Part shown: positions 1 through 64,000 of the stretch, one piece after another | Numbering within the stretch: position 1 is the first letter of the stretch | Layout: every line of letters begins with the position of its first letter | Virus record (IMG/VR): IMGVR_UViG_3300024269_004845 | Strand: one strand, 5' to 3' | Length of the DNA stretch: 64,000 nt | DNA from: a virus | Taxonomy: Duplodnaviria > Caudoviricetes | Program-made: the position numbers and the translations under genes | Notes under the pieces: generated by a model | What the model saw: the letters and a program-made list of their open reading frames with translations, nothing else | Told to the model about the DNA's origin: nothing | The model's database searches: none

Positions 1-342
1 ATGTATACTTCTTATTTTGGGAATATTAAAAATTTACCTAAAGACTGTGTTCCAATTAGTATTTCCAGGACATGTCCTAAAGGGATGAAAATTCGTATGT
101 ATGGCAGACTTGCACCGACTGCTGCAATATTACGAGATTATAAAGCTGGTTTTATCACCTGGGATGAGTATGTGGAAAGATATAAGAAAGAGATTCTTTC
201 TAATCTTAATCCATATATTGTGGCAAATGACCTGGGGCAAAATGCTGTCTTGGTATGTTACGAGAAACCTGGAGACCATTGTCATAGACATCTGGTAGCC
301 GAGTGGTTAAGAAATTCAGGAATTGAAATTTCCGAATATTAA
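1..342 (+). CDS. DUF488-family protein
   Basis: MYTSYF start, LAPT motif and C-terminal LVCYEK...CHRHLVAEWL typical of DUF488-like phage proteins. Confidence 0.7.
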   Translation: MYTSYFGNIKNLPKDCVPISISRTCPKGMKIRMYGRLAPTAAILRDYKAGFITWDEYVERYKKEILSNLNPYIVANDLGQNAVLVCYEKPGDHCHRHLVAEWLRNSGIEISEY

Positions 343-373
343 AAAAAATCCGCTCATTTAGAGCGGATTTTTT
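342..373. terminator. bidirectional intrinsic terminator
   Basis: A-tract-TCCGCTC-attta-GAGCGGA-T-tract between convergent genes. Confidence 0.8.
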
Positions 374-899
374 ATTTAAAAATGTCGTTGATAACGATTA
401 TTTCTTTGCCGCTTTTTCGTGCATAATCAATACAATTTTTGGTACCCCCTGTGGTACCGTTCCAAACAGCAATTACAACATCTGCATTATCTACCATATA
501 AATATTTCTTAATTGTAATTTTTGCGGGGAATATGTTTTTTGTGGTAAATATTTATTGTATTGAGAAATTGTATCAACATAGGTGACCTTATCTGCTTTG
601 TCGAGATGTTCAAAATGACGATTTTGTTGTTCTTTAGTCCATTTCGTATATTGATATTCGAATGGGATTGCTAATTCTACAGTTATGTCATATCCCTGTG
701 ATTTTAGTTTTTGAAGGACCATAAAGGCTATCTGGTCAACTCCTAATGCGCCGCCGCAAAGAAAGTGATTGGCACCTTTATTTATTAGTTTTATAATTTC
801 TTTTCTAAGTTCTTTGCCTAATGCAATATTTTCGGGGGAATAGTAATAATATCCTCCTGGTAATTTAGAGGGTCTATGCCCTGTAAAACATACTTTCAT
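372..899 (-). CDS. SLOG superfamily protein, YspA/DUF1273-like
   Basis: CFTGHRP, GGALGVD, RNIYMVDNAD, GGTKNCIDYA motifs. Confidence 0.85.
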   Translation of the reverse strand: MKVCFTGHRPSKLPGGYYYYSPENIALGKELRKEIIKLINKGANHFLCGGALGVDQIAFMVLQKLKSQGYDITVELAIPFEYQYTKWTKEQQNRHFEHLDKADKVTYVDTISQYNKYLPQKTYSPQKLQLRNIYMVDNADVVIAVWNGTTGGTKNCIDYARKSGKEIIVINDIFK

Positions 900-1225
900 C
901 TCAAGATGCCTCTCTCATTATAACTTTTCATAAACAAACGACGGGAAAAACCACCATTCTTTTTTCGCTTCTTTGCTGCAGCTGTTTGTACATCTGATAA
1001 GGTTAGACCTTTAGAGATGAGAAGAGTAGTAAAAACTTCATAAATATCTGCTAATTCTTCTAAATTATCATCCTTTTCGAATTCTAATACTTCTTCTTTT
1101 AGTTTTTCAATTAATGCCTTGTAAAAATCGTTGTCATTTAGAACTTCAACTTCACAGGTTCCGTTTTTTTCCTTTATGATATCAGGAATATTATCTCTTA
1201 CTAATTTGTTTGTAATATGAATCAT
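896..1225 (-). CDS. MazG-like nucleoside triphosphate pyrophosphohydrolase
   Basis: KLVRDNIP, KLKEEVLE, EELADIYEV, KRKKNGGF. Confidence 0.8.
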   Translation of the reverse strand: MIHITNKLVRDNIPDIIKEKNGTCEVEVLNDNDFYKALIEKLKEEVLEFEKDDNLEELADIYEVFTTLLISKGLTLSDVQTAAAKKRKKNGGFSRRLFMKSYNERGILR

Positions 1226-1361
1226 ATATATTCCAACTCCTTTTGTGTCTTTTATATATTATAACATATTTTATTCCAAAAGTAAAACATATCTAGAAAA
1301 GATTTTGTATATAATTATAATAAGTTTATCAACTATGGCAGGAATTTAAGGAGGTATAAAA

Positions 1362-2045
1362 ATGCAAGCAGTATATACTATGGAAAATGGCGTAAAGCTG
1401 ACTACTTTTCTTTGGACAGATTTGCGCGAGGGTAGTGATTGGCGGAAAGAAATCGAAGTTCAGCGAATCAGACATAATAAACCTGGCAAGTCATTTAAAA
1501 AGAAAATCTTTAAGGATTCACATGATATATATTTTGTCTGGGATGGCAAAAAGGTTTATATTAATGACTACGACTACATGCCCGTTTCTGAAATGGTTAA
1601 GTATATCGAGGAACAGCGAATTGAGCGTAGTGGCTGGTTCGAAGACAAGCTCTTTGCTACGATGATGCGAGACACGACAAATTTCGGTATAATTTTTGAG
1701 CTTCCCGTTTATGAAATGGTGATGCCCGCTATTGGCATTGCATTTACTGGGGATAAGGAAGTTAAGGCACTTTGCGTGCCAACCGAAAAACACTATTCCA
1801 AGACATCTTGGGGGTACAAATTCACAATCGAAACTGAAAATAAAGATTATCGAAAAGCTATTTCTAGTCGAGATATGTATTTTTCTGATTTCGCTTCGAT
1901 GGTGTTAAGTGGTCATGCTGATATCGTTGTTAAAGATGACTTTATTGAGGAGCAGCGAAAAATTGCCTCTTACAAACCTACTATCACAGAAAAAATCAAA
2001 AAATTCTTCTGTAAAAAAGAAGAAAAAGAGATGATTTACTGCTAA
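1362..2045 (+). CDS. hypothetical protein
   Basis: 227 aa ORF, GGAGG SD, followed by terminator hairpin. Confidence 0.75.
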   Translation: MQAVYTMENGVKLTTFLWTDLREGSDWRKEIEVQRIRHNKPGKSFKKKIFKDSHDIYFVWDGKKVYINDYDYMPVSEMVKYIEEQRIERSGWFEDKLFATMMRDTTNFGIIFELPVYEMVMPAIGIAFTGDKEVKALCVPTEKHYSKTSWGYKFTIETENKDYRKAISSRDMYFSDFASMVLSGHADIVVKDDFIEEQRKIASYKPTITEKIKKFFCKKEEKEMIYC

Positions 2046-2175
2046 AAATTAGAGCACATTGAAAAATGTGCTCTTTTTATTTTGTTGTTATTTTCTATTT
2101 ACAAAAGATTAAAAATATGTTATAATATTTATATAAATATTGCCGTTGGGCAGCAAAAACAGAAAGGGAACTGTT

Positions 2176-2940
2176 ATGTCTAAGTTCGTTATTCAATGTG
2201 AAAATATAAACGGGAATTTGGTTCCAATGTTTGATTTTGGATTTGAATTAATTCAGGCCATAAAATATCAAAACTGGTTTCGGAGAGAAAATCTACATGA
2301 GTTTGTTTTAGTAAGTAAAGATGATGATATTTATAAAGATTATATTCCTATTGGTTCGGTAGAATTTGTTACTGGCCATATGAAAAAATATCACGGGGTT
2401 GAAGCAGTTAAGCCTTTAAATATCCCCGAAGAATTATATCCATTTGCTAAAAGAATGGTTACTAGAGTAGAAAGGTCTGAAATTTGGAAGCTGTTATTTA
2501 AATACGAAAACCTTTTTATAAAAGATGATGACAAAATTAAAGGATTTTCTGACATTTGTAATTGTCATACAAATTTGCCTGTTTGCAATTATCTTGTTTC
2601 TGAGTTAATTAATATCAAATCTGAATGGCGTTGTTTTGTAAGAAATGGTGAATTGCTAGATATTAAATGTTATAGTGGAGAATTTGATGTTCTCCCTGAC
2701 ATTGCGGAAATAAAAAGAATGATTGAGGCATACAAAAGCGCTCCTCCTTCTTACACAATTGATGTTGCTATTACGGATGATAATCAAACAGTTATCATTG
2801 AATGTCATAATTTCTTTAGTTGTGGATTATATGGGTTTAATGACTATAGATATATGATTGATATGTTTATCAAAGCATATAATTGGCAACTCTCTCAAAT
2901 AGGGTCTAAAGACTCTAAAAACGTTCTAGAAGATGTTTAA
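2176..2940 (+). CDS. ATP-grasp domain protein (R2K/DUF4343-like)
   Basis: IPIGSVEF, SEWRCFV, YTIDVA, IIECHNFFSCGLYG; start moved to ATG 2176 after SD. Confidence 0.75.
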   Translation: MSKFVIQCENINGNLVPMFDFGFELIQAIKYQNWFRRENLHEFVLVSKDDDIYKDYIPIGSVEFVTGHMKKYHGVEAVKPLNIPEELYPFAKRMVTRVERSEIWKLLFKYENLFIKDDDKIKGFSDICNCHTNLPVCNYLVSELINIKSEWRCFVRNGELLDIKCYSGEFDVLPDIAEIKRMIEAYKSAPPSYTIDVAITDDNQTVIIECHNFFSCGLYGFNDYRYMIDMFIKAYNWQLSQIGSKDSKNVLEDV

Positions 2941-3117
2941 TCACACTTCTAGGGTATCTATAACATAATAGGATTTTCGTTATTGGAGAGGTAATTGCGA
3001 CAAAAATATTGCAACCTGTAGCTAGGTTGCAATATTTTATATCTTTGAGTTTTATATTTAATAAAAAAAATGTAAAATATTATTAAGTATTATAAATACA
3101 ACAAGGGAGGAAAAGTA

Positions 3118-3570
3118 ATGGAAAATATTTGGAAAGAACTTAGCACCAACCCTGAAGTTATTATTTCCATTCGCCTTTTTGTTGCCTGTTTGATTGGTAC
3201 ACTTATTGGCTTGGAGAGAAAACATGTTAAGGGCGACCCCGCAATTTTGCGTATGTACATTTTTATTTGCGTAGGTGCTGCTTTGGTATCCGCTGTCGGT
3301 GAGTGGCTATCTGCAGATTGGAGTAGTGACCCTGCTCGAATTGCTGCTCAGGTTATTGGCAGTATTGGTTTTTTGGGCATGGGCGTCATTTTTAGACATG
3401 GCCCTAACATCAGTGGTTTAACCACCGCTTCGTCTCTTTGGGTAACTGGTTGCATCGGCATTGCTATTGGCCTCGGAGCCTACATACTCGGCATTGTCGG
3501 AGCGGTCATTATTCTTGGAACACTGTTAATCGTAAAAGATAAACCTCATGACGACAAAAACGTGGATTAA
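3118..3570 (+). CDS. MgtC/SapB family membrane protein
   Basis: IGLER, DPARIAAQV, IGFLGMGVI, GLTTASSLW. Confidence 0.9.
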   Translation: MENIWKELSTNPEVIISIRLFVACLIGTLIGLERKHVKGDPAILRMYIFICVGAALVSAVGEWLSADWSSDPARIAAQVIGSIGFLGMGVIFRHGPNISGLTTASSLWVTGCIGIAIGLGAYILGIVGAVIILGTLLIVKDKPHDDKNVD

Positions 3571-3658
3571 TCATCCACGTTTTTTCTTTTTGCTCTTGAC
3601 TTTTTGCGTCATTATGTGTTATAATATAGTTATAAAAATATGTCTGGAGGTATATTCA

Positions 3659-4066
3659 TTGAAAGAAAATGAAAATTTATACTTCTATCAGAAATTTGTT
3701 GTAATACTTGGATATATACTTTTCGCCACAGAATGGCCTTGGTTTGCATTATTTATGTTTTTATTTATTCGGGATGAATTTATACGAATGCATATTAATA
3801 GACTTTTGTTTTGTGGAATTTTAAATACGTTTGTTTTTCTTATGGATTATTTTGATAAGACTATTCCATATTTTTCTATAAATACTTTTATTTTGATTAC
3901 TTTATTAATCGGGATGATACAAGTACTATTTTCAAGCAAACATCAAATTTTGTTATTAGATAAAATTCCTTTGATGGGATTTTGTGAGGGGAAAAAGGTC
4001 GGAATTATAATTCCTCTCGTCACATTCGTTGTGACAATTATAATTAGTTGTTTAGTGAGGTGCTAA
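3659..4066 (+). CDS. hypothetical membrane protein
   Basis: hydrophobic ORF; TTG start 3659 after GGAGG and a TTGACT-17-TATAAT promoter. Confidence 0.6.
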   Translation: MKENENLYFYQKFVVILGYILFATEWPWFALFMFLFIRDEFIRMHINRLLFCGILNTFVFLMDYFDKTIPYFSINTFILITLLIGMIQVLFSSKHQILLLDKIPLMGFCEGKKVGIIIPLVTFVVTIIISCLVRC

Positions 4067-4067
4067 T

Positions 4068-4493
4068 ATGTTAAGCAAACCTTTTGCTGGTTGGACATCT
4101 TTTAGCATAAAAGACTTTTCTTTTACTGCTAGTTATCTAACCGATGTCCCTAATGATTTTGTAAAAGCACTATCTCTAGCCCTAAGAGATGATATTTCTA
4201 CTGTCGTTGTTCTTGACGGAGAGGGAGAAGGAGATTGCGAAATTATGTTTAATACGTATCATGATACTGTATCCGCTGTCCATTTTGTACCTGGTTCCGA
4301 TATCAAGGTAGAAACGGTGTTCTGGGATATGGATATTTTAATGTGTGCAAAAGAATTTGTTAATGATATTGAAGAGAATTATTCTGATTGGCGTAACTGG
4401 GGTTATGACGATGAACCTTGCGAGGTTGATTTAGCTGAACTAAAAGAATTGATTAAAAACAAAGAAAAAAAGAGAGCCTCTTACATAGTGTAA
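4068..4493 (+). CDS. hypothetical phage-type protein
   Basis: SD GAGG, KPFAGW...ASYLTDVP N-terminus, acidic. Confidence 0.7.
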   Translation: MLSKPFAGWTSFSIKDFSFTASYLTDVPNDFVKALSLALRDDISTVVVLDGEGEGDCEIMFNTYHDTVSAVHFVPGSDIKVETVFWDMDILMCAKEFVNDIEENYSDWRNWGYDDEPCEVDLAELKELIKNKEKKRASYIV

Positions 4494-4506
4494 GGGGCTC
4501 TTGCTT

Positions 4507-5256
4507 TTAATAAAAGATTTCTACTTCATAATTTTTAGAAGATTGGAAGATTTCAGGTCTCTCATAAACGGGGTCAAGTACTTTGTATCTATCTTTAAAA
4601 AGAACTTCTACCCACGCAGTAGGTGCTTCACAATCTTTGTGGTTTCCTATCATGAGTTTTGCAGGCACATTGAAATGTCTTAATAAAACAACTGTGCTTA
4701 AAGCATAATCGTATGAAGAACCTGTACCAGATACGAAAGTTTCATCGATATTTGTATTTATTTCATACTGGTCTTTTACAAAATCATAAGATAAGGATTC
4801 TACAACAAAATTATAGATTGTAGAAATTTTTTCCTCATCTGACATGTCTTTGGTTATAAGCTTTGAAACCTTTTTAATGGTTTCTTGTGCATTAACATTA
4901 TTAACAATAATATTGTTTGATAAGAAAGGATTTGAGTTGTTAGAAATATCTACTTTCTTAAATCCTACCTTCTTAAAGATATTTGCCTTTACATTTTCAA
5001 AAATAGTGAATTGATATTCACCATTTCCAAACTGTAAAGGAATATAATTATCTCCTTCTTCTAAATTATATGTATATGTTTTGTCTTCGAAAACTACTTT
5101 TACCTTTGTGGTTTCAGTAGCATCTTTTATTCTAATTAAATAGCTGCCTGTGTTATCTTCTGGATGGGCAGACGAAATACTTAGAGCATTTGCATTGACG
5201 GTAAAAATTCCAAAAACAAAAACGGACAATAGCATTATTGAAATTAGTTTTTTCAT
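4507..5256 (-). CDS. secreted transglutaminase-like protein, catalytic Cys and His substituted
   Basis: signal peptide; IYNFVV..LSYD, GSSYDYA (normally GxCxDYA), TAWVEV (normally HAW), LDP. Confidence 0.7.
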   Translation of the reverse strand: MKKLISIMLLSVFVFGIFTVNANALSISSAHPEDNTGSYLIRIKDATETTKVKVVFEDKTYTYNLEEGDNYIPLQFGNGEYQFTIFENVKANIFKKVGFKKVDISNNSNPFLSNNIIVNNVNAQETIKKVSKLITKDMSDEEKISTIYNFVVESLSYDFVKDQYEINTNIDETFVSGTGSSYDYALSTVVLLRHFNVPAKLMIGNHKDCEAPTAWVEVLFKDRYKVLDPVYERPEIFQSSKNYEVEIFY

Positions 5257-5455
5257 TTTTTGTCGCTCCTTTCTAAGTTCTAAGTATAATTCATATTATA
5301 TGCTTTTAAAATAAGTTATATTCGATATTACACTTTAACGTCTTTTATTGATACATAGTTATAATTTATTGTAAAATATTAATAAAAAGGTTGATTTTTT
5401 GACCGATTTATGTTATACTATAAGTGGAAATCAGACTAAAAGAGAGGTTATAATT

Positions 5456-5677
5456 TTGTTAAAAATCGTAGTAGAAAAAGAAAATGAAACTATTAATGTA
5501 CTTCTTTTAAAGCATAAAAATACTAGTTTTTATAGTTATATAAATATCACAAAAGGGCATATTTGTCAATGTGTTTTTAGTTCTATAGAAGAAGCTTTAG
5601 AAGATATAGAAGACAGAAAAAGAAAGAAATTATTAGTAGATTACCATATAGTAGAAACTTTTGACAGAATATTTTAA
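5456..5677 (+). CDS. hypothetical protein
   Basis: TTG start after GAGG; GHICQCVF motif. Confidence 0.55.
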   Translation: MLKIVVEKENETINVLLLKHKNTSFYSYINITKGHICQCVFSSIEEALEDIEDRKRKKLLVDYHIVETFDRIF

Positions 5678-5692
5678 AAAGGAGACATGTAA

Positions 5693-7090
5693 GTGAAGAT
5701 TGTTGCTATTGTTGGTGGCGGAATTAGTGGTCTAATGGCTGCTTATGAATTAGTCACTAAGTCTGATGACATTAAGGTTGTCATTTTGGAAAAGGGTAAT
5801 TCTATTAGAAATAGAAAGTGTCCTATTTTAAATAAAACTACTACCAAATGTGTTAAGTGCAAGCATTGTGCAATTATGGAAGGTATGGCTGGTGCTGGAG
5901 CATTTAGTGATGGTAAGTATAATATTACTACAGAATTTGGTGGATGGCTTCAGGATATTCGAGATAAGGATGAAGTAATTAATTACATTGAAAGAGCCGA
6001 TGATATCCTTGTTAAGTTTGGAGCTACTACTGACAGATTCATGCCCAGTAATGAGCTGAAGAAGCTGTGTGTTCAACATGATTTACATATGTTACAGTCT
6101 CAGTGTAAGCATCTTGGAACTGACGCTAATTTTGAGACTATGGCAAATATGATTGATTTCTTAGACAATCATCCTAACGTTAATATTTTCACTAATTATG
6201 AAGTAGTCAATGTTGCAGATGCAGATAATAATTCCGATGGGAAAGTTATTCTTTGTAATCACCATGGAGAACCTAAGACTTTTTATTCTGATTATGTTAT
6301 TTTTGCAGTTGGTCGTGTAGGAAGTGGATTCTTTACAGATTGGTGCAATACCAATGGTGTAAAAATGAGAAATAACCAAGTTGATATTGGTGTTAGAGTA
6401 GAGCTTCCTTCTGTTGTTTGGGAAGATTTTGAAAAGAAAATTTATGAACCTAAAATTCTTTATACTACTAAAAAATATGGAGATGTTACTAGAATGTTCT
6501 GTTTTAATGGCAGAGGAGAGGTTGTCACTGAAAACACCAATGGAGTGCTAACTGTTAATGGTCATGCTTATAAGTCGGAAGAGAAAAAGACAGAAAATAC
6601 TAACTTTGCTCTTCTATCTACTACGAATTTTACTCAGCCTTTTAATCAGCCTATTGAATATGCTCGACATGTAGCCTCTCTGGCAAATATGATTAGCGGA
6701 GGAGGAGTTCTTGTTCAGAGACTTGGTGACCTTGAGGCAGGCCGTCGTACCGACGAAAATCGTTTAAGAAAGTCTCGAGTTCGTCCTACTCTTAAAGGTG
6801 CTGTTCCTGGTGACTTAAGCCTTTGTATTCCTAAGCGTCAGCTAGATAACATTGTAGAAACTCTACATGCTTTGGATAAGATTGCTCCTGGCACGGCTAA
6901 CTATGATACTTTGCTATATGGTATTGAGTGTAAGTATTATAGTGCTCGTCCAGAAACCAGTGATGAGTTTGAAATTACCAATAAGCCTGGATATTTTGCT
7001 GTTGGAGATGGTGCTGGATTTACTAGAAGTCTTGCTCAGGCGGCGGCTCAGGGACTAATGGTCGCTGATACAATTCTAAAGGATTGGTAA
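5693..7090 (+). CDS. FAD/NAD(P)-dependent oxidoreductase (COG2509-like)
   Basis: IVGGGISG, GAGAFSDGK, DIGVRVE, AVGDGAG. Confidence 0.9.
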   Translation: MKIVAIVGGGISGLMAAYELVTKSDDIKVVILEKGNSIRNRKCPILNKTTTKCVKCKHCAIMEGMAGAGAFSDGKYNITTEFGGWLQDIRDKDEVINYIERADDILVKFGATTDRFMPSNELKKLCVQHDLHMLQSQCKHLGTDANFETMANMIDFLDNHPNVNIFTNYEVVNVADADNNSDGKVILCNHHGEPKTFYSDYVIFAVGRVGSGFFTDWCNTNGVKMRNNQVDIGVRVELPSVVWEDFEKKIYEPKILYTTKKYGDVTRMFCFNGRGEVVTENTNGVLTVNGHAYKSEEKKTENTNFALLSTTNFTQPFNQPIEYARHVASLANMISGGGVLVQRLGDLEAGRRTDENRLRKSRVRPTLKGAVPGDLSLCIPKRQLDNIVETLHALDKIAPGTANYDTLLYGIECKYYSARPETSDEFEITNKPGYFAVGDGAGFTRSLAQAAAQGLMVADTILKDW

Positions 7091-7244
7091 TATTTACCTA
7101 TAAAATTCATTCTACATAATACGATATAAAAACATCTATCCTAGGTTATAGGATAGATGTTTTTATTTGAATAAATTTTCGAGTTTTCTTTACATTTTTA
7201 TGATAATATGTTATAATAAAAAAGAATAGAAATGAGGTGAACTA

Positions 7245-7928
7245 ATGCTTAAATTTTTGGGAAATGGTAGTGGATTTACGCCATATCATAATAATTGTTA
7301 TTTTACGAAAGATGAAAATTTAACTTTTATCGATTTAAGTATGTTAAATATAGAAAAGGCTCTTACTATTCAAAATGAATATAAAAACGTATCAGTGCTT
7401 ATAACTCATATGCATGATGACCATGTAAGCGGTATTGGATTGTTTGCGCAGTATTTGTTTTATGTTTATAAAAAGAAATTAACAATTCTAATCCCCAGTG
7501 CTTTGCTTTCGGATATTATGGAAGAACTAAAAATAAAGGGTATATCAAACAACATTGTCAATATCATTATTATTAATGATGGTTACGATTTTGTTGAAAA
7601 AGTTATTGCTACTTCTCATACTTCTGAATTATCTGGAAAGTGTTTTGGATATAAATTAAATATTGACAATAAAAAAATTGTTTATACTGGCGATACAAAT
7701 CGAATAAATGACTTTATTTCTTATTTAAATGATGTAGACGAATTTTATATTGACGTTTCTTATAGTTATGGCGGGGTTCATTTGAAATGGGATGATATCA
7801 AAGAAACATTGATTGATATTGCTAAAACTTGTGATGTTTATATTATGCATATGGATAATATAAACGCTTTTAAGATGTTGAAATTAGAAGATAAAAACAT
7901 AAAATTAGTCGGAAGGGTTATGATTTAA
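7245..7928 (+). CDS. metallo-beta-lactamase fold hydrolase, RNase Z/BN-like
   Basis: FLGNGSGF, ITHMHDDH, YTGDT, GVHL, YIMH. Confidence 0.75.
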   Translation: MLKFLGNGSGFTPYHNNCYFTKDENLTFIDLSMLNIEKALTIQNEYKNVSVLITHMHDDHVSGIGLFAQYLFYVYKKKLTILIPSALLSDIMEELKIKGISNNIVNIIIINDGYDFVEKVIATSHTSELSGKCFGYKLNIDNKKIVYTGDTNRINDFISYLNDVDEFYIDVSYSYGGVHLKWDDIKETLIDIAKTCDVYIMHMDNINAFKMLKLEDKNIKLVGRVMI

Positions 7929-8240
7929 ATGCATGTTAAACAATTTGATTTTCCTACTTTTAATGAATGGATAAGTATGGAAAGAAAATTTAAATTGAAA
8001 TTGGGAGAATATTATTGTTCTTGTGATATATTCTCTTGGTCTGGGGATACTACAACATTTATGTTTGCTGTTTCCCCTGATGAAATTCCGTCTAATATTT
8101 ATTCTGAAACTATTTTTAAGAGGGTTTTTGAATATAATTATAAAGACCCAAAATCTAATTTGCACAAATGGTATCTTGATACAATTCAAGAATTTCAAGA
8201 TTTTTGGGTAGATTATATAATGGCTACCTATTTTGAATAA
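7929..8240 (+). CDS. hypothetical protein
   Basis: abuts previous gene, 103 aa. Confidence 0.6.
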   Translation: MHVKQFDFPTFNEWISMERKFKLKLGEYYCSCDIFSWSGDTTTFMFAVSPDEIPSNIYSETIFKRVFEYNYKDPKSNLHKWYLDTIQEFQDFWVDYIMATYFE

Positions 8241-8322
8241 AAAGCAATGCTGAAAGGAGCAACACTATGGATAAGATGTGGGATGATTACTAGTTATCTT
8301 AAATAAAAGGAGGACTAGTAAA

Positions 8323-8976
8323 ATGTTCAAAATTGAAAACAAAAGTGAGATTATTTATCTCTATAGCGTATCCAGAGGTGGTTGGATTTATAAATTTCCA
8401 AGCATCCTCGATGTATTAAAATTTCTTGCAGCGGGAACTCATAGAGAGTGGTTCCAGAACATTGACCACAATCAGTATCTCGATGATATTAATATGGGCA
8501 ATGATATGAGAGTATATCGTGAGCCTCATTCTTATCAGATTGGTAATACTGGTGAATGGGGATATGAATATAGAGAAACTTGGGTTCCTCGTGATTACAT
8601 TTTCTTTGATGGGTTTGGCAGATATATTGATTTTAGAATTTATAAAAAAGAAATTCAAAAATTAAAAGATGCTGGAGACATCAAATATAAAGTAATTAGG
8701 GTTCCTAAAAAGAAAAGAAATAAATGGTTTTTCTATGATAATAAACCTGAGTTCAGAAATGGGCCTGTTCCTGGCACTGGACATCATAGTGGTTATCGTT
8801 GGCTTCGTCATATTAGAACAACTAATGAAAGAAGACAAAATGCTGACCCTGAAATTTATGAATATATTAGACCTGCAAGAAGAAGTAATGCTTTACCTAA
8901 TCTTTATGACGATATTCCCAGACATTACTCTAAGTCTTGGAAGGATTGCACAAAGAAAAGAAAACAGTGGATGTAA
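8323..8976 (+). CDS. hypothetical phage-type basic protein
   Basis: GGAGG SD; FRNGPVPGTG and KSWK...KRKQW motifs. Confidence 0.7.
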   Translation: MFKIENKSEIIYLYSVSRGGWIYKFPSILDVLKFLAAGTHREWFQNIDHNQYLDDINMGNDMRVYREPHSYQIGNTGEWGYEYRETWVPRDYIFFDGFGRYIDFRIYKKEIQKLKDAGDIKYKVIRVPKKKRNKWFFYDNKPEFRNGPVPGTGHHSGYRWLRHIRTTNERRQNADPEIYEYIRPARRSNALPNLYDDIPRHYSKSWKDCTKKRKQWM

Positions 8977-9075
8977 ATAATACAAGACGACTTAGAATTT
9001 CTAAGTCGTCTTTTTTCGCAAAGGCAAAAAGAAAAGAGACTTCTTAAGAAGTCTCTTTCGTATGTTCTTTTCTGC

Positions 9076-9525
9076 TTAGAAAGGAAGGTCTTCATCATCC
9101 TCATCGTCTGCAGGGGCGCTATAAGCAGCAGGAGCAGTGTCCTCTGCAGCAGCAGACGTTGCAGGAGCAGCCTCAGCAGGTGTCTCTGCGGTCTCTGTAG
9201 TCTTTGCTTCACCGTCAGCCTTCTTCTTAGGAGAAGAAAGAAACTCAACAGTGTTTGCATTGACTACAAGCTCGTCAATCTTGTCTCCACTCTTTGTAGT
9301 GCGAGGATTGGTCTTGAGCTTACCGTTGATGTTGACCTTGCTGCCAGGAACGACATACTTGTCGACAATCTCAGCCAGCTTGTCATACACATGCACCGTG
9401 ATATAAGTCTTCTGGTCGTTCTGTTCTGTGGAAACCACACGAAGGACCATAAACGGCTTCTTACCGTCAGACTTGAAAAGCTTCTTAGAAACTACGCCTA
9501 CATTACCCAAAATAACAGTGTTCAT
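9076..9525 (-). CDS. ssb: single-stranded DNA-binding protein
   Basis: MNTVILGN OB-fold start, acidic tail DDEDDEDLPF. Confidence 0.9.
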   Translation of the reverse strand: MNTVILGNVGVVSKKLFKSDGKKPFMVLRVVSTEQNDQKTYITVHVYDKLAEIVDKYVVPGSKVNINGKLKTNPRTTKSGDKIDELVVNANTVEFLSSPKKKADGEAKTTETAETPAEAAPATSAAAEDTAPAAYSAPADDEDDEDLPF

Positions 9526-9594
9526 AATAAACCTCCTAAAATTAAAATATTCTTTCCAATTGTTTTTTCTTTGGATATTAAAATTATATTCTTT

Positions 9595-10089
9595 TTACTT
9601 TTTGAATATAACAGCAGAAATAATTTTGCCGTCAAGCTTAGGTTCCTTATCATATGTACAAGGCATACACTTTTTAATAAATCGCTTTACGACTTCTACG
9701 CCTTCATTTGCACGAACAATTTCTCGTCCGCTTAGGAATAAAGAAACCTTTACCTTAGAGCCTTCTTCCATGATTTCGACTGCTTTTTTGGCTTTGTGGT
9801 CCATATCGTGGTCACCAGTGTTGATGCCAATTTTAATTTCCTTTAAACCAGGCTTAGTCTTCGTCTTGGAAGCTTCCTTTTCTTTTTTCTTCTGTTTATA
9901 AATGTATTTGCTGAGTACTTCGAGAATGCAAATACTCGTATCTCCAGATTCACCAATCTGGATAAGGTCCACCTCTTCTTCGGCGGCTCGATTCATAGCT
10001 TCCTTGTAAGATAGCAAATCTTTTTCTCCAGAGATTCGAATTTTCTGATTCTTGATTTCCTCGTTGATTAAATACTGCTTGCTCAAAAT
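9595..10089 (-). CDS. infC: translation initiation factor IF3
   Basis: INEEI, KEIKI...GDHD, KVKVSL..GRE; in-frame ATT at 10089 is 9 nt after GGAG (ATT start is typical of infC), TTG at 10086 is the alternative. Confidence 0.85.
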   Translation of the reverse strand: MLSKQYLINEEIKNQKIRISGEKDLLSYKEAMNRAAEEEVDLIQIGESGDTSICILEVLSKYIYKQKKKEKEASKTKTKPGLKEIKIGINTGDHDMDHKAKKAVEIMEEGSKVKVSLFLSGREIVRANEGVEVVKRFIKKCMPCTYDKEPKLDGKIISAVIFKK

Positions 10090-10174
10090 CGTTTTACACT
10101 CCTATAAAAATTTAAGTTTTTTGTTTTTTTGAACTGTATATATTATAACATAAATACTTTAAAAAATCAAGAGA

Positions 10175-10759
10175 TTAATCAAAATATTTTAAATTAGATA
10201 CCACAATTTGTTTGATTTCTGCATTCTCGGAGATTGGTTCATTTAGGAAAGAACCATCATCTAAGTCAAAATCAAAAATTACGATATCATAATTTTCGTT
10301 TAATACATACCATCCAATATTGGGATTTTCAGGGTCATGGATGCTGTAGAACTTGTCATACTTTTTATCCATAATACTTTCCATTTTGGCTCTGCTATCT
10401 CCCACAAAGACGTTTTCAAAGGCAGCATTATTTGTCTTTGAATATAGAAGTACGGGGATATTGTCCCAATATTCTACATCAATTTCAGGGGGAAAGCTTT
10501 CCGATAGCAAAGAAAACTTGTCCATTTCGACATCTGGGATTCGGTTTTCAATGGTTGGTAGTTCCTCCACCTGCTCATCCGTTTCTGGTGCAATGATTTG
10601 GGTTACCGTTTCTTGTTGAATGGGCTTGGAGATGGGGGAAGATGTATTAGTGATTGTATTTTCGGTCTTGGCAGAACAACCACCAAGCATGAAAATAGAA
10701 AATACTACCAGGATAAACATGCTCTTGTTAATAAATCTAATATTTCTCATTTGTTTCAA
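10175..10759 (-). CDS. putative lipoprotein
   Basis: hydrophobic signal with LGGC lipobox. Confidence 0.65.
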   Translation of the reverse strand: MKQMRNIRFINKSMFILVVFSIFMLGGCSAKTENTITNTSSPISKPIQQETVTQIIAPETDEQVEELPTIENRIPDVEMDKFSLLSESFPPEIDVEYWDNIPVLLYSKTNNAAFENVFVGDSRAKMESIMDKKYDKFYSIHDPENPNIGWYVLNENYDIVIFDFDLDDGSFLNEPISENAEIKQIVVSNLKYFD

Positions 10760-11910
10760 TCCTTTCTGGCCGCGAATAATGTTTTACTAAAAAAATCGGC
10801 CCAAATAACATATTTTGAAGTTTCTATTGCTTTTTCGGGGGCATCCTGTAATTTTGCCATCTTTAAAAATAGCAAATATGGAACCTTTAGCTGTTTTATA
10901 TCAATTATGTCTTCTTTCTGGAATGCGGACATAACATCGGAATAATTTTCCTCAAGATTTAATTCTTCTAACGTTTTTGCTTTCAGTGTTTTTCCCGAAC
11001 GATATAAAATACAATCGTTTCTTTCTCCGTTATACATATATACAAAATCTTGAGAGTGTGTTTTCTCTTTTAGCTTGTCAATAATCCGTGTATTTTGATT
11101 ATTGTATAAATGTTTAGCAACGTCAGATAGCGTCTTAAAATTATAATGATTTGTTACAAAACAAACGTATAAGGTTTCATCGCTTACAAAGAAATTGCAG
11201 TCTTCGACTGGTCTTTCTTTATCTTTGCATATTTTTAAAAATTCTCTCGCATCGCAAAAATAGGTTTTGTGCCAAGTATCTTTGACCTTTGGAAAATCAG
11301 CAAGATATTCCGTTTCTTCTTCGTTAAGTTCTAGATTGACAGGATTTATTGTGCCTGTATGAACGTTTATAACCATTAACTTTTTGGTAGGAAGATTATA
11401 AAATAACTTGCTTTCTTTACTGGAGTTTAGAGCATTAATTTTTTCTATAAAAGCATTTTTTCTTTGAACTGCTTCTATATCATAAGTTGTTCCAATTTCT
11501 TGACTTGGCGATATGTAAAACTCACAAGTGTTTTTCTTAAAAATAACGTTGGTTTTTTTGAATCTGTAGTTGCTTTTAAATCCCTTCAAGAACTCATCCT
11601 TATTAACTAACTTACATTCTGCTATTTCATTGGATTCATCTTCAATATCGAATGAATCTGTGAATAAAGATAGAATATTAAAGAATAACTTTTTGTTTAG
11701 TTTTCTTAAATATCTTTCAAATTCGGACATATATACAGTTTCAAGTAAGTTCTGATTTGGGGATAAAAAAACTACCAAATCTTCGGCCTCAATATTTTGA
11801 ATATAGAACACTTCGTGGTCTTCATCTGTCAAAATCTTAAAAATATTTGGGTATTCCTTTCGGAAATCCATGTTATATTGGACAACTTTTCCATTGATTG
11901 TTATTTCCAT
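10756..11910 (-). CDS. hypothetical protein
   Basis: 384 aa ORF with SD. Confidence 0.7.
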   Translation of the reverse strand: MEITINGKVVQYNMDFRKEYPNIFKILTDEDHEVFYIQNIEAEDLVVFLSPNQNLLETVYMSEFERYLRKLNKKLFFNILSLFTDSFDIEDESNEIAECKLVNKDEFLKGFKSNYRFKKTNVIFKKNTCEFYISPSQEIGTTYDIEAVQRKNAFIEKINALNSSKESKLFYNLPTKKLMVINVHTGTINPVNLELNEEETEYLADFPKVKDTWHKTYFCDAREFLKICKDKERPVEDCNFFVSDETLYVCFVTNHYNFKTLSDVAKHLYNNQNTRIIDKLKEKTHSQDFVYMYNGERNDCILYRSGKTLKAKTLEELNLEENYSDVMSAFQKEDIIDIKQLKVPYLLFLKMAKLQDAPEKAIETSKYVIWADFFSKTLFAARKD

Positions 11911-11997
11911 GAAAAAACTCCTTCCAGTAGAAATGATTTATATTATTATATTTGAGTTGGGTATTATCTATGAATGAAAATCATTGAAGGAGAGTTA

Positions 11998-12414
11998 TTA
12001 ACTCTCCTTCACATTTTCAGTTTTTACCCATTCCAGGAATGTTTTTAATATTCTATACGCTTGACCAAGTCCTGCTTTATCATCTAACAATATATTAAAA
12101 TAAACTTTTCTCATATGTCCGTATTTTTCCATCATATAATCGACATTTTCGTTAAATGCGTCGCAAGGAATATCATTGTCTTTTATGTATTGCTTTACTT
12201 TTTCTGGATAATGATTTGATGTGTAACAAATAAATACGGCGTATGGTTTGAGTTCTTTTATTAAGGCGACAACATCATCGCAACATTTAGACATATAAGT
12301 TGGAGCAATGGTATCATCATAATCGTATGCCACAATGATTTTGCCATAGTTATGATAATGTACTTTTAGTTTTTCAAGAAGCGCGGAATCGTTAAAAAAA
12401 GTATCCATAAACAT
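11998..12414 (-). CDS. HAD-superfamily-like phage protein
   Basis: IIVAYDYDDTI motif I, RKVYFNILLDDKAG motif IV. Confidence 0.7.
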   Translation of the reverse strand: MFMDTFFNDSALLEKLKVHYHNYGKIIVAYDYDDTIAPTYMSKCCDDVVALIKELKPYAVFICYTSNHYPEKVKQYIKDNDIPCDAFNENVDYMMEKYGHMRKVYFNILLDDKAGLGQAYRILKTFLEWVKTENVKES

Positions 12415-12520
12415 ACCTCCTTATATGGATTTAACAACTACTCACGACAAAAACATCGTGGGATATAAAATAATAAATTGTTATATTATACCATATATTC
12501 GGTTGCTTTACCACTAAAAG

Positions 12521-13300
12521 TTACTTAAACAGATGTTTTGTGTTTGGTATAAAAATGGGAATTTCTTTTCTTTTATGAATAGAACCAACTTCTTTATTAT
12601 GAATTTTTTCATATACGGAATTTTCAAGGTCCACAAAAGGATTTCTAAGATACTCATGGACATCTACATACTTAATGCCCAACTTCTCTTCGTCACTCAT
12701 TCCAGATAATCCATCATCAGGGGTCTTGTGGATGAGGTCTGTGGGGATATTTTCATAAGTATCACCAATAGCAACAACTTCGAGGCTTGTTAAATTTCCA
12801 AGAGGATTGAAATCGCTTGCTCCATCTCCCCACTTAGTAAAATATCCAAGAGTTCTTTCACTCATATTACCAGTGCCACAAACTCTATAACCACCGCCCA
12901 TAGACTGAGCAACGGTATAGAGAGTTGTCATTCTAAGACGAGGAGCAATATTTACAGAAGCTTCTTCAGTAATTTTTTTTCTTTCGGGAGAAAGTCCTAC
13001 ATTAATAAATGCTGAAAGTTCGTTGAATGCTGAACCGATATTTACTGTAATGCTCTTGATTCCTAAAACCTCAACTACTCTTTTAGAATCTAAAATATCT
13101 TTCTGAACGCCATTTGGCATAAGAACACCGAGGACGTTTTCTGGTCCTAGGGCTTCGGCGCAAAGAGCAGCTGCTACAGTGCTATCCTTACCTCCAGAAA
13201 TACCAAGAACTACTCCTTTAAGACCGTGGTTCTTCATTTCTTGAATCCATTTAACAATGTCTGCTCGTACTTCACGAGCATTAAAATTGTAATTAGTCAT
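12521..13300 (-). CDS. nadE: NH3-dependent NAD+ synthetase
   Basis: GISGGKDS, NIAPRLRM, GYFTKWGDG, PDDGL, DEEKLG. Confidence 0.92.
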   Translation of the reverse strand: MTNYNFNAREVRADIVKWIQEMKNHGLKGVVLGISGGKDSTVAAALCAEALGPENVLGVLMPNGVQKDILDSKRVVEVLGIKSITVNIGSAFNELSAFINVGLSPERKKITEEASVNIAPRLRMTTLYTVAQSMGGGYRVCGTGNMSERTLGYFTKWGDGASDFNPLGNLTSLEVVAIGDTYENIPTDLIHKTPDDGLSGMSDEEKLGIKYVDVHEYLRNPFVDLENSVYEKIHNKEVGSIHKRKEIPIFIPNTKHLFK

Positions 13301-14120
13301 CGATATTACCCCCAATCTCAATAGTTGTTACATGGTCATCATTAAAATGACGAATAATACTATTTGTAGTATAAACATGGTCAATGTGTCCTTCAGAGAA
13401 AAGAGGCCCATCTACAATTACATTTTCACAATGGGTTACCCAAAGGGATACCTGATTTACGCCCTTTTCTTTAAGTGCCATACTAGCGAACTTAAAAGTA
13501 TTACCATACACACAGATATCGTCGATAATAAGGACGTTCTTTCCAGTCAGGTCAATACCTTCGTCTCCAACAATCTTAGAACAAAGGATTCTGCCCTTAT
13601 TTTCAAGGTCTCTTACTTTCTCAGCATAAATTACAGGATACTTAGAACAAATATCCTTATATCTTTCAGTATATTTCTTACGAGCGCCCTTATCGGGGAA
13701 CATAATAATATCAACGTTAAGGTTCTTAATAACATCGGTAATTACATTCTCCAATGGCATAATAACAAGGTTGTTAATTAGGTTCTCAGAAACAATGGAA
13801 TGTGGGTCCAGAACCTTAACCTTGGTGAAGCCAAGAGAATTAATCACATTTGCGAAGAATTCCAGAGAAAAAATCTGGTCGTTGATTTCTCTATCCATAC
13901 GAGAATAAGGGATATAGGGCATATATAGTTCGATAGCGCCGTTGGGAACCTTAGAACGGAGATAACCAATTGCCATAATCAAATTGGTTATATCTCGGTT
14001 ATCTTCAAAATACATTTCTACTTCATTCTTGTCAAAGAAAAGTAAATCTACCGTCTTATAAATGGCTTCATTGTTCTTGAAGGTTTCGCCACCAAAAACC
14101 TGTCCGTTGATTTTAATCAT
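13293..14120 (-). CDS. ribose-phosphate pyrophosphokinase-like protein (PRS or ADPR-PP synthase type)
   Basis: MPYIPYSRMDR, LDPHS, FPDKGA, IIDDICVYGNTF, VTH. Confidence 0.85.
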   Translation of the reverse strand: MIKINGQVFGGETFKNNEAIYKTVDLLFFDKNEVEMYFEDNRDITNLIMAIGYLRSKVPNGAIELYMPYIPYSRMDREINDQIFSLEFFANVINSLGFTKVKVLDPHSIVSENLINNLVIMPLENVITDVIKNLNVDIIMFPDKGARKKYTERYKDICSKYPVIYAEKVRDLENKGRILCSKIVGDEGIDLTGKNVLIIDDICVYGNTFKFASMALKEKGVNQVSLWVTHCENVIVDGPLFSEGHIDHVYTTNSIIRHFNDDHVTTIEIGGNIDD

Positions 14121-14125
14121 ATTTT

Positions 14126-14653
14126 TTAACCCCCAATTACATTAATCTGACACATTTTCATAGTAGTAAGTGCTGCATTATGTGTGTCAGGAGTAACACC
14201 AGCACAACATGTAGCGTCTATGGCTACATCAATTTCAGGAAGAGCAGCCTTGATAAGCATTGCGTTAGATACAACACAAATATCAGTACAAAGCCCAATA
14301 AGCTCTACATAGTCATATTTTCCGCCGACAACCATTTCGGGAAGATTGACACTTCCGAAAGTAATCTTATCAATTACTGTAACATCAACTTCTGCGGTCA
14401 TCAAAGCGTCCTTTACTTCATCGTTGATTTCGTGACCAGGAGTGTGTTTGATACAATGAGGAACAGGAAGATACTTACCTTCTCTGGTGTTCATATAATC
14501 GTTAGTATGAGTATCTCGAGTAGCAATAATATCTCCATCCCAGTCGTTAATCTTCTTAACGACATTAGGAACAATTGCTACTGCTTCTTTGGTGCCAAGA
14601 GCACCATCAATAAAGTCATTTTGCATATCGACAACAATTAAAAGCTTTTTCAT
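14126..14653 (-). CDS. pncA: nicotinamidase (cysteine hydrolase)
   Basis: VDMQNDF, DTH, HC, K.TFGS, GLCTDICV; lies in NAD operon. Confidence 0.85.
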   Translation of the reverse strand: MKKLLIVVDMQNDFIDGALGTKEAVAIVPNVVKKINDWDGDIIATRDTHTNDYMNTREGKYLPVPHCIKHTPGHEINDEVKDALMTAEVDVTVIDKITFGSVNLPEMVVGGKYDYVELIGLCTDICVVSNAMLIKAALPEIDVAIDATCCAGVTPDTHNAALTTMKMCQINVIGG

Positions 14654-14671
14654 AATAAAATCCCCCTTAAA

Positions 14672-15400
14672 TTAAAATTTTTGTGTATGATTTTCGTTAT
14701 ACTGATAGTATTCAGCAGGACGGTGAGCGGAGCCGTCATCCTTCATAGTGTTAGTGGTAATCAGCTTGTCGCCCATCTTACGACGGAAACCCTGTACCTT
14801 GCGACCCAGAATTGCCTGATATACCATTTCCAGCTCCTTAACAGTGAAATACTTAGGAACGAAATTAAATGCTACATCGGTGTATTCAATCTTGTTCTGT
14901 ACTCGATTAAACGCATCAATGATAATCTGCTTATGGTCAAATGCCAGGTCCTGAGTAGCGTATCTGCGGTCTTCAGACTGAACACAAATATTGGTTACCT
15001 TGCCAGACTTGTCACGCTCAGGAATAACCCAAAACCACATAGCATCGTGCATGTCAATATCTTCCTTCTTTACAAGTGCCATATGTGCGACGCTTACTAC
15101 TCGGCCTCTTTCATCTCGGTTAGGATTACCGTAGGTATAAAGCTGTTCCATATACAGGTTGTCAATACCAGTCTTTAGAAATAGCTTGTTCTTGGCTGCT
15201 TCGTAGATATCCTTATCAATATCAACAAAGCCACCAGGAAGGGCCCAACGACCCATAAAAGGTTCAATATTACGCTTTAGAAGCAGAACTTGAATACCTT
15301 TTTCAGGAACCTTTCGAGTATCATCAGTCTTAATATCTTCAGTTGCGAAAATAACGATGTCGGTCGCAACACTCATCTTAGGATAATCATTAAAAGTCAT
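14672..15400 (-). CDS. nrtR: NrtR-family ADP-ribose-sensing regulator (Nudix + wHTH)
   Basis: WALPGGFV, degenerate Nudix box, EQLYTYG..RD.RGRVVS, LAFDH, FTVKEL, HRPAEYY. Confidence 0.88.
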   Translation of the reverse strand: MTFNDYPKMSVATDIVIFATEDIKTDDTRKVPEKGIQVLLLKRNIEPFMGRWALPGGFVDIDKDIYEAAKNKLFLKTGIDNLYMEQLYTYGNPNRDERGRVVSVAHMALVKKEDIDMHDAMWFWVIPERDKSGKVTNICVQSEDRRYATQDLAFDHKQIIIDAFNRVQNKIEYTDVAFNFVPKYFTVKELEMVYQAILGRKVQGFRRKMGDKLITTNTMKDDGSAHRPAEYYQYNENHTQKF

Positions 15401-15455
15401 AGTCTCTTCTCCTTTTCAATTTGTCTTACTTCTATATTATATTTCTTTTTTAAAT

Positions 15456-15480
15456 ACTTAATAACATTTTGTGTCTAAGT
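15456..15480. promoter_or_regulatory. candidate operator upstream of nrtR operon
   Basis: imperfect palindrome ACTTAATAACATTTTGTGTCTAAGT, 22/25 identical to 22910-22934. Confidence 0.6.
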
Positions 15481-15740
15481 CTTCTCAAAAAAAATAAGAA
15501 GTTTTTCTTTTCTATTCTTATTATAACACAAAAATAAATAAAAGTAAAGAGAAAAATGGATTAAATGCAAAACAATTAGAACTCTTTTGTCATCTATCAT
15601 ACATAGTATTTTAATTTTGGAGTATATTTGAATATATAATATGAGTAAGTTAAATTAATTTAAAATTATATAATCGAAGATTTGAGCTTCGATAAAGTAG
15701 TAGATAACTTTTCGTATAAATTTTTTATCAAGATTTGTTT

Positions 15741-15786
15741 ATCCCTTCTACTTTATATCAAAGATTTGATATAAAGTAGAAGGGAT
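15741..15786. repeat. perfect 22-bp inverted repeat
   Basis: ATCCCTTCTACTTTATATCAAA-ga-TTTGATATAAAGTAGAAGGGAT. Confidence 0.9.
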
Positions 15787-15796
15787 GTTTATTTTT

Positions 15797-16000
15797 ATGA
15801 ATAAAACTAAAAAAGAAGTTCTTGAACATATTAAAGACCGCTACGAAGCAGGTGCTTTTGAGGAAGGTACATATAGACTGTTAGAAAAATTAATCAAAAA
15901 CGCAAAGAATGATGATGAAGCGATATTGATTGCCGAGTTAGGAGTCGGCAGAAGAACGGGATTAAATTATAGCAAAAAAAATGGAAGTATTCACGAGTGA
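15797..16000 (+). CDS. N-terminal fragment of type III Mod (frameshifted at A8)
   Basis: deleting one A in 15974-15981 fuses it in frame with 15981..17369. Confidence 0.65.
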   Translation: MNKTKKEVLEHIKDRYEAGAFEEGTYRLLEKLIKNAKNDDEAILIAELGVGRRTGLNYSKKNGSIHE

Positions 16001-17369
16001 TATAAAGTATTTAAAAAGAAATGAAAAACTTTCATTTAAAGACGAAAAAGAAAACTCTTTAACACATAAGTTGATTATTGGTGATAATTATCCAGCGTTG
16101 AAAAATCTTTTGTTAACTCATAGACATAAAGTAGATGTTATTTACATTGACCCGCCTTATGGAAGTGATAGTATGGGCAAGTTTGCAGAAACGAATTATC
16201 AAAATAATATTACCAGAGATAATTTATTGTCTATGTTATATCCTAGATTGTTACTGTCAAAACAATTATTAAGTGATAATGGAATCATTTTTTGTAGTAT
16301 TGACAACAAGAATTATGCATATATAAAATGCTTATTTGATGAAATTTTTGGCGAAAAAAATTATGTATCTACTTTAAATTGGAAAAAGAAAAAACAGCCA
16401 TCTTTTTTAAGTGTTGTGGCTGAAGTTATAGAATATGTGCTTGTTTATACAAAGACACCAGGGTCAATAAAAAAACTTTCGATAGAGACTTTGGGAGATG
16501 AAGATAAACCAATTATTAATTCTAGTAATGAATATTCTGAAAGATTGATAAAGAAAGGTTGCTCTGCTAAGTGTGAAGACGGTATTATTCCAAAAGGCAT
16601 CATAAAAAATAAAACTATGAGTATTGAATTCTTGGATGATGTTTGTATAAAAAACGGTGAAGTAATAAATGATTTTAGATGTAAAGCAAAATTCAGAACA
16701 ACGCAAGAAAATATAAATGAGTTTTGTGACGATAAACTTATATTCGTTACAAAGAATTATGGTCTAAGAAGATATTTGACAAAGGAAGAAATAAATAGTA
16801 AAAAATCTATTACTGATTTATTGCTTGATTGGGGGCAGAATCAAGATGGAACAAAAGAGCTAAAAGAAATATTCAATATAAAAGATGACACCTTTATTTT
16901 CTCCAATCCTAAACCTGTTTTATTAATAAAAAATATTATAAAATCAGTGGGGGGTTCTGAGGTAACTGTCCTTGATTTCTTTGCAGGTTCTGGTACAACT
17001 GGTCAAGCAGTGTTAGAACTTAATAAAGAAGATGGCGGTAATCGTCAATTTATCCTTTGTACTAATAATGAGAAAGAAGATGGTTATATAGCGGAAACAG
17101 TAACATCTAAACGATTAAAAAGAGTTATGACAGGTTCTTGTTATGATGGTAATACCGATTTTGAATGGATAAAAAAGAATGAGCCATATGGAGATAATCT
17201 TGAAGTATTTGATATCGCAGAAGTAAGTGCTAATATATCAGATGGGGGGACGTCCCCTTTTGATGTTATTGATGAAACTTGTTATGATAAAAAATTTGAT
17301 AATATACAAGATAAAATAGATTGGATTTGTAACAACTTCCAAGGGCTAACTAAGAAATTGGAGGATTGA
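15981..17369 (+). CDS. mod: type III R-M adenine methyltransferase (Mod)
   Basis: IYIDPPY, NPKP, LDFFAGSGTTG, CTNNE. Confidence 0.9.
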   Translation: MEVFTSDIKYLKRNEKLSFKDEKENSLTHKLIIGDNYPALKNLLLTHRHKVDVIYIDPPYGSDSMGKFAETNYQNNITRDNLLSMLYPRLLLSKQLLSDNGIIFCSIDNKNYAYIKCLFDEIFGEKNYVSTLNWKKKKQPSFLSVVAEVIEYVLVYTKTPGSIKKLSIETLGDEDKPIINSSNEYSERLIKKGCSAKCEDGIIPKGIIKNKTMSIEFLDDVCIKNGEVINDFRCKAKFRTTQENINEFCDDKLIFVTKNYGLRRYLTKEEINSKKSITDLLLDWGQNQDGTKELKEIFNIKDDTFIFSNPKPVLLIKNIIKSVGGSEVTVLDFFAGSGTTGQAVLELNKEDGGNRQFILCTNNEKEDGYIAETVTSKRLKRVMTGSCYDGNTDFEWIKKNEPYGDNLEVFDIAEVSANISDGGTSPFDVIDETCYDKKFDNIQDKIDWICNNFQGLTKKLED

Positions 17370-17374
17370 TACAT

Positions 17375-19507
17375 ATGTTAAAAGAGATAAAAGACTTACA
17401 AAATAATGCTGTAAATAAATTAGTTGTCTATACTGAAACAAATAATAAGGCAACATTCAAATCTCCAACTGGAAGTGGGAAAACATATATGATGGCATTA
17501 TATATGAATAAAATTCTTCAAAAAGACAACAATGTCGTATTTTTAGTTTCGTCTCTTTCTAGAAGCGAATTGGCGAAACAAAATTATGATAAATTTATTG
17601 AATATCAAGCATCTCTACCGTTATTAAATCCATATCTTATTAATACAGATGTTTCTGGAGAAGAAGATGTGTATATACCTGATGCGAATATCGCAAATAT
17701 ATTTATTCTTCCTACAGACCTTTATAAAAAGGGCGGTAAAATAGTAAATGCGTTTAATTCTTGGTTAATCGATACTAGGGCATTAGGTAAAAAGATATAT
17801 TTGATTAAAGACGAAGCGCATTCGAAAACAGCTAATTTAGATAGCAAATCTGACTTTTTTGATAAACAGTTAGATATAAGTGCTACACCAAAGCTGTCAA
17901 AAGGTCAAATACCAAATGTTGAAATAACTGAATTTGAAGCCGAGAATGCAAAATTAATAAAGCACGTTTATCAACAGGAAAGCAATTATTATAATTTAGA
18001 TGATTGCGCAAAGGGGCTTGATGAAGCACTTTTCGAGTTTAAAAAGATAAAAAATGAATATATAAAAAATAATCTTGGGGTTCATCCGTGTTTTATTATT
18101 CAAGTCTCCAACAAGGGGAAAGTTGAAGACGAATTGAAAGCAATTAAAAATGTTTTAAACAATAACCATAGTGATTTGAATTGGATGTATGTTGTTACGA
18201 AAGCAAAAACTGAAGAGGTTGATATAAAAGTCTCTAAAGAAGATGATTTTTCTGGAGTTCACTGTTCTACCAATGATGAAGGGCTTAAAAAAGTAAGTCC
18301 TTCAAAATGGAAAGACCTTGCCAAAAGCAATGTTTCTACAACAGATATAATTATTTTTAAACTTTCTATCAAAGAGGGTTGGGATATTCCAAGAGCTTGT
18401 ATGTTGTTTCAAATGAGAGATACACAAAGCGAAACTCTTGATGAACAAGTTATTGGGAGAATAAGAAGAAATCCAAGACTTCGAGATTTTGAAAGATTAA
18501 CAACTGAACAACAAAATTTATGTTTGAAAGCATATGTTTGGGGAGTTAGAGACAAGAGCAAATCGTCACTAAGAGAAGTTAAATGTAAAATAGAAAATCC
18601 AATTTCTGTAAAAACTACAAGACTAAAAGAAATAAAATCAACTAATTTTGATTTGAATATGTGCTTGGATAAAATAGAAACAAGTGTTGGATATTTTTCT
18701 ATTTTCGAGCTTTATGACAATCTACAAAATAGTTCGAAAGAAATATATGATTTATATAAGGATTATGTGAAAACATCTAATGATTTTTTGAGATTTTCTA
18801 AGAATATTCCCAAAATTAAAAAAGATATATCTAAAGTAATAAAAAATTATGACCAATATATGTACATACCAACTGATGATGAAGGCGTAGAAATTGTTCA
18901 TACTCTAAAGAATACATATTATTCTGAAACATTGTTAAATGATAAAAAGACCAATTTTCTAAAAATAAATGATTGGTTGTGGCAACGAACAGATAATGAA
19001 AGTGAATTTTCATTCGATAGTGAAGCTGAAGAATTATGGGCTGAAAGGTTGGTTGAATTATCAAAGAATATAGCAAAACAAGAGGGCCAAGAAAATGATG
19101 AGATAAATGTTTGGGCTAAAAACTTTATTGCTGCTTCCGAAATTTATTTCGAATACTTTTCAGATGGTATTCATAAGTCATTTCCTGATTTTATTTTGAA
19201 AGACAAAAAAGATGGAATACATTTTTTTGAAGTTAAAAGTTTAATTTCTAAAACAAATAGTAATATAGATGAATCTAGTTACCGTGAAAAAATAGATTGT
19301 TTAAAAGAATGTTATTGCCATTGTGCTAGATTAACTGGTTATTATTTTTATATTCCTATAATGTATATTGATAAATTTACTGAAAAGGCTACTTGGACAA
19401 TTTGGTATGCTTATAAAGAATATGATGAATTAAATAAGGAACGAATTGTATCTGGAGAATATACTTATAGTGGATTTGTGTCTGCTATGAATAATTTAAT
19501 TAAATAA
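17375..19507 (+). CDS. res: type III restriction endonuclease (Res)
   Basis: PTGSGKT, DEAH, SAT, EGWDIP, QVIGRIRR, C-terminal PDFI...FEVK nuclease. Confidence 0.88.
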   Translation: MLKEIKDLQNNAVNKLVVYTETNNKATFKSPTGSGKTYMMALYMNKILQKDNNVVFLVSSLSRSELAKQNYDKFIEYQASLPLLNPYLINTDVSGEEDVYIPDANIANIFILPTDLYKKGGKIVNAFNSWLIDTRALGKKIYLIKDEAHSKTANLDSKSDFFDKQLDISATPKLSKGQIPNVEITEFEAENAKLIKHVYQQESNYYNLDDCAKGLDEALFEFKKIKNEYIKNNLGVHPCFIIQVSNKGKVEDELKAIKNVLNNNHSDLNWMYVVTKAKTEEVDIKVSKEDDFSGVHCSTNDEGLKKVSPSKWKDLAKSNVSTTDIIIFKLSIKEGWDIPRACMLFQMRDTQSETLDEQVIGRIRRNPRLRDFERLTTEQQNLCLKAYVWGVRDKSKSSLREVKCKIENPISVKTTRLKEIKSTNFDLNMCLDKIETSVGYFSIFELYDNLQNSSKEIYDLYKDYVKTSNDFLRFSKNIPKIKKDISKVIKNYDQYMYIPTDDEGVEIVHTLKNTYYSETLLNDKKTNFLKINDWLWQRTDNESEFSFDSEAEELWAERLVELSKNIAKQEGQENDEINVWAKNFIAASEIYFEYFSDGIHKSFPDFILKDKKDGIHFFEVKSLISKTNSNIDESSYREKIDCLKECYCHCARLTGYYFYIPIMYIDKFTEKATWTIWYAYKEYDELNKERIVSGEYTYSGFVSAMNNLIK

Positions 19508-19554
19508 AAGCATAAAAAACACCTTTGATTTAAATCAAAGGTGTTTTTGTATTT

Positions 19555-19725
19555 TTACTTTTCTGCCTTATTCAAAGGGCATCTATCGCCTGCATCATGG
19601 AATACCATTTCATCATTTGTCGGAGTAAAGTACCCAGCATCAGGATGTCTGCACATACCACAAGGGATACCCATTTCCCAATATGTACATCCAAAACAGG
19701 TTCTCTTTTCGTTCTTATCTCCCAT
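19555..19725 (-). CDS. small Cys-rich protein (56 aa, not in ORF track)
   Basis: MGDKNEKRTCFGCTYWEMGIPCGMCRHP...RCPLNKAEK*, GGAG SD, directly after RyR gene. Confidence 0.6.
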   Translation of the reverse strand: MGDKNEKRTCFGCTYWEMGIPCGMCRHPDAGYFTPTNDEMVFHDAGDRCPLNKAEK

Positions 19726-19730
19726 ACTAA

Positions 19731-20099
19731 TCACTCCAATTCTTCAAATAATTGATTTGCTAATTTAACCATTAGCACATCCATTTCGTCTTTTCGCTTT
19801 TCAACATTGGATAAATTTTCAAAAGGAATCATACTAGGATGAGTTTTCTTTTCTACGTCAAGGACTTCTCCGTATGTATATCCTTGAGTTTTCTTTGCTT
19901 CCATCCAAATATTATGGTTTTCTTCTGCTGTAGTAGATGGATTGTTTAATACATATTCTGTGCCTTTCATCAGGCTTTTTAATCTTTCTTCTGATATTTT
20001 GTAATCTTCTGGCACATCATGTAATGGTAAATCCGCTCCCATCTGGTAACAAATCCATCCCAAATAACGGACTTTAGCAATAAATTCTACTTTGTCCAT
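19731..20099 (-). CDS. RyR domain protein
   Basis: HNIWM..K...GYTYG...D.EKKTHP.MIPF..L...EK.KD. Confidence 0.85.
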   Translation of the reverse strand: MDKVEFIAKVRYLGWICYQMGADLPLHDVPEDYKISEERLKSLMKGTEYVLNNPSTTAEENHNIWMEAKKTQGYTYGEVLDVEKKTHPSMIPFENLSNVEKRKDEMDVLMVKLANQLFEELE

Positions 20100-20104
20100 A
20101 TTAT

Positions 20105-20860
20105 TTACTCCTTAATAATCTTAACAATTACTGTTTCGATAGTTGTGCCACTTTCAGCGAACGCTCTAGTAGGTACATTCTCTACCAGTGTGTTGCGATG
20201 CTTGAGAAAAGTTCTAAAATTATCAGATGTTTCAGTCTGGTAATAAAGAGCATTTTCAGAAATGATGGCAACAAGAACTCCACCTGGCTTGAGCATATTA
20301 TAAGCCATCCAAACATGCTTAATATCTCTCTGACCAGAGAAAGGAGGGTTCATGACAACTCTATCAAACTTCTGAGTATTATGTTCTGCAAATTCTTCGA
20401 AAGTAGTTACACAATGATTATACCCCTTCCTACGAAGAACGTCGCTATTCTCCATAAGAGGTTCGACGGCAAGAATGTCGCATTTAACATCGATGGGGTC
20501 GAGCAAATTACCCCAACCTGCAGAGGGTTCAAGAACAGAGTTTCCTTCTTCAATTTCAGCCAGTTCAACAACGTGCTTTGCTACAGAAGTAGGAGTAGGA
20601 TAAAACTGAGTTTCTTCTTGCCACTTATAACGTTCAGAAACTTCTACACCATGTTCAAGGTAGTAATCAATCTTATCTCTTACATCTTCGCCAAAGACAA
20701 AGCACTTAAACTTTTCTCTCCAATGTCCTCCAAGATGTTCGATAATTGGCTTGAGCTTATCATATTCTTCGTCAGATACTGTACCAATATCAAGATGATA
20801 GAATGTACCGATATTGGGGTAGCTCTGTTCGTAGTAGTTATACATATTTTTCTCCTCCAT
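20105..20860 (-). CDS. class I SAM-dependent (N6-adenine type) methyltransferase
   Basis: QFYPTP, VLEPSAGWG, VMNPPF, AFAESGT. Confidence 0.85.
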   Translation of the reverse strand: MEEKNMYNYYEQSYPNIGTFYHLDIGTVSDEEYDKLKPIIEHLGGHWREKFKCFVFGEDVRDKIDYYLEHGVEVSERYKWQEETQFYPTPTSVAKHVVELAEIEEGNSVLEPSAGWGNLLDPIDVKCDILAVEPLMENSDVLRRKGYNHCVTTFEEFAEHNTQKFDRVVMNPPFSGQRDIKHVWMAYNMLKPGGVLVAIISENALYYQTETSDNFRTFLKHRNTLVENVPTRAFAESGTTIETVIVKIIKE

Positions 20861-20871
20861 TAAGTTAGTAA

Positions 20872-21096
20872 TTACTTTCTTAATATGTTATTTGCTTTGG
20901 TCTTAGCGGATTTATTACTAATATCCATAATAACCATTGTTACTTTGGGGTTAACTACAATCATGTAGTCATCGTTAGAATAATATCTGTGTTTGCCTAC
21001 AATGTTGTATAGAGTACAGTGTAGTTCATTTACAATCTTTTCTTCCCACTTATTTCTATTAAATAGTGGGGTCTTGAAATAAAGTACAGAATTCAT
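20872..21096 (-). CDS. hypothetical protein
   Basis: AAGGAG SD, in operon. Confidence 0.6.
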   Translation of the reverse strand: MNSVLYFKTPLFNRNKWEEKIVNELHCTLYNIVGKHRYYSNDDYMIVVNPKVTMVIMDISNKSAKTKANNILRK

Positions 21097-21132
21097 TGGT
21101 TTCTCCTTTGTTGTACGGGGAACTGTGGTGCA

Positions 21133-22866
21133 TTAAAATGCACCACAGTGTAGTCTGTCACGAATAGTCTTGAGGTCTTCATCTACAAGAAGCTTGCCAT
21201 CCTTAAATACAGGGCGAAGTAGATTATCTGCATACTCGGGGTTAGTCATTTCTTTAAATGTATGATGGTCAGTATAACGAATATCATCGCCATCTCGGAA
21301 GAGATAACAGAGGCCTTTCTGAGACTTCTTGAAATTATTACCCTTAATCTTGTCAGTAATAGGGTCCTTATAAATCTGACGTTCCTCTCCATTGATAATA
21401 CTATTAGTAGCTTTTAAAGCGAATCCTAGAGAGTCCCTCGTATTGTACTGGTAGGTAAAGCTACCCACGCCAAGCGTACAGTTATTAACTGCGAATCCCT
21501 TTTCTGCGAGACGAGTATAAATAGCAATTGCTCTTTCAGGCGTAATGCTATCACCATAAATAGCGCCAATATGAGGGTCGAGTACCTTATAACCCTTGCT
21601 GTTAATAGTACCACCGAAGATTTCCCAAAGAAGTTCAACAGTACCCTTCATAGCAGGAGTAATTTCGGCCTTTTCGAAATCTACATACTCAACAGTTTCA
21701 GTATAGTATCCATCACCATCTTCGTCAGTGGTCCAAGCATGGTCACAAGTTACCTTGTAAAGATAATCGCCAATTCTTACTCGATACCAAGTTTCAGAAG
21801 CGCCATTATAAGAATATTCATCTTCGGCTTTCTTCTTAAAGTAATCCTTGATACCGTCTTCAGTCAGACCATCTACTACCATGTAGTCGGAACCCTTGAG
21901 CTCACCACAGATAATATCAATGGGGTCACCGCTATCACCACGAATGATAATCTTACCATTACGGGCCATAATGGACTTCTTTAGACGAGGTAGATAATTA
22001 GTAATTACATTCCAGTAATCATAGGTGTCAGATACCATACTCAGAGGGCCAGTCTTAAATACATCCTCGATTAGATGACGATAGCATTCAAATTCACCTT
22101 CACGACCGTAAGAACTCATAACAGAGTGTTCGGTAGAAGGAACTCCACGGCCTACGGTTTCCTTGGTACAATCGCAGTTGTAGAAGTCTTCAAGCCACAT
22201 AATAGAAGCAATAGTAGCAGTACCAGTGAAAGAAAGAAGATGTCCTGCGCTGGACTTATATGCGGTATCCTTAGAAGTCATACCACGCATAGAGAAGTCA
22301 CCGCAAGCGCTGGAAGGTACGCCATTCTCAACTGTAAGTTCAAAGAACTTTTCAACGATTTCACGGTACTTATAAGCGATTGTAGCAGCAGTCATAGGAT
22401 GCCAAATATTTACACTGATATAGGTTTCAAGATAATTAACGAGCCAACCAAAACCCTTGACAGTATTAGAAATTTCAAACATTGGGGTCTTGATATTTAC
22501 ACGAGTACCCTCGGCAACAGCCTTAATCTGGATAGGTAGATAACCAAGGTCGTAAAGCTTCTTCATTTCAGTGGTATCAGCAGCCTGCTCAGTCATGGTA
22601 TGAGCAATGACACGCTTATATTCTGCTTCAATCTCTTCCCAAGGACGACCGAAGAAATGCTTTTCAAAAGCATCAATTAGATATTCCTTAATAAGACCCT
22701 GAAGACCAAACATAACAACCTTATTTACGCCCTCAATACGAGTCATACGAGGAGTCCAATAAGAAACAAGAAATTCCAGACCAGGCACATATGCCAGGTG
22801 ATGAATTGTCTTATAAAAGTCAGTTTCGAGCAATGGATTAATAGTGTGAGTTCTTGCGTTATTCAT
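21133..22866 (-). CDS. NAMPT/NadV-family phosphoribosyl- or ADP-ribosyl-transferase
   Basis: TDFYK, DFSMRG, PSTEHSVM, SMVSDTYD, RGDSGDP, IYGDSIT, GVGS, TRD, KDP; about 80 aa acidic insert after DPIDIICG. Confidence 0.9.
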   Translation of the reverse strand: MNNARTHTINPLLETDFYKTIHHLAYVPGLEFLVSYWTPRMTRIEGVNKVVMFGLQGLIKEYLIDAFEKHFFGRPWEEIEAEYKRVIAHTMTEQAADTTEMKKLYDLGYLPIQIKAVAEGTRVNIKTPMFEISNTVKGFGWLVNYLETYISVNIWHPMTAATIAYKYREIVEKFFELTVENGVPSSACGDFSMRGMTSKDTAYKSSAGHLLSFTGTATIASIMWLEDFYNCDCTKETVGRGVPSTEHSVMSSYGREGEFECYRHLIEDVFKTGPLSMVSDTYDYWNVITNYLPRLKKSIMARNGKIIIRGDSGDPIDIICGELKGSDYMVVDGLTEDGIKDYFKKKAEDEYSYNGASETWYRVRIGDYLYKVTCDHAWTTDEDGDGYYTETVEYVDFEKAEITPAMKGTVELLWEIFGGTINSKGYKVLDPHIGAIYGDSITPERAIAIYTRLAEKGFAVNNCTLGVGSFTYQYNTRDSLGFALKATNSIINGEERQIYKDPITDKIKGNNFKKSQKGLCYLFRDGDDIRYTDHHTFKEMTNPEYADNLLRPVFKDGKLLVDEDLKTIRDRLHCGAF

Positions 22867-22909
22867 AAAAATTTCCCCCTTAGTGAAATTTATTTTTTAT
22901 TATTATATT

Positions 22910-22934
22910 ACTTAAATACATTTTGTATCTAAGT
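22910..22934. promoter_or_regulatory. candidate operator upstream of NAMPT-like gene
   Basis: ACTTAAATACATTTTGTATCTAAGT near-palindrome just downstream of a TTGACT...TATAGT promoter. Confidence 0.6.
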
Positions 22935-22991
22935 CTATATATACTATAACATATTTTTTTAAAAAAGTCAAGTAAAATGTCTTACTAAAAC

Positions 22992-23022
22992 AAAAAATGC
23001 TACTGAAAATTTCAGTAGCATT
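22992..23022 (-). terminator. intrinsic terminator closing the tRNA array
   Basis: AATGCTACTGAAA/TTTCAGTAGCATT-type stem followed by T-tract on minus strand. Confidence 0.75.
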
Positions 23023-23029
23023 AAAATTA

Positions 23030-23123
23030 TGGCGGAGACGGGGAGGCTCGAACTCCCGCACCGTTTTTTAGACGGCCTACCTCATTAGCAGTGAGGCCTC
23101 GTCACCATCTTGAGTACGTCTCC
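23030..23123 (-). tRNA. tRNA-Ser(GCT)
   Basis: cloverleaf, CCTCA-ctGCTaa-TGAGG, long V-arm, G73-CCA. Confidence 0.95.
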
Positions 23124-23133
23124 ATACACACTA

Positions 23134-23355
23134 TTATTCCAGCGTGAAGTATTGGATTTTCTCATATGAGAAACCAATATCTTCATGCGGAACATAGAAA
23201 ATTTCCTTTATAAGAGGGAGAAATTGATTATCTGGACGTTGCATTTCTTCAACGACCATGATAGCTGTGTCTTCATCAGGAACTATTAATATGGGAAGGC
23301 GATTAAAATCATCATATTCACCATATGAACCTTGAATCAGAAACATAACAATCAA
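23134..23355 (-). CDS. hypothetical protein
   Basis: acidic 73 aa ORF, GSYGEYDD motif. Confidence 0.55.
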   Translation of the reverse strand: MIVMFLIQGSYGEYDDFNRLPILIVPDEDTAIMVVEEMQRPDNQFLPLIKEIFYVPHEDIGFSYEKIQYFTLE

Positions 23356-23498
23356 ACCCTCGCAGAAAAATTTAAGGAGTGACTATTTCGAACATCCCAT
23401 CACTCACGGGGGCTCATTTGATTTCTCGTGAACGTTGCTCTTAAGTCCATGGGCTCAGATGCGTTGTCCCGATATGGCGCAGTGACGTAACTGCGCAA

Positions 23499-23810
23499 TT
23501 AACGAAGATTATGCATGAGCATAAAATTAGTGATAAAGTGACGCAAGAACTTACGAAGTTCTTCTTCATCAAGTGAAGTAGTCTCCTTTAAGGAACGCAA
23601 AACTTCATTACCTAAAGAGGTGACCTTGTGGTAGTTGTTATCTTCAAGAACGTTTCCGAAAATTTCAACCATATCATCAGAACTGTAATCTTCTGGTTCG
23701 ACTACTTTGTTGTAGTCTCCTATATCCTCTTCTGCGTAATCAGATATAGGTCCATAGAAATATGCTCTGTTTCCACTCGGGTTTTCCATAACGGTCCAAT
23801 TTCTAAACAT
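23499..23810 (-). CDS. hypothetical protein
   Basis: GGAG SD, acidic 103 aa. Confidence 0.65.
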   Translation of the reverse strand: MFRNWTVMENPSGNRAYFYGPISDYAEEDIGDYNKVVEPEDYSSDDMVEIFGNVLEDNNYHKVTSLGNEVLRSLKETTSLDEEELRKFLRHFITNFMLMHNLR

Positions 23811-23834
23811 ATATAATCTCCATTCTCAAAGAAA

Positions 23835-24168
23835 ATATGGCATTCGACCTGCAATCCGCAATCCTTCTTAACTAGGGAGTAGCGAGTTTTATCCCTTGTA
23901 CTTCGGGCACCTACTTTACCCCTCATGCTTTAGTCTCCATTTAAGGCCTCTGGCTGTTGCCACCAAGATTAACTTTGAATATATTAGGTAGATACTGCAC
24001 CCTCTTATGGGCATCGTCACTACTATTCGGTTTCGATAAATTATAAAACTTATCAAAACCTATAAGGATTATCCTTAATCGCAGTATTTAATAGAAACTA
24101 AATCATAATCATACGACTTAGTTTCAAGAGAGATATGGCGAACTATACCTCTCTATGACTCACTTACC
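23835..24168 (-). ncRNA. candidate multi-helix structured RNA (about 330 nt)
   Basis: hairpins 24127-24154, 24094-24125 and 24029-24060 whose mismatches are all G-U on the minus strand; boundaries approximate. Confidence 0.5.
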
Positions 24169-24310
24169 TGGAGCTGGTGGTCGGACTCGAACCGACAACC
24201 TACTGATTATGGTGGTTATCACAAGATTTGAACTCATATCTCCGACTAGCGGTGTCTTTCTTAGACGAGACAACCCAAGTCAGTTGCGCTGCCAATTGCG
24301 CCACACCAGC
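24169..24310 (-). tRNA. tRNA-Thr(TGT) interrupted between positions 35 and 36 by a 66-nt insert
   Basis: 35-nt 5' half (24276-24310) plus 41-nt 3' half (24169-24209) give a canonical 76-nt cloverleaf. Confidence 0.9.
24210..24275 (-). ncRNA. nested mini-tRNA (acceptor, D, shrunken anticodon, T arms, ACCA)
   Basis: GGTTGTC TC GTCT AAGAA AGAC A CCG CTAGT CGG AGAT ATGAG TTCAAAT CTTGT GATAACC A CCA. Confidence 0.85.
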
Positions 24311-24492
24311 ATATAGCCTATTTTGATTAAAGACCCAAATTAATCATATTCACTCGATTAATAAGAGTTTATTATATAACTAATAAGATGCTTTCGATTA
24401 ACCACTACTAACATCTAGCCTCTAATCCTGTATAGGGACAGGCACTTGGCTTTTTTTGTTGAGAACGCTATAGTGCGAAGTGAAACATTTAA

Positions 24493-24569
24493 TGGTAGGC
24501 CTGAAGGGACTTGAACCCCTGACCAAGCGCTTATGAGGCGCCAGCTCTAACCAACTGAGCTACAGGCCT
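24493..24569 (-). tRNA. tRNA(CAT), probably Ile2 rather than Met
   Basis: ctCATaa loop, Ile-like body AGGCCTGTAGCTCAGTTGGTTAGAGC, C4-G69, A73. Confidence 0.85.
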
Positions 24570-24814
24570 ATATAAAATGAGGGAATAGCATCATCACCCT
24601 CGATGGCACGTTGTGCGAGCTGCCTTCGGAAAGTCGCCGTCTCGTAATCCACATTCACGGACTTACTTCAGCAATGTAGATACGGTTTAACCATGCCCAA
24701 ACCATACAACGCTTCTGCCTCAACTGCATCGCTCAAAATGGGCTCCTACCGCAAAGTAACTAGCCGTTTTGTATATCAAACCTAGTTAGAAAAATTACTC
24801 TTGCGCAAGAGATA

Positions 24815-24901
24815 TGGTGCCGCAGGCGGGAATCGAACCCGCACACTGTTTCCAGTAAGGGTTTTTGAGACCCTCGCGTCTGCCTGTTCCGCCACTGCGG
24901 C
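24815..24901 (-). tRNA. tRNA-Leu(CAA)
   Basis: AGGGT-ctCAAaa-ACCCT, long V-arm, ACCA. Confidence 0.95.
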
Positions 24902-24921
24902 ATATCACTTTCAACATATTT

Positions 24922-24950
24922 ATTATAACATATTATTCCCTCAAAGTCAA
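24922..24950 (-). promoter_or_regulatory. sigma70/SigA promoter inside tRNA array
   Basis: TTGACT-N17-TATAAT with TG extension. Confidence 0.8.
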
Positions 24951-24978
24951 GTATTTTCGGGCTTTTTTGAAAGTTTTT

Positions 24979-25055
24979 TGGGGTCGAGGGCAGGACTCGA
25001 ACCTGCAAGGACTGGGGTTAATCCCCAGTATGTCTTCCAATTCCACCACCTCGAC
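24979..25055 (-). tRNA. aberrant tRNA-like gene (nominal anticodon TTA, A33, C73)
   Basis: perfect acceptor and T arms; anticodon arm CTGGGG-ATTAA-CCCCAG; Leu-like D-loop but short V-loop. Confidence 0.75.
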
Positions 25056-25062
25056 AAATAAA

Positions 25063-25239
25063 AGATACTAAACCTGCACTCCCGATTCTCCAAGCAGGAC
25101 AACCCTCTATTCCAAACCATATTATTTGGAACCCTTATAGGCGTCAACAAACGGGTCATAGCTATTTTGTCATCTACATGTTATTCCCATAATTACTTAC
25201 AGGCACTCGATATCGTACTTTTACTACCATTTAGTATCT
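25063..25239 (-). ncRNA. candidate structured spacer RNA (177 nt)
   Basis: closed by 10-bp AGATACTAAA/TTTAGTATCT, fills the spacer between two tRNAs. Confidence 0.45.
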
Positions 25240-25240
25240 A

Positions 25241-25332
25241 TGGCGGAGGCGGTGAGGTTCGAACTCACGCGGCGCTATTAACGCCCTACTCCCTTTCCAG
25301 GGGAGCCCCTTTGACCACTTGGGTACACCTCC
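25241..25332 (-). tRNA. tRNA-Ser(GGA)
   Basis: CTCCC-ctGGAaa-GGGAG, long V-arm, GCCA. Confidence 0.95.
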
Positions 25333-25343
25333 ATAAAATTAAG

Positions 25344-25572
25344 AAACCACCGACAACAGTCGCTTACGATTTTCACGCTGTCTCCAAGTCATGAGCTTGG
25401 CGCTTTATATTCGCATAGTATCAACAAGCAAGTGAATCATGACTTTCACCCGTTATCTTGTGACTTGTGCCTTCTAAGCTATTTGCCCCTATCACGATTA
25501 TCCTTTATGCGCTGGACCAGCTGGCGGGCATTCTATTAAGCATTCCTATTATTTCAAGGCTATCAGTGGTTT
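25344..25572 (-). ncRNA. candidate structured spacer RNA (229 nt)
   Basis: 14-bp closing helix AAACCACTGATAGC/GTTGTCGGTGGTTT with 3 G-U pairs, begins right after a tRNA CCA. Confidence 0.55.
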
Positions 25573-25691
25573 TGGTGGGAGAGGTTGGATTCGAACCAAC
25601 GAACGGTGAGCAACCGACCTTTTTTACGTGATAAGGTGCTAATCTTATCATGGTGCACCAAGGCTCCTTTAACCTCTTGGATACTCTCTCC
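25573..25691 (-). tRNA. tRNA-Tyr(GTA)-like gene with about 29-nt insert in the anticodon loop
   Basis: Tyr-type D-arm, V-arm, T-arm and ACCA; 31 nt instead of 2 between anticodon stem and GTAAA. Confidence 0.7.
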
Positions 25692-25713
25692 ATATATGCC
25701 GCAAATGCGGCTA

Positions 25714-25956
25714 TTAATATCCTTCTCTAATACAATTTCTAATCATTTCTTTAGTCCAAGGAGTTGTATCCTGGCAAGCAAAATGATTAATTGCCATTAG
25801 TGGAAGTTTATTTTTATTTAGTTCTTTCTTAATAAAAGAAATCATATCATCAGCTTCTTCATCATTGACAAAGAAGTCGAAACCTAAAGTAACAGGACCA
25901 CCACATCGAATATCGACGGGGTCGTTTCTTTCACAATCAACTATGATTTTTCTCAT
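25714..25956 (-). CDS. hypothetical protein
   Basis: GGAGG SD, 80 aa. Confidence 0.65.
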   Translation of the reverse strand: MRKIIVDCERNDPVDIRCGGPVTLGFDFFVNDEEADDMISFIKKELNKNKLPLMAINHFACQDTTPWTKEMIRNCIREGY

Positions 25957-25984
25957 ATATTAGATTCCTCCTGTGATTGTTTCT

Positions 25985-26070
25985 TGGTGGGCCAGGCTGG
26001 ACTTGAACCAGCAATGCCGTGAGGCGCCTGATTTACAGTCAGGTGGGGTTACCAATTTTCCTACTGACCC
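25985..26070 (-). tRNA. tRNA-Tyr(GTA), G1-C72
   Basis: CCTGA-ctGTAaa-TCAGG, V-arm, ACCA. Confidence 0.93.
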
Positions 26071-26073
26071 ATA

Positions 26074-26156
26074 TGGTAGGCCAGGTGGGTGCCGACCCCA
26101 CTACCCCGAAGGAACGGTTTTACAGACCGCCGCGTTTGCCGATTCGCTACTGACCT
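26074..26156 (-). tRNA. tRNA-Tyr(GTA), A1-U72, atypical T-loop GTCGGCA
   Basis: GCGGT-ctGTAaa-ACCGT, V-arm, ACCA. Confidence 0.88.
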
Positions 26157-26162
26157 ATATAA

Positions 26163-26251
26163 TGGTCCCTGGGGTCAGATTTGAACTGACAGTGTTTCTT
26201 ATGTCACGGTTTTACAGACCGCTGGCTTCAACCAATTCGCCACACCCAGGG
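26163..26251 (-). tRNA. tRNA-Tyr(GTA), C1-G72
   Basis: CCCTGGG/CCCAGGG acceptor, ctGTAaa loop, long V region, ACCA. Confidence 0.88.
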
Positions 26252-26287
26252 ATATATAATTACATTTAAGATAAAATTGATTTTAAT

Positions 26288-26332
26288 GGCAACATTAACT
26301 TAAAGAATTATATATCCCTAAGTTAAGTTGCC
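26288..26332 (-). promoter_or_regulatory. switch hairpin between Tyr leader ORF and tRNA-Tyr
   Basis: GGCAAC-TTAACTTA...TAAGTTAA-t-GTTGCC enclosing AGGGATATATAATT, the complement of 26248-26261. Confidence 0.7.
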
Positions 26333-26358
26333 TAAATATACTGATAATATCGATACAT
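26332..26358 (-). CDS. Tyr-rich leader peptide MYRYYQYI
   Basis: AAAAGGAG-9nt-ATG TAT CGA TAT TAT CAG TAT ATT TAG directly upstream of three tRNA-Tyr. Confidence 0.75.
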   Translation of the reverse strand: MYRYYQYI

Positions 26359-26407
26359 TTAGTACAACTCCTTTTAATTTATTTTTATTGGTCCCTACTT
26401 AAAGGGA

Positions 26408-26502
26408 TGGCGGTAGCGGAGGGATTCGAACCCCCATGTCGGTTCAAAGCCGACACACAAGATTTCAAGTCTAGGCCGTTATAACCATTTCGGTACGCTA
26501 CC
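26408..26502 (-). tRNA. tRNA-Ser(TGA)
   Basis: ctTGAaa loop, long V-arm, GCCA; one mismatch in anticodon stem. Confidence 0.92.
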
Positions 26503-26518
26503 ATATATAATTTGTAAA

Positions 26519-26615
26519 TGGCGGGGAAGGTAGGATTTGAACCCACGTGCCCAAGGTAAAAACGGACAACCTCTTTTCGAGAGAGGCGCAATCAGCCAGA
26601 CTCTGCCACTTCCCC
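26519..26615 (-). tRNA. tRNA-Ser(CGA)
   Basis: CCTCT-ctCGAaa-AGAGG, long V-arm, GCCA. Confidence 0.93.
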
Positions 26616-26760
26616 ATGTGCGATTCTTAAGCAATTTACAAATTGCAGTCTATTAGAGGCCCTGCAACACTCTAACACTTACAATAAGATTTCACTTAAA
26701 CATTGTTATTCTTCGTAAGGACTCCGCCACTCTTACATCAGATGGGAGCGACCCATCAAC

Positions 26761-26837
26761 TGGTAGGCCCTCTGGGGCTCGAACCCAGGACCGAGCGCTT
26801 ATGAGGCGCTAGCTCTAACCGACTGAGCTAAGGGCCT
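26761..26837 (-). tRNA. tRNA(CAT), probably Ile2
   Basis: AGCGC-ctCATaa-GCGCT, paralog of 24493-24569. Confidence 0.85.
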
Positions 26838-26840
26838 ATA

Positions 26841-27002
26841 TAATACAATAAGCTGTTTATCTCATTCCATTTACCACAGCTACTTTTTCATATATCCAAG
26901 ACCTTCTACATCCTTGGCAATTCTCTCTACTGACCTTTCGGGCCTTGTTCGATACACTTTTGACAAGGGAGGGATATATGCTTCGTGGCACTTATCGTAT
27001 TA
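26841..27002 (-). ncRNA. candidate structured spacer RNA (162 nt)
   Basis: 12-bp closing helix TAATACGATAAG/CTTATTGTATTA with one G-U. Confidence 0.5.
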
Positions 27003-27206
27003 AAAATATTTCAACTATTGGTATTCTATTCCTAAACTATCACGCCGCCTAAGCACACGATGTCGGATTTTCACCGATGTCTCCAATCAATTGAAAAAAT
27101 AACAGGCTGTTCATCAAACTCCACTTAGCCGTTTCGTAACTTCCATCCACCCTCTCGTGGGACACAAAGACTGCGGCACCTATTATTGAAAGAGTATTGC
27201 TACTCA

Positions 27207-27293
27207 TGGTGCGGATGGGGGGACTTGAACCCCCACGGGATTGCTCCCACAAGCACCTCAAGCTTGCGTGTCTGCCTATTCCACCACACCCGC
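27207..27293 (-). tRNA. tRNA-Leu(GAG)
   Basis: CAAGC-ttGAGgt-GCTTG, V-arm, ACCA. Confidence 0.95.
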
Positions 27294-27297
27294 ATAT

Positions 27298-27585
27298 TTA
27301 CATAAAACAATCTCTAATCAATCGATTATAAAGAGTAGAGTCTGTTCTTTTTAGCTCAGCAAGAGGTTGGACAATTTCATCTGGCATAACAATTCCAGTA
27401 GCATCATAGAAAACACCATCAATTTTGGTGATAAAGTGTCCTCTGATTGGCATGTAATAGATTCTTGCATAAGGGAAGCGCTTACATAAAATAAGTGCAA
27501 ACCAAAGGCAATTACCATCAATCCAATTAGCGTCCTTTTTCCATCTACGACGAATAAAATCCAATACTTCTTCTTGCTTATTCAA
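27298..27585 (-). CDS. hypothetical phage-type protein
   Basis: AAGGAG SD; GNCLWFA...GHF...FYDATG (Cys-His-Asp pattern). Confidence 0.7.
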   Translation of the reverse strand: MNKQEEVLDFIRRRWKKDANWIDGNCLWFALILCKRFPYARIYYMPIRGHFITKIDGVFYDATGIVMPDEIVQPLAELKRTDSTLYNRLIRDCFM

Positions 27586-27610
27586 TTAAAAATCTCCTTT
27601 ATCAGAGATA

Positions 27611-27697
27611 TGGTGCCGCTGACGGGAATCGAACCCGTATGAGGTTTCCCTCGAGGGATTTTAAGTCCCTTGTGTCTGCCAGTTCCACCACAGCGGC
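27611..27697 (-). tRNA. tRNA-Leu(TAA)
   Basis: AGGGA-ctTAAaa-TCCCT, V-arm, ACCA. Confidence 0.95.
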
Positions 27698-27946
27698 ATA
27701 TAGAAAATCCCAAAACTAATCAGCTGTTAATCAAACACCATTACTCCAGCACTTTAAACGCTTGCAGGTGTCAAACCTAGCACTTTATGCGGTTCTCGGA
27801 GCACTAACCATTTTGGGGGCTGATTCAACATCAGTCGTACTACATATAAAGGGGTGTTCAATCTTTCTCAGTTAAACTACTACTCAATATATGTATCCAA
27901 TACGCACGGTCTCCCGCGATATTGCCTTTGGGCCAACTTAATGGCT

Positions 27947-28029
27947 TGGTGCTGGCGGTGGGACTCGAACCCACACGGTTGCCCACTGGTTCCTAAGACC
28001 AGCGCGTCTGCCAATTCCGCCACGCCAGC
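27947..28029 (-). tRNA. tRNA-Leu(TAG)
   Basis: CTGGT-ctTAGga-ACCAG, V-arm, ACCA. Confidence 0.95.
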
Positions 28030-28041
28030 ATGTGGAGGATA

Positions 28042-28530
28042 TTAATAACTATCCTCGCCGTTTAGAGAATCATCATTAAAAATCCAATCCTCTACACGCA
28101 ATACTCGGTAGTTGTCCTTGTCGTCTCTGACAACAACAGTATCGATACCAGCATTGATAATCATTCTCTTGCACATAGAGCAAGGTTCAGACTTTGCTAC
28201 GTAAGCACCAGTATCCTTTTCCTTACCACAGAGATAAAGAGTAGCACCAATCATCTTTTCACGAGAAGCAGAAATAATAGCATTTGCTTCAGCATGAACA
28301 CTGCGGCAAAGTTCATATCTAGTACCACGAGGTACATTGAGCTTAGCACGAATACAAGTACCTACGTCACAACAATTCTTTCTTCCACGAGGTGCACCTA
28401 CATAACCAGTAGAAACAATCTCGTCATTCTTAACGATTACTGCACCATAATTACGTCTTAGACAGGTGCCACGTTCAAGAACAGTTTCAGCGATATCGAG
28501 GTAATAATTTGTCTTATCAATTCTATTCAT
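28042..28530 (-). CDS. dCMP deaminase family protein
   Basis: TCLRR.YGAVIV, VHAEANAII, PCSMC; start ATG 28530 after AAGGAG. Confidence 0.9.
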   Translation of the reverse strand: MNRIDKTNYYLDIAETVLERGTCLRRNYGAVIVKNDEIVSTGYVGAPRGRKNCCDVGTCIRAKLNVPRGTRYELCRSVHAEANAIISASREKMIGATLYLCGKEKDTGAYVAKSEPCSMCKRMIINAGIDTVVVRDDKDNYRVLRVEDWIFNDDSLNGEDSY

Positions 28531-28563
28531 CGGAATCTCTCCTTTGTTATTTTTCTTGTCTCT

Positions 28564-28592
28564 ATTATAACATAAAACCCAATAGAAATCAA
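28564..28592 (-). promoter_or_regulatory. sigma70/SigA promoter
   Basis: TTGATT-N17-TATAAT with TG extension. Confidence 0.7.
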
Positions 28593-28644
28593 TATATAAC
28601 ATGTAAAAATTTCGATAAATTTGTTTGATAATTTCTATTGGGAC

Positions 28645-28684
28645 AAACAAAAACCCCTTGCAAAACTCGTAGTTCTGCAAGGGG
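28645..28684 (-). terminator. intrinsic terminator or attenuator after leader ORF
   Basis: CCCCTTGCAGAACT-acg-AGTTTTGCAAGGGG-TTTTTGTTT. Confidence 0.85.
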
Positions 28685-28720
28685 CATAAAGAACATTCTT
28701 AGAAATACCTTATAATCCCG

Positions 28721-28819
28721 TTATACAGCAGTCAGAGTTTTGCGCATGACAAATGAACTCATAAGTATATATGAGCTGGACAAACTATATAAACTGGATA
28801 GCATGTTCATATTCATCAT
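28721..28819 (-). CDS. 32-aa Ser/Leu/Tyr/Met-rich leader peptide
   Basis: AAGGAGGAG SD; MMNMNMLSSLYSLSSSYILMSSFVMRKTLTAV*. Confidence 0.65.
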   Translation of the reverse strand: MMNMNMLSSLYSLSSSYILMSSFVMRKTLTAV

Positions 28820-28920
28820 GACAAAGTCTCCTCCTTAACAAGATTTTTTAAAGTATTTTTAAAGTATATCTTATACTATGATTGAACCGAGCTAATTATT
28901 ACTCGAATGTGTTTTATAGA

Positions 28921-29052
28921 ATATAGTCGTGAATATCAGCAACGATTTTGTTTGAGTTCTATAAGGTTTGAATTCAGGTTTCAAAGAATAGAAATTAATA
29001 AAAATTTACATTTAATTTTTAGATGAAATCGTTATCTCCGCTACGACTATAT
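28921..29052 (-). ncRNA. candidate structured 5' leader or small RNA
   Basis: ATATAGTCGT/ACGACTATAT plus AACGATTT/AAATCGTT nested helices, directly after promoter 29055-29083. Confidence 0.45.
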
Positions 29053-29054
29053 AC

Positions 29055-29083
29055 ATTATAACATGTTATTTTCGAAAAGTCAA
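29055..29083 (-). promoter_or_regulatory. sigma70/SigA promoter
   Basis: TTGACT-N17-TATAAT with TG extension. Confidence 0.8.
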
Positions 29084-29107
29084 GACCTTTTTGCAAATTT
29101 TTTAAAA

Positions 29108-29365
29108 TTATTGTTCGAGGTCTTTCATTAGACTAATCAATTTACTTTTAAGCCGTCCACATTCTTTAATCCTTAGAAACATCTTTAAGGTAATAATTGA
29201 GATGATAATAAATGCGATAGTTGTTACCGTTACAGAAACATTAAAGAATGTGGAAATTGCTGTTACAATAGATAATATAAATAGCAAACAAATAATCTTG
29301 AAGTCGTTTTTATTTTGCTTTGTGATTTTATCTATTGTAATTTTTAGCTTTTCTTTTAATTCCAT
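29108..29365 (-). CDS. small membrane protein
   Basis: two hydrophobic segments, AAGGAG SD. Confidence 0.65.
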   Translation of the reverse strand: MELKEKLKITIDKITKQNKNDFKIICLLFILSIVTAISTFFNVSVTVTTIAFIIISIITLKMFLRIKECGRLKSKLISLMKDLEQ

Positions 29366-29380
29366 AAATATGCACTCCTT

Positions 29381-29476
29381 TTAATGAATAAGCATACCCA
29401 AAATATGGGGTACAAACATCATCAAAAAGTAATAGAGAACAAATAAACCAACAATGCCTTTCAAAATCTTTCTCAT
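29381..29476 (-). CDS. 31-aa hydrophobic peptide (not in ORF track)
   Basis: AAGGAG SD; MRKILKGIVGLFVLYYFLMMFVPHILGMLIH*. Confidence 0.55.
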   Translation of the reverse strand: MRKILKGIVGLFVLYYFLMMFVPHILGMLIH

Positions 29477-29549
29477 ATATCTGTCACTCCTTATTTTAAT
29501 TTTGATTGTTTATATAATAACATATTTTGAATTAAAAGTCAAGAGTTTA

Positions 29550-29840
29550 TTACAACATATTGAAGTCGCAATTTCTAGGGATAAAAATTTCAACACCTTT
29601 GGTCATTCCAGAAAGAGCATTTGAATTAATAGAAACCATTGGTTCAATATAATCATCAGTTACAGTATATTTTACAGTTGCGGCATCAACCATTGTATGC
29701 TGAATCCAGCCATCCTGGTCATAAGTTAGGTGACAGTATTCCTTTACTGTTTGATAATTTTTTTCCATAACGGTCTCTGCGCTAAAGTTCATATGAATTA
29801 ATTTTGCGGTTGGGCCTTTACTCATTTTTGCTCCAAACAT
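29550..29840 (-). CDS. hypothetical protein
   Basis: AAAGGAG SD, 96 aa. Confidence 0.65.
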   Translation of the reverse strand: MFGAKMSKGPTAKLIHMNFSAETVMEKNYQTVKEYCHLTYDQDGWIQHTMVDAATVKYTVTDDYIEPMVSINSNALSGMTKGVEIFIPRNCDFNML

Positions 29841-29928
29841 ATCTATTATCTCCTTTCTACGTTTTAAATATATTTTTTTTCGATAAAAATCGTAATATAT
29901 ATTATATTATAACCGAGGAGGATTTAAG

Positions 29929-30768
29929 ATGAAAAAATATTGCTTAGTTGCTCTATTAACTTTGTGTTTGGCTCTTTGTCTAGCAGGTTGTGGAGATAAA
30001 CAGGAAGTAATTGTTCCTGATGTTCAGGATGACCCAATTCATACTGTATTTGATTCATCTTTTGACGTTGATAATATAGAAAAATACGATTTTACATTAG
30101 TTTTTGAAAGCAATCAAAACTTTAATGTATACGAAATAGTTGATAGGACAATAGAAAAAACATCCATCCAGCATGAATATAACAATGTCACCTATATGAA
30201 AGATGCTACTGCCCAATATGACCCGTTTGATTTATTTGTATATCGGGATGGGGCGTTTTATTCCATGTGGGACTTAGTATCTAGAAACCGATTAAGTTTT
30301 GGCGAAATTAAGCATTTGGTTGATGGACACTCATCTCTTAATGATGAAGAATATATTAGTAAAGATTTTGTGTTCGCAGAGGGATTGATAGAAGAATTAA
30401 AAACAAAAGAGCTTCTTTCTTATCCTATTTATAATAATTGCGAACCCGCTATGATAAATGCTTATTTTCAATTAAAAACTGAGGATTATGCATGGGCACT
30501 TCTTAACGTAGATGATATAGCTGGTTATTTTGACTGTATTTTTATCGCAAGATACGAAAATCCAGAACAGAGAGGCGCAATTCTTGATGCAATTGAATAT
30601 AGAAAGCCTATTGTCAAAGAAAATAAAGTGAATGAAGAAATGAAAGAAAATCGCGCAAAGAATCAAAGAGTTTACGAAATTGAAGACAGAAAACTGATTG
30701 TTTATTTCTCTGCAATGTATCCTAAAGAAGGCATTTATGAATTTATTGAAAGTTATATTGAACAGTAA
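29929..30768 (+). CDS. lipoprotein
   Basis: LAGC lipobox. Confidence 0.75.
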   Translation: MKKYCLVALLTLCLALCLAGCGDKQEVIVPDVQDDPIHTVFDSSFDVDNIEKYDFTLVFESNQNFNVYEIVDRTIEKTSIQHEYNNVTYMKDATAQYDPFDLFVYRDGAFYSMWDLVSRNRLSFGEIKHLVDGHSSLNDEEYISKDFVFAEGLIEELKTKELLSYPIYNNCEPAMINAYFQLKTEDYAWALLNVDDIAGYFDCIFIARYENPEQRGAILDAIEYRKPIVKENKVNEEMKENRAKNQRVYEIEDRKLIVYFSAMYPKEGIYEFIESYIEQ

Positions 30769-30801
30769 AAAAGAAAACTCGCTCAAAAGAGCGAGTTTTT
30801 G

Positions 30802-31191
30802 TTATGTAGCGATTTTCTGCGGAGTGCCGTCTTCGTTCATGGTGTACCATACAATCGTTATTCCGCGCTTTGCGGCAATATTCGAAAGCATGAGTACGAT
30901 TTCTGCGCTCTTTTTTATGGGCGCATTAATAAGAATGGGCACTTCCTTCGAAGATTTTGTGGCACCAGTCCAAGCCCACATAACACTGGAATGGCCACAG
31001 CGGGGGCAGAATTTCAGTTCGGGAAAATCCTTAGGGTTAACCTCAAAGGTTCCACAACCCTGACAGAAAATGGTCTGCTTCTCGATGTTGTTAAAAAGCC
31101 GCTTATCCAGATAGTTATAGTAGTCCTTGTTATTGGCAAAATGCTTAGTAACGATGCCGTCGCCTTCTTTTACCTTAAAAAGATTAATCAT
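30802..31191 (-). CDS. Zn-ribbon hypothetical protein
   Basis: CQGC...CPRC. Confidence 0.65.
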   Translation of the reverse strand: MINLFKVKEGDGIVTKHFANNKDYYNYLDKRLFNNIEKQTIFCQGCGTFEVNPKDFPELKFCPRCGHSSVMWAWTGATKSSKEVPILINAPIKKSAEIVLMLSNIAAKRGITIVWYTMNEDGTPQKIAT

Positions 31192-31403
31192 TCGTCACAC
31201 CTCCAAATATTCCTTCCATGATTACTTTTTTCTTATTTATATATTTTATTGTTTTTTTATAATAAAAATAATAAAAAACAAAAATCATTTTTAGTTCATA
31301 TCAATTATAACACATTTTTTCAAAAAAAGCAAATAGAATACTAGAAAAATTCTATATAATATGTTATACTATATATAAACAGCAAACATGGGAGGGATAT
31401 AAA

Positions 31404-32732
31404 GTGTTTTTACCAAAAGATGTTTTGAAAGTTTTGAATAAATTAAATGATGCAGGATATGAATCGTATGTTGTGGGAGGAGCTGTTAGAGACCATGTAA
31501 TGGGATTGGAACCTCATGATTATGACATTACTACTTCTGCGCTACCAAGCCAAATCAAAGAAGTATTTCCCGAACACTTTGCTCTTGGAGAAAAGTTTGG
31601 TACTATTTCTGTAATTACTGATTCTGAGCCTATCGAAGTTACTACTTTTCGAAAGGATTCCGATTATTCCGATGGCCGACATCCTGATAAAATCGAATTT
31701 GTGACTTCTGTGTATGATGATTTATGCAGACGAGATTTCACAATGAATGCTATTGCATTCAATCCTAAAACTGGGTTTGTCGACCCATTTAATGGGATTA
31801 TGGATATTGAAAACAAGTTGATTCGATGTGTAAATAATCCTATTGATAGATTCAATGAAGACGGTTTAAGAATTCTTCGTGCGGCTAGATTTGCTGCTAA
31901 ATTGGGATTCGATATCGAGCAAAAAACGTTGGTAGGCATGCAAAATACCATCAATATGCTTGATTGTGTCGCTGAGGAACGTATTGGTCCTGAATTTGTA
32001 AAAATTTTGATGTCTGACCACGCAGAAAAGACTTTGCATGATTATGCTTTTGTAATTAAAAAAATTATTCCAGAATATTGCAGAGTTCTTAGATGTAAGC
32101 AAAATAATCCTCACCACATTTATACGCTCGAAGGTCATACATTGAAGGTTGTCGAAAACGTGCCGAAAAAAGAAATTGTTCGTCTGGCTGCTTTTTTCCA
32201 TGACATTGGTAAGCCATATGTTATGGTTAAGGATAAGGACGGTATTGAACATTTTCCTGGTCATGCAAGAAAAGGCGCAGAACTAACAGAAAAAATTATG
32301 ACACGGCTCCGTTTTTCAAGTAAAGAAATTAAAGATGTAAGCGATTTGGTTAAGTATCATGATTCTTTCTGGAAGCCAACTAAGAGAATAACTAAAAATC
32401 TTCTTAGTAAGTTGGGTGATGAATTATTCTTTGATATTGTAGAACTTCGAAAAGCTGATATTCTTGCACAGGCATCAAAAAATGATAATAGCATTGAGAC
32501 TCTTTTGATGTTCTATAATCAAATTAAAGAAGAAAATTCTGCTATTACACTAAAGGATTTGGCTATTGATGGTAACGACTTAATCAACGAATGTCATATT
32601 CATCCATCTCCTTTATTCAAGAAAGTCCTAAATACCTTACTTGAAATGGTGATGGATGAAGTAATTAAAAATGACAAGGCAATTTTACTTGAAGAGGCAA
32701 AAAAAATTATTCAAAACGAAAAAGACTGTTGA
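31404..32732 (+). CDS. cca: CCA-adding tRNA nucleotidyltransferase with HD domain
   Basis: VGGAVRD, DYDITT, RRDFTMNAIA, EDGLRILRAARF, H...FFHDIGKP...H...HD. Confidence 0.9.
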   Translation: MFLPKDVLKVLNKLNDAGYESYVVGGAVRDHVMGLEPHDYDITTSALPSQIKEVFPEHFALGEKFGTISVITDSEPIEVTTFRKDSDYSDGRHPDKIEFVTSVYDDLCRRDFTMNAIAFNPKTGFVDPFNGIMDIENKLIRCVNNPIDRFNEDGLRILRAARFAAKLGFDIEQKTLVGMQNTINMLDCVAEERIGPEFVKILMSDHAEKTLHDYAFVIKKIIPEYCRVLRCKQNNPHHIYTLEGHTLKVVENVPKKEIVRLAAFFHDIGKPYVMVKDKDGIEHFPGHARKGAELTEKIMTRLRFSSKEIKDVSDLVKYHDSFWKPTKRITKNLLSKLGDELFFDIVELRKADILAQASKNDNSIETLLMFYNQIKEENSAITLKDLAIDGNDLINECHIHPSPLFKKVLNTLLEMVMDEVIKNDKAILLEEAKKIIQNEKDC

Positions 32733-32753
32733 TGTTCTCAACAGTCTTTTTTA

Positions 32754-34343
32754 TTATGCTAAATTAGCGTAATCTCTTATACCAGTGATAGCATTGTATC
32801 TAAATGAATAAATAGAATAAGTATCGTCTTTTTCAATATATTCGGAACAATATACCCAGTTATCTTCTATTCCATAAATAATAATGTTGTTCCCCAAATA
32901 CTTATCATTTACGGTTAGGCTTAATTCTGAGTCTCCTGTTTCGTTTGCTTTAACCAGATTAATTGCAAATTCTACGGGATATTTTTCTTCGGAATAGAAA
33001 AGCCTAAATGTATCCGTTTGATATGTCTGGGTTTCATTTGTTTCTGGATTATAAGTTACATTATAAATATAACCCGTATTATCCATTAAATAAATAGAAA
33101 TTGTGTCATCTTCAACAAAGGAATAGTAAAAATTCTCTTTAGCTGCTCCGATTTGGATTGGAATTTCTAGGGTTGCAACTTCTTCCAATTTGAAATCTTT
33201 GCTATTAAAAGTATGAACAGTTATTTTCCCTCGAGGATTTTTAACTGGCAAGTAATACTTTCCATCAATAATATTAAAATCCCCACCTGTTTCTTTTATT
33301 TCCGCTAATGTTTTTAGATTTATCTCGTTTACAGAATTTTTTTCAATGTTTATTCCAAAAATATCATCTCTTCCAACTGCTACATATTTACCATCTAAAT
33401 AATAAATATTTTGGGCAGTTCTTTGGACACTTCCAACAGCAGAAATGGAAATATTTAAAGACTCATCGATATCAATAGTGTATACTTCTACAGCATGACC
33501 CATTAAACCAAACATATAAATGGTTTCGTCTGTTTTATGTAAAAAAATATTCTGCAAATCAGTTGCGAAAGTAATATTGTTTGGGGTTATATCTAGTGAA
33601 GAACCATACAGGTCATAAACAACAAGCATTTTCCCGTATGTTCCTTCTCTGACAACCAATTCTTTTGTTTCGTCAATATTTACAGTCTTTCTTAATAGTC
33701 CTGACTCGTTGAGAACTGGATGTTCTATATTGGGTTTTACTGTCGTTATAGCACCAATACTCCTGTCAATATAAAATTTTTCATTGTTCATATATGTTTC
33801 TAAAGTTAAAAGCGAAATATAATTTTTATTTTTATAATTTACTGCTAACTTTTCTTCATCAGTAATTAGTTTTACCTCATTGACGTCAATTGCTTCTGCA
33901 GATACACTTCCTTCTGACAAAGTAGAAATATCTAATTTTATAGTTTCAGGAGCTGTTATAGAGATTCCTGCTTCTGTTACATCAAAATCAATTCCTGTAA
34001 CCTGATGTACCATATTTAAGTCTAAGAAATAATAATTTAAGATTTTTAATGCAGGAATTTTATAGTATTTATCACCAATTTTAACTGGTACTCCGTAATA
34101 GGCATCTCTATATAGTTCTTCTTTTACAAGGGTAACTGTTTCCATTTCGACCACCTTATCACTCATATCTGTTTTTTTGTGAGTGATTTCAGCTTCTGTA
34201 TCTTCGACCGCTACATCATCGGTCATAGTTACTATTTCATCAGGCTCTAAAATTGGGGGTTCCTCGATTGTCTGCTGGCCACATCCTGCTAGTAATCCTA
34301 ATAGCATTGTGGAAATTATTGAAATACATAAAAGACGTTTCAA
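32754..34343 (-). CDS. lipoprotein
   Basis: LAGC lipobox, 529 aa. Confidence 0.75.
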   Translation of the reverse strand: MKRLLCISIISTMLLGLLAGCGQQTIEEPPILEPDEIVTMTDDVAVEDTEAEITHKKTDMSDKVVEMETVTLVKEELYRDAYYGVPVKIGDKYYKIPALKILNYYFLDLNMVHQVTGIDFDVTEAGISITAPETIKLDISTLSEGSVSAEAIDVNEVKLITDEEKLAVNYKNKNYISLLTLETYMNNEKFYIDRSIGAITTVKPNIEHPVLNESGLLRKTVNIDETKELVVREGTYGKMLVVYDLYGSSLDITPNNITFATDLQNIFLHKTDETIYMFGLMGHAVEVYTIDIDESLNISISAVGSVQRTAQNIYYLDGKYVAVGRDDIFGINIEKNSVNEINLKTLAEIKETGGDFNIIDGKYYLPVKNPRGKITVHTFNSKDFKLEEVATLEIPIQIGAAKENFYYSFVEDDTISIYLMDNTGYIYNVTYNPETNETQTYQTDTFRLFYSEEKYPVEFAINLVKANETGDSELSLTVNDKYLGNNIIIYGIEDNWVYCSEYIEKDDTYSIYSFRYNAITGIRDYANLA

Positions 34344-34345
34344 GA

Positions 34346-35623
34346 TTATTCCTCCTTTAATACGATATCTATAATATTCAATTCGGTGTTTGACATGTAG
34401 GAAATTTCATTTCTTACTACACCGATTTCTTTAAAAACTTTTGGAAGCCATGTTTGGATATTTGTTATTACGGCATCATATGTCTCTATGTTAGTTGTTC
34501 TAAAAGTAATGTGGTTTGGGTTTAGTTCATAACTATGTTTTGATATTTTTACCACATCTACTTCTGAATAATTATTTAAAATTAAGTCATTGTAATAATA
34601 GTAGTTATACTTTGTATTGTTTGCTTCTGGCAGATAATCGAAATAATATATCTTGTGGCTTAATGTCAAGTCTTCTGCTGTAAGAGCAAAATAGTTATAT
34701 GGCAAATATTTTGATGTATTAGTAGGGGAGTCCCAAGTAACATCAAAGAAATACCATTGATTATCTATTTTAGCCATATTCCATTCATGAGCTTGTTCTT
34801 TAGATTCTCCTACTACTGTTAATGAATCTATATCAATTAAACTTAATAAGTATTGAAAAGATTCTGCGAATCCTTCACATGTAGCACGATTTTTAATTAA
34901 TGCGCCATAAATACTATAATCCGTTTCTTCATCGCTCTTATATTCTATATTTTTTGTTAAAAACATATATAAATAAAGAACCTTATTGTAATCACCATCG
35001 ATAGCAGATAATTGTTGTAGAATTTCATGCGAAACAATATTTAGTTCGTTTTTAGCACTAGAAATACTTTCTTTTGTCCACAAGTCGCTATATTCAAATT
35101 CTATTTCCATTGCCGAAACAGTTCCATTTATTTTTGTTGTCAAAATTTTAAAACTAGTTGGGCAATAGAATATCTGTGGGTTGTCCATTCTTACAAATTC
35201 ATAAATATCTGATATTCTTTCTGCATTAACAATTGGAATAGATATTTTACTATCAAAATTGTTCAGTCCTTCATAAATCGCCTTATACAACTCTTTTTCT
35301 TTATCGTCTTCTAGTTTTTTACGATAGTAAAAAAGATTATATTCATCGGGAGACAAAATTGGAACGACTGGGTCAGTAACGACCACTTCTTCATCTTTGA
35401 CGTCGAGTGGTTTATCTGTTTCTGTTGTTGGATTATCAACAACGTCCTCAATTGTTATTTGTGTGTCAGGTATTTCGTTCTCCTTTGACACGGAATTATC
35501 TTCGATTGGGGTTTTAACCTCGTCGATAATTACTTGTTCATTTGAACAACCATTCATAATACTTATTAACAATGCAATAAGGAGAACATATGAAATTTTG
35601 TTAATTAAATTTTTAATTTTCAA
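34346..35623 (-). CDS. transglutaminase-like lipoprotein with intact Cys-His-Asp triad
   Basis: MNGC lipobox; ATCEGFA, HEWN, FDVTWD. Confidence 0.85.
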   Translation of the reverse strand: MKIKNLINKISYVLLIALLISIMNGCSNEQVIIDEVKTPIEDNSVSKENEIPDTQITIEDVVDNPTTETDKPLDVKDEEVVVTDPVVPILSPDEYNLFYYRKKLEDDKEKELYKAIYEGLNNFDSKISIPIVNAERISDIYEFVRMDNPQIFYCPTSFKILTTKINGTVSAMEIEFEYSDLWTKESISSAKNELNIVSHEILQQLSAIDGDYNKVLYLYMFLTKNIEYKSDEETDYSIYGALIKNRATCEGFAESFQYLLSLIDIDSLTVVGESKEQAHEWNMAKIDNQWYFFDVTWDSPTNTSKYLPYNYFALTAEDLTLSHKIYYFDYLPEANNTKYNYYYYNDLILNNYSEVDVVKISKHSYELNPNHITFRTTNIETYDAVITNIQTWLPKVFKEIGVVRNEISYMSNTELNIIDIVLKEE

Positions 35624-35929
35624 TTAATTGTTCTCCTCTCATAGTTAATTAAAAATCTAAAACAAAATGTTAGTTTTTTATATTATAGCATGAAACTATT
35701 AAAAAGTAAACTAAACATAGTCTTATTTATAACAATCTGAATATTTTTTAGTGGGTCAAACACGTTAGGTATTTTCTTTTTTGTAAAGATATGGTATTAT
35801 TATTTTATAGGAAATTTGGGTCTAGTAAAGCATTAAAAACTGCTATTTAACTGGCTCCAAACGTATTATATAAAAGCAATATCATAATTTTTGCTAGATA
35901 TTATTATTTTTTAAAAAGGAGTGAATTCG

Positions 35930-36217
35930 ATGGCAGCTGGAGATAAGATTGGCGTTTGCCCTATTTGTGGCGCAGACGTTGTAGAAAATTCTAAGGCTTA
36001 TGGTTGCAGTCATTGGCGTGAATCTGATGGTGCATGTAAGTTTACCGTTTGGAAGACTATTGCAAAGCGTGAAATGAAAGAAGAAGAAGTTAAGGCTCTT
36101 ATTGAAAATAAGGAGACTGATTATCTTGATGGATTTGTTTCTAAGAAGGGTAATGCTTTCTCAGCTAAGCTTTGTTTGAGAGACGGGAAGATTGAAATGG
36201 AGTTTAAGCCTCGCTAA
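35930..36217 (+). CDS. stand-alone topoisomerase III C-terminal Zn-ribbon/repeat protein
   Basis: IGVCPICG, YGCS..., CKFTVWK, GFVSKKGNAFSAKL. Confidence 0.8.
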   Translation: MAAGDKIGVCPICGADVVENSKAYGCSHWRESDGACKFTVWKTIAKREMKEEEVKALIENKETDYLDGFVSKKGNAFSAKLCLRDGKIEMEFKPR

Positions 36218-36323
36218 ACTCTGGAATTAAACAGGTTTAAGGGTTTACAAACTCAACAAAAAATGCTATAATATAAGTGTTCAAATGAACAAGTAAATTA
36301 GATAATAACAGGAGGATTTAAAA

Positions 36324-36497
36324 ATGTTTCCTAAGAAGACTGCAGAACAGTTTGTTGAAGAGATGAAGAAGAAGTATGGTGCAAAGTATGAACTTGTGGG
36401 TAGGTACGGTAATATGAATACTCGTACAACTTTCAAGGATACTGAAACAGGCGAGGTTTTTGATAAGGCTCCTGTTGATTTGATGCGTATGTCTTAA
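36324..36497 (+). CDS. 57-aa small protein (not in ORF track)
   Basis: GGAGG SD, own promoter and terminator; MFPKKTAEQFVEEMKKKYG...YGNMNT...GEVFDKAP. Confidence 0.7.
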   Translation: MFPKKTAEQFVEEMKKKYGAKYELVGRYGNMNTRTTFKDTETGEVFDKAPVDLMRMS

Positions 36498-36585
36498 AAA
36501 ATGCGGTGGAACGGCTTTGTTCCACCGTTTTGTTTTATTTATAAACAAAAGAACCAATTGCAATTTTTGCAATTGGTTCTTTTTA

Positions 36586-38127
36586 TTAATAATCGAAGTT
36601 ATTTCTCTCAACTGAAATATTGATTTCATTACCATCCCAGATGTAAATATCAAAAGTGATTTCGTCATATTCTGCGTATGCAGACATGGACCAATATTCT
36701 TCTTTGTATTGTTGTAATAGGTTTTGAATCCAATTATCAAGTTCAGAAGATGGGACAATTAAACCAGTTGTTTCTTCAATTCTCTCAGTAACTGCATTTA
36801 ATGTTTCATGGTCATAATCTTTTCCAAAATAATAATTAAGTTCTAAATCTACATAGTTATCAGACAAGTAAAGGCTGATTTCTTCGTCAAACTTTTCAAA
36901 GTCTCCTTCATAACTAGCAGAATAACTATTCCATTCTTTATCAGAAGAAGAATTTGTATTGTACTTCATATTGGGAGAAATTTTAGCAAGAGTGTCATCT
37001 ATTTGGGACTTTATAGTATTGTATTTTTCAGCTACTGCATCTCCTTCAAAGTCTGCAGATTCTACTACAAAGTCAAATGCATACTCGGGCACACTAGTAA
37101 AATCATAGTCTATTTCTACGTTTTCAAAATCTTCCCAAGAATATTCATCTTCATCGGTATTGGTGTCTTCGGTAATCCATTCAAAATTAACATCTTCCGA
37201 GTCTTCCACATCTTCTGTATCCCAATCCATTGATTCGTCCATTCCAAAGTCTAGAGAAAGACTTCCTTCTTCATCGGTACTCAAAACTTTTTCATCTGCT
37301 GGGAACTCAATAGTAATATCTTGAGGTATTAGCTCAACAGATACATCACATTGAATCATATTTTCAAAATTTAGAAAAATTTTAGAAATATATTTATTAT
37401 TAGTAGCGTCTTTTAAAAGAACTAGGTCTGCGGTAGAATTATCTACTGTATCGACCTTTAATTTTTCTTTCATTTCGTCGGTTAAACTATCTTGGATATA
37501 TTTATTACCCAACTTAGCTAAATAAGAGCCATCTTCATTCTTGGAAGTATTTTCGACAGTAATGTAGTCTTTAGCAGCGGGCATTTCAGTTTCTTCTTTT
37601 TCTGATTCGGCTTCAGGCTCAGTAGTAGTCTTTATATATTCATATTCTTCACCGAAGAACATTTTAATCAAAGCCACTTCATCACCGATGATTTCTGCTA
37701 AAATATCGAATAATCCATCAATTTCAAGATAAACAGTCTCATCATCGACAATTGCATTCATCTTTTCCTCAAAAAGTTCAAGAGTCATATCAACCTGTTT
37801 TTCCTCGTTATATTTAGCACTTACTAGAATATCAAATTTTAGATTGCCATTTTCATCAACTAAATTTTCGAGAGCTTCGCTAGGTTCCATTTCAAATATG
37901 GTTTCTTCCGATTCTTCTTTCTCTGATAGTTTTTCCAAAGCATCCTTATGAATTGTGATAGACGCGTCTAAATCAACGGCTCCTTCTTTTACTTCGCTCA
38001 TTTCGGTTAAAATAGCCTTCAGTTCGTCTGCTGGAACGGGTTCTGGCTCTTTCTTTCCGCAACCAACTAATGTGCTAAAACACATAGCGGTTACTAAAAG
38101 CAAAGATATTATTTTTTTGTTTTTCAT
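36586..38127 (-). CDS. acidic lipoprotein
   Basis: LVGC lipobox. Confidence 0.75.
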   Translation of the reverse strand: MKNKKIISLLLVTAMCFSTLVGCGKKEPEPVPADELKAILTEMSEVKEGAVDLDASITIHKDALEKLSEKEESEETIFEMEPSEALENLVDENGNLKFDILVSAKYNEEKQVDMTLELFEEKMNAIVDDETVYLEIDGLFDILAEIIGDEVALIKMFFGEEYEYIKTTTEPEAESEKEETEMPAAKDYITVENTSKNEDGSYLAKLGNKYIQDSLTDEMKEKLKVDTVDNSTADLVLLKDATNNKYISKIFLNFENMIQCDVSVELIPQDITIEFPADEKVLSTDEEGSLSLDFGMDESMDWDTEDVEDSEDVNFEWITEDTNTDEDEYSWEDFENVEIDYDFTSVPEYAFDFVVESADFEGDAVAEKYNTIKSQIDDTLAKISPNMKYNTNSSSDKEWNSYSASYEGDFEKFDEEISLYLSDNYVDLELNYYFGKDYDHETLNAVTERIEETTGLIVPSSELDNWIQNLLQQYKEEYWSMSAYAEYDEITFDIYIWDGNEINISVERNNFDY

Positions 38128-38215
38128 TTGAATTAACCTCCTTAAATTTTAACAAAGTAGAGTCATTTAATAATTATATATGTGAATTTTTAACATGATA
38201 ACTTTTTAATATTTG

Positions 38216-38680
38216 TTATACAAGAACAGAATATATACTTTCTGGGACATATCTTTTAACATCTTTGTTGTATTTTAATAATTCCCTTATTAAAGAGGAC
38301 GAAATTGTTTCATTTTCTGCCCTAAAATAAATCGTTTTAAGCTTTGGATTAATTTCATTATTAATCTTGGCAATGTTTTCTTCGTACATATAATCACTTG
38401 TATTTCGTAATCCACGAATTAAATAGTTTATATTCAAATCCGTGCAAAAATCAGCAATCATTTTGTCACAAACAACTACTTCGCAATTTATTAGGTTTTC
38501 TGAAGCAATGGTTTCTTTAATTGCTGAGACCATTTTTTCAATTGGGATAAATCGTGTTTTTGCAGAATTATTTGCAACACAAAGATACACTTTGTCGAAT
38601 ACTTCACAAGCTTCTTTAACAATGCTGAGATGCCCATTTGTAAAAGGGTCAAAACTTCCAGCATACAAAGCAGTTTTCAT
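38216..38680 (-). CDS. coaD: phosphopantetheine adenylyltransferase
   Basis: YAGSFDPFTNGH, IRGLRN..DY.YE, ISSS. Confidence 0.88.
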   Translation of the reverse strand: MKTALYAGSFDPFTNGHLSIVKEACEVFDKVYLCVANNSAKTRFIPIEKMVSAIKETIASENLINCEVVVCDKMIADFCTDLNINYLIRGLRNTSDYMYEENIAKINNEINPKLKTIYFRAENETISSSLIRELLKYNKDVKRYVPESIYSVLV

Positions 38681-38734
38681 AAGAAATCCTCCTTAAAAGT
38701 AATTACCCCCAACTGGAAAAGTTGGGGGTATATG

Positions 38735-39436
38735 TTATCTGAACTTCTTTTCCAGTTCGTCTTTATTCTCATTGTATCGGACAAATAATTGATAATCGTT
38801 CCAATCTTTGTCCAAGATGTCTTTTATTGGTTCGGTACGGGCTCTAAAATGGGCACATTGGTAACATTCATCTGAAATATTATATTTTGAATCTTTTTGT
38901 CCATATTCGCCATGCGCGCCAAATGGGCACCAACAGCCCTTGCTGCCATCATGATAAAGTTTATTTACTGGATGGGCACACTGGGGGAATCTTTCTCTAT
39001 ATGCGGCAATTTCTTCATGTGCATATAATCCATAGTCTTTGGCTTTTTCATATGGAAGCATTTCTTGCTGATAATCAAGCCAGTCCTGTGGGTCCATAAT
39101 TCTGGCATCAAATCCAGTGTCGAATTCATTATAAACAAATTGTTTAGAAACTAGTGGAAGAGATTCAAAGTAGGCGAAAATCCTATCTTCATGGTCATAA
39201 TGTTCGTAACCAATATGCCCCTGTTCGTCATCCTCTTCGATAACTTCAACTTCTAAAATGCCATTTGTTTCTTTTAAGCATTTGTCGCACAGATGGATTT
39301 CGGTAGCAAAACCATCAAATCCGCTTCCATATCCAAGTTCCCCGAAGTGTAAAACATTTACTTTTTCAAACTTTTTTAAACACTTCCAGCAGAGACCAGG
39401 TTCATCTTTTATTGCTAAAATTCGTTCTTTAGACAT
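38735..39436 (-). CDS. Cys-rich hypothetical protein
   Basis: CWKC, GYGSGFDG, CDKC, CWCPFG, CYQC. Confidence 0.7.
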   Translation of the reverse strand: MSKERILAIKDEPGLCWKCLKKFEKVNVLHFGELGYGSGFDGFATEIHLCDKCLKETNGILEVEVIEEDDEQGHIGYEHYDHEDRIFAYFESLPLVSKQFVYNEFDTGFDARIMDPQDWLDYQQEMLPYEKAKDYGLYAHEEIAAYRERFPQCAHPVNKLYHDGSKGCWCPFGAHGEYGQKDSKYNISDECYQCAHFRARTEPIKDILDKDWNDYQLFVRYNENKDELEKKFR

Positions 39437-40445
39437 TTTTTAATTCCTCCTCAAAGTGATTTAGTAAATCATTTATGTTTTTAGAAATTTTATATGGATT
39501 ATTTGCAAAAATAATTTCATTGACTGGCATAAATCCAGTAGCACCCATTAAATAAAAATAATATAAAGAGGTAATATCAGAAATGTCTGGTTTGTTTTTA
39601 TTTTTGTAATTATCAAATATATATGTAGCAACTATACAATCTATATTTTTATTTTTACAACAACTTATTATCTTATTTTGTATATGTGGTATATTTTTTG
39701 TTGGAAATTCTACACACATATCTCCTCTCCCAATCATTATTCCATCACAAACATTTATTATTTCTTCGATATTTGCAACGCCTTCTTGACTTTCTATTTT
39801 GGCCCATATTTGTGGCATATAAGATGATTTAGATTTAATGTAATTTTTTAATTCATTTATTTGTGCAGCTGAACTAGTAAATGAATAAACTATAATATCT
39901 GCTTTATTTTCTAATCCCCATAATACATCTTTTTTGTCTTTTGTGGACATTTGCAATTTTGTTCTATCAAAGCCGATGGCATTAATTCCTTTTTCTTTTC
40001 TAAAAACAATATTTTCGTTAGACATACATAAAAATATTGTTTTTCTACACTCTGTTATCTTCTTTAAAACAGAAATAATCGCAGTACTATTTTTATTTTC
40101 TACTACAAATTTAGTTGTTTCATGAAGTAGTTCATAATTTTCAAAAGAAATAGGGATTTGCGGACAGTCTAACTCGCTTTCAAAGCCTTCTGGAACAAAT
40201 AGAAAGTGAGAGTTTTTGTTTATACATATAACGTCATTAATGTGTCCTACCCTTACTTTATGGCCTTGTAAATCTTGGACTATCTTAAAATCGGGATAAT
40301 TTGCCCGTAGAAAATTAGCATGCTGGTTAGCAACTTCAATATCGACATGCGAAAAATTAAACCTTACAGCATTAAAGCCAGTATTCAATACTTTTTCAAA
40401 TTCTTCTAAATTAGGAGTTTTTAAAAGTGGGCAAATTCTAATCAT
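39429..40445 (-). CDS. pyk: pyruvate kinase-like protein (A/B domains only)
   Basis: RFNFSH, DLQGHKVR, AKIES, GIMIGRGDM, IVAT; no C-terminal regulatory domain. Confidence 0.8.
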   Translation of the reverse strand: MIRICPLLKTPNLEEFEKVLNTGFNAVRFNFSHVDIEVANQHANFLRANYPDFKIVQDLQGHKVRVGHINDVICINKNSHFLFVPEGFESELDCPQIPISFENYELLHETTKFVVENKNSTAIISVLKKITECRKTIFLCMSNENIVFRKEKGINAIGFDRTKLQMSTKDKKDVLWGLENKADIIVYSFTSSAAQINELKNYIKSKSSYMPQIWAKIESQEGVANIEEIINVCDGIMIGRGDMCVEFPTKNIPHIQNKIISCCKNKNIDCIVATYIFDNYKNKNKPDISDITSLYYFYLMGATGFMPVNEIIFANNPYKISKNINDLLNHFEEELKNV

Positions 40446-41257
40446 TAAATTTCGTTCCCTTCTATTAATCGTTCAATAAGTTCGTCCTTGTTGTTGTTAA
40501 TGAAGTTATTTTTATTAATTTGTTCAATAAGTTCATTCCAAGATGAATCTTTGATAATTTTAAACCTTGTTGCTAATTCTGGTTTTTCTGTTCCTATTGT
40601 GAGAGCCTTATATTTACCAGTTTCATCCTTAAATAGCAATGCTGGAAATTCATCTCCATTTGTTTCTACAATTTTAGGAAGAACGGTTTCTTTTCCTAAT
40701 GCTGTAGATAATAAAATTAACTGTTCAATAATTGCAGACAAAATATTTTTTCTTTTTTCTACTTCGTTTATTAATTTAATTTTTGTTTCAGGAGAATCAT
40801 CTGGCGAAAAAAGAGTATTTAAAAAATTTTGGGGGCTGTCTTCCGTTTCATTAAGTAAAATTTTACCGTTTTGTATGGTAATTTTATTGTCATCTAATTC
40901 CACTTCTCCAGAAAATAAAACGGGGCGGATATCAGGATTTGAATATGCTATGTATTTTAGCATTTCCTGGTTTTTAGATGTATCAGTAGTTTCTTCAATT
41001 ACATAATTGACTTCTCTTTTGATATCTAGTGATTTTTTAATTTTTGCCGTAAGTTCTTTAGCTTCTTTAGGGGTACAGTAATCCGCTACAAAGAGTATGT
41101 CACCCTCGTCGGATTCAAGATAAATAGTACAGACTGTAAGGATTTTATTCTTTTTAAGAATTTCTATACCACCAATATTAACTAATGTGTGCAAACCGAA
41201 TTCTCTATATAAGTTCATGTTTTCTAGGAACTCTTGGCCTTGTTCTGTTAAAAGCAT
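40445..41257 (-). CDS. hypothetical protein
   Basis: ATG 41257 after SD and promoter. Confidence 0.65.
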   Translation of the reverse strand: MLLTEQGQEFLENMNLYREFGLHTLVNIGGIEILKKNKILTVCTIYLESDEGDILFVADYCTPKEAKELTAKIKKSLDIKREVNYVIEETTDTSKNQEMLKYIAYSNPDIRPVLFSGEVELDDNKITIQNGKILLNETEDSPQNFLNTLFSPDDSPETKIKLINEVEKRKNILSAIIEQLILLSTALGKETVLPKIVETNGDEFPALLFKDETGKYKALTIGTEKPELATRFKIIKDSSWNELIEQINKNNFINNNKDELIERLIEGNEI

Positions 41258-41371
41258 TTTACACACTTCCTTTTCTTTTATAGTATAATATATTATAACA
41301 TATTTGTTGTAGAAAATCAAGATATAATACTACTACAAAAAAGAAAAAAGGCACATGTGTGCCTTTTTTCT

Positions 41372-42049
41372 TTAATCGTCTTCTCTGAATGCGGCGGTTG
41401 TCGGGTTAATCAACAGATAATAGCTGCCATTTCCACAGCCAGAATATTCTGAAGAAAACCATGCACGAAATACGCCGTCTTCGCCCATTTTTGTTTCGAG
41501 AGAAAGGTCCCTTTTTTCACCATACTGCTTATAGTGATATTCCTTTTTCTCTTCGATAGCCTTCTTAAGCTCTCGCATAACGGATTCTGGGAATTTTCCA
41601 GAGATATTAGTCGTCGAAAAGTTGTTGTAGTATTTACTTTTCATAAGAGTATGGTCTGTGGAAAGTTCCTTGCGGATATTTTCCCAAAGATTCTTATGAA
41701 ATCTGCCAACAAATTGTCGAACTTTCTTTTCTGCATTCACATCGGATTCTGCAAAGATAGTGATGCTTTCCATGTTTTCGTACATTTCGTCTGTGATATA
41801 GTATCCATGACGAGGCTGTAGTCTGCAACTGTAACAATATCTTCCACTGACGGGCAAGAAGAAGGAAAGCGCAATTTCAGTTTCTCTTTCAGTTTTTGTC
41901 TTGTTGTGAATGATTTTTACGGGGTTCTTAAATTTCATCAAGAATTTTTGAGTCGGATAATCTCCGTTCCGATATTCGGTATATACCTCCTCATAAATCT
42001 TTTTGAATTCATCTGCCGTATGTTTTGTAAATGTCCATGTTTTAGCCAT
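41372..42049 (-). CDS. hypothetical phage-type protein
   Basis: GGAGG SD; RAWFSSEYSGCGNGSYYLLINP. Confidence 0.7.
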   Translation of the reverse strand: MAKTWTFTKHTADEFKKIYEEVYTEYRNGDYPTQKFLMKFKNPVKIIHNKTKTERETEIALSFFLPVSGRYCYSCRLQPRHGYYITDEMYENMESITIFAESDVNAEKKVRQFVGRFHKNLWENIRKELSTDHTLMKSKYYNNFSTTNISGKFPESVMRELKKAIEEKKEYHYKQYGEKRDLSLETKMGEDGVFRAWFSSEYSGCGNGSYYLLINPTTAAFREDD

Positions 42050-42108
42050 TGTTTTCCCTCCCATGTTTATCGAACATATTATATTATATAAATATTTATT
42101 TGTCAACA

Positions 42109-42909
42109 TTACAGGTTATTTCTTTTTGTATAAAACATATACTGTTGCAGGATTCCTGCATACTTGAGTGGAAGGTTGATTTTTCGATTTTTATCTTCAT
42201 AATGTTCTTTTAAAATTCTTTTCATCCATACATCTATTGGGAAAGATTCTAGATGGTTTAATCCATATAAACAAATACAATTAGCAACCTTATCTCCTAT
42301 TCCTTGGCATTCTTTTAGAATTTTAAAGTGTTCTTCATAGTCAGTTGTAGATTTCAACCTAGCGCTAATTTGAGGCCAAGATTGTATAAAGTCAAACAAA
42401 TATTCTGCTCTATATCCAAAGCCTAATTCTTTAAAATTGTCAATTGTACATTTTTTTAAATCTTCATAAGAAGGGAATAGTTTATATTCTTTTTCTTCGA
42501 AAACATCTGTAACGGAAGAATATTTATCAGATAATGCAAAAATCATTTTTTGGATACGGGGAATATTATTTTGTTGGGATAAGATATATGAACAACAAGT
42601 TTCGAATAGCGGTTGGTTTAAAATTCTTATTCCTGTTGCGAACTTAATACATTCTAAAGCAAAGAAATCATTATGTTTATTACAATGAGAAACCAATATT
42701 TTATTTATATTTTTATAGTTTTTATTTATGGTTAAATAATTTTTCCAATATTCTGGTTCAGTCGTTTGTATTGTTAGATTATTTTTATTTTGTTCTACAT
42801 AGCAAATAGATGATTCACCAAAAATAATATATCCTTTATTATGTTTTACATAATGAAAACACTGTCCGCAGGTCAAAGTTTTTTCTAAATCAAAAACTTC
42901 TACAAACAT
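42109..42909 (-). CDS. 8-oxoguanine DNA glycosylase (Ogg1-type HhH-GPD)
   Basis: TLTCGQCF, GIRILNQ, SQQNNIPRI, GFGYRA, GIGDKVANC, FPIDVW. Confidence 0.92.
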   Translation of the reverse strand: MFVEVFDLEKTLTCGQCFHYVKHNKGYIIFGESSICYVEQNKNNLTIQTTEPEYWKNYLTINKNYKNINKILVSHCNKHNDFFALECIKFATGIRILNQPLFETCCSYILSQQNNIPRIQKMIFALSDKYSSVTDVFEEKEYKLFPSYEDLKKCTIDNFKELGFGYRAEYLFDFIQSWPQISARLKSTTDYEEHFKILKECQGIGDKVANCICLYGLNHLESFPIDVWMKRILKEHYEDKNRKINLPLKYAGILQQYMFYTKRNNL

Positions 42910-42967
42910 TGATAAAACTCCTTTCTTTAAGAAAAGCGGAAAGAATAAACTTTCTTTCCGCTTTGAA

Positions 42968-43744
42968 TTATGGTAGCATTTCCCAAATATTTTCTATATT
43001 ATCGCCCAACAGCAGATATCCTTCTGACAGGTTTGTAGAAAACGTTGTTGCTGCTTCGATAGCTGTATTTTCATCTGCGTTACTACCAAACCAGTCAATT
43101 TGGGATAAACGGTTGTCTATATCAAAAGTGAATACGAATTCATAATACCCATCAATGAATTCTAAAAATTCAGTTGGGCCAAAAGATGAGTAATATTTTT
43201 CTTTTACAAAGGCCGTATCATACGTCTTTAAAACATATGATATAGTATTATCTTCTCCTAAATTTTTAGAATATTCGAATTTTTCACTATTGTTTAACAA
43301 CCAATCAATAATTTTATAATAACTCTCATATATATTATCTGTGAAATTGGTGAGATTTGGGTCTGCGTCTATAACTTCATTAGAAGAGGTAAGTATATAG
43401 TTTCCATCTTTTGTATAGATGCAAATATAATCCATGTCTGTTTCATTATACAATTCTCGGCCCTTGTCTTTAATGATAATTGCATCTGTATAATCTTCTT
43501 GAGAAGTATAGTCTTGGGTAGAGACAGTAGTCACTCGTGACATATTAACCATAAATATATCACCAAGCATATATCGTTGTAGTTCGTTGTATGCCTGCTT
43601 TACAATCTTAATTGAATCATTATCTGTTTGAAGAATTTCTAATTGGTCTTCAGGGATAACTAGTTCGGGAGTTTTTTCTCCGCAACCTACTAAGACAGTA
43701 GATAATATTAAAATAGACAAAATTATAGAAATATATTTCTTCAT
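42968..43744 (-). CDS. lipoprotein
   Basis: LVGC lipobox. Confidence 0.75.
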   Translation of the reverse strand: MKKYISIILSILILSTVLVGCGEKTPELVIPEDQLEILQTDNDSIKIVKQAYNELQRYMLGDIFMVNMSRVTTVSTQDYTSQEDYTDAIIIKDKGRELYNETDMDYICIYTKDGNYILTSSNEVIDADPNLTNFTDNIYESYYKIIDWLLNNSEKFEYSKNLGEDNTISYVLKTYDTAFVKEKYYSSFGPTEFLEFIDGYYEFVFTFDIDNRLSQIDWFGSNADENTAIEAATTFSTNLSEGYLLLGDNIENIWEMLP

Positions 43745-43842
43745 CTTTGAACGCTCCTTGCTATTTTTATATTTTTTATTATATCATTTCTGAAAGAAAA
43801 AGACAAGTCTTTCTTGGGTTAAAAAAATTTTTTATAGCCTTA

Positions 43843-43927
43843 ACTTGAGACCTTCTCATTCAGCGGCAGAAATGTACGCTGTCTAAGTACTCAAAAATCC
43901 CCTGTCTTTAGACATGGGGAGTGTCAA
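43843..43927 (+). mobile_element. orphan IS200/IS605-type right end (TnpB omegaRNA-like remnant)
   Basis: TCAAAAATCCCCTGTC-ttta-GACATGGGGAGTGTCAA subterminal hairpin ending in TCAA; no tnpA/tnpB. Confidence 0.6.
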
Positions 43928-44025
43928 AAATTTTGTAAAACAAGTTTTGTTTGTCTTTTTTGTTGATTGATGTTATAATAAAAGATGGATGGTTGACAAA
44001 ATTAAAGACAAAGGAGTTCAATTTG

Positions 44026-44736
44026 ATGAGAAAAATGCAACAAATTGCAATGATTTTGTTACTTTCTATTGTAATTTCAATCATTGCACCTACACATTCT
44101 TTCGCTGCATCAAGTACAGTTTACGATGTTAATAATATGTTGTCACCAAGCAATATTACTGTGGAAGAATTAGAGTATGCCTTAAAAGGCAATCTAAAAC
44201 CTTTGGCCAATACATACATTCAGGCCGAAGAAGAAACAGGAGTAAATGCAGTTTTTATTGCGGCTATTTCCGCCTTGGAAAGTGGCTGGGGTAAAAGCTA
44301 CATGGCTACTCATAAAAACAATTTATTTGGATATGGGAAAAAGACTTTCAGTTCCAAAGAGGAGTCTATTCTTCATGTTTCTAACGCGTTAAAAACAAAT
44401 TATTTATTACCTGATGGTAGATATTATAAGGGTACAACCGTCAGTGCCGTTGAAAAGTGCTATTGTCCATCTCCTGTTGGAGAATGGTCTGGCCTAGTGT
44501 CAAAAATTATGAGGCAGTTAGATTCCAGCATTCAAGAATATAGAATTGACCATCCACAAAAGTCGATTGAAGAGCTGGAAGAAATTAAAGTTCAACAAAA
44601 AGAATACAATACAGAAATGATAAAAGAAGAGATTCAATTAATCTTAAATCAAGAAGATTATTCAATCGCAGAATTTAATGATTTTCGTGATAGAATCATT
44701 AAATTGTCTAGAATGATTCAAAAAATTGTTGAATAA
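44026..44736 (+). CDS. secreted glucosaminidase (GH73-like cell wall hydrolase)
   Basis: signal peptide; AISALESGWGKS, NNLFGY, YC. Confidence 0.85.
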   Translation: MRKMQQIAMILLLSIVISIIAPTHSFAASSTVYDVNNMLSPSNITVEELEYALKGNLKPLANTYIQAEEETGVNAVFIAAISALESGWGKSYMATHKNNLFGYGKKTFSSKEESILHVSNALKTNYLLPDGRYYKGTTVSAVEKCYCPSPVGEWSGLVSKIMRQLDSSIQEYRIDHPQKSIEELEEIKVQQKEYNTEMIKEEIQLILNQEDYSIAEFNDFRDRIIKLSRMIQKIVE

Positions 44737-44774
44737 TAAAAGAACCTGTTGCCATTGGCAACAGGTTCTTTGTT

Positions 44775-45770
44775 TTACAGCAAACTCTTGAACTGGAGAC
44801 GTTCGTACATCTTTTTTTGGCGTTCAATGTTCGGAGCGTACTTAATGGCTTCCAATTCAGGGACTTCACAATCACATTTGATAGTTGCAAGCGTCTTGCT
44901 GGTAAGTCCCAGGTTATTGCCCTCTGCGTCTTCTTTGAGAGCCTTGAAAGGGATTCTAGAATAGCCTTTTGCTTTCATTTCCGCTTTCTTGGCGTCCATT
45001 TCTTCTGCGGATGCATTTTTAACAAAGTCTATGACTTTTTCAACGCTTCCAAACTCAGAAACAAGAACAACAGCAGATTTGTCACCTACTCCTGCGACAC
45101 CAGGGATGTTGTCGGACGAATCTCCGCTTAGTCCCTTGTAGTCAATCATCTGAATAGGTTCAAAGCCATAATACCTCTTGAAATAATCAGGAGTAAATGG
45201 AAAAGTTCCTTCCAGATGCCTAGGGATTTCAGTTTGCTTAATACCAAGGTCAACAACGATGTCATCAGCCTTGTGAGTGTTCAACCAAACCGTTACATTA
45301 TCAGAAATTAGCTGAAGCTGGTCCTGGTCTTTAGTAAGGATAACGATTTCATTATCTCCGTACTTCTTGGCCATGCTACCAATTAGGTCATCTGCTTCTA
45401 CACCTTCAACGCCAAAAGAGGCAATGCCGATGTAGTTGAGTAGTTTCTGCATATGTTCAAACTGTTGAGATAGTTCAGGTCTGGTGGGCTTTCGCTGAGC
45501 TTTATATTCAGGATACATTTCTCTGCGAAAAGTATTTCGGTTTAGGTCCCAAGCAATTGCCATATATTCAGGCTTGTAAAGATTATCAATTTTCTTAAGA
45601 ATCTTACAAAAACCGTAAATGGCATTTGTATATAGACCATCCTTAGTCTGAAGAATTCTTGGCAAAATTGCCTCATATTCCTCATCGGTTTTGGCTTTTA
45701 GGTATTCCTTGGGAATGTTTCCGAAGAAACAAGTAGAAAGAATACTGGAGCCATCAATCAATAGAATCAT
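44775..45770 (-). CDS. 5'-3' exonuclease / flap endonuclease (Pol I N-terminal type)
   Basis: LIDGSS, TFRREMYPEYKAQR, EADDLIG, DQDQLQL, GDSSDNIPGV. Confidence 0.92.
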   Translation of the reverse strand: MILLIDGSSILSTCFFGNIPKEYLKAKTDEEYEAILPRILQTKDGLYTNAIYGFCKILKKIDNLYKPEYMAIAWDLNRNTFRREMYPEYKAQRKPTRPELSQQFEHMQKLLNYIGIASFGVEGVEADDLIGSMAKKYGDNEIVILTKDQDQLQLISDNVTVWLNTHKADDIVVDLGIKQTEIPRHLEGTFPFTPDYFKRYYGFEPIQMIDYKGLSGDSSDNIPGVAGVGDKSAVVLVSEFGSVEKVIDFVKNASAEEMDAKKAEMKAKGYSRIPFKALKEDAEGNNLGLTSKTLATIKCDCEVPELEAIKYAPNIERQKKMYERLQFKSLL

Positions 45771-45784
45771 ATTTTTTCCTCCCC

Positions 45785-46201
45785 TTATAGCAAAACTACA
45801 TTGTTGTTCTCGAACATTTCGTTAAGAACTTCCATGTCTTTCATCTCGTCTTTGTGTTCGGTGAAAAATGTATTCATACAAACACCGTACGTGAGTTCAG
45901 GATTCATTCGACCTCTGATACGAAGAGCCGTAATTAAACCTCCGTCGATTTCTGTTTCGATTGGATATACGGCTATTTCGCCAGTGGTTCGGCTTACCTC
46001 TCGACAGAAGACGGTCATAAGCAATCCATTGATTGCTGTTTGAGCTTCTGCTTCGGTTTCATACAGTTCTCTCAGTTGTTTTACTTCGAGCTTTCCATCA
46101 ATTTCGCAGGCAATTTCTTTATCCCCTACAAATCTGATAATCACTTCTGTAGGTGTGGATTGGTTAGCAATCCACACCTTTTTTCCAATCTTAAGGTCCA
46201 T
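45785..46201 (-). CDS. hypothetical protein
   Basis: AAGGAG SD, in operon. Confidence 0.7.
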   Translation of the reverse strand: MDLKIGKKVWIANQSTPTEVIIRFVGDKEIACEIDGKLEVKQLRELYETEAEAQTAINGLLMTVFCREVSRTTGEIAVYPIETEIDGGLITALRIRGRMNPELTYGVCMNTFFTEHKDEMKDMEVLNEMFENNNVVLL

Positions 46202-46234
46202 ATTTTTCTCCTTCCCTTATTTACTTGTAATGGT

Positions 46235-46594
46235 TTAAAGAACCTTCATGTTTTTTTCGAATCGTTCCTTAAGAGTAATATAACGCTCAAGCACATCTCC
46301 TGTAGCAAGAAGTGCGCCACGCTCCCATTCTCTGATGTTATTAAACACCAATTTGGTTTCGAATTGCTTTTCTGTCAAATCTACTTTATTGCCGTTTACA
46401 ACGTTCCAATAATGGTAGACGCCAGTATCGGATACTCCGCTGTAAATTTGTCCGCCATAGTAGTCATTGACAATTAAGGCAGTAATTGCGCATTGCCCTC
46501 TTGCGGGATTTTCAGGGCTCCAGAACGGCGCATCTTTACGATACGCCGTATCTTTTCCCCAACTTTTTTTAATTGCTGCTATAAACCGTTCCAT
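46235..46594 (-). CDS. YunG-like protein
   Basis: SW..DT, NPARGQCAITALIV, HYWN, DLT..QF. Confidence 0.75.
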   Translation of the reverse strand: MERFIAAIKKSWGKDTAYRKDAPFWSPENPARGQCAITALIVNDYYGGQIYSGVSDTGVYHYWNVVNGNKVDLTEKQFETKLVFNNIREWERGALLATGDVLERYITLKERFEKNMKVL

Positions 46595-46630
46595 ATTTCC
46601 TCCTTGCAATTTCATGAAATTTTGTTGTAG

Positions 46631-48619
46631 TTAGGCGAGCATTGCTTTAAACTCATTTTCGGAAAGAACCTTTACACCAAGCGTTTGGGCTTTTTCAAGC
46701 TTGCTACCTGCATTTTCACCTGCAAGTAGATAATCTGTCTTTTTAGAAACAGAACCAGACACTTTACCACCGTTTTTGACAATTACATCAGCAAAAACTT
46801 CTCTTTTGTCAGATAGAGTGCCAGTGATTACAAATGTCTTGCCAGCAAGTTTATCACTGGTTGGTGCGCTCTTGATAGACTTTGTATTTACTCCTGCGGC
46901 TTCAAGTTTCTTGAACAAACTGGTAGTCGTAGGTTCTGCAAAGAAATCCTTCAAGAACTTAACAGTTGTTTCTCCCATGTCGGGTAGAGTTAACAGTTCT
47001 TCTTCGGTCGCTGCAGCAATGGCCCAAATATCGTCATAATGTTCAGTAAGAATTTTGCTAACATGCTTTCCAACATTGCGAACACCCATGGCAGAAAGAA
47101 GCTTATCAATGTTATTGCTCTTGGATGCTTCAATAGCATTGAGCAGATTATCGGTAGCTTTTTCTTTTCCAACGAGTTTTTCGTCAATCATCTTCTGACG
47201 ATAATTCTTGAGGTTATAAATATCTGCAAAATCAGAGATTAAACCAGCGGCAATCAGTGCTTGTGTCGCCGCTTCTCCGAATCCATTGATATCCATATAC
47301 CCCTTGCTTGCAAAATGTTGTACTCTGCGTTCAAATTGGGCGGGGCAGGAAGGATTGATACAACGAATATCCGCAGTATCTTCTTCTGCCTCTGCCTTGC
47401 CACCACAGACGGGACAAATATTGCCAATCTGATAGGGGACCGTTTTAGACGGGCGCTTATCAAGTACAACAGAAACAATTTCGGGGATGATTTCTGCTGC
47501 TTTGCGAATGATTACCGTATCGCCAACTCGAATATCCTTAGAGGTAATGAAATCCTGATTGTGGAGTGTTGCCTTAGATACGGTGCTTCCACCAATATCC
47601 ACAGGATTCATAATTGCAACAGGAGTTAAACGGCCAGTACGACCAACCTGGATAATGATATCCTTAACGACTGTTACTTTTTCCTCGGGGGGATACTTAT
47701 AGGCCACTGCCCAACGAGGGACTTTGCTGGTAGCGCCGAGTTCATCTCTTGTATCAAGAGAATTAATCTTTACTACTGCGCCATCGATAGGATAGTTCAG
47801 GGAATTTTTTGTTTCTCCGATAATTTCAATGTCTCTCATGATTTCTTCAACTGTCTTTTTGGGGGACATTTCAGGAACCACAGAAAAGCCCTGAGATTTC
47901 AACCATGCGATACTTTCGGAATGGGTTTTAAAGGTAATGCCTTTTGCTTTTTGAACATTGAAGGCGAACATAGATAGATTTCTTTCTTTTACGACCTTGG
48001 AATCGAGCTGACGGAGAGTTCCAGCAGCACAATTTCGGGGGTTCTTAAAAAGTTTTCCTCCAGAATCTTCTTGGGCTTCGTTTGCCTTGTCAAAGGCTTC
48101 GAAAGTCATATAAACTTCGCCTCGAATTTCAAGATATTCGATTGGGGAAATTGTCTGGGGAACAGAAGCAATCTGCTTTACGTTCTCGGTGATATCTTCA
48201 CCTATATGTCCATCACCACGTGTAGAAGCACGAATCAGTTTGCCGTTTTCATATTCGACAGAAACGGAGAGTCCATCGATTTTCTGTTCGACAACGTATT
48301 CTGCTTGGGGATATTCTGCAGATAACTTACTGACGAAAGATTCTACCTCTTCCGTATCGAAGACATCCAGCAAAGAAAGCATAGGGACCTCGTGAGTAAC
48401 CTTTGTGCTATTTTCGTTGGCTACGCCTCCGACCTTTTGAGTGTTGGAATCTTCGGAAATAAGTTCTGGCCACTGAGATTCCATATCTCTCAGTTTATGA
48501 GCGAGCTGGTCGTACTCGTAATCCGTAATTTCAGGGTCATCCTGATTGTAATAACGGTCATTGTGATACTTTACTAAAGCCTTGAGCTCCTCATATTCCT
48601 TCTTAATATTCTTGTCCAT
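46631..48619 (-). CDS. ligA: NAD-dependent DNA ligase
   Basis: KIDG, STRGDG, RGEV, PRWAVAYK, QVGRTG, Zn finger, BRCT. Confidence 0.97.
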   Translation of the reverse strand: MDKNIKKEYEELKALVKYHNDRYYNQDDPEITDYEYDQLAHKLRDMESQWPELISEDSNTQKVGGVANENSTKVTHEVPMLSLLDVFDTEEVESFVSKLSAEYPQAEYVVEQKIDGLSVSVEYENGKLIRASTRGDGHIGEDITENVKQIASVPQTISPIEYLEIRGEVYMTFEAFDKANEAQEDSGGKLFKNPRNCAAGTLRQLDSKVVKERNLSMFAFNVQKAKGITFKTHSESIAWLKSQGFSVVPEMSPKKTVEEIMRDIEIIGETKNSLNYPIDGAVVKINSLDTRDELGATSKVPRWAVAYKYPPEEKVTVVKDIIIQVGRTGRLTPVAIMNPVDIGGSTVSKATLHNQDFITSKDIRVGDTVIIRKAAEIIPEIVSVVLDKRPSKTVPYQIGNICPVCGGKAEAEEDTADIRCINPSCPAQFERRVQHFASKGYMDINGFGEAATQALIAAGLISDFADIYNLKNYRQKMIDEKLVGKEKATDNLLNAIEASKSNNIDKLLSAMGVRNVGKHVSKILTEHYDDIWAIAAATEEELLTLPDMGETTVKFLKDFFAEPTTTSLFKKLEAAGVNTKSIKSAPTSDKLAGKTFVITGTLSDKREVFADVIVKNGGKVSGSVSKKTDYLLAGENAGSKLEKAQTLGVKVLSENEFKAMLA

Positions 48620-48795
48620 TATTTTTTCTTCCTCCTTAAAATGTGTTTAATATATTTTATTATAATTGCTTTTGTTATATTTATATTATAACATATTTTT
48701 AGTTTTTTCTCAAGTCTTATAGAACTTTTTTGCTATTTATTTTTTGTTTTAAATGTGGTATATTATATTCAATATTGTAGGTTGGAGGAGATAAA

Positions 48796-49488
48796 ATGTT
48801 TATTGAAAGTCTTTTATATGCATTGATTGTATTTATTGCTGTCATATTATTGGAAGCTTTTATATATCAAGCTTTTTTATTAAACAAACAAACTTTATAC
48901 GCTTATTTAATAGACTTGAAGAATCAGAATCCTAATTTATTAGTACAAACAAAATGTAATTTGTTAAAAAGAGATAAATTCAGGGTGCTGAAAGCAAAAA
49001 TAGAAGATAATGAAGTCGATGTGATTGTCGATGAAGATTTTGTTGAAGATGTAATGACTTTGGATAAGGTTTTTTATGATAAGAAAAATAACAAATATTA
49101 TGTTACCAAGAAGAATAAAAATTGGGATACATATGTTATGACTCCTATTAAAGAAATTTATTATTATAAATATAAGTTAAAAGATAGGGGATATCAATTT
49201 GCGAAGGATTCCGAAAATCTATTTTTGAATAATGAACAAGTATTATATAAAAATCCTTTTACTGGAGAATATTTTTGGGAAAAAGAAATAAATGGTAGAG
49301 ACTGTATTACGGAAATTGATTTAATGACAAAAACTCCTAAAAAATTAGATACTTATTTTTTTAATTACAAAGAAATGCAAAAAATTCTTGATTATAAAAA
49401 TCGCAATTACTTTGATTACATTGGTGTTTTCTCTTTAATTGCTGGTATCTTTAGTTTAATAACCTTCTTTTTGAAATTATTTTTATAA
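48796..49488 (+). CDS. hypothetical membrane protein
   Basis: N- and C-terminal TM segments. Confidence 0.65.
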   Translation: MFIESLLYALIVFIAVILLEAFIYQAFLLNKQTLYAYLIDLKNQNPNLLVQTKCNLLKRDKFRVLKAKIEDNEVDVIVDEDFVEDVMTLDKVFYDKKNNKYYVTKKNKNWDTYVMTPIKEIYYYKYKLKDRGYQFAKDSENLFLNNEQVLYKNPFTGEYFWEKEINGRDCITEIDLMTKTPKKLDTYFFNYKEMQKILDYKNRNYFDYIGVFSLIAGIFSLITFFLKLFL

Positions 49489-49583
49489 TCTGCAGCAAAA
49501 GCTGCAGATTTTTTAATTGATAAATAAGAGATATCTTTTTGAAGTATAATAATAAAAACTATTCAAATGGGAGGAATAAAAAA

Positions 49584-50360
49584 ATGGCAAGAAAATTGAA
49601 GATAGGTGGGCAATTAGCAATAGAAGTTACTCAGAGGTGTAATCTAAGTTGTGACCATTGTTTGCGAGGATGTGCTAGGAACGTTAATGTAACGAAGGAA
49701 ATCATAAACAAAGTGTTGGACAATTTTGAGTACATTTCGAGCATTACTTTTACTGGGGGAGAACCTACACTTAACGTCGAAGCAATAATCTACATTATCG
49801 ATGAAATTAAGCGTCGAGGGATTGGCGTTGGAAACTTTTATCTTGTAACCAATTGCGTAAATTTTTCTGGGGAGCTTGTTTTGAAGCTTTTGGAGTTCTA
49901 CGTATATTGTGATGATAAAGAGATGTGTGGTTTATGTGTAAGTGTTGATGGGTTCCATGACCAGAGAGATTTTAATGCATATGACATGTATTCTGCGTTA
50001 GAATTTTTTCGCACCGACAAAGAGCACAATGGCATTTGGGATGGTGGTATTATTAATCGTGGTAACGCAAAAGAATACGGTATGGGCACGTTTGATAAAC
50101 CTGTAATGCAGTTTAATCCCGAATATGCTGAAATCTTTGACAATGTTATTAATTATGACGAACTAATCTATGTAAACGCCGAGGGGTACGTATTTTATGA
50201 TTGTGACCTTTCTTATGAATTACAAGATGAAAATCGAACGATTAATGTCATGGAAGAAAGTATTGCAGAATGGATGTTTATGCAAATGTATGAACATCAA
50301 TTGCTTGAAGAAGAGTCTGCAGCTGAAATTCTAGAAGAACTTGGTCTAATTCCCGCTTAA
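49584..50360 (+). CDS. radical SAM protein
   Basis: CNLSCDHC, FTGGEP, VTN, SVDGFH. Confidence 0.9.
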   Translation: MARKLKIGGQLAIEVTQRCNLSCDHCLRGCARNVNVTKEIINKVLDNFEYISSITFTGGEPTLNVEAIIYIIDEIKRRGIGVGNFYLVTNCVNFSGELVLKLLEFYVYCDDKEMCGLCVSVDGFHDQRDFNAYDMYSALEFFRTDKEHNGIWDGGIINRGNAKEYGMGTFDKPVMQFNPEYAEIFDNVINYDELIYVNAEGYVFYDCDLSYELQDENRTINVMEESIAEWMFMQMYEHQLLEEESAAEILEELGLIPA

Positions 50361-50393
50361 AACAAAAAAGTCTCGAGGTATCTCGAGACTTTT

Positions 50394-51182
50394 TTATATA
50401 AGTTTTTTTTCTTTTATCCATTCCAGGAACTTGGGAAGTGCAAAAATTATAAAAGGAATGAGATATATTTGAGAACCAGGGGTAAACATTGTTACGGCCG
50501 CATAAAAATTTATTCCACAATGAATACAAATTGAGGGTAAAAGACTGTGATTTCGGTCATTAATTTTGCCAAACATCAAACCGAAACAAAAAGTATATAA
50601 TCCTTGAATTAAATTCCCATGAGCAATACCAAAAAATAGTGATTGCCAAAAATTAGCTCTTTTCGGAGTTAAATTCTTAAATGCAATATAGGTTCTATTT
50701 CGATAAAGAATTTCTTCCATGATGGGTACAAAAAATGCAACTAGAAATAGCATTAAAATCCCACTATCAAACATTAATTCGGTTGTATCTTCCAAATTAA
50801 ATAGCTCGTATAGCCAAGTCAAAATTAAAGATAAAATCACGTTTATAGCAATACCAACGCAAAAATATCTTATATATTCCATTTTATTCTTGAGAGGATT
50901 TAGATTTAGATAGTCCTTACATTTCTGAAACCAAGTTTTATTTTCGTTTTTTATTGTTGATACGCGAATTAAAACAGCAATAAGTACTGTAAAAACACCG
51001 CCGAGCAACATTGGGTTTGAAATTTGGGCAACCAGTTCCATAGTATCCATGTTCATAAAGTCATCCATAAAATTGGGGTTGGTTAATGCCATTTGTAAAA
51101 TGGCAAATATAGCGCCTGCCATCTGGCCAACAACCATTAACATTGGCCAAAACAAGGCCGTAAAGAAAAATTTACGTTTCAT
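50394..51182 (-). CDS. CPBP/Abi family intramembrane metalloprotease
   Basis: PIMEEILYR, FGIAH, H..IN. Confidence 0.88.
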   Translation of the reverse strand: MKRKFFFTALFWPMLMVVGQMAGAIFAILQMALTNPNFMDDFMNMDTMELVAQISNPMLLGGVFTVLIAVLIRVSTIKNENKTWFQKCKDYLNLNPLKNKMEYIRYFCVGIAINVILSLILTWLYELFNLEDTTELMFDSGILMLFLVAFFVPIMEEILYRNRTYIAFKNLTPKRANFWQSLFFGIAHGNLIQGLYTFCFGLMFGKINDRNHSLLPSICIHCGINFYAAVTMFTPGSQIYLIPFIIFALPKFLEWIKEKKLI

Positions 51183-51284
51183 AAATTCCCTCCAAATACT
51201 AACATTGTTTATATTATAACACATTTTATACAAAAAGTAAATGGGAAATAAAATACTCCGCAAATATATTTGCGGAGTATTTTA

Positions 51285-52352
51285 TTATTCTGCACGATTA
51301 ATAGATTCTATATTTGTAACATCAATTATTCCAGTTCTAAAGACATATGAAACTTCTGCAAAAATAATTTCTACAATTTCTGTGTATATATACTTTGAAT
51401 CTTCAGATGTTTCAAGATAGAATGTAACTCTTTTTATATCATCTGATATTCCTGAATAAGTATTCAATAATGAAACATTTATGTTGTTTTGAATCATTGT
51501 TTTATCTTTTACGTAATTATTAAAAATATCATACCTATAAGAGAAATAGTCTTCTTTATTGTATGGAGTTTCTGCATATTTAGAAGTTATAACAACATTG
51601 TCATCCGATAATGCAATTTCTTTACTGTTTTTATTTATGTATATATCCTTAACTGTTCCGTCTTTAAATTTAATATTTAATGCTTCTTTAAATCCAGCTT
51701 TAGTTAATAGGCTTAATGCATTTTCTTGTGGCAAATAAGATTTTATCAGATATGTTTTATTGTTTAGAATTACCTTAAATAGTGCCTCAGTATATAGTTG
51801 GTTTTTGTGCGTTGCAAAAGCAATTTCATAATCATTTATTAAGTGAAATTCTCCATATCGTTCTTTTATTTCACTATTGTCTTCGGAAATAAGATGTTCT
51901 ACATCCATAAATGTTTTGCCGTTTGTTCCATCTATTTTATAAAAAGAATAAGCCTTTTGGTTGTCTTCATCTATGTAGATATCTAAACTTTTTAAATCAA
52001 CTACTTTTTCGGAAGTATTTTTTATTGATGTATATTGTATTGATGTTACAATAGATTTTATTTGTGGAACAAACACACTGTTGGTAATCATCAAAACACC
52101 AAGAAAAATAAGAAACGCTGTAATGGTTGGTTTTATTTCTTTTTTTACGACAACTCCTGTTTCTTGGTCTTTATAAATTTCAGGGTTTTCTTGTTGGTTT
52201 AAAAATATTCGATATGGGATATATGCTAAACACGAGAGAATTATTAGTGTTGAATATATTGCAAAGTTTTCAACTAACACAATTGGGATTAAAAATAATA
52301 ACCAATAGAGAAGAGAAAACAAAGTGATTTTTGGGATATTAATTTTTTTCAA
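51285..52352 (-). CDS. hypothetical membrane protein
   Basis: three N-terminal TM segments plus soluble domain. Confidence 0.65.
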   Translation of the reverse strand: MKKINIPKITLFSLLYWLLFLIPIVLVENFAIYSTLIILSCLAYIPYRIFLNQQENPEIYKDQETGVVVKKEIKPTITAFLIFLGVLMITNSVFVPQIKSIVTSIQYTSIKNTSEKVVDLKSLDIYIDEDNQKAYSFYKIDGTNGKTFMDVEHLISEDNSEIKERYGEFHLINDYEIAFATHKNQLYTEALFKVILNNKTYLIKSYLPQENALSLLTKAGFKEALNIKFKDGTVKDIYINKNSKEIALSDDNVVITSKYAETPYNKEDYFSYRYDIFNNYVKDKTMIQNNINVSLLNTYSGISDDIKRVTFYLETSEDSKYIYTEIVEIIFAEVSYVFRTGIIDVTNIESINRAE

Positions 52353-53447
52353 TTATTTTCCCTCCTTTAATAAGCTTGTGGGAACATTTATATTGAAAAT
52401 CAAAGATGTTTCGCCATCAATAATTTCACCAATATCAGAATTCCCATACTTGTATTGACAAGATACACAGTTTAATGCATAAAAGTTTATTTTTTTGTCT
52501 TCGAAAATTCTCTCTGCCAACAATTCGCCTGATGCGTTTTCGTTCAACACATATTCTGAATCATAATGATTGTTTAAAAATGTATAAACTCTATCAATAT
52601 AATTGGAATCCTTGATGTCTAAAATTGTATCATATTCTGATAGTTGGACTGTTTTATCTGTAAATACAAGCATAAATCCAGGGTTATATAATTGATATAT
52701 CTCTAAATTGTCGGTTGCAAAAATTGGTGTCTCATAAGAATCTTTAGATTTTATCAATTCTATAATTTGTTCTGCATTAACAGTCGATAAATATCTTTTT
52801 TCTCCAACTTCCCATTGTAATACGATTTCGTTTAAATCGTTGTTGGTAAGATATGAAAATCTTAAATTGTTTTCAATATCAAAAAATGTTTGCGTAGAAT
52901 TTAAAGTAGATTGATTAAAATTATTTTCCTCAACTAAATCAAATTCTAAAACTTGATTTAGTTCCAATTTTTCATTAACAAAAAATAATTTTTTATTTTC
53001 TATATCTCCGTAAATTGTCAGGTCTTCATACTTTAATATTTCTTCAGCATAATTTTTTATATCAAATACATTTTGAGACTGTATATTTGTTTGGGTTATA
53101 TAATTAATTCCAGTTGCAAAAAAATTCATAGAAAATGCTATTCCTAAAATCATCAATAGTAATTTGGTAGGAATCCAAATAGAAGATTTTGTTGTATTGT
53201 GGTTTTTCTTAGATATAAAGAAAATAACTACAAAATATAAAATAAATAATGCAGTTGCTATGAAGTCTGTGTATTTATAATTATTTAAATATAACCCGAA
53301 ATATAAAAAAACAGACATCAAAAGGAAATAAATAGTTCCTGTTATATAAGAAGGAGTTGTTTTAGCTGTTGGGGTTTCAACAGAAACAACATTTTTTACT
53401 TCTTGAACATTTGGGTTTTGTTTGTTTTTATGATTCTTTTTACTCAT
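52353..53447 (-). CDS. hypothetical membrane protein
   Basis: three N-terminal TM segments plus soluble domain, same architecture as neighbour. Confidence 0.65.
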   Translation of the reverse strand: MSKKNHKNKQNPNVQEVKNVVSVETPTAKTTPSYITGTIYFLLMSVFLYFGLYLNNYKYTDFIATALFILYFVVIFFISKKNHNTTKSSIWIPTKLLLMILGIAFSMNFFATGINYITQTNIQSQNVFDIKNYAEEILKYEDLTIYGDIENKKLFFVNEKLELNQVLEFDLVEENNFNQSTLNSTQTFFDIENNLRFSYLTNNDLNEIVLQWEVGEKRYLSTVNAEQIIELIKSKDSYETPIFATDNLEIYQLYNPGFMLVFTDKTVQLSEYDTILDIKDSNYIDRVYTFLNNHYDSEYVLNENASGELLAERIFEDKKINFYALNCVSCQYKYGNSDIGEIIDGETSLIFNINVPTSLLKEGK

Positions 53448-53639
53448 GTCCCGAAACTCCTTTCGAATACTTGTTTATATTATAGCACAAAAGAATCGTT
53501 AATACTATACTTTTGAGGTTTTAGCTTCTAAGCTTGGTAAGATGGGTGTTTGAGTCGTTAAGGCATGGTATAAGAATTTTTAAATACGTGGCAGAACTAA
53601 AATGTTAAAAGACAAATTTAAAAAGGAGGTTATTCCGAC

Positions 53640-54491
53640 TTGAGTAATAAGATAAAAATAAAAACAGGTATTTTTATGGATTATGATAACTTGTTTTTTT
53701 CTTTAAGAGAAACATTTGGAGTTGCTCCTACTGAAAAAATTTTAGGAGAATCTTTAATAGATAATATATTAGATACATTTAAACAAGACCATATAGTTGT
53801 TTGCAACGCATATGCAGATTTTCAGGTCATTACTAACTTGGCAAGAGAAACCAACACTATGTATGAATTGCAATCAAGAAGGATTAATATCAGACATGTT
53901 TTTGGGAGTCTTTCAAAAAATGAAAACAGAAAAAATGCATCTGACATTGAACTTAGTATAGATGTGATGGAAACATTATTTAAAAATCCCGAGATTCAAA
54001 GATATGTAATTATTTCAGCGGATAGCGATATGATTCCAATTATGAATCGTCTAAGATATGCAGATAAAGAAATCTTTTTATATTACTTGGATGCTTCTTG
54101 TTCTCACAATGGCTCTTTGCTTTCATATGCTGATAAAAATATTGCTATTGAGAGCCTTATGGATTTAACACAATTAGAAATAACCGAAAAGGATATCAAA
54201 GAAAAGTTTTTAGTACCTGTTTTGCAAAAAATTTGCAGGATTGATAAAAATAATAAGGCCAATGGGGGCACAAATTATATTGGTAATGCATGGTTCAAAA
54301 ATCAATTGCAATCCAAAAATTTCCTACAAATAAATGGAGATAACTTTTCTTTTTCTGGTGCTAACGCTGCAATACTACTTGACTTTTTAACTGAAAAGGA
54401 TTATATTGTAAACGTAAACGAAGATAAAATTTCTAAAATAGTTCCTAATTATGAAAATAATTTAGTTAAGAAAATTCTTGGGGAGGATTGA
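53640..54491 (+). CDS. NYN (LabA/DUF88, PIN-like) domain protein
   Basis: FMDYDN, AYADF, KNASDIEL.ID, ISADSDM. Confidence 0.88.
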   Translation: MSNKIKIKTGIFMDYDNLFFSLRETFGVAPTEKILGESLIDNILDTFKQDHIVVCNAYADFQVITNLARETNTMYELQSRRINIRHVFGSLSKNENRKNASDIELSIDVMETLFKNPEIQRYVIISADSDMIPIMNRLRYADKEIFLYYLDASCSHNGSLLSYADKNIAIESLMDLTQLEITEKDIKEKFLVPVLQKICRIDKNNKANGGTNYIGNAWFKNQLQSKNFLQINGDNFSFSGANAAILLDFLTEKDYIVNVNEDKISKIVPNYENNLVKKILGED

Positions 54492-54754
54492 TTATGGGAT
54501 TCTTTCAGTTTTGTTTGGCTGGTTTTGGAATAATAACTTTGAGGTTATTACTTTTTCCTGTCTGTTTAATACTTTTAATATTGTTGGGTCCATTAAGTTT
54601 GATATTTCAAAAAAAAGATGGTGAACGCATAGATAAGTTTTTGGATTTTTATGATAATTTGTTCCTTTGGGTATTCGGACCACCATTTGGATTTTTCTCT
54701 GCTTCGTTGGTATTTTACATCCTTTTAGTTTATAATTTGATATTTATTTTGTAA
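54488..54754 (+). CDS. small membrane protein
   Basis: hydrophobic, GGAGG SD. Confidence 0.6.
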   Translation: MIMGFFQFCLAGFGIITLRLLLFPVCLILLILLGPLSLIFQKKDGERIDKFLDFYDNLFLWVFGPPFGFFSASLVFYILLVYNLIFIL

Positions 54755-54867
54755 AAACAAGAGCGATTTTTTGTGTTAATACAAAGTATTAATGCTTAAA
54801 ATATAATTGTCAAAAGTAGATTACTAAGTGGCCGACAACACGGAGTAAATACAATTGACAATCTTGT

Positions 54868-55383
54868 TTGAAAGGGGTGATAGTTTTGAAATGGTTATTC
54901 TTTATTTTGGGTGTAATTTCTATATACCTAATTTTAAATTCTTTGGTAAGATTGGCGAATCTAAAAAAGAATATAGTGGAGTCAAAATTAGGAATGGGAA
55001 TTTATTTCAAAAGAAAAGAAAGAATCGTTGAAAAACTTTCAATTTCTTTTAAACAAACTGACCCTAATTTTATAGAGCAAAATATTTTTGAAAGAATGAA
55101 TGAATTTTCCCGTATTTCTGAAGTAGACCGCAAAATAGCAGAAGGGGAAATTCTAACCACGCTTGTTTGCTGTGAGGCAAACAAAAATCTCCATCTAAGG
55201 ATAGATGGAGAAGTTGCAACCCTAATCGACGAACTAAAAAGCGTCGATGAGAAAATTTTGGAATTTAATAAGAAATACAATATGTCTGTAATGGCGTATG
55301 AAATCGCCAGAAAAAAATCACTTTTGTCTTTTTTCTTTAAAAAGCACAAAGAATCAAATGATATTACTGATATAGAAGAATAA
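54868..55383 (+). CDS. LemA-like protein
   Basis: N-terminal TM, NSLVRL, helical body, C-terminal YN..V..Y; start may be TTG 54886. Confidence 0.55.
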   Translation: MKGVIVLKWLFFILGVISIYLILNSLVRLANLKKNIVESKLGMGIYFKRKERIVEKLSISFKQTDPNFIEQNIFERMNEFSRISEVDRKIAEGEILTTLVCCEANKNLHLRIDGEVATLIDELKSVDEKILEFNKKYNMSVMAYEIARKKSLLSFFFKKHKESNDITDIEE

Positions 55384-55637
55384 AAAAATAAATTAACGCT
55401 GGGGTAGTTAACTACACAGAAAAAGATTGGCTAGGGCGATGGTATATTAAGCTACTTAGCTAGTAGTTTAAATGAAGGTATGAACAAGCATAGCGGAAAT
55501 CTAGTTAATTTGTAGAAGTATTTAATATTGATGTTTTCTCAGAAAATTTTGAGGGTTTTAAAAAGAAGAAATATTTAATTGATTTATGTCCGTAAAGTAA
55601 AACACCTATCAGTTGGCCGCTGATAGGTGTTTTATTA

Positions 55638-56804
55638 TTATCGTGAAATACCTTTTCTAATATATTTTACTAATTCTTGATTCTGTTCTTTTATTGGTAA
55701 TAAATTTATATTTAGAAGAGATATCAATAGTTCTATGGTTTCAGATATTAAATATTCTAATTCGCATTCTGAAAGAACGCTTTTAAGTATTTGAAAATAC
55801 AGGTCCCACTCGAAGTCTGACTGAATCATGTCAAACAAACATGTTTTGGACACAGAGTATTTATCATTTTCAAATTTTATTTTTTCGTTGCTTACATAAT
55901 CTAATGTTTCTCTTTTTTGTATTTGTTTAAATCTTTCAATTAATAAATAGAAGTGTTCGTTTCGTTCTTCATAAGAAAGCTTCTCATACTCTCTCATTAT
56001 AAATTTGCATGCCAAATCTCTTACATTTTTGATGTTAATTTTTATTCTGATAGCACGCATAATTTTATCATTAAAAGTTTCGGAAATAAGTTGCTTAACT
56101 AATTTTTCATTAAGGGTTAAATTAGATATTAAGCTGCTTGAATTAATAGTGCTTGTATGAGTATTTATTAAATCCAACATATTATCTAGCCCAAATAGGT
56201 TTTGTTTGATAGCTTCTAAAGTATTAACAACATATGTATCGTCTGGCATATAATAGTTGTTTTTATAAACAATACTATGTTCTACTTCCGACCAGAAAAC
56301 TTTGACCATAGATTTTATTTGTAACTCAAATTTATAGGTTTTGTTTTCTGATTTATAGATGCCATCAATTTTGTAAGTAGTCGTGCCGTTTTTTAATAGT
56401 TGCGGTTGTTCTTCTGATATATCAAGGAATATTTTAGGGTTTATGTTGGATTGAGCAAAGACTTCATTGTACTTTGTAAAATCAGAAAAAATAGCTTTAT
56501 ATATTGATTCTTCATTTTTTACAAACTCACATTCTATAAGGATACCAATCACATCTCCAATATAATCTACCATTTCTTCGGGGGATGAAGTAAGTTTGTA
56601 AATTCTTTTTCTTATCAGTTTCTCTTTTAAACTTTGTTCAGTTTTAATTCTATTATTAATTCCGACTATTTTTTGTTGTGTTTTATTCATTGTTAAGTAC
56701 AGAGTCTCAGTTATTTCGTTAGCGATATTGATATAATCAGACTTATTAGCTTTTGCAATTGCAACGGCTTTTTCTACTAACTCAATATATGACTTAGTAA
56801 CTAT
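55638..56804 (-). CDS. RelA/SpoT-type nucleotidyltransferase (small alarmone synthetase-like)
   Basis: RIKTEQSLKEK, DVIG, ELQIKS...WSEVEHSIVYK; frame open 38 codons upstream of ATG 56690 to an ATA 6 nt after GAAAGGGGGT. Confidence 0.8.
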   Translation of the reverse strand: MVTKSYIELVEKAVAIAKANKSDYINIANEITETLYLTMNKTQQKIVGINNRIKTEQSLKEKLIRKRIYKLTSSPEEMVDYIGDVIGILIECEFVKNEESIYKAIFSDFTKYNEVFAQSNINPKIFLDISEEQPQLLKNGTTTYKIDGIYKSENKTYKFELQIKSMVKVFWSEVEHSIVYKNNYYMPDDTYVVNTLEAIKQNLFGLDNMLDLINTHTSTINSSSLISNLTLNEKLVKQLISETFNDKIMRAIRIKINIKNVRDLACKFIMREYEKLSYEERNEHFYLLIERFKQIQKRETLDYVSNEKIKFENDKYSVSKTCLFDMIQSDFEWDLYFQILKSVLSECELEYLISETIELLISLLNINLLPIKEQNQELVKYIRKGISR

Positions 56805-56943
56805 ATTAATACCCCCTTTCTTCTTATTTAATTATATGAACCAAAATAAATTGATATAATATTTATAGTTAGTATTCTTTTTATAATTTTTTATTATAAG
56901 ACATTGTAAAATATACTAATAATAGAGAAGGAGGTTTTCTTTC

Positions 56944-58008
56944 ATGAAAAAAACTTTATCCGCTTTCTTAGCAATTCTAATGATTTTTTCCATGTTTGCG
57001 ACTGCCGCAATTCCATCATTTGCTGCTGAGACTGGGCTTAAAGTAACTAAGATTTCTGGTTCTCTAACCGCACCTGGTACGTCTGAGGTTTATTTGATTA
57101 CAGATGCTGATGGCAATAAGATTGAGAATTTTTCTGCAAAATATACTTTTGAGAAAGATTTGAAGCTTCCATTAAGCTTTTCTGGCCCTAAGAGTACTGA
57201 TGAGGGGACTACCTTCGAAATTAAAGTCTTAGATACTTGCAGTACAGAAGCAATCAAATTGGAAGGTCAGGTTAAAATCGTAAGTCTGGAAGACAAAAGC
57301 AAATCTACAGTTGCGTTTAAAGCTGATGGAACAAAAACAATTAAAAATACTGTTACTAAAGTAAATGGTGATATTTCTATTACTACTAGCAGCGGTAGCA
57401 GACTCTATGATTTTTCTACTAGTTCTGGAAGTATAAATGTTTATTTTGGTGAAGATGCGGCTATTCAGTTACACGGGCTTGAAACTGGTAGCAAATGCTT
57501 AGCATATAACATTGACCCTAATCAGAATTTAAAAACGAAGTATTCTTTAACAAGTAAAGATAGTGCGTTCATTAATTTTATTGGTGAACCAAAATTTGAA
57601 AAGAATATAACTGTTAAGTTTGCTGTTCCTGTAAGCTCTTCCAACGTGAAGGTTTATCAGTTAAAAGAAGGTTCCACAAATGAACTAGAAGAAATTACCG
57701 ATGCAAAGGTAACAACTTCTGGTACTGATGAATTTGTTTATTTCGAAACTGATAGATTGGCAACAACTTATGTTATTACTGCCGCTCCTCTTGATGGCGT
57801 AGCTGCTGCTAAGCCTGTTGAGAAGCAACCAATCATCGATACCGAGACTGAGGAACAACCTGCGGGAACAACTAATCCAGCGACTCCTCCTGTAGATGAC
57901 ACAGAGAAGAGTCCTCAAACTGGTAGTAATGTTCCTGTCTATATTGCCTGCATTTTTGCACTTACTGGAGCATTAGCAGTAATGGTTGTTACTAAAAAAA
58001 GATATTAA
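56944..58008 (+). CDS. sortase-anchored cell-surface protein
   Basis: signal peptide; SPQTG + TM + KKR. Confidence 0.8.
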   Translation: MKKTLSAFLAILMIFSMFATAAIPSFAAETGLKVTKISGSLTAPGTSEVYLITDADGNKIENFSAKYTFEKDLKLPLSFSGPKSTDEGTTFEIKVLDTCSTEAIKLEGQVKIVSLEDKSKSTVAFKADGTKTIKNTVTKVNGDISITTSSGSRLYDFSTSSGSINVYFGEDAAIQLHGLETGSKCLAYNIDPNQNLKTKYSLTSKDSAFINFIGEPKFEKNITVKFAVPVSSSNVKVYQLKEGSTNELEEITDAKVTTSGTDEFVYFETDRLATTYVITAAPLDGVAAAKPVEKQPIIDTETEEQPAGTTNPATPPVDDTEKSPQTGSNVPVYIACIFALTGALAVMVVTKKRY

Positions 58009-58115
58009 TTAACTGAGCACCTTAAGGTGCTCTTTTTTGTTGTATTGTTTTTGTATTGTCTTTTTCAGAAAATGGATATATAATAAAATTAGAAATATAT
58101 AAAGGAGACGTTGCC

Positions 58116-60095
58116 GTGGATAATAAATATTACAGAGATTGCGAATCTATTAAATCCAAGTATCGAGACGCTCAAAGAGTTTTTAATAAGAAAAAAACCC
58201 TTGATGGATTTCAGTACGTAGAAGATATATCGATGCAAAATTTAAATCGAATTAGAAAGATGTTGAAATCTAAAGTCAAAGGTGAAACTGCTAGATTTTT
58301 ACAAGATTATAGGGTTCGATTTGAAGAATTGTTATATGATTCTAGATATGAATATCTAAACATATTGAATGAAAATTATCATTGTAATATAGAAATTAAT
58401 TCTTATCTCAAAAAACATAGAGATGTCTTAGAAAAAGAACAATTGGTTACGGTGGTTGCCGATGAGGGATTGATTAATAATGTTTTCCAAAACATCATTA
58501 AAGAACTTATTCCTGCTCATCCAAAGGATGAATATAAAGCAGCAAGAACCATTAAAAGACATTTTGTTATTCATTGTGGAGGAACCAATACTGGGAAAAC
58601 GTATAACGCGATACAGGCATTAAAAAATGCTGGGAGTGGAGTTTATTTGGCTCCTCTAAGATTGCTTGCATTAGAAATATTTCAAACCCTTAATCAAGCA
58701 GCCGTGCCTTGTACATTAAGTACAGGAGAAGAAGATATAGTTGTTCCCAATGCAAAACATATTTCATCTACCATTGAAAAATTAAATGCGGATAGAGAAT
58801 ATGATGTAGCCGTTATTGATGAGGCTCAAATGATGTCTGATATTCAAAGAGGAAATGCCTGGACTCGTGCTATATTGGCTGTAAAAGCAAAAGAAGTGCA
58901 TGTCTGTTGTTCTAAAAACGCAAATCCTTTGTTAATAAAATTAATTACTGATTGTGGTGATACTTATGAGGTCCACGAATATCAGAGAAATACTCCTCTA
59001 AATATAGATGAAAGACGATTTATTTTTCCTGATAGTGTAGAAGCTGGAGATGCCTTAGTTGTATTTTCTAAAAAAATGGTTCTTCGAGTAGCAGGTATTT
59101 TAACATCTAAAGGTCATAAAGTCAGTGTTCTTTATGGCAACTTACCTCCTGAAACGAGAAGAAAACAGATGCAATTATTTATTGACAAACAGACAGAAAT
59201 TGTTGTAACTACGGATGTAATTGGTATGGGGTTGAATTTGCCTATTAAAAGGGTTGTTTTCTTAGAGACATCTAAGTATGACGGTCAAGACTATCACACG
59301 GATTGGGATTATAATTCTTCAGATGGGCATTATTTACATAAAAGAACAAATGGACGACGTATTTTATATGATAGTGAAATTAAACAGATTGCTGGGAGAG
59401 CTGGCCGAAAAAATATTTTTGATGAGGGTTTAGTGAATAGTTTCAGAGATAAATCTATAATTAAGCGTGGTTTGAGTAACGAATTAGAGGATTTAACAGA
59501 GGCTTATACTACACCTGCTGACGAATATATTTTGTCTTTCCCTATTGGAACATTAAAAGAAAGATTGGTTGCTTGGTTGCGGTCCGACGATACTTTGTCT
59601 TATATTAAAAAGGCAAATATTGATGAACCTTTGACATTACTTGATATGCTTGAAAATTGGGAATTTGATTTATCTATAGATGAAAAATATCGTTTAATGT
59701 TTATTCCATTTGATAGCAAAAAAGTAGAACTAGTAAATCTTTGGAAATCTTTCATCGTTGAATATGTAGAAGGGAAAGAAATTCATTTTCCTGAAACGCC
59801 TATGGTTGAAACTTTAGATTCTTTAGAAATGTATTATCGGGAATTAGATTTATATTATTCATTCTGCAAAGAAATGCAAAAGAATTGTAATGCAGAAGAA
59901 ACTATGATTGTGAAGGCAGAAACTTCTGAAAAAATACATGCTATTCTGAGAAGTCAGATGAAGAATATGAAAAACAAATGCAAGATTTGTGGGAAAGATT
60001 TGCCTTGGGATTTTCCATTTAATATGTGTGAAGATTGCTATGAAAATAAATTTTATGGTCACAAACCACAATCTAAGAGAAAAAGAAGGAAATAA
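58116..60095 (+). CDS. SUV3-like SF2 RNA/DNA helicase
   Basis: GGTNTGKT, APLRLLA, IDEAQ, YGNLPPE, TDVIGMGLN, QIAGRAGR; C-terminal CxxC..CxxC. Confidence 0.9.
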   Translation: MDNKYYRDCESIKSKYRDAQRVFNKKKTLDGFQYVEDISMQNLNRIRKMLKSKVKGETARFLQDYRVRFEELLYDSRYEYLNILNENYHCNIEINSYLKKHRDVLEKEQLVTVVADEGLINNVFQNIIKELIPAHPKDEYKAARTIKRHFVIHCGGTNTGKTYNAIQALKNAGSGVYLAPLRLLALEIFQTLNQAAVPCTLSTGEEDIVVPNAKHISSTIEKLNADREYDVAVIDEAQMMSDIQRGNAWTRAILAVKAKEVHVCCSKNANPLLIKLITDCGDTYEVHEYQRNTPLNIDERRFIFPDSVEAGDALVVFSKKMVLRVAGILTSKGHKVSVLYGNLPPETRRKQMQLFIDKQTEIVVTTDVIGMGLNLPIKRVVFLETSKYDGQDYHTDWDYNSSDGHYLHKRTNGRRILYDSEIKQIAGRAGRKNIFDEGLVNSFRDKSIIKRGLSNELEDLTEAYTTPADEYILSFPIGTLKERLVAWLRSDDTLSYIKKANIDEPLTLLDMLENWEFDLSIDEKYRLMFIPFDSKKVELVNLWKSFIVEYVEGKEIHFPETPMVETLDSLEMYYRELDLYYSFCKEMQKNCNAEETMIVKAETSEKIHAILRSQMKNMKNKCKICGKDLPWDFPFNMCEDCYENKFYGHKPQSKRKRRK

Positions 60096-60271
60096 TAACT
60101 AAAAAGCGAGGCTTTCTCGGCCTCGCTTTTATTAATTTTTTGAGATTGTTATATTTTTAGTTAATATAATAAATGCATAAAATATATTAGAGAAAAAATT
60201 TTAAATTTCTCTTGATTAATTTTATGAAATATGTTATAATGTATTTAAATTCTAAGAAGGAGGGCAATAGT

Positions 60272-60985
60272 ATGAAAAATATTAATTTTGAAAAAGATTT
60301 TAATAGTAGTGAAGAACAACAGTATATTAAATCATATATGTTTATTAAGGGTTATGCAATTGCAAAGAACCTTAAGCAGACTTTGATTGCCCTGGCTTTT
60401 GCTCGGAAGTTGCATGATGGACAGTACAGAAAGGATGGTTATCCTTACATTATTCATCCACTAAAAGTTTGTAGCACTCTAATTAATTATGGTGTCGATG
60501 ATGATGCTGTTTTGGCAGCTGCATTGCTTCATGATGTATTAGAGGATTGCCAGGATAAGCTTCCAATGGGTGGTAAAGAATTTATTAGTGAATATCATCT
60601 AAGTTCTGAAGTCTTTGAAATCGTAAAACTATTAACTAAAAAGCACGGTGCATCTCAAGAAGAACTTGCAGTTTATTTTGAGGCTATTAAAGAGAATCCA
60701 AAAGCTTTGTTGGTAAAATTGAGCGATAGGCTTCATAATAGTGGTACCCTTTATACTTTTTCCATTTCAAAGATTCATGAATATACTGCAGAAACTGCAA
60801 ATTTTATTATTCCTATGGCATCTTATGGTAAATGTTATTATCCTGAATATACAAATGTATTTTCTATACTGAAAAGTAACATTTATTCGTTGAACCATAC
60901 TATGGAAATTATGCTTCAGAAATTTGAAGAACATGAATCTGAGCTACAAAAAGAAATCGATAATTTAAAAAATAAAGAAAATTAA
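60272..60985 (+). CDS. HD-domain (p)ppGpp hydrolase-like protein (SAH/Mesh1 type)
   Basis: HDGQYRKDG.PYIIHP, AALLHDVLED, VKLSDRLHN. Confidence 0.88.
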   Translation: MKNINFEKDFNSSEEQQYIKSYMFIKGYAIAKNLKQTLIALAFARKLHDGQYRKDGYPYIIHPLKVCSTLINYGVDDDAVLAAALLHDVLEDCQDKLPMGGKEFISEYHLSSEVFEIVKLLTKKHGASQEELAVYFEAIKENPKALLVKLSDRLHNSGTLYTFSISKIHEYTAETANFIIPMASYGKCYYPEYTNVFSILKSNIYSLNHTMEIMLQKFEEHESELQKEIDNLKNKEN

Positions 60986-60998
60986 CGGAGGATTTGTT

Positions 60999-62063
60999 AT
61001 GAATTTTTTGGCGAAAAGAGATATGGAACAGTTGAATTTAGAAAATATGGATGATGCTCGTAAAAACGAAATTATGAGTATTAAAAATTCCATTGTTTTA
61101 AGTTATGATACTACTTTGGATTTTGCTAGTAGTGCAAGTAAGAATTTGACAGAATTCTCCAGTGATTTGTTAAAGAGTATGAAAATTAAGGATACTCCTG
61201 AAGTAGAGGGGTTAATTAATGAACTAATGGCTGGCTTAGAAAAAGTAGATGTAACTACACTTACTGAAACTAAGCCTTCCTTCTTTAAGAAACTTTTTAA
61301 AGTTGATGAATTAAAGCAGTTTATCATTCGTTATGAAGATGTTGAAGGAGTAATTGATGTAGTTAAAGAAAAATTGGAAGGCGCTAATTTCCAATTAAAG
61401 AAAGATATTGAGGTTTGTAATCGATATCTTGAGCAGAATCTTGCATACATCAATGAACTTGATAATTACATTATGGCTGGCGGATTAAAGCTTAGGGATG
61501 AACAGGCGGCCTTAAATGCTGATAAAGCTACTATCGACCAATCTGATATGTTGGCGGTTCATAATCTCAATGCTCGCCAGAATGAAATTGACCGTTTTGA
61601 AAGAAAACTTCATAATTTGATGCTTATGCGCAGTATTGCTATTCAAAACATCCCTCAGATTATGTTAATTAAAGATGGAGATGGAGTACTTATTGAGAAA
61701 ATTGAATCTTCTATTAATTCTGCTATTCCTCTTTGGGAATCTCAGATGGTAATTGCTATCCAATTAATGCGTCAAAAAGGTGCTCTTGCCATTCAGCGTA
61801 GTGTAACGAATACCACTAACAATTTAATCGCTAAGAATGGCGAGCTTCTGAAGTCTGGTAGTATTGAGGTAGCTAAGGAATTGGAAGCGGGTATTGTTGA
61901 TGTCGAAGTTCTTAAAAAGAACAGTGAAAATTTAATTGCTACACTAAATGCTATTAAAAGTATTAGGGAAGATGGCAAGCAGGCGCGGTTAGCAGCAACT
62001 AAGGAGCTTGGAATGCTTCAGATGAAATTAAATGAACAGATGTTGCTTGAAAGCGGAAACTAA
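60999..62063 (+). CDS. toxic anion resistance protein TelA family
   Basis: FFKKLF, IPQI.LI, SAIPLW, TN.LI.KN.E.LK. Confidence 0.88.
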   Translation: MNFLAKRDMEQLNLENMDDARKNEIMSIKNSIVLSYDTTLDFASSASKNLTEFSSDLLKSMKIKDTPEVEGLINELMAGLEKVDVTTLTETKPSFFKKLFKVDELKQFIIRYEDVEGVIDVVKEKLEGANFQLKKDIEVCNRYLEQNLAYINELDNYIMAGGLKLRDEQAALNADKATIDQSDMLAVHNLNARQNEIDRFERKLHNLMLMRSIAIQNIPQIMLIKDGDGVLIEKIESSINSAIPLWESQMVIAIQLMRQKGALAIQRSVTNTTNNLIAKNGELLKSGSIEVAKELEAGIVDVEVLKKNSENLIATLNAIKSIREDGKQARLAATKELGMLQMKLNEQMLLESGN

Positions 62064-62085
62064 ATTTAGAAAGGAGTAGAGTATT

Positions 62086-63021
62086 TTGATTGTTTGGGAT
62101 AGAGACTCTCAATATAAAACAAAACTTTCTCCTGAGGAAAGAGAAGATATTGCACTAAATATTTCTACTCCAAGGAGTATTAAAAAGGTCCAAAAGTTAA
62201 ACAATGTTATTAATTTTATTGTGCCTATTTTTGTATTTTGGATTTTTGGTTTTAATTTGATTGCTTTCGCTATTTCTTTTATTGTTTTTGATATTATTCT
62301 TTGTTTTGTTGACCAAATGACATATGTGATTTTGCCTTATCATAGAAGTAAAAATATGTCTTTGGATGCGGTTCAAAAAAGAATAGATGAATTAAAAAAG
62401 GAAAAAGATAAGATTTCTAAAGATTTAACCGAATTTAGGAAAACAGAATGTAGGGAATGCCGATATCATTACTATGATAACTGTACCGATTGCAAAGATG
62501 TAAGATTGGCAGTGTCTGAAATTCGTACATTAAATCAGTTTATTAAATCAGAAGAGGCTTATTTAAACAAAGAGCTAGAAAAAATCAAAGAAAAAGAAGT
62601 AGAAGCAAACAATAAAACGAGCAAAGATTATTCTGACAAAAAACAATATTTGATTGATATTAGGGATAAATTAAAATATTATAAGACAAAAAAAAATATG
62701 GAATTTTTGGCGCCTATTTTAAAGTCTATTAAAGTTTTGATTTCGACTTTGGAGAAGAAACCAATTGGATATACTTTGGTTTCTAATACTTTGTATATTT
62801 ATCTTGATGAATTACAAAAAATATTAGAAAAATTAATATCTTTAGATGATGAGAAGAAGGAAATTTATTTAAGAGATATTGAAAAAATATCCATTGCATT
62901 AAGCGAAAATATAAACAACTTGATTAATCGTATATCTAAGTTGGAAACTGAAGATATTGAAGTCAGTATCACTGTTTTATTAAATGAATTAAATAGAGAA
63001 GGAGAAGAAAAGAATGTTTAA
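62086..63021 (+). CDS. membrane-anchored coiled-coil protein, possibly XpaC-like
   Basis: two TM segments, coiled coil, C-terminal DIEVSITVL; adjacent to TelA. Confidence 0.5.
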   Translation: MIVWDRDSQYKTKLSPEEREDIALNISTPRSIKKVQKLNNVINFIVPIFVFWIFGFNLIAFAISFIVFDIILCFVDQMTYVILPYHRSKNMSLDAVQKRIDELKKEKDKISKDLTEFRKTECRECRYHYYDNCTDCKDVRLAVSEIRTLNQFIKSEEAYLNKELEKIKEKEVEANNKTSKDYSDKKQYLIDIRDKLKYYKTKKNMEFLAPILKSIKVLISTLEKKPIGYTLVSNTLYIYLDELQKILEKLISLDDEKKEIYLRDIEKISIALSENINNLINRISKLETEDIEVSITVLLNELNREGEEKNV

Positions 63022-63952
63022 AGGACGAATCGGTATATGGATTAGTGTTCTTCTTTGTTGTTCTTTAATTACTGGATTAATTAAATGGGTACCTACTTGG
63101 TTCCAAGAATATGAAACAACCATTTCTATTGAAATTGATAAGGATGGAGATTTTAACGAACAAATATCTGACAAGCTTTTTGGGGATTTTAAAATGAGAA
63201 CCAGAAATTCTGGCGGGGATATTATTATTAGTGATAAGGGTAAAGATTTTGACGGCTATACAAAATATGAAAATATGCTGTATTCCCCTATTGTTATGTA
63301 TGTTGTAGCAGATATTTATGACCATCCCGATGGGTTTATTAAGGTTTCTAATAATTCCAACGCTTTTAAGGCTGACCTTTACAGTATTTTGGTAGGAATT
63401 GAAGACGGCAAAGAATGGAAGGACCTTGGAGTAAGTAATAAAATTGCAAAGGGTCCAGTAACCCTTTATATTCCAAATGAACAAAGTGGATATTATGACG
63501 ATGTAATTGATTTGTTTTATCTAACACTTAATAATGGGAATATTCCTTCAGAGGACGAAAAAGCGAATTTGGCAAATAGAGTTAATAACATCGTTTCTAA
63601 ATGCACTAAAGTTGTAGATATAACTCAGTCGGTTTATGATGAATTTAAAAACCCATCTACCAATCACAAGATATTTATTGGTCCCGAATTTTTATATCAG
63701 AGAGGTTCTGAAAGCTCTATGAGCAGAAATTATGACGATTCTTTTCAAATTGTCTATTTAACGAAGACCATTACTTTATACGCTGATATGTTTATTAAGG
63801 ACATGCAGACTGAGGAAGAAATAGATACTAGTTCGTTTATCGATGAAATTCAAGAAAACGGTAAATTTATGGATGTTACTGGTTGGAGAGTGCAGGATTC
63901 TACCTTTGATGTATCTGGTATAAGCTATGTTTATATAAAAGAACCGAATTAA
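63014..63952 (+). CDS. exported solute-binding-like protein
   Basis: N-terminal TM, YSPIVM...W.DLG...P...SG pattern. Confidence 0.5.
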   Translation: MFKGRIGIWISVLLCCSLITGLIKWVPTWFQEYETTISIEIDKDGDFNEQISDKLFGDFKMRTRNSGGDIIISDKGKDFDGYTKYENMLYSPIVMYVVADIYDHPDGFIKVSNNSNAFKADLYSILVGIEDGKEWKDLGVSNKIAKGPVTLYIPNEQSGYYDDVIDLFYLTLNNGNIPSEDEKANLANRVNNIVSKCTKVVDITQSVYDEFKNPSTNHKIFIGPEFLYQRGSESSMSRNYDDSFQIVYLTKTITLYADMFIKDMQTEEEIDTSSFIDEIQENGKFMDVTGWRVQDSTFDVSGISYVYIKEPN

Positions 63953-64000
63953 AAAGGAAAAACTCGCTTCTTGGGAAGCGAGTTTTTTGTTGCTTAATAG

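Follow-up and report, generated by a model that had tools for sequence, protein, structure and literature searches.

We estimate the probability at roughly 60% that the module described here is a nicotinate-type variant of NARP1 (NAD+ reconstitution pathway 1), encoded in two co-regulated operons, that would rebuild NAD+ via deamido-NAD (NaAD). The window, i.e. the whole stretch of DNA analyzed (64 kb), belongs to a giant element (~266 kb) of gut bacteria that resembles a phage or a plasmid. Within it, the NAD module comprises two minus-strand operons, the nrtR operon (15400–11998) and the namat operon (22866–19731). The initial annotation had reported an nrtR-pncA-prs-like-nadE operon and a NAMPT-like gene; profile matches place all of these genes in the two operons, on the minus strand. 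The order in the nrtR operon is nrtR-like gene, pncA, Adps-type Prs homolog, nadE and HAD phosphatase. The NAMPT homolog gene stands first in the namat operon and the RyR-domain gene last. The features are as follows:

11985–12011, bidirectional: terminator-like hairpin closing the nrtR operon (12-bp stem, then a T run, on both strands)
11998–12414, minus: small cap-less HAD-family phosphatase, the last gene of the nrtR operon (conserved motifs, AF2 model, fold matches)
12521–13321, minus: NH3-dependent NAD synthetase NadE, NaAD to NAD+ (PF02540 NAD_synthase, 1.3e-51)
13293–14120, minus: Adps-type Prs homolog, predicted to convert ADP-ribose + ATP to ADPR-PP (phrog_619, 3e-65)
14126–14653, minus: PncA-type nicotinamidase, nicotinamide to nicotinate (Isochorismatase, 3.7e-22)
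14672–15400, minus: NrtR-like regulator, Nudix-like sensor plus winged-helix DNA-binding domain (PF21906 NrtR_WHD, 1e-11; NUDIX, 2e-7)
15456–15480, minus: operator-like near-palindrome of 25 bp, ACTTAGACACAAAATGTTATTAAGT, past the promoter-like site and ahead of the nrtR start codon
15520–15548, minus: promoter-like site of the nrtR operon, TTTACT, 17 nt, TG-TATAAT (consensus match only, 10/12, extended -10)
15981–19507, plus: type III-like restriction-modification pair, N6/N4 methylase + ResIII helicase (PF01555, 1.5e-29; PF04851, 2e-14)
19515–19548, bidirectional: terminator-like hairpin in the gap where the RyR gene and the res gene converge (15-bp stem)
19731–20099, minus: RyR-domain protein of the RyDEP family (PF02026, 1.8e-11)
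20105–20860, minus: orphan N6-adenine DNA methyltransferase-like gene, namat operon (weak Eco57I, N6_Mtase and MTS matches)
20872–21096, minus: 74-aa ORF, namat operon
21133–22866, minus: Namat-type NAMPT homolog, predicted to convert nicotinate + ADPR-PP to NaAD (phrog_448, 6e-173; NF006629, 513 bits)
22910–22934, minus: second copy of the operator-like palindrome, ACTTAGATACAAAATGTATTTAAGT, beginning 8 nt past the namat-operon -10
22943–22971, minus: promoter-like site of the namat operon, TTGACT, 17 nt, TG-TATAGT (consensus scan, 10/12)

The restriction-modification pair, which has a GC content of 29% vs. 35–39% in its flanks, separates the two operons and is unrelated to the NAD pathway. 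A further terminator (23022–22996) lies between the namat promoter-like site and a tRNA array. The methyltransferase-like gene, which has FYPTP and NPPF motifs, is probably outside the NAD pathway; the 74-aa ORF has no family match and no homolog among the fetched loci. The initial annotation did not include the restriction-modification pair, the RyR-domain gene, the HAD phosphatase or the common 25-bp operator.

Is the Prs-like protein an Adps or a PRPP synthetase? Its best matches are phage Adps proteins, among them the experimentally validated SPbetaL1 enzyme (34% identity; 7e-33 by tblastn, 4e-39 by blastp). It scores under the Pfam and TIGR01251 cut-offs; for the latter (113 bits), the scores are 85 for this protein, 106 for SPbetaL1 Adps and 280–324 for true PRPS. 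The initial annotation had called for a phylogeny of the protein against Adps and PRS. In the resulting tree, 50 Namat-less PRPS fall on one side of a branch (SH-aLRT 91), and the window protein falls opposite with SPbetaL1 Adps, on the Namat-linked side. Judged by sequence, the Prs homolog groups with the validated Adps, not with PRPP synthetases. As for the other two enzymes of this operon, PncA has its best PDB match in P. horikoshii PncA (1im5, 1.4e-14), with which the triad (D9/K96/C122) and the metal site (D47/H49/H66) align. NadE scores 169 bits against TIGR00552 (cut-off 64) and has an SGGKDS loop; the nadE start overlaps the adps stop.

The NAMPT homolog matches PDB entries 9w5w/9w5x at 3e-147. 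We take these to be SPbetaL1 Namat, given the 42% blastp identity between the homolog and the SPbetaL1 Namat gene and the identity of their SCH motifs. The Namat signature of that motif is GSX-phi-X-phi-X-phi-TRD (PMC12774641), and residues 468–478 of the window protein read GSFTYQYNTRD, exactly as in SPbetaL1 Namat. Eighteen of 21 ligand-contacting residues are retained, including the catalytic H247 and an intact adenine clamp (R43, F470, Y474). The changes, from SPbetaL1 Namat to the window protein, are D215 to A217, A242 to S244 and A362 to S440; there is also an uncommon insertion of ~75 aa at about residues 325–400. In SPbetaL1 Namat, D215 hydrogen-bonds the amide of nicotinamide, and the D215A change cuts NAD+ synthesis about 8-fold (PMC12774641). 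The equivalent human residue, Asp219, defines the substrate specificity of NAMPT (PMC7096376). With Ala217 and Ser244 replacing the nicotinamide-specifying Asp and the adjoining pocket Ala, the base pocket of the window protein is remodeled.

We then asked how the pocket residues relate to gene linkage. From viral and bacterial collections, 163 Adps-centered loci were fetched, and 105 Namat-like proteins from such loci were compared. All 94 that had PncA and/or NadE within about 8 kb carried Ala (70) or Ser (24) at the D215 site and Ser at column 242; all 11 lacking PncA and NadE nearby carried Asp and Ala, respectively. Because the change from Asp to Ala/Ser occupies a single branch of the Namat tree, this 105-to-0 association reflects one event and long retention, not independent replicates, a point that counts against the nicotinate route. 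Clustering of all four enzymes is seen at 77 of the 163 loci, and PncA and/or NadE are present in 94; the association of these genes is thus not fortuitous. The linkage survives reshuffling of the genes, both in bacteria from several phyla and in phages, among them the deposited Phass-1 and MT835544. Also counting against the route, only one of PncA and NadE is found within the flank in 17 of the 94 loci.

The initial annotation had claimed that NadD, NadM and NadR are missing from the window. Indeed, the scanned ORFs of the 64-kb window (all but about ten of those of at least 100 aa) contain no NMN/NaMN adenylyltransferase, and neither NadR nor PnuC was found in the window. The sole CTP_transf_like protein (HIGH-motif nucleotidyltransferase) found there, at 38216–38680, was considered for this activity and rejected: it is CoaD (TIGR01510, 151 bits vs. 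a cut-off of 103; 6e-31 against phosphopantetheine adenylyltransferases in the PDB). The LigA ascribed to the element is present at 46631–48619 (phrog_3869, 1e-195). The core gene set includes neither PncB nor NadD. By itself, however, the “no adenylyltransferase” argument is weak, because host NadD is, to our knowledge, essentially universal and always available, and because a NadM-like gene follows NadE in 11 of 94 relatives. One relative’s genome has a NadD-like gene about 6 kb away.

These adenylyltransferases are what Preiss-Handler salvage via mononucleotides would use. In such a scheme, which we regard as unlikely, the Prs-like protein would make PRPP, the NAMPT-like protein NaMN, and host NadD or the NadM-like protein NaAD, with NadE finishing the synthesis and ADP-ribose serving as a signal only. 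The loss of the pocket Asp would fit nicotinate equally well with PRPP as the donor, and Namat accepts PRPP in vitro (PMC12774641). Moreover, most Ala/Ser-type relatives, although not the window protein, have Cys or Ala in place of the second clamp aromatic, and the Ser-type group has a Met aligned with clamp Arg40; these altered clamps could mean a weaker preference for ADPR-PP. Such clamp changes, the PRPP activity and the NadM-like and NadD-like genes all count against the nicotinate route. Nevertheless, salvage via PRPP is at odds with the grouping of the Prs-like protein with a validated ADP-ribose pyrophosphokinase and its score far under those of true PRPS, with the full adenine clamp and SPbetaL1-identical motif of the window NAMPT homolog, and with the lack of an adenylyltransferase in the flank of about 88% of loci. 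A duplicate PncB/Prs-type set would also have no obvious use, because module-bearing bacteria would already own PncB and Prs.

Less probable still is an ordinary NARP1 accompanied by unrelated helpers, in which the Ala217 transferase would still use nicotinamide while PncA and NadE boost host Preiss-Handler flux or detoxify nicotinamide. The D215A variant of SPbetaL1 Namat does keep roughly an eighth of the activity on nicotinamide (PMC12774641), an observation that counts against the nicotinate route, and NadE occurs alone, with no Adps or Namat nearby, in some marine phages. The single phylogenetic event behind the residue-linkage association likewise favors this explanation. Yet none of the 94 diverse Ala/Ser-type sequences has returned to Asp while Ala and Ser interchange, the second pocket residue changes as well, and the four-gene clustering is kept through rearrangements in phages and bacteria. 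Further, were the transferase still to use nicotinamide, the element’s own PncA would compete for it, using up the transferase’s substrate.

The promoters point to common control of the two operons. The NrtR-like protein matches NF050029 (“ADPR responsive repressor”) at 1.3e-39, under that model’s cut-off, and its PDB matches are Bacteroides AraR (7e-29, the best) and Shewanella NrtR (1e-22). Its Nudix box lacks the catalytic glutamates; by eye, REUxEE reads NKLFLK. The operator-like copy at 15456–15480 sits 40 nt downstream of the nrtR -10; the other is identical to it at 22 of 25 bases, and its own arms are complementary at 10 of 12 positions. The 25-bp palindrome has two matches in the 64 kb, one per promoter and none elsewhere (shuffles expect 0). 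Two ACTTA-N15-TAAGT palindromes immediately precede the homologous pncA-adps-namat-nadE-nrtR operon in Oceanirhabdus seepicola, and such a palindrome is also found ahead of nrtR in a MAG contig from Alistipes. We propose that the NrtR-like repressor, its Nudix domain presumably catalytically dead, would bind the palindrome on both promoters, with ADP-ribose or a close derivative probably being the effector; release by this ligand would turn the module on when NAD+ is being cleaved. The AraR match and the operator’s center, AC-N5-GT without the GT-N7-AC core typical of NrtR sites, count against the favored explanation.

Two accessory genes may feed or protect the pathway. Across 33 homologs of the HAD phosphatase, DxDxT (D31, D33, T35), K103 and D111 are invariant and D112 nearly so. 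The top matches of its AF2 model (pLDDT 85.6) are all HAD folds (VIA Z of 9.4 vs. 2obb and 8.1 vs. the T4 Pnkp 3'-phosphatase). In Phass-1 a homolog is flanked by Namat and NadE, three Asp-type loci have one in the gap from Adps to Namat, and one homolog has a RyR domain as its fusion partner. An added phosphatase has precedent in NARP1 (bioRxiv 10.64898/2026.01.28.702374); our guess is that this one may trim phosphorylated ADPR. The RyR protein has homologs in 289 phage records and is only about 30–37% identical to other phage RyR proteins; its H62, W65, H87 and D104 are spaced exactly as the RyDEP ligand residues H75, W78, H100 and D117. RyDEP proteins bind or cleave 2'/3'-cADPR Thoeris signals, occur in NARP1 operons and supply ADPR to NARP1; the homologs tested were mostly sponges, not glycosidases (bioRxiv 10.64898/2026.05.28.727677). 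The window protein could be either, and would thus remove or linearize cyclic-ADPR Thoeris signals.

From the protein families, pocket substitutions, duplicated operator and gene linkage observed in the DNA, we infer the substrates, the effector and a counter-defense role as follows. When NAD+ is split into ADP-ribose and nicotinamide, PncA would deamidate nicotinamide to nicotinate, and the Adps-type enzyme would pyrophosphorylate ADP-ribose to ADPR-PP. The Namat-type enzyme, with Ala217 and Ser244, would join nicotinate and ADPR-PP into NaAD, which NadE would amidate to NAD+, with neither a mononucleotide intermediate nor an adenylyltransferase. The logic for the nicotinate route is that the proposed transferase reaction would take its substrate from PncA and hand its product to NadE. 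This deamidated route, put forward in the initial annotation, is the best supported, given the enzyme identities (including the Adps grouping and the Namat clamp), the pocket change, the 94/11 linkage and CoaD as the only nucleotidyltransferase found; the paired operators agree with it. We found no paper describing nicotinate + ADPR-PP to NaAD. The same chemistry as housekeeping, in which a giant plasmid-like element would have picked up an NrtR regulon from bacteria to recycle ADP-ribose and nicotinamide from normal NAD+ consumers, is the least likely explanation. It has in its favor that 21 bacterial loci with the module also have NrtR (as does one Adps-NadE locus without Namat) against 0 of 80 viral contigs, that bacterial regulons in which NrtR controls prs-nadV or pncA/nadE have long been known (PMC2330246), that NARP1 also exists in bacteria, and that the 64-kb window showed neither a capsid nor a terminase gene. 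Against it, the namat operon holds a gene of the RyDEP family, known for Thoeris evasion, the module is common in viral contigs, and the Asp-type pathway was published in phages as counter-defense.

NARP1 (Adps + Namat) is known from phages SPbetaL1, Bas63, ICP1 and DyoEdafos and from Paenibacillus foliorum (bioRxiv 10.1101/2024.02.11.579819; PMC12774641; PMC13586617). The window module resembles it in its Adps and Namat homologs (34% and 42% identical to those of SPbetaL1, with the clamp motif identical and the catalytic His kept) and in needing no adenylyltransferase. In contrast to NARP1, its transferase has Ala for the nicotinamide-binding Asp and Ser for the adjoining Ala, implying NaAD rather than NAD+ as the product; PncA and NadE are obligatory companions, an NrtR-like repressor is co-encoded, and adps and namat are 7 kb apart in separate operons. 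NARP1-AP adds the Macro-domain phosphatase Adpp to Adps and Namat (bioRxiv 10.64898/2026.01.28.702374). Here, too, a small phosphatase gene is joined to NARP1 genes, and in three Asp-type relatives it fills the same Adps-Namat slot, but it has a HAD fold (DxDxT). Mycobacteriophage DyoEdafos carries RyDEP within its NARP1 operon (bioRxiv 10.64898/2026.05.28.727677), and the window has a single-domain RyR (PF02026) protein co-operonic with Namat, with identical H, W, H, D spacing and the low identity to phage RyR proteins given above.

As in NARP2 (Nampt + NMNAT) and NARP3 (PnuC + NadR) (PMC13464706), NAD+ would be restored by genes of a mobile element; in contrast to them, the window yielded no NMNAT, NadR or PnuC, and only a minority of relatives add a NadM-like gene to the module. 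Bacterial NrtR regulons include nrtR-prs-nadV of Shewanella, Acinetobacter and Cytophaga and nrtR-pncA-pncB-nadD-nadE of Clostridium acetobutylicum (PMC2330246). These share with the window module a Nudix-like, winged-helix repressor beside NAD salvage genes, palindromes on or just after the promoter, and ADP-ribose as the expected effector. Unlike them, the window module resides on a giant mobile element, has a 25-bp, AC-N5-GT-centered operator instead of a GT-N7-AC core, and controls Adps/Namat(Ala)/PncA/NadE, not prs-nadV or pncAB-nadDE. Finally, the first and last enzymes and the deamidated logic are those of the Preiss-Handler pathway (PncA, PncB, NadD, NadE), whereas the Adps/Namat pair, in a module without PncB and NadD, would bypass NaMN.

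The NAD genes of the window lie in a region with two minus-strand operons and, between them, a plus-strand restriction-modification pair. The nrtR-pncA-prs-like-nadE operon and the NAMPT-like gene described in the initial annotation were both recovered (15400-12521 and 22866-21133, respectively). Megablast found no phage record that matches the 10-kb region.

Features of the NAD region (window coordinates)
15548-15520, minus strand: promoter-like site of operon 1
15480-15456, minus strand: 25-bp palindrome of operon 1
15400-14672, minus strand: nrtR-like gene, operon 1
14653-14126, minus strand: pncA, operon 1
14120-13293, minus strand: Prs-like (putative adps) gene, operon 1
13321-12521, minus strand: nadE, operon 1, overlapping the adps stop
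12414-11998, minus strand: gene for a 138-aa protein, operon 1
12011-11985: bidirectional terminator at the end of operon 1
23022-22996: terminator behind the tRNA array, ahead of operon 2
22971-22943, minus strand: promoter-like site of operon 2, TTGACT-17-TGnTATAGT
22934-22910, minus strand: second copy of the palindrome, operon 2
22866-21133, minus strand: NAMPT-like (Namat-type) gene, operon 2
after the NAMPT-like gene, minus strand: 74-aa ORF, operon 2
20860-20105, minus strand: N6-adenine-methylase-like gene (251 aa; FYPTP and NPPF motifs), operon 2
20099-19731, minus strand: RyR-domain gene, operon 2
19548-19515: terminator at the end of operon 2
15981-19507, plus strand: N6/N4 DNA methylase and ResIII helicase, between the operons

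The GC content of the methylase/ResIII pair is 29%, vs. 35–39% in the flanks. Where the nrtR promoter and a small ORF ahead of the methylase gene diverge, there is a hairpin with a perfect 20-bp stem (15740-15787), which probably serves the restriction-modification unit as a terminator or regulatory element. For the 251-aa protein of operon 2, the role of a small-molecule (e.g., nicotinamide) methyltransferase was considered and dropped, as its two motifs favor a DNA N6-adenine methylase.

No virion gene was seen in the window, whose genes read normally under code 11. The array of 14 tRNAs (23030-28029) consists nearly entirely of long-arm species (four Leu, four Ser and three tandem Tyr), with two Met tRNAs and a suppressor-type tRNA with the anticodon TTA (24979-25055); a CCA-adding enzyme is encoded at 31404-32732. 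A homolog of the translation initiation factor IF-3 (9595-10086) adjoins SSB (9076-9525), an unusual cargo that is typical of huge phages or giant plasmids. A metallo-beta-lactamase-fold protein (7245-7928) weakly matched both the anti-Pycsar protein Apyc1 (32 bits; cut-off 50) and RNase Z, and may be a cyclic-nucleotide or tRNA-processing nuclease. Near the start of the window is a cluster (372-5256) of YpsA/SLOG (372-899), R2K ATP-grasp (2140-2940), MgtC-family membrane (3118-3570) and transglutaminase-like (4507-5256) proteins.

In NARP1, the known phage pathway of NAD+ rebuilding, Adps converts ADPR to ADPR-PP and Namat joins the latter to nicotinamide; the pair from SPbetaL1 is the validated reference. 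The initial annotation proposed a deamidating variant: PncA would convert nicotinamide to nicotinate, an Adps-type enzyme would make ADPR-PP, a Namat-type enzyme would combine the two to yield NaAD, and NadE would complete NAD+. This proposal survives as the best current reading of the gene content, and we assign it a probability of roughly 0.6.

The Prs-like protein was more similar to the SPbetaL1 Adps (tblastn, 7e-33; 34% identity) than to the best PRPS in the PDB (4e-12). The same division appeared in the scores for TIGR01251, which has a cut-off of 113 bits: the window protein scored 85, the SPbetaL1 Adps 106 and three further Namat-linked homologs 66–71, vs. 280–324 for four Namat-less homologs from bacteria and archaea. 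A class I PRPP synthetase was accordingly a poor description of this protein, which also had no PF13793 match and fell below the cut-offs of PF14572 and PF00156. The phylogenetic comparison with Adps and PRS that had been suggested as a check came out in favor of Adps: in a tree of 164 Prs homologs, a branch with SH-aLRT 91 separated precisely the 50 Namat-less PRPS from the rest, and the window protein and the SPbetaL1 Adps fell on its other side. Its partner, the Namat-type gene, is 7 kb away behind the same operator. By these comparisons the Prs-like protein groups with validated Adps, apart from the PRPP synthetases, and its predicted activity is the conversion of ADPR and ATP to ADPR-PP.

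We also sought the structural residues of the ICP1 Adps (F18, R87, F92, K185, D212/D213 and the PP loop). Matching by motif located RMDR, PHS, K168-x-R, DDIC and F209-x-F211 in the window protein; by the same means, the D216-equivalent position is Val in this protein and Ser in the validated SPbetaL1 enzyme. The ICP1 Adps was not found in the first 50 kb of NC_015157, and a PDB sequence search yielded no Adps structure.

The 577-aa NAMPT-like protein matched PDB entries 9w5w and 9w5x at 3e-147. We assume that both entries show the Namat of SPbetaL1, because the window protein has the same SCH motif and is 42% identical by blastp to the product of that phage's Namat gene. Namat proteins are defined by an adenine "selectivity clamp" with the helix motif GSX-phi-X-phi-X-phi-TRD (PMC12774641). 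The window protein has the SCH signature GSFTYQYNTRD at residues 468–478, letter for letter that of SPbetaL1, and keeps the aromatics at motif positions 3 and 7 as well as the Arg of the SCL loop (R43). The catalytic core is likewise conserved (the phospho-His H247, and R309 and D311, equivalent to R306 and D308), and 18 of 21 NAD+-contacting positions known from the crystal structure hold identical residues. A rare insertion of ~75 residues sits in a surface loop at residues ~325–400; a comparably long segment is found at that loop in only 6 of 105 relatives.

The three changed contact residues are D215 (Ala217 in the window protein), A242 (Ser244) and A362 (Ser440). The first two of these positions line the nicotinamide pocket, which in the window protein is not that of a typical Namat. 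The Asp215/Ala242 pair of a nicotinamide transferase is replaced by Ala217 and Ser244, and therefore the protein was not filed as one; its sequence suggests a Namat-like enzyme that takes a different base. A D219S mutant of NAMPT, described by Khan and colleagues in 2006, reportedly accepts nicotinate. In SPbetaL1, D215 hydrogen-bonds the amide of nicotinamide, and the D215A change cuts NAD+ formation about eightfold (PMC12774641); the human equivalent, Asp219, is fundamental to the substrate specificity of NAMPT (PMC7096376).

Does the altered pocket occur with particular partner genes? Loci were gathered by profile-guided scans centered on Adps relatives (80 loci from GTDB genomes and 80 from IMG/VR), with SPbetaL1, Phass-1 and MT835544 added; a single-protein locus search of IMG/VR gave no match, and the loci came from the alignment-based search. 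By tblastn, the neighbors of Adps included a Namat-like gene in 104 loci, PncA in 88, NadE in 88 and NrtR in 22, all of the last being bacterial. The transferases were classed by the residue in the SPbetaL1 D215 column. All of the loci with neither PncA nor NadE nearby (11 of 105) have Asp in this column and Ala in column 242. Ala or Ser occupies the D215 column in the loci with both genes (77/105), with NadE only (10/105) and with PncA only (7/105). In the alignment of the 105 transferases, these 94 linked loci have Ala (70) or Ser (24) in the D215 column and always Ser in column 242.

In the tree of these proteins, the Asp-type sequences lie on one side of the starred branch; therefore, the loss of Asp is a single change, with two Ala/Ser interchanges, and the association thus does not amount to many independent trials. 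The argument rests instead on the identity of the changed residue, the lack of reversion in a deep and diverse clade, and the persistent clustering of the four genes. This clustering persists despite differing gene orders, among phages as well as among Bacillota, Bacteroidota and Spirochaetota. Of the relatives of the window transferase, the closest (71%) comes from a Ruminococcus MAG contig whose genes run nrtR-pncA-adps-namat.

The remaining two enzymes would supply the deamidated steps. The isochorismatase-fold protein aligned best with the nicotinamidase PncA of Pyrococcus horikoshii, with which its triad (D9, K96 and C122) and metal site (D47, H49 and H66) align. It missed the NF008623 equivalog cut-off (26 vs. 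174) and is therefore a distant member of that family. NadE, with an SGGKDS PP-loop, 169 bits against TIGR00552 (cut-off 63.65) and no glutaminase domain in its 266 residues, is by these features a standard NH3-dependent NAD synthetase.

The main rival to the deamidating route is one in which PRPP and nicotinate give NaMN, which NadD would then finish. Because hosts have NadD, a mononucleotide route might operate even where the module encodes no adenylyltransferase. Some modules do encode an adenylyltransferase: in 11 of the 94 Ala/Ser-type loci, the gene directly after NadE is NadM-like (e.g., 16062-16637 in locus L110 and 14971-15534 in L132), its best matches being archaeal-type NMN adenylyltransferases, below cut-offs, and a NadD-like gene lies ~6 kb from the module in one 245-kb phage. 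None was found in Phass-1, which is complete, or in a 345-kb phage. With NadM-like genes in only 11 of 94 loci and a NadD-like gene in one, adenylyltransferases are therefore occasional extras outside the core. The L132 module has a NADAR-family gene (14164-14613) between its NadE and NadM-like genes.

The window was said at the outset to lack an adenylyltransferase, and it does among the ORFs scanned: the sole CTP_transf_like protein (38216-38680), a candidate for the missing enzyme, is CoaD. The pairing of Nampt with NMNAT known as NARP2 fails for the same ORFs, which include no NMN adenylyltransferase. The CoaD gene stands with a truncated pyruvate-kinase-like barrel (39429-40445; TIGR01064 170 bits, below cut-off) in a run of genes of no assigned function.

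We turn to the regulation of the module. The NrtR-like protein combines a PF00293 Nudix-like domain, whose Nudix box is degenerate and has lost its catalytic glutamates, with the PF21906 NrtR winged helix. It matched NF050029 (ADPR-responsive repressors) at 1e-39, with a score of 136 that is below the cut-off of 400; its closest solved relatives are the arabinose sensor AraR of Bacteroides, which was the best, and Shewanella NrtR. ADP-ribose is the predicted effector that would release the repressor. A 25-bp near-palindrome, ACTTAGAYACAAAATGTWWTTAAGT, occurs in both intergenic regions, with 22 of 25 bases identical between the copies, and no further copy was found in the window, even with a degenerate form allowing two mismatches. 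As the operator pattern was derived from its own two sites, the weight lies on their similarity and uniqueness, not on zero-mismatch matches. The canonical GT-N7-AC core of NrtR sites was sought in the 25-bp sites and not found. One copy begins 8 nt after the -10 hexamer and the other lies between promoter and start codon; the same positions relative to the promoter have been reported for NrtR sites (PMC2330246). Similarly built palindromes (ACTTA-N15-TAAGT) occur in Oceanirhabdus seepicola, which has the NrtR closest to that of the window; two copies directly precede its homologous pncA-adps-namat-nadE-nrtR operon. An Alistipes MAG contig (L043) has one such palindrome 60 bp ahead of nrtR. 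Both 25-bp palindromes are thus predicted NrtR-like operators on the promoters of the NAD genes.

Each operon ends in an accessory gene. The RyR-domain protein (PF02026, 1.8e-11) is one of a family with 289 phage records. The spacing of its H62, W65, H87 and D104 is, as judged by eye, exactly that of the ligand and catalytic residues H75, W78, H100 and D117 in RyDEP. RyDEP is encoded within a NARP1 operon and supplies that pathway with ADPR made from 2'/3'-cADPR, and most of its tested homologs act as sponges (bioRxiv 10.64898/2026.05.28.727677). The 138-aa protein had no Pfam, NCBIfam or PDB sequence match, and Foldseek returned nothing at E < 0.001. Across its homologs, D31, D33 and T35 (DxDxT), K103 and D111 are invariant and D112 is nearly so. 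The best structural matches of its AF2 model (pLDDT 85.6) in VIA-align were HAD phosphatases (Z 7–9.4), the T4 Pnkp 3'-phosphatase among them. Together, motifs, model and structural alignment point to a cap-less HAD phosphatase; that it acts on a phosphorylated ADPR derivative is a tentative suggestion. A 224-aa metagenomic protein (P0173) fuses a homolog of this HAD protein to a RyR (PF02026) domain and so links the two accessory genes of the module.

A broader view, to which we give about even odds, joins these elements. Nicotinate and ADPR-PP would form deamido-NAD in a so far undescribed reaction, the basis of a fourth and widespread type of NAD+ reconstitution pathway shared by gut phages, giant mobile elements and bacteria. 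In the element that carries the window, this pathway would answer to a repressor that senses ADP-ribose, and the host's NADase defense would thereby induce the counter-measure through its own product; the repressor would also control a RyR protein directed at cyclic ADPR, as well as a HAD phosphatase through which further ADPR derivatives may become recyclable.

Few antiviral strategies of bacteria are as common as NAD+ depletion, for which NARP1 is the best understood metabolic antidote. If the deamidating route is real, NAD biochemistry would gain a new enzyme activity, one that makes NaAD directly from an ADP-ribose derivative. The presence of pncA and nadE in many gut phages would then make sense, as would the long-puzzling NrtR-controlled "prs-nadV(-nadE)" clusters of bacteria. 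The NrtR wiring would be a clear case of counter-defense induced by the defense's own product. The detour might offer several gains: charged nicotinate would be trapped in the cell, the route would suit hosts whose PncA quickly removes nicotinamide, the extra ATP-driven step would exert a pull, and NADases may not cleave the intermediate.

In the literature on NARP1, NARP1-AP, NARP2, NARP3 and RyDEP, we found no paper on a nicotinate-routed form of NARP1; searches for NARP1 joined to nicotinamidase, NadE or a deamidated route, or for NARP4 or NARP5, retrieved nothing relevant. PncA and NadE both go unmentioned in a 2022 survey of viral NAD systems, and the Phass-1 paper annotates the genes without discussing them.

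Two known systems invite comparison. In NARP1-AP (bioRxiv 10.64898/2026.01.28.702374), the slot between Adps and Namat is held by a Macro-domain ADPR-1''-phosphatase, whereas three Asp-type loci have a homolog of the 138-aa HAD protein there; in Phass-1, this homolog lies between Namat and NadE. Seven Sphingobacterium genomes (L013-L015, L017, L021, L025 and L029) carry adps-namat(Ala)-nadE-nrtR clusters on the chromosome, with no pncA close by. An NrtR-controlled "nrtR-prs-nadV; nadE" regulon in Cytophaga was listed without a mechanism by Rodionov et al. (2008) (PMC2330246), and the Sphingobacterium clusters match it.

Follow-up and report, generated by a model that had tools for sequence, protein, structure and literature searches.

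The tRNA-Thr(UGU) gene in the tRNA array of this phage DNA raises the question of whether a tRNA gene whose anticodon is interrupted by a second, tRNA-shaped sequence can still yield a working tRNA and, if so, by what route. The gene occupies 142 nt on the minus strand (24310–24169) of the window, by which we mean the whole 64-kb stretch of DNA that was analysed, and is located between tRNA-Met(cat) and tRNA-Ser(gct); it consists of a 76-nt tRNA-Thr(UGU) split between G35 and U36 by 66 nt (24275–24210), and is not called by ARAGORN in its default mode. The first-pass annotation had claimed that deletion of 24210–24275 leaves a flawless tRNA-Thr of 76 nt, and ARAGORN bears this out to the nucleotide: 24310–24276 (35 nt) and 24209–24169 (41 nt), joined on the minus strand, are read as a 76-nt tRNA-Thr(tgt) that has a perfect cloverleaf, U73 and a CCA specified by the gene. 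On the same joined sequence, the 5' exon (24276–24310, minus strand; tRNA positions 1–35) comprises the 5' strand of the acceptor stem, the D arm, the 5' strand of the anticodon stem and C32, U33, U34 and G35, and the 3' exon (24169–24209, minus strand; U36 to A76) comprises A37, A38, the 3' strand of the anticodon stem, the variable loop, the T arm, the 3' strand of the acceptor stem, U73 and CCA. As predicted from the sequence, the spliced junction would read CUUG joined to UAAUCAGU. The intron option of ARAGORN offers instead a tRNA-Pro(tgg) with a 66-nt intron placed one base off, which we rejected on the evidence of the intronless homologues described below (contig L129 and phage records L100–L102), all of which have CTTGTAA; TG|T is the correct register because it alone restores the TGT anticodon and the CTTGTAA loop of these homologues. 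Judged by the identity set of Escherichia coli ThrRS, from which the host's own rules may differ, the joined molecule has all the elements of a threonine tRNA, namely G1-C72 and C2-G71 (the Thr identity pairs of E. coli), G35 and U36, and all are invariant in L129 and L100. The interrupted gene is the sole Thr tRNA gene of the array, and ACA makes up 34% of the Thr codons in the 44 ORFs of the window.

The 66 nt themselves (24210–24275, minus strand) have the shape of a mini-tRNA that runs from G1 to CCA, an assignment based on Rfam, on the predicted fold and on the absence of the segment from L129. The Rfam tRNA model RF00005 matches 24275–24213 over model positions 1–71 with 34.3 bits, the cut-off being 29 (E=0.0021 when the entire 64-kb window is compared with all 4227 families; 1e-5 for a local 301 nt); the first inserted base is model position 1, and the last three, which lie beyond the match, are CCA. 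A tRNA match that fills the insert from end to end is far beyond chance. It had been claimed from the letters alone that the insert spans its own cloverleaf from G1 to CCA, and each of the arms then listed is found in the Rfam alignment: an acceptor stem of 7 bp including one G-U, with A as discriminator; a D stem of 4 bp closed by the 5-nt loop AAGAA, which lacks the GG; at the position of the anticodon arm, a 3-bp stem and the 5-nt loop CUAGU in place of a 5-bp stem, a 7-nt loop and U33; and a T arm with a 5-bp stem and the loop UUCAAAU. ARAGORN calls no tRNA in the insert alone, and a mini-tRNA of this sequence would be unable to decode. When folded by itself the insert is predicted to be cloverleaf-like, with a weak z-score of -1.4. 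The nested double cloverleaf lies 4.2 kcal/mol above the predicted minimum free energy (MFE) of the 142-mer and the cloverleaf of the spliced tRNA 2.0 kcal/mol above its own, so that, in these predictions, the energy gaps of precursor and product are of the same order.

One JGI contig of the lineage (L103/L104) stops 150 nt downstream of the Thr gene, which could be taken to favour an origin of the insert as an assembly or chimera artefact. We find such an origin scarcely credible, because the identical 142 nt recur in a separate contig: L175, from a JGI metagenome and 4285 nt long, covers the whole gene and matches window 28333–24049 without a single difference (100% identity), and a 153.7-kb ENA contig shows the same gene spacing as the window. 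Flanking proteins identical to those of the window are indexed in 24–29 blocks of the collection, for the most part from contigs 50–200 kb long; one listed contig exceeds 200 kb, and samples with the element include JGI 3300022661, ENA ERZ27248351 and SRR7032241. Every readable intron-bearing copy is identical, and for this reason the insert shows no covariation; the uniformity of the copies is such that the insertion may be recent. Searches for further copies and variants gave little. An exact 26-mer of the insert has no match in IMG/VR, and BLAST of the insert against INPHARED gave none. A pattern of the outer anticodon stem with a 50–80-nt gap has 99 matches in IMG/VR, among all of which BLAST of the 142-nt gene recovered only L060, discussed below; a tightened version has 21 matches in JGI metagenomes, seemingly incomplete or tandemly repeated tRNA-Thr genes and att-like pieces, without inserts. 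A degenerate D-arm/T-loop pattern has a single match in IMG/VR, in a coding region and due to chance, and a pattern of this type has one in GTDB genomes, in an Acidobacteria metagenome-assembled genome, presumably also due to chance. No free-standing mini-tRNA is present in L129 or L130, or elsewhere in the array of the window.

An uninterrupted counterpart of the gene is found in L129, a 54-kb ENA contig whose NAMPT is 94% identical to that of the window. Its tRNA-Thr(tgt) scores 74.6 bits, and the array has the same order as in the window (Leu(caa), Met(cat), Thr, Ser(gct), NAMPT). By BLAST, window 24313–24276 aligns with L129 6374–6411 and window 24209–24168 with L129 6412–6453; L129 6411|6412 thus maps to window 24276|24209, with nothing of the insert between. 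Since the two blocks adjoin in L129, the 66 nt are an insertion relative to that contig, with edges exactly at 24275 and 24210. Intronless tRNA-Thr(tgt) genes that are near-identical to that of the window from the D loop to the T arm are also present in a 139-kb phage of IMG/VR (L100–L102). In the window, L129 and L100 alike, each of the 21 stem pairs of the outer tRNA is a standard pair, and 8 of them have changed on both sides; exons that covary and stay fully paired identify the outer gene as a tRNA evolved under structural constraint, without decay. The first-pass annotation had held that decay of the outer tRNA in homologues would tell against its reading; what the homologues contain is an intronless ortholog and compensatory exon changes. 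Of the same architecture and covariation that it had proposed to look for in phage genomes, the compensatory changes in the exons were found and variants of the insert were not.

The Thr locus is variable in the lineage: the closer relatives L130 and L134 (NAMPT 93–95% identical) lack the gene together with the whole of window 24440–23967, and L129 has it uninterrupted. The sequence 3' of the Thr CCA (23967–24168 and on to about 23835, minus strand) has no counterpart in L129, and the stretch after this CCA is missing along with the Thr gene in L130 and L134; from this pattern, the gene and its trailer may come and go as a single cassette. The Thr position is covered by only four (L129, L130, L134 and L175) of the 12 relative contigs that were looked up; in the more distant L132, L137 and L138, NAMPT has no array adjoining it, and a NAMPT-based search found no relatives in IMG/VR. 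A tRNA-Thr 5' part 94% identical to the 5' exon of the window is present at L126:401–445 (MT836340, human faecal virome), where the similarity stops right behind the anticodon loop and unrelated sequence begins; a fragment, an att site or a long intron could each account for this.

Besides the interrupted Thr gene, the array (23030–28029, minus strand; ARAGORN and Rfam) contains 14 other tRNA or tRNA-like genes called by ARAGORN and one Tyr-like gene, and CCA is encoded in 16/16 array genes. A leader YAUAU stands directly before +1 in most of the array genes and is absent before the nested mini-tRNA; it looks like a conserved processing context. A consensus scan, the only basis for either site, gave a promoter-like site with 11/12 matches and an extended -10 at 24922–24950 (minus strand), upstream of tRNA-Leu(caa), tRNA-Met(cat) and the interrupted Thr gene, and a terminator-like hairpin followed by a T run at 22996–23022 (minus strand), just after tRNA-Ser(gct). 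These are possible start and end points of a transcription unit containing the Thr gene. A CCA-adding enzyme with an HD domain (31404–32732, plus strand; Pfam PF01743, PF13735 and PF01966) is encoded 3.4 kb from the array, and is mentioned as context only, having no demonstrated tie to the insert. The call of tRNA-Stop(tta) by ARAGORN at 24979–25055 (minus strand) reaches only 24 bits in Rfam (as tRNA-Sec), and the gene is absent from the syntenic array of L129.

The Tyr-like gene (25691–25573, minus strand) escapes both ARAGORN and Rfam in its interrupted form, and is recognized by ARAGORN as a class II tRNA-Tyr(gta) once 29 nt are deleted. These 29 nt form a plain 7-bp hairpin just 5' of GTA and are not tRNA-shaped, for which reason we rejected the gene as a second case of the same kind. 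The gene, of which three intact paralogues exist, has the mismatches A2-C71 and G31-A39, and the third Tyr gene of L130 aligns with its 3' end. The gene would appear to be what decay looks like in this array; the Thr exons show none, and the contrast speaks for function of the Thr gene.

The carrier of the array has a GC content of about 32% and reads well in code 11; it is a large phage or phage-like element, with no virion genes within the 64-kb window, and its host is probably a member of the Bacillota, the nearest clusters of the NYN/LabA protein of the window being from that phylum. The 44 ORFs end in TAA (40), TGA (4) and TAG (0), the window shows no suppressor tRNA for TAG, and the absence of TAG may reflect AT bias only. 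A Lak phage was rejected as carrier, since Lak phages have 26% GC and code 15. Pfam, PHROGs and NCBIfam further identify DNA methylases, LigA, a flap nuclease, a SUV3-like helicase, RelA/SpoT, TelA and a YunG-like phage protein. A cluster of NrtR, PncA, PRS-like and NadE genes and a NAMPT-like gene (12521–15400 and 21133–22866, minus strand) together look like an NAD reconstitution set, and this set is found beside the tRNA array in L129, L130 and L134 also. A protein of the MBL fold (7245–7928, plus strand; 227 aa) was considered as an RNase Z and rejected, its closest solved relatives being 7fct and the anti-Pycsar protein Apyc1 (7u2s and 7t28); by this structural likeness it is likely to be a cyclic-nucleotide-degrading counter-defence enzyme.

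A tRNA within a tRNA intron has been described before, as the first-pass annotation had noted. In the tRNA-Thr(TGT) of Lak megaphages the intron 'itself may encode a tRNA', and the introns were called enigmatic (Devoto et al., 2019; PMC6784885, Fig. 4); intron-less alleles exist, and the predicted boundary of the Thr intron is one base off (PMC6784885, Table S6 and main text). A 2026 survey states in one sentence that the tRNA introns of jumbo phages 'could encode another tRNA' and counts 262 genomes, of alternatively coded phages only, giving no anatomy, boundaries or mechanism (Anim Microbiome; PMC13037316); the insert described here is likewise a tRNA-like sequence within a phage tRNA gene, in a standard-code carrier. 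Our full-text literature searches found no published mechanism for tRNA-containing tRNA introns. The likeness to Lak is close in that the insert lies in the anticodon loop of a phage tRNA of the same isoacceptor, Thr(TGT), its removal here restoring a canonical tRNA; in that it holds a tRNA-like element recognized by Rfam and is polymorphic for presence and absence, with precise edges, among relatives (here L129); and in that its 3' end is the 3' end of the embedded tRNA-like domain. When the four Lak introns of Table S6 were folded, the tRNA-like domain lay at the 3' end of the intron, and the Thr intron ends exactly at the discriminator, given the one-base correction made by the authors and an assumed canonical loop. 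The Lak introns differ in length (79–114 nt), in beginning with a hairpin and an A/T-rich linker and in ending at the discriminator without CCA, whereas the insert described here is the tRNA-like domain alone, from G1 to CCA, with neither 5' hairpin nor linker; it follows position 35, and the Lak Thr intron follows position 36. Local alignment of the insert with the Lak introns was no better than with shuffled sequences in three of four cases, and the Gly intron aligned via the generic T arm only.

Other known systems resemble the insert in part. To our knowledge, the only accepted tRNA introns of bacteria are self-splicing group I introns, and bacteria and their viruses have, by the textbook, no protein-spliced tRNA introns. 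Group I introns (tRNA-Leu(UAA), Azoarcus tRNA-Ile and others) also sit in the anticodon loop of bacterial-type tRNA genes, but are ribozymes of about 200 nt or longer with a P1–P9 core; with 66 nt, and no match to Intron_gpI at E<=1 in 22800–28300 (Rfam), the insert was rejected as a group I intron. The archaeal and eukaryal introns processed by EndA and by RtcB or Trl1 share the protein-dependent cut-and-ligate principle, and the archaeal ones also occur at non-canonical positions, but the bulge-helix-bulge route leaves 2',3'-cyclic phosphate and 5'-OH ends in place of the 3'-OH and 5'-phosphate proposed below. A bulge-helix-bulge (two 3-nt bulges and a 4-bp helix) was rejected by inspection, the outer anticodon stem meeting the inner acceptor stem at an internal loop of 4 by 7 nt, with both splice sites at the same helix end and only UAA between the 3' splice site and the outer anticodon stem. 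The mascRNA of MALAT1 may be likened to the insert as a tRNA-like fold of about 60 nt that has a shrunken anticodon arm and acts as a cutting signal within a longer RNA; it is eukaryotic, is released by RNase P and RNase Z from flanks that are not religated, and has its CCA added rather than encoded, and its Rfam family (RF01684) does not match the insert. In the repair system of phage T4 (cutting by PrrC, healing by Pnkp and sealing by Rnl1), Rnl1 seals a nick in the anticodon loop of a folded tRNA, as our proposal requires, but what is undone there is damage and not an encoded insert.

The reading that we put forward, as a tentative one, is that the tRNA-Thr(UGU) gene works and that its 66-nt insert behaves like an intron, being removed via RNase P, a 3' cut and a ligase. 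The comparison with relatives supports the intron; that it is spliced, and by these means, we infer. In the precursor both cloverleaves would form, with the outer anticodon stem as the base of the mini-tRNA. The RNase P of the host would then read the stacked acceptor and T arm of the insert together with its ACCA and cut between G35 of the outer and G1 of the inner cloverleaf, so that the 5' exon ends in a 3'-OH, and a second endonuclease would cut directly after the inner CCA with RNase Z-like chemistry, leaving a 5'-phosphate on U36. The exons, kept in place by the acceptor and anticodon stems of the outer tRNA, would amount to a tRNA nicked in its anticodon loop, the 3'-OH/5'-phosphate nick of which an ATP-dependent RNA ligase of the Rnl1 or Rnl2 type could seal without end healing; the products would be tRNA-Thr(UGU) and a free, CCA-ended, non-decoding mini-tRNA of 66 nt. 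Ligation of the RtcB type would be unfit because the cut ends would be 3'-OH and 5'-phosphate. RNase P and RNase Z chemistry both generate such ends, and Rnl-type ligases seal them in anticodon loops, as in the repair of PrrC cuts in T4. A coaxial stack of acceptor and T stems of 7+5 bp with RCCA is the minimal substrate of bacterial RNase P, and the shape of this substrate, if only the shape, is present in the insert, with a 12-bp stack (7 + 5 bp), UUCAAAU and ACCA. Edges that coincide exactly with +1 and CCA are most simply read as tRNA-end processing sites; in the Lak introns too, if the canonical CTTGTAA loop is assumed, the 3' splice site appears to track a tRNA 3' end in an unrelated lineage, which supports this view.

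Some features sit less easily with such a route. The favourable context of RNase P cleavage is absent from the insert, in which the base at -1 is G and G18/G19 are lacking; U occupies -1 in 16/16 array genes, as against G before the inner mini-tRNA, and because the D loop of the insert has no G18/G19, the elbow read by RNase P and RNase Z may be weak. In hosts of the Bacillus type, CCA inhibits RNase Z, and exonucleases complete the 3' ends of precursors with an encoded CCA. We know of a cut after CCA only from RNase Z of the Thermotoga type and RNase BN of E. coli. The cut after the inner CCA consequently has no obvious enzyme, since RNase Z of the Bacillus type would be blocked by CCA and exonucleases cannot free the 3' exon. 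Among the 44 ORFs of the 64-kb window, all compared with Pfam and 17 also with PHROGs and/or NCBIfam, there is no RNA ligase, and no gene for Rnl1, Rnl2, RtcB or Pnkp. The general mechanism may also be another, because the 5' hairpin of the Lak introns could not be removed by RNase P and RNase Z alone.

The absence of a ligase gene from the window would also fit a dead-end insertion, that is, a recent arrival of a mobile or mis-ligated tRNA-like element that inactivated the Thr gene and left exons too young to have decayed, with RNase P perhaps still freeing fragments and no functional tRNA-Thr being made. The identity of all readable intron-bearing copies would suit a young insertion; close relatives do without the gene (L130 and L134) or keep it uninterrupted (L129), and the array has other aberrant members, the tta-like and Tyr-like genes. 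A random insertion is, however, not expected to start and stop exactly at tRNA ends within an anticodon, the same design has been published for the tRNA-Thr(TGT) of Lak phages, in which the introns are identical across cohorts, and the lineage is successful, with identical flanking genes in >20 assemblies. Such a dead end we consider unlikely. Nor do we favour the view, which is quite improbable in our judgement, that the gene is functional without any splicing and that the composite RNA, or the tRNA halves and the mini-tRNA, act as decoys, sponges or signals against defences that target tRNAs. Defence against anticodon nucleases is a known role of phage tRNA arrays, the window abounds in counter-defence genes (the Apyc1-like MBL protein, NAD-reconstitution genes and methylases) and the array has other non-decoding tRNA-like genes, but a decoy would have no use for exons that join, in a single register, to give a perfect anticodon loop for Thr, and the ortholog of the gene is an ordinary tRNA-Thr of 74.6 bits. 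The suggestions of the first-pass annotation, that the anticodon is kept out of reach of anticodon nucleases until maturation or that a decoy is set free, gain no support from the sequences compared here.

A further possibility, decidedly unlikely in itself yet a rival to be reckoned with, is that the gene is spliced by a dedicated enzyme encoded by the element, the tRNA shape serving folding, mobility or a function of the excised RNA. An extra cut would be required by the hairpin and linker that precede the tRNA-like domain in Lak introns, and inserts of other shapes do occur in phage tRNAs. The complete 282.9-kb IMG/VR phage L060, with 53 tRNA matches, has a tRNA-Thr(TGT) at 599–723 (minus strand) whose anticodon and T arms are near-identical to those of the window and which carries, at the same TG|T site, a Y-shaped insert of 50 nt without CCA; two other tRNAs of this phage (28078–28177 and 18573–18674 of the record) have about 27–28 extra bases in the anticodon region. 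The tRNA-Tyr(gta) at L100:5692–5845 (minus strand; the same in L101/L102) has a 67-nt insert between positions 32 and 33 that is not tRNA-like (ARAGORN intron mode). This 139-kb phage also has a CTA suppressor tRNA. The window does encode uncharacterized nucleases and RNA enzymes (NYN/LabA, the SUV3-like helicase and the HD-domain CCA enzyme), but no candidate is linked to the array, and edges at +1 and CCA again point most simply to tRNA-end processing and not to an enzyme of another kind.

If the tentative reading of the 66 nt as an intron of a working gene is correct, it is tempting to speculate more widely. Introns of tRNA shape might represent a third route of tRNA splicing, dependent on proteins and present in elements that infect bacteria, by RNase P, a 3' endonuclease that respects CCA and a ligase of the Rnl type, and might spread by the reverse reaction, in which the RNA-repair ligase would join a free, CCA-ended mini-tRNA into a tRNA cut in its anticodon loop by an anticodon nuclease of the host and the product would be copied back to DNA. 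Route and spread together make up a single proposal that we regard as doubtful; were it true, these introns would be heritable scars of an arms race fought by tRNA cleavage.

The tRNA-in-tRNA intron is a kind already in print without a mechanism, and the insert described here is a minimal variant, in a standard-code element outside the Lak lineage. It makes a good substrate for experiment because the gene is only 142 nt long, has no extra hairpin and has tRNA ends as both of its splice sites. Should functional tRNA-Thr be made from the gene, there must be a cut-and-ligate route whose parts are the usual enzymes of tRNA-end processing; if that is true, the 'enigmatic' introns of the Lak phages would also be explained, and the tRNA shape would constitute a compact, programmable module for the excision of RNA.

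Follow-up and report, generated by a model that had tools for sequence, protein, structure and literature searches.

Why would the first of three adjacent tRNA-Tyr genes in a phage be preceded by a miniature ORF rich in Tyr codons, and by a strand able to pair across the tRNA's own 5' end? The question arises from a 64,000-nt stretch of DNA (the window; IMG/VR record IMGVR_UViG_3300024269_004845), which is AT-rich, belongs to a large phage, and codes for a NAMPT-like enzyme, a dCMP deaminase, a CCA-adding enzyme, and an NAD-dependent ligase. ARAGORN places an array of 14 tRNA genes on its minus strand at 23030-28029, nearly all of them class II and one a suppressor with a UUA anticodon, and calls three tRNA-Tyr(GTA) genes, just as a reading made from the sequence alone had claimed. 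That reading had also described a Shine-Dalgarno (SD) sequence, a mini-ORF, a hairpin, and a 14-nt complement of the 5' end of the first tRNA-Tyr (tRNA-Tyr1), and each of these was found exactly where it had been placed. The array appears to share a transcript with translated genes, namely those for the dCMP deaminase, a YunG-like protein, and an 80-aa protein.

Other features of the window lie outside the Tyr block. At 24979-25055 (-) and 24213-24275 (-), the window holds the suppressor-type tRNA with the UUA anticodon and an extra, weak Rfam tRNA-like match (34 bits) uncalled by ARAGORN; the suppressor-type tRNA is kept in four relatives (L084, L086, L087, and L106). Directly after the CCA of tRNA-Ser(tga), at 26392-26407 (-), is a 5-bp hairpin, UCCCU-UUAAGU-AGGGA, which reads UCUCA...UGAGA in L082, L085, and L106, amounting to two compensatory pair changes, and is absent from the L108 lineage. 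Finally, 28645-28836 (-) holds an SD with a 32-codon ORF, MMNMNMLSSLYSLSSSYILMSSFVMRKTLTAV, in which the Leu, Ser, and Tyr codons read by array tRNAs are frequent. This ORF is followed by a U-tract terminator (28685..28653), whose 3' arm contains GAGTTTTGC, the reverse complement of GCAAAACTC at the end of the ORF. The element looks like a classical leader-peptide attenuator and is located upstream of the gene for the dCMP deaminase, which in turn precedes the array.

Layout of the spacer upstream of tRNA-Tyr1

The features of the spacer and of the Tyr block are collected in Table 1. The mini-ORF has TAT at codons 2, 4, 5, and 7, or four of its seven sense codons, and the probability of at least four TAY codons in seven, as calculated from the triplet frequency of the window, is 1.6e-4. 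The G of its TAG stop codon is the first base of hairpin B.

Table 1. Coordinates of the leader ORF, the overlapping helices, and the tRNA-Tyr genes in the window
Feature	Coordinates	Strand	Details
Shine-Dalgarno AAAAGGAG	26368..26375	-	9 nt before ATG (8 nt in the L108 lineage); AAAGGAG invariant in 5/5 variants
Eight-codon leader ORF MYRYYQYI*	26332..26358	-	ATG TAT CGA TAT TAT CAG TAT ATT TAG
Helix A (regions 1:2)	26325..26370	-	-17.1 kcal/mol, z -5.4
Hairpin B (regions 2:3)	26288..26332	-	18 bp, one bulged base; -21.1 kcal/mol, z -7.9
Helix C, 5' strand (anti-tRNA strand CUUAGGGAUAUAUAAUUCUUUAAG)	26299..26322	-	Includes the 14-mer 26319..26306
Helix C, 3' strand (region 4)	26245..26270	-	Last 19 nt of the 5' leader plus tRNA-Tyr1 nt 1-7; spans the RNase P cleavage site 26252/26251
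tRNA-Tyr1 (GTA), class II	26163..26251	-	C1-G72, A73, encoded CCA; Rfam tRNA 32.8 bits; acceptor strand clamped by predicted helix C
tRNA-Tyr2 and tRNA-Tyr3	25985..26156	-	Directly downstream of tRNA-Tyr1; spacers of 6 nt and 3 nt

Three helices overlap in the spacer, and the sequence-only reading had described two of them, missing the third, helix A. In helix A, GAGUUGU of the SD region pairs with GCAACUU, CUAAAUGUAU pairs with GUAUAUUUAG, and a small inner stem follows, such that the start-codon region is joined with codons 7-9, and part of the SD and the AUG are sequestered. Hairpin B, whose position had been given correctly but whose length had been put at only 14 bp, holds the anti-tRNA strand in its loop and upper stem. 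Helix C is built around AGGGATATATAATT (26319..26306), the exact reverse complement of AATTATATATCCCT (26261..26248). This match had been recognized as pairing with a 10-nt leader and tRNA nt 1-4; the full helix is longer, comprising 24 bp and reaching tRNA nt 7, with an energy of -26.5 kcal/mol and a z-score of -7.2 in the window. By first-order Markov simulation, only 0.08 exact inverted repeats of at least 14 nt within 120 nt are expected per window.

The arrangement can be divided into four regions: region 1 runs from the SD through the early ORF, region 2 comprises the ORF end and GGCAACUUAACUUA, region 3 comprises the anti-strand and UAAGUUAAUGUUGCC, and region 4 consists of the leader and tRNA nt 1-7. 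Helices A and B are mutually exclusive, as they share GGCAACUU, and B and C are mutually exclusive, as they share CUUAGGGA...UCUUUAAG. Helix C also competes with the acceptor stem of tRNA-Tyr1. The locus combines a mini-ORF of fixed cognate codons with an anti-strand that can bridge the RNase P site and that an alternative hairpin can sequester.

The complementarity is centered on tRNA-Tyr1, in that tRNA-Tyr2 and tRNA-Tyr3 show none to the anti-strand beyond the AU-rich leader. The AATTATATAT portion of the helix C target is not unique, since almost every tRNA in the array has (T)ATAT before position +1, and the 10-nt leader of tRNA-Ser(tga) is identical to that of tRNA-Tyr1. The (T)ATAT motif stands immediately 5' of nearly all 14 tRNAs at 23030-28029 (e.g., tatat before G, or atatat before C), possibly as a context for RNase P or a nuclease.

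No U-tract lies 3' of either B or C, as had been claimed: the sequence after helix C is UGUGGCGAAUUGG and that after hairpin B is AUUAAAAUCAA, and a terminator scan that finds clear U-tract terminators elsewhere in the window calls neither. An intrinsic terminator was rejected on this ground. A repeated element was likewise rejected, given that the spacer is unique in the window.

Relatives and their substitutions

Relatives of the module were found only in ENA and Logan metagenome assemblies, where they were reached via the gene for the 80-aa protein downstream of the Tyr block and via a LAGLIDADG gene; from the sample labels of the assemblies, they seemingly come from the ruminant gut. Five variants in two lineages are represented, including the window, L082 (= L083), L085, L106, and L108 (= L109, L110). 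The last constitutes the second lineage, which is more than 12% different, has several indels, and carries the module after tRNA-Ser(cga), not tRNA-Ser(tga). The close relatives are approximately 98% identical in the spacer, which is better conserved than parts of the adjacent tRNA.

Across the five variants, the SD, the ATG, the eight-codon length, the four TAT codons, and the TAG are unchanged. All three non-Tyr codons are replaced in L108 (CGA to TCT, CAG to AAG, and ATT to ATG), where the mini-ORF reads ATG TAT TCT TAT TAT AAG TAT ATG TAG (MYSYYKYM*). Substitutions thus affect 5/9 nt in the non-Tyr codons versus 0/18 elsewhere in the mini-ORF (hypergeometric p = 0.0016 by nucleotide, 0.012 by codon). 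The invariance of the Tyr codons is partly confounded, because pairing in helix A can explain codons 2 and 7 equally well, and UAU-rich sequence is inherently self-complementary. Among the fetched loci, the mini-ORF precedes all seven Tyr1-type (C1-G72) tRNA genes that have upstream sequence, and it precedes none of the 19 other tRNA-Tyr genes (four Tyr3-type copies downstream of those Tyr1 genes and 15 others). The module travels with tRNA-Tyr1, standing after tRNA-Ser(tga) in the window lineage and after tRNA-Ser(cga) in the L108 lineage.

The helices are preserved as well. In the relatives too, hairpin B begins at the G of the TAG and has the anti-strand in its loop. It is paired in 100% of 90 cells across the five variants, one pair having gone from U-A to U.G; the only position that varies freely is the bulged base (U, C, or A). 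In helix C, all 24 pairs are kept (120/120 cells), and all five independent substitutions are A-to-G opposite U, converting A-U to G.U on one side only; by contrast, four of the five substitutions in the mini-ORF are transversions. The pairing of helix C therefore survives only as RNA, and only on the minus strand. We estimate the chance of this substitution pattern at 0.001-0.004, given a 0.25-0.33 chance that each substitution preserves a pair. A DNA-level inverted repeat was rejected, as the substitutions maintain pairing solely as G.U on one strand. Two indels in L108, an inserted TG on one side of helix C and a deleted T on the other, convert an internal loop into pairs and strengthen the helix to -35.9 kcal/mol. 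Helix A is kept there in a shifted register (-13.2 kcal/mol) and appears in the RNAalifold consensus; the z-scores against shuffles in L108 are -3.2 for A, -6.7 for B, and -8.7 for C. The sequence-only reading had proposed checking homologs for conserved Tyr codons, which they have, and for compensatory changes, which helices B and C do not display: no pair in either helix is changed on both sides in the five variants of the two lineages, and a shuffle control was uninformative. Strict covariation is consequently lacking.

Wider searches returned no further copies. Neither an exact ORF pattern nor a hairpin pattern had a match in IMG/VR, and a degenerate ORF pattern, ATGTATNNNTATTATNNNTATNNNTAG, matched 58 IMG/VR stretches, of which none had a tRNA in the ~260 nt after the ORF and only three had an SD; these were therefore treated as chance matches. 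In JGI metagenomes, a protein-guided scan and a DNA pattern both gave no match, nor did the hairpin pattern in GTDB genomes, and blastn against GenBank phages yielded matches to the tRNAs only. Relatives of the dCMP deaminase were too distant and not syntenic, while those of the 80-aa and YunG-like proteins below approximately 90% identity lay in other contexts or were without the spacer. No Rfam family was found in the spacer.

The tRNA-Tyr genes themselves vary among the relatives. The CCCTGGG of tRNA-Tyr1 is invariant, as are the acceptor and T arms, while the variable arm (~26185-26207; alignment columns 225-250) is hypervariable and is wholly different in three near-identical relatives. 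This divergence suggests diversifying pressure on the arm that Septu reportedly cuts (PMC13096335). The second tRNA-Tyr in all relatives (L082:2510-2600; also L083, L085, L106, and L108-L110) has an insertion of ~90 nt inside the anticodon, which matches no Rfam intron and contains a T-arm-like hairpin of its own (GAGCUUAG-UUCAAAC-CUAAG); the second tRNA-Tyr of the window (26074-26156) is the uninterrupted allele. The relatives also carry an ORF of 308-410 aa resembling a LAGLIDADG homing endonuclease between tRNA-Tyr3 and the 80-aa gene (L082:2772-4004, L085:1266-2450, L106:971-2167, and L108:3501-4427), and these ORFs are 58-72% identical to each other. The window is without this ORF, and the insertion point matches ~25957-25984.

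Candidate explanations for the module

The minimum-free-energy fold of the spacer plus tRNA consists of A and C in all variants, and the RNAalifold consensus independently arrives at A and C. A fold with B and a closed acceptor stem lies only 1-5 kcal/mol above this minimum, in nearest-neighbour energies that ignore tRNA tertiary structure and modifications. With only regions 1-3 transcribed, the upper part of A coexists with hairpin B, and C takes over once region 4 appears. Ribosome states were modelled by masking a crude footprint and refolding, a purely thermodynamic treatment without tRNA tertiary structure or kinetics. In four of the five variants, such constrained folding results in helix C when the ribosome sits at the stop codon or has Tyr codon 7 in its A site; in the same four, placing Tyr codon 2, 4, or 5 there results in B and the cloverleaf. 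Helix C is very stable in L108, such that a stall at codon 4 alone releases the tRNA at equilibrium. The earlier proposal, in which a ribosome reaching the stop leads to the anti-tRNA helix and a stalled one to the hairpin and a folded tRNA, is reproduced by this model in those four variants but has to be amended to include helix A.

Our preferred reading, with a probability of roughly 0.45, is that the module may be an erm/trp-style, ribosome-operated RNA switch that governs how accessible the 5' end of tRNA-Tyr1 is. Rather than a terminator or a ribosome-binding site, the switch would control the phage's own tRNA-Tyr1, through its acceptor strand and 5' leader. The reading draws on the conserved mini-ORF and helices, on the apparent sharing of a transcript between the array and translated genes, and on the classical-looking leader ORF with a terminator ahead of the dCMP deaminase gene. 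We infer that the mini-ORF is translated, that ribosomes stall on it, and that tRNA maturation is affected. Without a ribosome, A (1:2) and C (3:4) would form, and the presence of helix A means that this ground state would be locked, as in erm-type attenuators. A ribosome reading through to the UAG would cover region 2 and leave the RNA locked, with the outcome of the ground state. In the locked state, the acceptor stem of tRNA-Tyr1 could not close, and the RNA would not be a substrate for RNase P. Should charged tRNA-Tyr become scarce, the ribosome would stall on Tyr codon 2, 4, or 5, occupying region 1 and leaving region 2 free; B (2:3) could then form, the anti-strand would be held in its upper stem and loop, and region 4 would be freed, allowing tRNA-Tyr1 to fold and be processed. 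Several points count against such a switch. The AUG and part of the SD are tied up in helix A (-13 to -17 kcal/mol), a likely obstacle to initiation unless the ribosome loads during transcription; just one of three adjacent tRNA-Tyr genes would be gated; and the variants number only five, in two lineages.

The trigger could conceivably lie in counter-defence, although we consider this unlikely. tRNA-Tyr is a known target of anti-phage nucleases, and a phage tRNA-Tyr can rescue infection (PMC11555353); Septu reportedly cuts the variable loop of tRNA-Tyr (PMC13096335). A backup tRNA-Tyr might be kept locked in its precursor and freed only when a host nuclease (retron-Eco7/PtuAB-like or Septu-like) destroys the tRNA-Tyr of the cell and thereby stalls ribosomes on UAU. 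The backup has a non-bacterial C1-G72 pair and a fast-evolving variable arm, and on this improbable account tRNA maturation would respond to a ribosome-sensed, post-transcriptional alarm. The C1-G72 pair and divergent variable arm of tRNA-Tyr1 would fit a backup tRNA released on decoding stress.

Another explanation dispenses with translation altogether: A and C (or B) could serve as a processing or folding element of a polycistronic tRNA precursor, for example as a long duplex cut by RNase III or as RNA that orders cleavage, and the mini-ORF would be a by-product of the AU-rich helix A. The dominance of A and C, as the minimum-free-energy fold of every variant and as the RNAalifold consensus, is what such an element would predict, and a 24-bp duplex such as helix C is RNase III-sized. 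Helix A also hides the AUG and some of the SD, and in L108 an inner stem is re-formed in a new register by the changes in codons 3 and 6. Nevertheless, a cut inside helix C would hit or adjoin the acceptor strand, and hairpin B, the most significant of the helices (z -7.9), fully paired and exclusive with both A and C, would be left without a role. Nor would an untranslated spacer account for the SD, ATG, frame, length, stop, and apical UAUUAU being kept while neighboring bases change. We therefore find this explanation rather doubtful. Chance is far less credible still. The ~98% identity of the close relatives in the spacer could give an appearance of conservation to a fortuitous arrangement in AU-rich DNA, where TA-rich sequence is self-complementary and where ATGTATNNNTATTATNNNTATNNNTAG recurs in the 58 IMG/VR stretches without a tRNA in the next ~260 nt. 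Yet L108, at more than 12% difference and with indels, retains all three helices and the ORF, the z-scores range from -5 to -9, and the spacer has changed less than parts of the neighboring tRNA; a chance origin is accordingly very improbable.

Two further explanations invoke transcription. Entry of RNA polymerase into the Tyr genes might be set by a leader-peptide attenuator or pause element that works through pausing, Rho, or a non-canonical terminator. The trp and his leaders have the same four-region architecture, and the canonical leader ORF and U-tract terminator upstream of the dCMP deaminase gene preceding the array lend this idea some appeal. It is nonetheless quite improbable, since neither B nor C has the U-tract that clear terminators elsewhere in the window possess, helix C ends inside the tRNA, and the AU-rich region has, by our own reading, no C-rich stretch for loading Rho. 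Alternatively, the Tyr block could have its own internal promoter of the sigma-70 type (TAGGCA-16-TATAAT, 26334..26307), and the inverted repeats could be incidental. A promoter scan matches this site at 10/12 positions on the correct strand, and L108 has TATGAT in the same place. The -10 is TGTAAT in L082, L085, and L106, however, so that three of five variants lose the critical second-position A, and a -10 hexamer with both A2 and T6, properly spaced from a -35, is not conserved. The scan gave 21 such sites versus 16.7 expected from shuffles, and a promoter leaves the RNA-only (G.U) conservation of helix C unexplained. A conserved promoter in the spacer is unlikely, and as the function of the module as a whole it has hardly any probability.

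Relation to known leader systems

In erm-type attenuation, a short leader ORF precedes an RNA with a 1:2 plus 3:4 ground state; a stalled ribosome brings about 2:3 and exposes segment 4, without a terminator, and the mechanism can act on finished RNA. In trp-type leaders, a mini-ORF is enriched in the codons of one amino acid, the speed of the ribosome senses charged tRNA, and the ribosome-free state is "off". These are the closest known systems to the candidate switch, comprising erm/cat-type translational attenuation (e.g., the ermC leader peptide; cf. PMC5499644, PMC5118997) and the leader attenuators of amino-acid operons and pheST (trpL, hisL, pheL, and pheM; cf. PMC3082878, PMC4046918).

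Like the erm/cat systems, the module has a short ORF and no terminator, and constrained folding under a thermodynamic model predicts, in four of five variants, a 1:2 plus 3:4 ground state that gives way to a 2:3 helix upon stalling. Unlike them, its segment 4 is the leader of tRNA-Tyr1 with nt 1-7, rather than the SD and start of a downstream ORF; a shortage of cognate tRNA at four Tyr codons, rather than a drug and the nascent peptide, would cause the stall; and the proposed output is tRNA folding and RNase P processing. With trpL, hisL, pheL, and pheM, the module shares an ORF with a ribosome-binding site enriched in codons for the sensed amino acid, and a mutually exclusive 1:2/2:3/3:4 layout in which the ORF overlaps regions 1 and 2 and each helix has a z-score of -5 or lower in the window. 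It differs from them in that its 3:4 helix is without a U-tract and is not a terminator, that the controlled gene would be the very tRNA that reads the sensor codons, that the ORF has only 8 codons, and that helix 1:2 includes the SD and AUG. A further likeness is to the T-box, which also senses the state of a specific tRNA and controls the same amino-acid system through alternative helices. Unlike a T-box, the element here is only ~125 nt long and has a translatable ORF in place of a specifier loop and T-box bulge; an Rfam scan of 22800-29200 gives it no T-box match, tRNAs being the only hits in this stretch.

A full-text literature search turned up no account of tRNA genes or tRNA maturation being under leader-peptide control, in keeping with the sequence-only reading, whose author knew of no described attenuator with tRNA processing as its output. 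If the switch is real, ribosome-mediated attenuation would gain a class of output beyond transcription termination and translation initiation, namely tRNA folding and processing, and a tRNA pool would feed back on its own maturation. Phages would then be able to gate single tRNAs on decoding stress, not simply express tRNA genes, which bears on why phages carry tRNAs and on their arms race with defence systems that cleave tRNA-Tyr (PMC11555353, PMC13096335). At ~125 nt plus the tRNA, the element is small enough for direct tests in vitro. Having neither the terminator of the amino-acid leaders nor the SD that forms segment 4 in erm, it would work like both systems while being a member of neither.

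What the first reader, a model, noticed from the sequence alone, without database searches (positions are those of the whole stretch)
28645..28836. Upstream leader peptide whose codons mirror the array's anticodons, followed by a terminator
Seen (minus): strong SD, 32-aa ORF; codons 7-19 are CTA TCC AGT TTA TAT AGT TTG TCC AGC TCA TAT ATA CTT, 13 in a row read by Leu/Ser/Tyr/Ile2 tRNAs, sampling each of the four encoded Leu anticodons once, three of the four Ser, Tyr and AUA. A strong terminator starts 36 nt after the stop, and GCAAAACTC near the ORF end is a perfect complement of GAGTTTTGC in the terminator 3' arm (possible antiterminator, covered by a terminating ribosome). Inference: a multi-tRNA sensor that allows readthrough into the array when any of these tRNAs is depleted. 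Caveat: a separate promoter (28564-28592) lies downstream, so readthrough would be a boost rather than the only source.
Basis: partly seen in the sequence, partly recalled or inferred. Interest (0 to 1): 0.8.

Follow-up and report, generated by a model that had tools for sequence, protein, structure and literature searches.

The report
Leader-peptide attenuator gating phage tRNA genes
A tiny translated gene written mostly in leucine, serine and tyrosine codons, wired to a switchable transcription stop, sits in front of a gut jumbo phage's Leu/Ser/Tyr tRNA genes and probably lets more transcription through when ribosomes read those codons slowly; I found no published account of such control for tRNA genes.

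Summary
A strong SD and a 32-codon ORF lie at 28819-28721 (minus strand). Its 13-codon Leu/Ser/Tyr/AUA run is the longest in all six frames of the window (0.004 expected). A 15-bp terminator and the GCAAAACTC/GAGTTTTGC complementarity are also there.

Relatives occur only in gut-metagenome contigs and fall into four sequence types. All four keep the ORF in frame, the run, the box GCGCAAAAC and the terminator. Between distant types the run keeps its amino acids while synonymous sites are nearly saturated (pN/pS 0.04-0.10). The rest of the peptide drifts (about 0.57).

In one type the terminator's T tract abuts tRNA-Leu(UAG). In another it abuts the dCMP deaminase SD. Neither has an intervening promoter.

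Folding with ribosome footprints predicts the terminator when the ribosome reaches the stop codon. It predicts a conserved antiterminator when the ribosome stalls in the run.

A second mini-ORF before the tRNA-Tyr genes keeps its four Tyr codons while every other codon changes.

My best reading (0.6) is a ribosome-dependent attenuator that senses class II tRNA supply. It has no experimental support and covariation is thin. The "one codon per anticodon" detail is not conserved.

This scan has noted the same architecture in other, unrelated phages. I found no published description.

The parts
29055..29083 (-). Promoter of the leader transcript, TTGACT-17-TATAAT with TG (11 of 12)
   Evidence: The homologous promoter in type D (L087 3713-3741) is TTGACA-17-TATAAT, 12 of 12.
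28923..29050 (-). Structured 5' UTR domain closed by AUAGUCGU/ACGACUAU. It is present in types A and B only and its role is unknown.
   Evidence: Fold (whole leader z = -5.6). The closing stem is conserved between types A and B while the interior differs. The domain is absent from types C and D.
28828..28836 (-). Shine-Dalgarno sequence AAGGAGGAG. It is also the 5' partner ('region 1') that pairs with the CUCU/box C region when no ribosome is bound.
   Evidence: GGAG:CUCU or CUUCU pairing is kept in all four types.
28721..28819 (-). Leader ORF of 32 codons
   Evidence: It is conserved in frame in four sequence types, and all indels are multiples of three. It is 96-99% nt-identical where the neighbouring 85-aa gene is 72-76% identical.
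28763..28801 (-). Regulatory run, codons 7-19: LSSLYSLSSSYIL (Leu, Ser, Tyr and one AUA)
   Evidence: Longest such run in six frames, 0.004 expected. pN/pS is 0.04-0.10 in the run against about 0.57 in the rest, with synonymous sites near saturation.
28735..28745 (-). Box C, GCGCAAAACTC ('region 2'). It pairs either with the SD/spacer region or with the terminator's 3' arm.
   Evidence: Conserved at nucleotide level in all four types although the surrounding codons change. Pairings are shown.
28717..28728 (-). Last codons, stop codon and the GGG box (CTGTA-TAAC-GGG). This is the 5' strand of the inner antiterminator helices, which pair with UGCAG and CCC of the terminator's 5' arm.
   Evidence: GGG:CCC becomes GAG:CUC in L080, a compensatory change.
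28686..28714 (-). Spacer hairpin between the stop codon and the terminator. It forms the tip of the antiterminator, its last pair reaching the first base of the terminator stem (28685); the sequence differs in every type but always folds into a hairpin.
28643..28685 (-). Intrinsic terminator: 15-bp stem at 28685-28653, then TTTTTGTTTG
   Evidence: It is 91-97% conserved. In L087 its T tract ends 1 nt before tRNA-Leu(tag).
28564..28592 (-). Second promoter, TTGATT-17-TATAAT with TG, in front of dCMP deaminase. It is present in types A and B only.
   Evidence: No such site exists in L080 or L087.
28042..28530 (-). dCMP deaminase gene, probably inserted later between the attenuator and the tRNA array
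   Evidence: Pfam PF00383 and PHROG 174. Absent in type D. 75-78% identical to Clostridia/Ruminococcus proteins, one of which has TsaE/TsaD-family (PF00814) neighbours.
27947..28029 (-). tRNA-Leu(UAG), the first tRNA of the array and the gene directly behind the terminator in type D
23030..27697 (-). Rest of the tRNA array: Leu x3, Ser x4, Tyr x3, two Ile2-like CAT and one aberrant tRNA, with further promoters inside

Best explanation
This is a ribosome-dependent (leader-peptide) transcription attenuator at the head of the phage's tRNA array.

A strong promoter makes a transcript whose 32-codon ORF contains 13 consecutive Leu/Ser/Tyr/AUA codons. These are the amino acids served by the class II and Ile2-like tRNAs the phage encodes downstream.

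The RNA has three competing pairings: (1) the SD/start region with box C (GCGCAAAACUC); (2) box C with the first half of the terminator's 3' arm, together with the stop-codon region paired to the terminator's 5' arm, which forms a long antiterminator hairpin; (3) the terminator itself.

If the lead ribosome runs through the ORF and sits on the stop codon, it covers box C and the stop-proximal strand. The terminator then forms and transcription ends at about 28650. If the ribosome is slowed in the run because charged Leu, Ser, Tyr or AUA-reading tRNA is short, box C and the stop region stay free. They capture both terminator arms as those arms emerge, and RNA polymerase reads on into tRNA-Leu(UAG) and beyond. 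In the window and type B this readthrough passes through an inserted dCMP deaminase gene that also has its own promoter, so there it is a boost rather than the only source. If no ribosome loads at all, the SD region holds box C and termination is favoured.

Shown here: the sequence elements, their conservation pattern, the gene order, and the predicted structures.

Inferred: that the ORF is translated, that termination is conditional, and that the natural signal is loss of usable class II tRNAs, for example through a host toxin acting on them. In that case the device would be a feedback that raises phage tRNA output on demand.
For: 1. Conservation island. The leader ORF and terminator are the best-conserved features of the region in every comparison. 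Against L067, for example, they are 83% and 91% identical, while the UTR and promoters are 20-56% and the genes 50-79%.

2. Translation. A strong SD and ATG are present in all four types, and every indel is codon-sized.

3. Regulatory-codon pattern. Between types A/B and D the run has 6-7 synonymous differences on about 9 synonymous sites, but only 1-2 nonsynonymous differences on about 30 sites. The rest of the peptide has 11-13 nonsynonymous differences on about 38-40 sites. Each of the four types keeps exactly one ATA codon, at different positions.

4. Gene order. In type D (L085-L088) there is no deaminase. The order is promoter (12 of 12), ORF, terminator, T tract, and then tRNA-Leu(tag) starting at the next base. 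The next promoter-like site lies after that tRNA. In type C (L080) the T tract is followed within about 15 nt by the deaminase SD and GTG, with no promoter-like site between.

5. Alternative structure. For transcripts ending just after GUUUUGC, the free MFE in all four types is the same nested antiterminator, at -18.7 to -25.7 kcal/mol and only 2.5-9.6 kcal/mol above the terminator conformer. It is better than shuffled upstream sequence in each type (p = 0.018, <0.002, 0.004, 0.058). 98% of cells pair, against 39-54% with slid partners. There is one compensatory change and two wobble-compatible changes.

6. Dependence on ribosome position. With the A site on the stop codon, box C:3' arm pairing is 0 and the terminator nucleus forms in all four types (3-8 expected pairs). 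With a ribosome stalled at codons 10-19 and the SD occupied, the antiterminator has 7-9 pairs (3.4 in one case, L087 with the A site at codon 16) and the terminator nucleus about 0 (3.7 in that case).

7. Second leader in the same array. MYRYYQYI lies 81 nt before three tRNA-Tyr genes. In L087 it reads MYSYYKYM: all four Tyr codons are kept and all three other codons have changed.

8. The peptide family was found only at this locus among 1.84 billion representative proteins.
Against: At full length and at equilibrium, the terminator dominates whatever the ribosome position. Switching therefore has to be kinetic, which was modelled only with truncated transcripts and assumed footprints.

A single stalled ribosome without a second one on the SD does not free box C in several cases.

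Covariation is thin. Most pairs are invariant, there is one compensatory pair, and the alignment was fitted to the model. There are only four lineages, and they are related.

In type C only 10 of the 13 run codons are Leu/Ser/Tyr/ATA, and without a ribosome its model favours the antiterminator.

In the window and in type B a good promoter lies behind the terminator, so control there can only be partial.

The aa-level conservation of the run fits a functional 13-residue peptide core equally well.

Tight transcription-translation coupling is not assured in Firmicutes hosts (my own knowledge, not tested here).
Confidence: 0.6

Rival explanations
1. It is a stand-alone small-protein gene with its own promoter and terminator. 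The conserved Ser/Leu/Tyr-rich 13-residue core is the functional part of a 29-32 aa peptide. The mRNA folds to hide its SD and limit expression. The terminator simply ends the gene, and leaky readthrough feeds the next gene.
For: The unit has its own strong promoter and terminator. The run is conserved at amino-acid level with pN/pS of 0.04-0.10. SD/start pairing with the 3' part of the ORF is seen in all types. At equilibrium the terminator always wins.
Against: Outside the run the peptide evolves almost neutrally, and its C-terminal half is replaced in type D. Box C is conserved as nucleotides, not as codons, and the region after the stop codon (GGGAU) is conserved too. This reading gives no reason for the stop-codon region to be complementary to the terminator's 5' arm, and none for the single ATA codon that moves between positions. 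In types C and D the next gene has no other visible promoter. There are no Pfam-like relatives and the peptide occurs in no other genomic context.
Confidence: 0.2
2. It is a leader-peptide attenuator, but the signal is general translation capacity or amino-acid starvation (for example the timing of host take-over), not the supply of the specific tRNAs. The Leu/Ser/Tyr composition would then be incidental to AU-rich hairpins within the ORF.
For: The same structural evidence applies as for the main model. Parts of the run lie in small palindromes (AGCUCAUA/UAUGAGUU and GCUAU/AUAGU) that generate Ser, Tyr and Leu codons on both strands.
Against: Type D has lost the internal hairpin yet keeps the run with 5-6 synonymous changes. 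A second leader made of Tyr codons precedes the tRNA-Tyr genes. The run is a strong outlier in the window.
Confidence: 0.12
3. It is a type I toxin-antitoxin-like locus: a small membrane-active peptide whose mRNA hides its SD, controlled by an antisense RNA.
For: The SD is sequestered by a long-range helix. In type B an antisense promoter-like site TTGACA-16-TATAGT lies inside the ORF.
Against: The maximum 19-residue Kyte-Doolittle mean is 0.73-1.52, below the usual 1.6 for a membrane span. Type D carries Gly, His and Arg in that stretch. The antisense site is weak in the window (9 of 12) and absent in types C and D.
Confidence: 0.03
4. It is a non-coding structured RNA (an sRNA or a 5' processing element of the tRNA precursor), and the ORF is incidental.
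For: The fold z-score is strong (-5.6), and nucleotide-level conservation includes synonymous sites within type A.
Against: The frame is kept through several codon-sized indels. The SD and ATG are invariant. Between types the run changes at synonymous sites only. There is no Rfam match.
Confidence: 0.05

Closest known systems
Multivalent leader-peptide transcription attenuators of amino-acid operons (E. coli/Salmonella ilvGMEDA with Ile/Leu/Val, thr with Thr/Ile; also trpL, hisL, leuL, pheL)
   Same: A short translated ORF carries a run of regulatory codons and is followed by an intrinsic terminator. Terminator and antiterminator pairings are mutually exclusive, and the position of the lead ribosome chooses between them. 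A further pairing ('1:2') favours termination when nothing is translated. The run holds several amino acids, as in the ilv and thr leaders.
   Different: The regulated genes are tRNA genes, not biosynthetic enzymes. The element is in a phage of a probable Clostridia host. 'Region 1' is the SD/start region itself. The antiterminator captures both arms of the terminator (box C with the 3' arm, the stop-codon region with the 5' arm) rather than only the 5' arm. The description of the classical systems comes from my own knowledge.
pheST (pheM leader) attenuator and T-box riboswitches: control of the translation apparatus by tRNA charging
   Same: The logic links decoding or charging of a given tRNA family to expression of a component that serves that same family.
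   Different: pheM controls a synthetase, not a tRNA. T-boxes bind uncharged tRNA directly and need no ribosome, and no T-box or other Rfam family matches here.
Ribosome-stalling attenuators of Gram-positive resistance genes (for example tlrB/yxjB in B. subtilis, PMC6851288; mef/mel, PMC4335068)
   Same: They show that leader-peptide stalling can drive terminator/antiterminator choice in Firmicutes.
   Different: There the stall is caused by an antibiotic bound to the ribosome, not by codon supply, and the leaders carry no amino-acid-specific codon runs.
Codon-matched leader ORF plus terminator cassettes noted earlier by this scan in other phages (e1-4040834, e1-3412744, e1-3450868, e1-4045671 and others)
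   Same: The architecture is the same: promoter, a mini-ORF spelled in the amino acids of the tRNAs behind it, a terminator, then the tRNA block.
   Different: Those are unrelated phages (marine Bacteroidota phages, phiCbK-like phages, giant phages from lake and soil) with no sequence similarity. They are AI notes that I did not check. This case is special in being restricted to class II (long-variable-arm) tRNAs.

Membership tests
Leader-peptide (ribosome-dependent) transcription attenuator | Short ORF with a ribosome-binding site that is actually translated | tested here: inconclusive
   A strong SD and ATG are present in all four types, and the frame is kept through codon-sized indels. There are no ribosome or proteome data.
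Leader-peptide (ribosome-dependent) transcription attenuator | Cluster of regulatory codons, conserved as codon families while the rest of the peptide varies | tested here: met
   There is a run of 13 such codons. pN/pS is 0.04-0.10 in the run against about 0.57 elsewhere. Type C is weaker, with 10 of 13.
Leader-peptide (ribosome-dependent) transcription attenuator | Intrinsic terminator between the leader ORF and the regulated gene | tested here: met
   The stem has 13-16 pairs and is followed by a T tract in all types.
Leader-peptide (ribosome-dependent) transcription attenuator | Antiterminator mutually exclusive with the terminator, selected by ribosome position | tested here: met
   This was tested in silico only. 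The shuffle tests give p = 0.002-0.06 per type. Covariation is thin, and equilibrium folding of the full transcript shows no switch.
Leader-peptide (ribosome-dependent) transcription attenuator | Downstream gene depends on readthrough (no promoter of its own) | tested here: inconclusive
   Met in type D (tRNA-Leu(tag) starts right after the T tract) and in type C. Not met in the window or in type B, which have a promoter at 28592-28564.
Leader-peptide (ribosome-dependent) transcription attenuator | Readthrough rises when the cognate charged tRNA is limiting | not testable with these tools
   This needs Term-seq or reporter assays.
T-box riboswitch | Stem I with a specifier codon, a T-box sequence and a tRNA-acceptor-binding bulge | tested here: not met
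   There is no Rfam match at E <= 1 in 22000-30000 other than the tRNAs and chance hits.
Type I toxin-antitoxin | Hydrophobic membrane-spanning peptide | tested here: not met
   The maximum 19-residue hydropathy is 0.73-1.52.
Type I toxin-antitoxin | Conserved antisense RNA gene overlapping the toxin mRNA | tested here: not met
   An antisense promoter-like site appears only in type B (11 of 12) and weakly in the window (9 of 12). None is found in types C and D.

The most novel reading that the evidence does not exclude
The phage runs a demand-driven supply of class II tRNAs. The leader is a live read-out of how fast ribosomes decode Leu, Ser, Tyr and AUA codons, and it opens transcription into a complete set of long-variable-arm tRNAs when the host pool is disabled. 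One candidate cause is an abortive-infection toxin of the AbiEii/MenT3 kind, reported to prefer class II tRNAs (bioRxiv 10.64898/2026.01.19.700257). A CCA-adding/HD enzyme lies next door. A second, Tyr-only leader tunes the tRNA-Tyr trio. If true, this would be trp-operon-style attenuation applied to tRNA genes as a counter-defence sensor, which I could not find published.
Probability: 0.35. Interest if true: 0.88.

Novelty: new variant of a known kind. Interest (0 to 1): 0.75.

Why it matters
Phage tRNA genes are now thought to replace host tRNAs that are destroyed or disabled during infection (eLife 2023, PMC10264068; Nature 2024, PMC11464382; Nat Commun 2024, PMC11555353). How phages regulate these genes is essentially unknown.

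A leader peptide that measures decoding speed and gates the tRNA genes would be a simple feedback sensor for tRNA damage. It would extend a textbook mechanism, attenuation, to a new class of targets. It would also explain why this array holds only long-variable-arm tRNAs.

The idea is directly testable with a short reporter construct. If it is general, codon-matched leaders could be used to predict which tRNAs a host's defences attack.

Tried and rejected
- Rfam scan of 22000-30000: only tRNAs and chance hits, and no T-box or riboswitch.
- blastn of the leader against GenBank phages: no match.
- dCMP deaminase relatives in IMG/VR (66 loci, 45-65% identical): none has the peptide or the leader.
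- Exact or gapped DNA patterns in IMG/VR, JGI metagenomes and GTDB genomes: nothing or chance matches only.
No whole genome is held for the window.
- dCMP deaminase as the regulated target: rejected as the primary target, because type D lacks the gene and the terminator there abuts tRNA-Leu. The gene is host-like and mosaic.
It works in the model only together with the stop-region:5'-arm helix and on truncated transcripts.
- 'One codon for each Leu anticodon': true for the window only.
- Type I toxin and pure sRNA readings: see the rival explanations.
- MAFFT alignments were too poor in the terminator of L080 and L087 for column-wise pair counts. I used a covariance-model alignment instead, which leans towards the structure.

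Full report
**What is in the window**

On the minus strand, a promoter-like site TTGACT-17-TATAAT (29083-29055) is followed by a roughly 210-nt structured 5' UTR. Then comes the SD AAGGAGGAG (28836-28828) and a 32-codon ORF (28819-28721, MMNMNMLSSLYSLSSSYILMSSFVMRKTLTAV). After a 35-nt spacer there is a 15-bp G+C-rich hairpin with a T tract (28685-28643).

A second promoter-like site lies at 28592-28564. It is followed by a dCMP deaminase gene (28530-28042) and, 12 nt later, by tRNA-Leu(UAG), the first of 14 tRNA genes.

The array holds four Leu, four Ser, three Tyr, two CAT and one aberrant tRNA. The CAT genes have an Ile-type body.

The surroundings point to a large phage: NAMPT, a CCA-adding enzyme and a YunG-like protein. 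An identical neighbouring protein sits on a 265,931-nt contig.

**Is the codon run more than chance?**

Leu, Ser, Tyr and ATA codons make up 21.6% of codons in the window's long ORFs and 27.1% of all six-frame triplets. The run of 13 is the longest in any frame of the 64 kb, and the next longest is 9. The expected number of runs of 13 or more is 0.004. Part of the run lies in small palindromes, so the codons are not fully independent.

**Relatives**

None was found in GenBank phages, IMG/VR, JGI metagenomes or GTDB genomes.

Close homologues of the deaminase and of the 85-aa upstream protein led to short gut-metagenome contigs. A profile of the peptide searched against 1.84 billion representative proteins found exactly one more member.

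Four sequence types result:
- A: the window, L068, L084, L098-L104, L108 and L109.
- B: L067, L071, L083 and L081, encoding MMNINTISSLYSLSSSYSLMSSFVMRKALTV.
- C: L080, encoding MKKTLISALYCTLSSYLMSSVVMRKTSNL.
- D: L085-L088, encoding MTNMTILSSLYSLSSSYSLGMGHIVARKTRTA.

All four lie in the same gene neighbourhood, and all are followed by a homologous terminator and by tRNA-Leu genes.

**Conservation pattern**

The ORF and terminator form a conservation island. Against L098 and L108 the ORF is 96-98% identical, while the adjacent 85-aa gene is 72-76% identical. Against L067 the ORF is 83% and the terminator 91% identical, while the UTRs and promoters are 20-56%. All length differences within the ORF are whole codons.

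Between the distant types the run keeps its amino acids while synonymous sites are close to saturation:
- A versus D: 6.0 synonymous differences on 9.2 sites, 2.0 nonsynonymous on 29.8.
- B versus D: 7.0 on 9.0 sites, 1.0 on 30.0.

The rest of the ORF shows 10.8-12.8 nonsynonymous differences on 37.5-40.2 sites.

Each of the four types has exactly one ATA codon, but at different positions.

The box GCGCAAAAC(U)C is conserved as nucleotides in all four types although the neighbouring codons change. So is GGGAU (GAGAU in type C) just after the stop codon.

This is the pattern expected of a leader with regulatory codons plus RNA elements. It is not the pattern expected of a peptide that is functional along its whole length.

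**Gene order**

In type D there is no deaminase. A consensus promoter (12 of 12), the ORF and the terminator are followed by ATTTTTTAT, and tRNA-Leu(tag) starts at the very next base. The next promoter-like site lies behind that tRNA. In type C the T tract is followed within about 15 nt by the deaminase SD and GTG, and no promoter-like site lies between. In these two lineages the downstream gene can therefore be reached only through the terminator.

The deaminase is 75-78% identical to proteins of Clostridia and Ruminococcus. At least one of those is chromosomal, with TsaE/TsaD-family (PF00814) neighbours. The gene is also mosaic among the phage contigs. It looks like a later insertion between the attenuator and the array. 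In types A and B it brought or acquired its own promoter.

**Structures**

The full leader folds well (z = -5.6). In every type the SD/start region pairs with the 3' part of the ORF, including CUCU/CUUCU and box C.

I folded the segment from box C to just after GUUUUGC, the point at which only half of the terminator's 3' arm has been made. The free MFE in all four types is one nested hairpin with these parts:
- Box C pairs with the 3' arm (7-11 bp).
- The last codons and stop codon pair with UGCAG of the 5' arm. In type D this is CUGC:GCGG. In type C it is UCU:AGA plus UAAUGAG:CUCAUUG.
- GGG pairs with CCC (GAG:CUC in type C).
- A tip hairpin is present whose sequence differs in each type.

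The hairpin's energy is -18.7 to -25.7 kcal/mol, which is 2.5-9.6 kcal/mol above the terminator conformer. In each type it is better than dinucleotide shuffles of the upstream 52-60 nt (p = 0.018, <0.002, 0.004, 0.058).

On a covariance-model alignment of the seven distinct sequences, 98.3% of cells pair, against 39-54% when partners are slid. There is only one compensatory pair and two wobble-compatible changes, and most pairs never vary. The structure is therefore compatible with all the sequences and is conserved, but it is not proven by covariation.

**Ribosome dependence in silico**

At equilibrium the full transcript always forms the terminator, as is also true of classical attenuators. 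At the decision point the predictions are as follows:
- With a footprint whose A site is on the stop codon, all box C:3' arm and stop-region:5' arm pairs are removed, and the terminator nucleus forms in all four types.
- With a ribosome held at codons 10-19 and a second one on the SD/AUG, the antiterminator has 7-9 pairs and the terminator nucleus is about 0 in all four types. The one exception is L087 with the A site at codon 16, where the two are about equal (3.4 against 3.7).
- With no ribosome, box C is held by the SD region. The terminator is then favoured in types B and D, the outcome is mixed in A, and the antiterminator is favoured in C.
- A single stalled ribosome that leaves the SD free often does not release box C. 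The model therefore needs the strong SD to be reoccupied, which is plausible but assumed.

**Second leader**

In the same array an SD and the ORF MYRYYQYI (26358-26332) lie 81 nt before three tRNA-Tyr genes. In L087 the ORF reads MYSYYKYM: the four Tyr codons are kept and all three other sense codons have changed. This independent case of regulatory-codon conservation raises my confidence that leader peptides are at work in this array.

**Rivals**

A stand-alone peptide gene fits the aa-level conservation of the run. It does not explain the conserved non-coding elements, the complementarity between the stop region and the terminator, or the gene order in types C and D.

A type I toxin reading fails on two counts. 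Hydropathy is too low (0.73-1.52). An antisense promoter-like site appears in type B only, with a weak one in the window and none in types C and D.

A pure RNA element is contradicted by frame conservation and by divergence that is restricted to synonymous sites.

**Biological rationale (inference)**

Bacterial class II tRNAs are Leu, Ser and Tyr. A recent preprint reports that the abortive-infection toxin AbiEii of Streptococcus agalactiae probably prefers class II tRNAs, like MenT3, which acts on tRNA-Ser (10.64898/2026.01.19.700257). Human SLFN11 is cited as cleaving type II tRNAs (PMC13056530). A phage that carries a full class II set, a CCA-adding/HD enzyme and a Leu/Ser/Tyr leader would fit a counter-measure that switches on when those tRNAs fail. 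Nothing here tests this.

**Novelty**

Three full-text searches found no paper that links leader peptides or attenuators to phage tRNA genes. Earlier AI notes of this scan describe the same architecture in several unrelated phages. I did not check them, and they share no sequence with this locus.

I class this as a new variant of a known kind. I put 0.6 on the attenuator reading and about 0.35 on the specific reading as a sensor of class II tRNA supply.

Noticed in passing
window 26332-26358 (-) and hairpin 26288-26332; L087 4514-4540: A second mini-ORF, MYRYYQYI, has an SD and lies 81 nt upstream of three tRNA-Tyr genes. In L087 it reads MYSYYKYM: the Tyr codons are kept and the others have changed. 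The following hairpin's loop (AGGGAUAUAUAAUU) is complementary to the 5' leader plus the first bases of the first tRNA-Tyr. In L087 the loop has two A-to-G changes that still pair as G-U.
   Followed up: partly
window 23030-28029 and 31404-32732: The array holds only long-variable-arm (class II) tRNAs, two Ile2-like CAT tRNAs and one aberrant tRNA. A CCA-adding enzyme with an HD domain lies 3.4 kb away. This may be a counter-measure to toxins that act on class II tRNAs (AbiEii/MenT3-type).
   Followed up: partly
window 28923-29050 (-): A structured domain of about 128 nt lies at the 5' end of the leader transcript, closed by AUAGUCGU/ACGACUAU. The closing stem and the first 30 nt are conserved between types A and B while the interior differs. 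Types C and D lack the domain. Its function is unknown.
   Followed up: no
window 24979-25055 (-): ARAGORN calls this tRNA-like gene with anticodon TTA (it would read UAA). The Rfam tRNA model does not reach threshold, and the only hit is a weak tRNA-Sec match at 24.3 bits.
   Followed up: no
window 28042-28530 (-); L068 vs L084: The dCMP deaminase is 75-78% identical to Clostridia/Ruminococcus chromosomal proteins. It is absent from type D phages and mosaic among contigs: L068 and L084 have identical leaders, but their deaminase genes are only 83% identical. This points to recent acquisition from the host and to recombination.
   Followed up: partly
L087 4317-4392; L085 10512-10587: Type D arrays carry a tRNA-Ile with anticodon AAT, which is unusual for bacteria and phages.
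   Followed up: no
L085 11207-12133: A LAGLIDADG-like ORF sits inside the tRNA-Tyr part of the array in L085, L086 and L088 but not in L087. It may be a homing endonuclease that has disrupted or replaced a tRNA-Tyr gene.
   Followed up: no
L080 449-478; L067 (antisense, inside the ORF): There are lineage-specific promoter-like sites. In L080, TTGTCA-18-TATAAT overlaps the leader's stop codon (11 of 12). In type B, an antisense TTGACA-16-TATAGT lies inside the leader ORF (11 of 12). Neither is conserved in the other types.
   Followed up: partly
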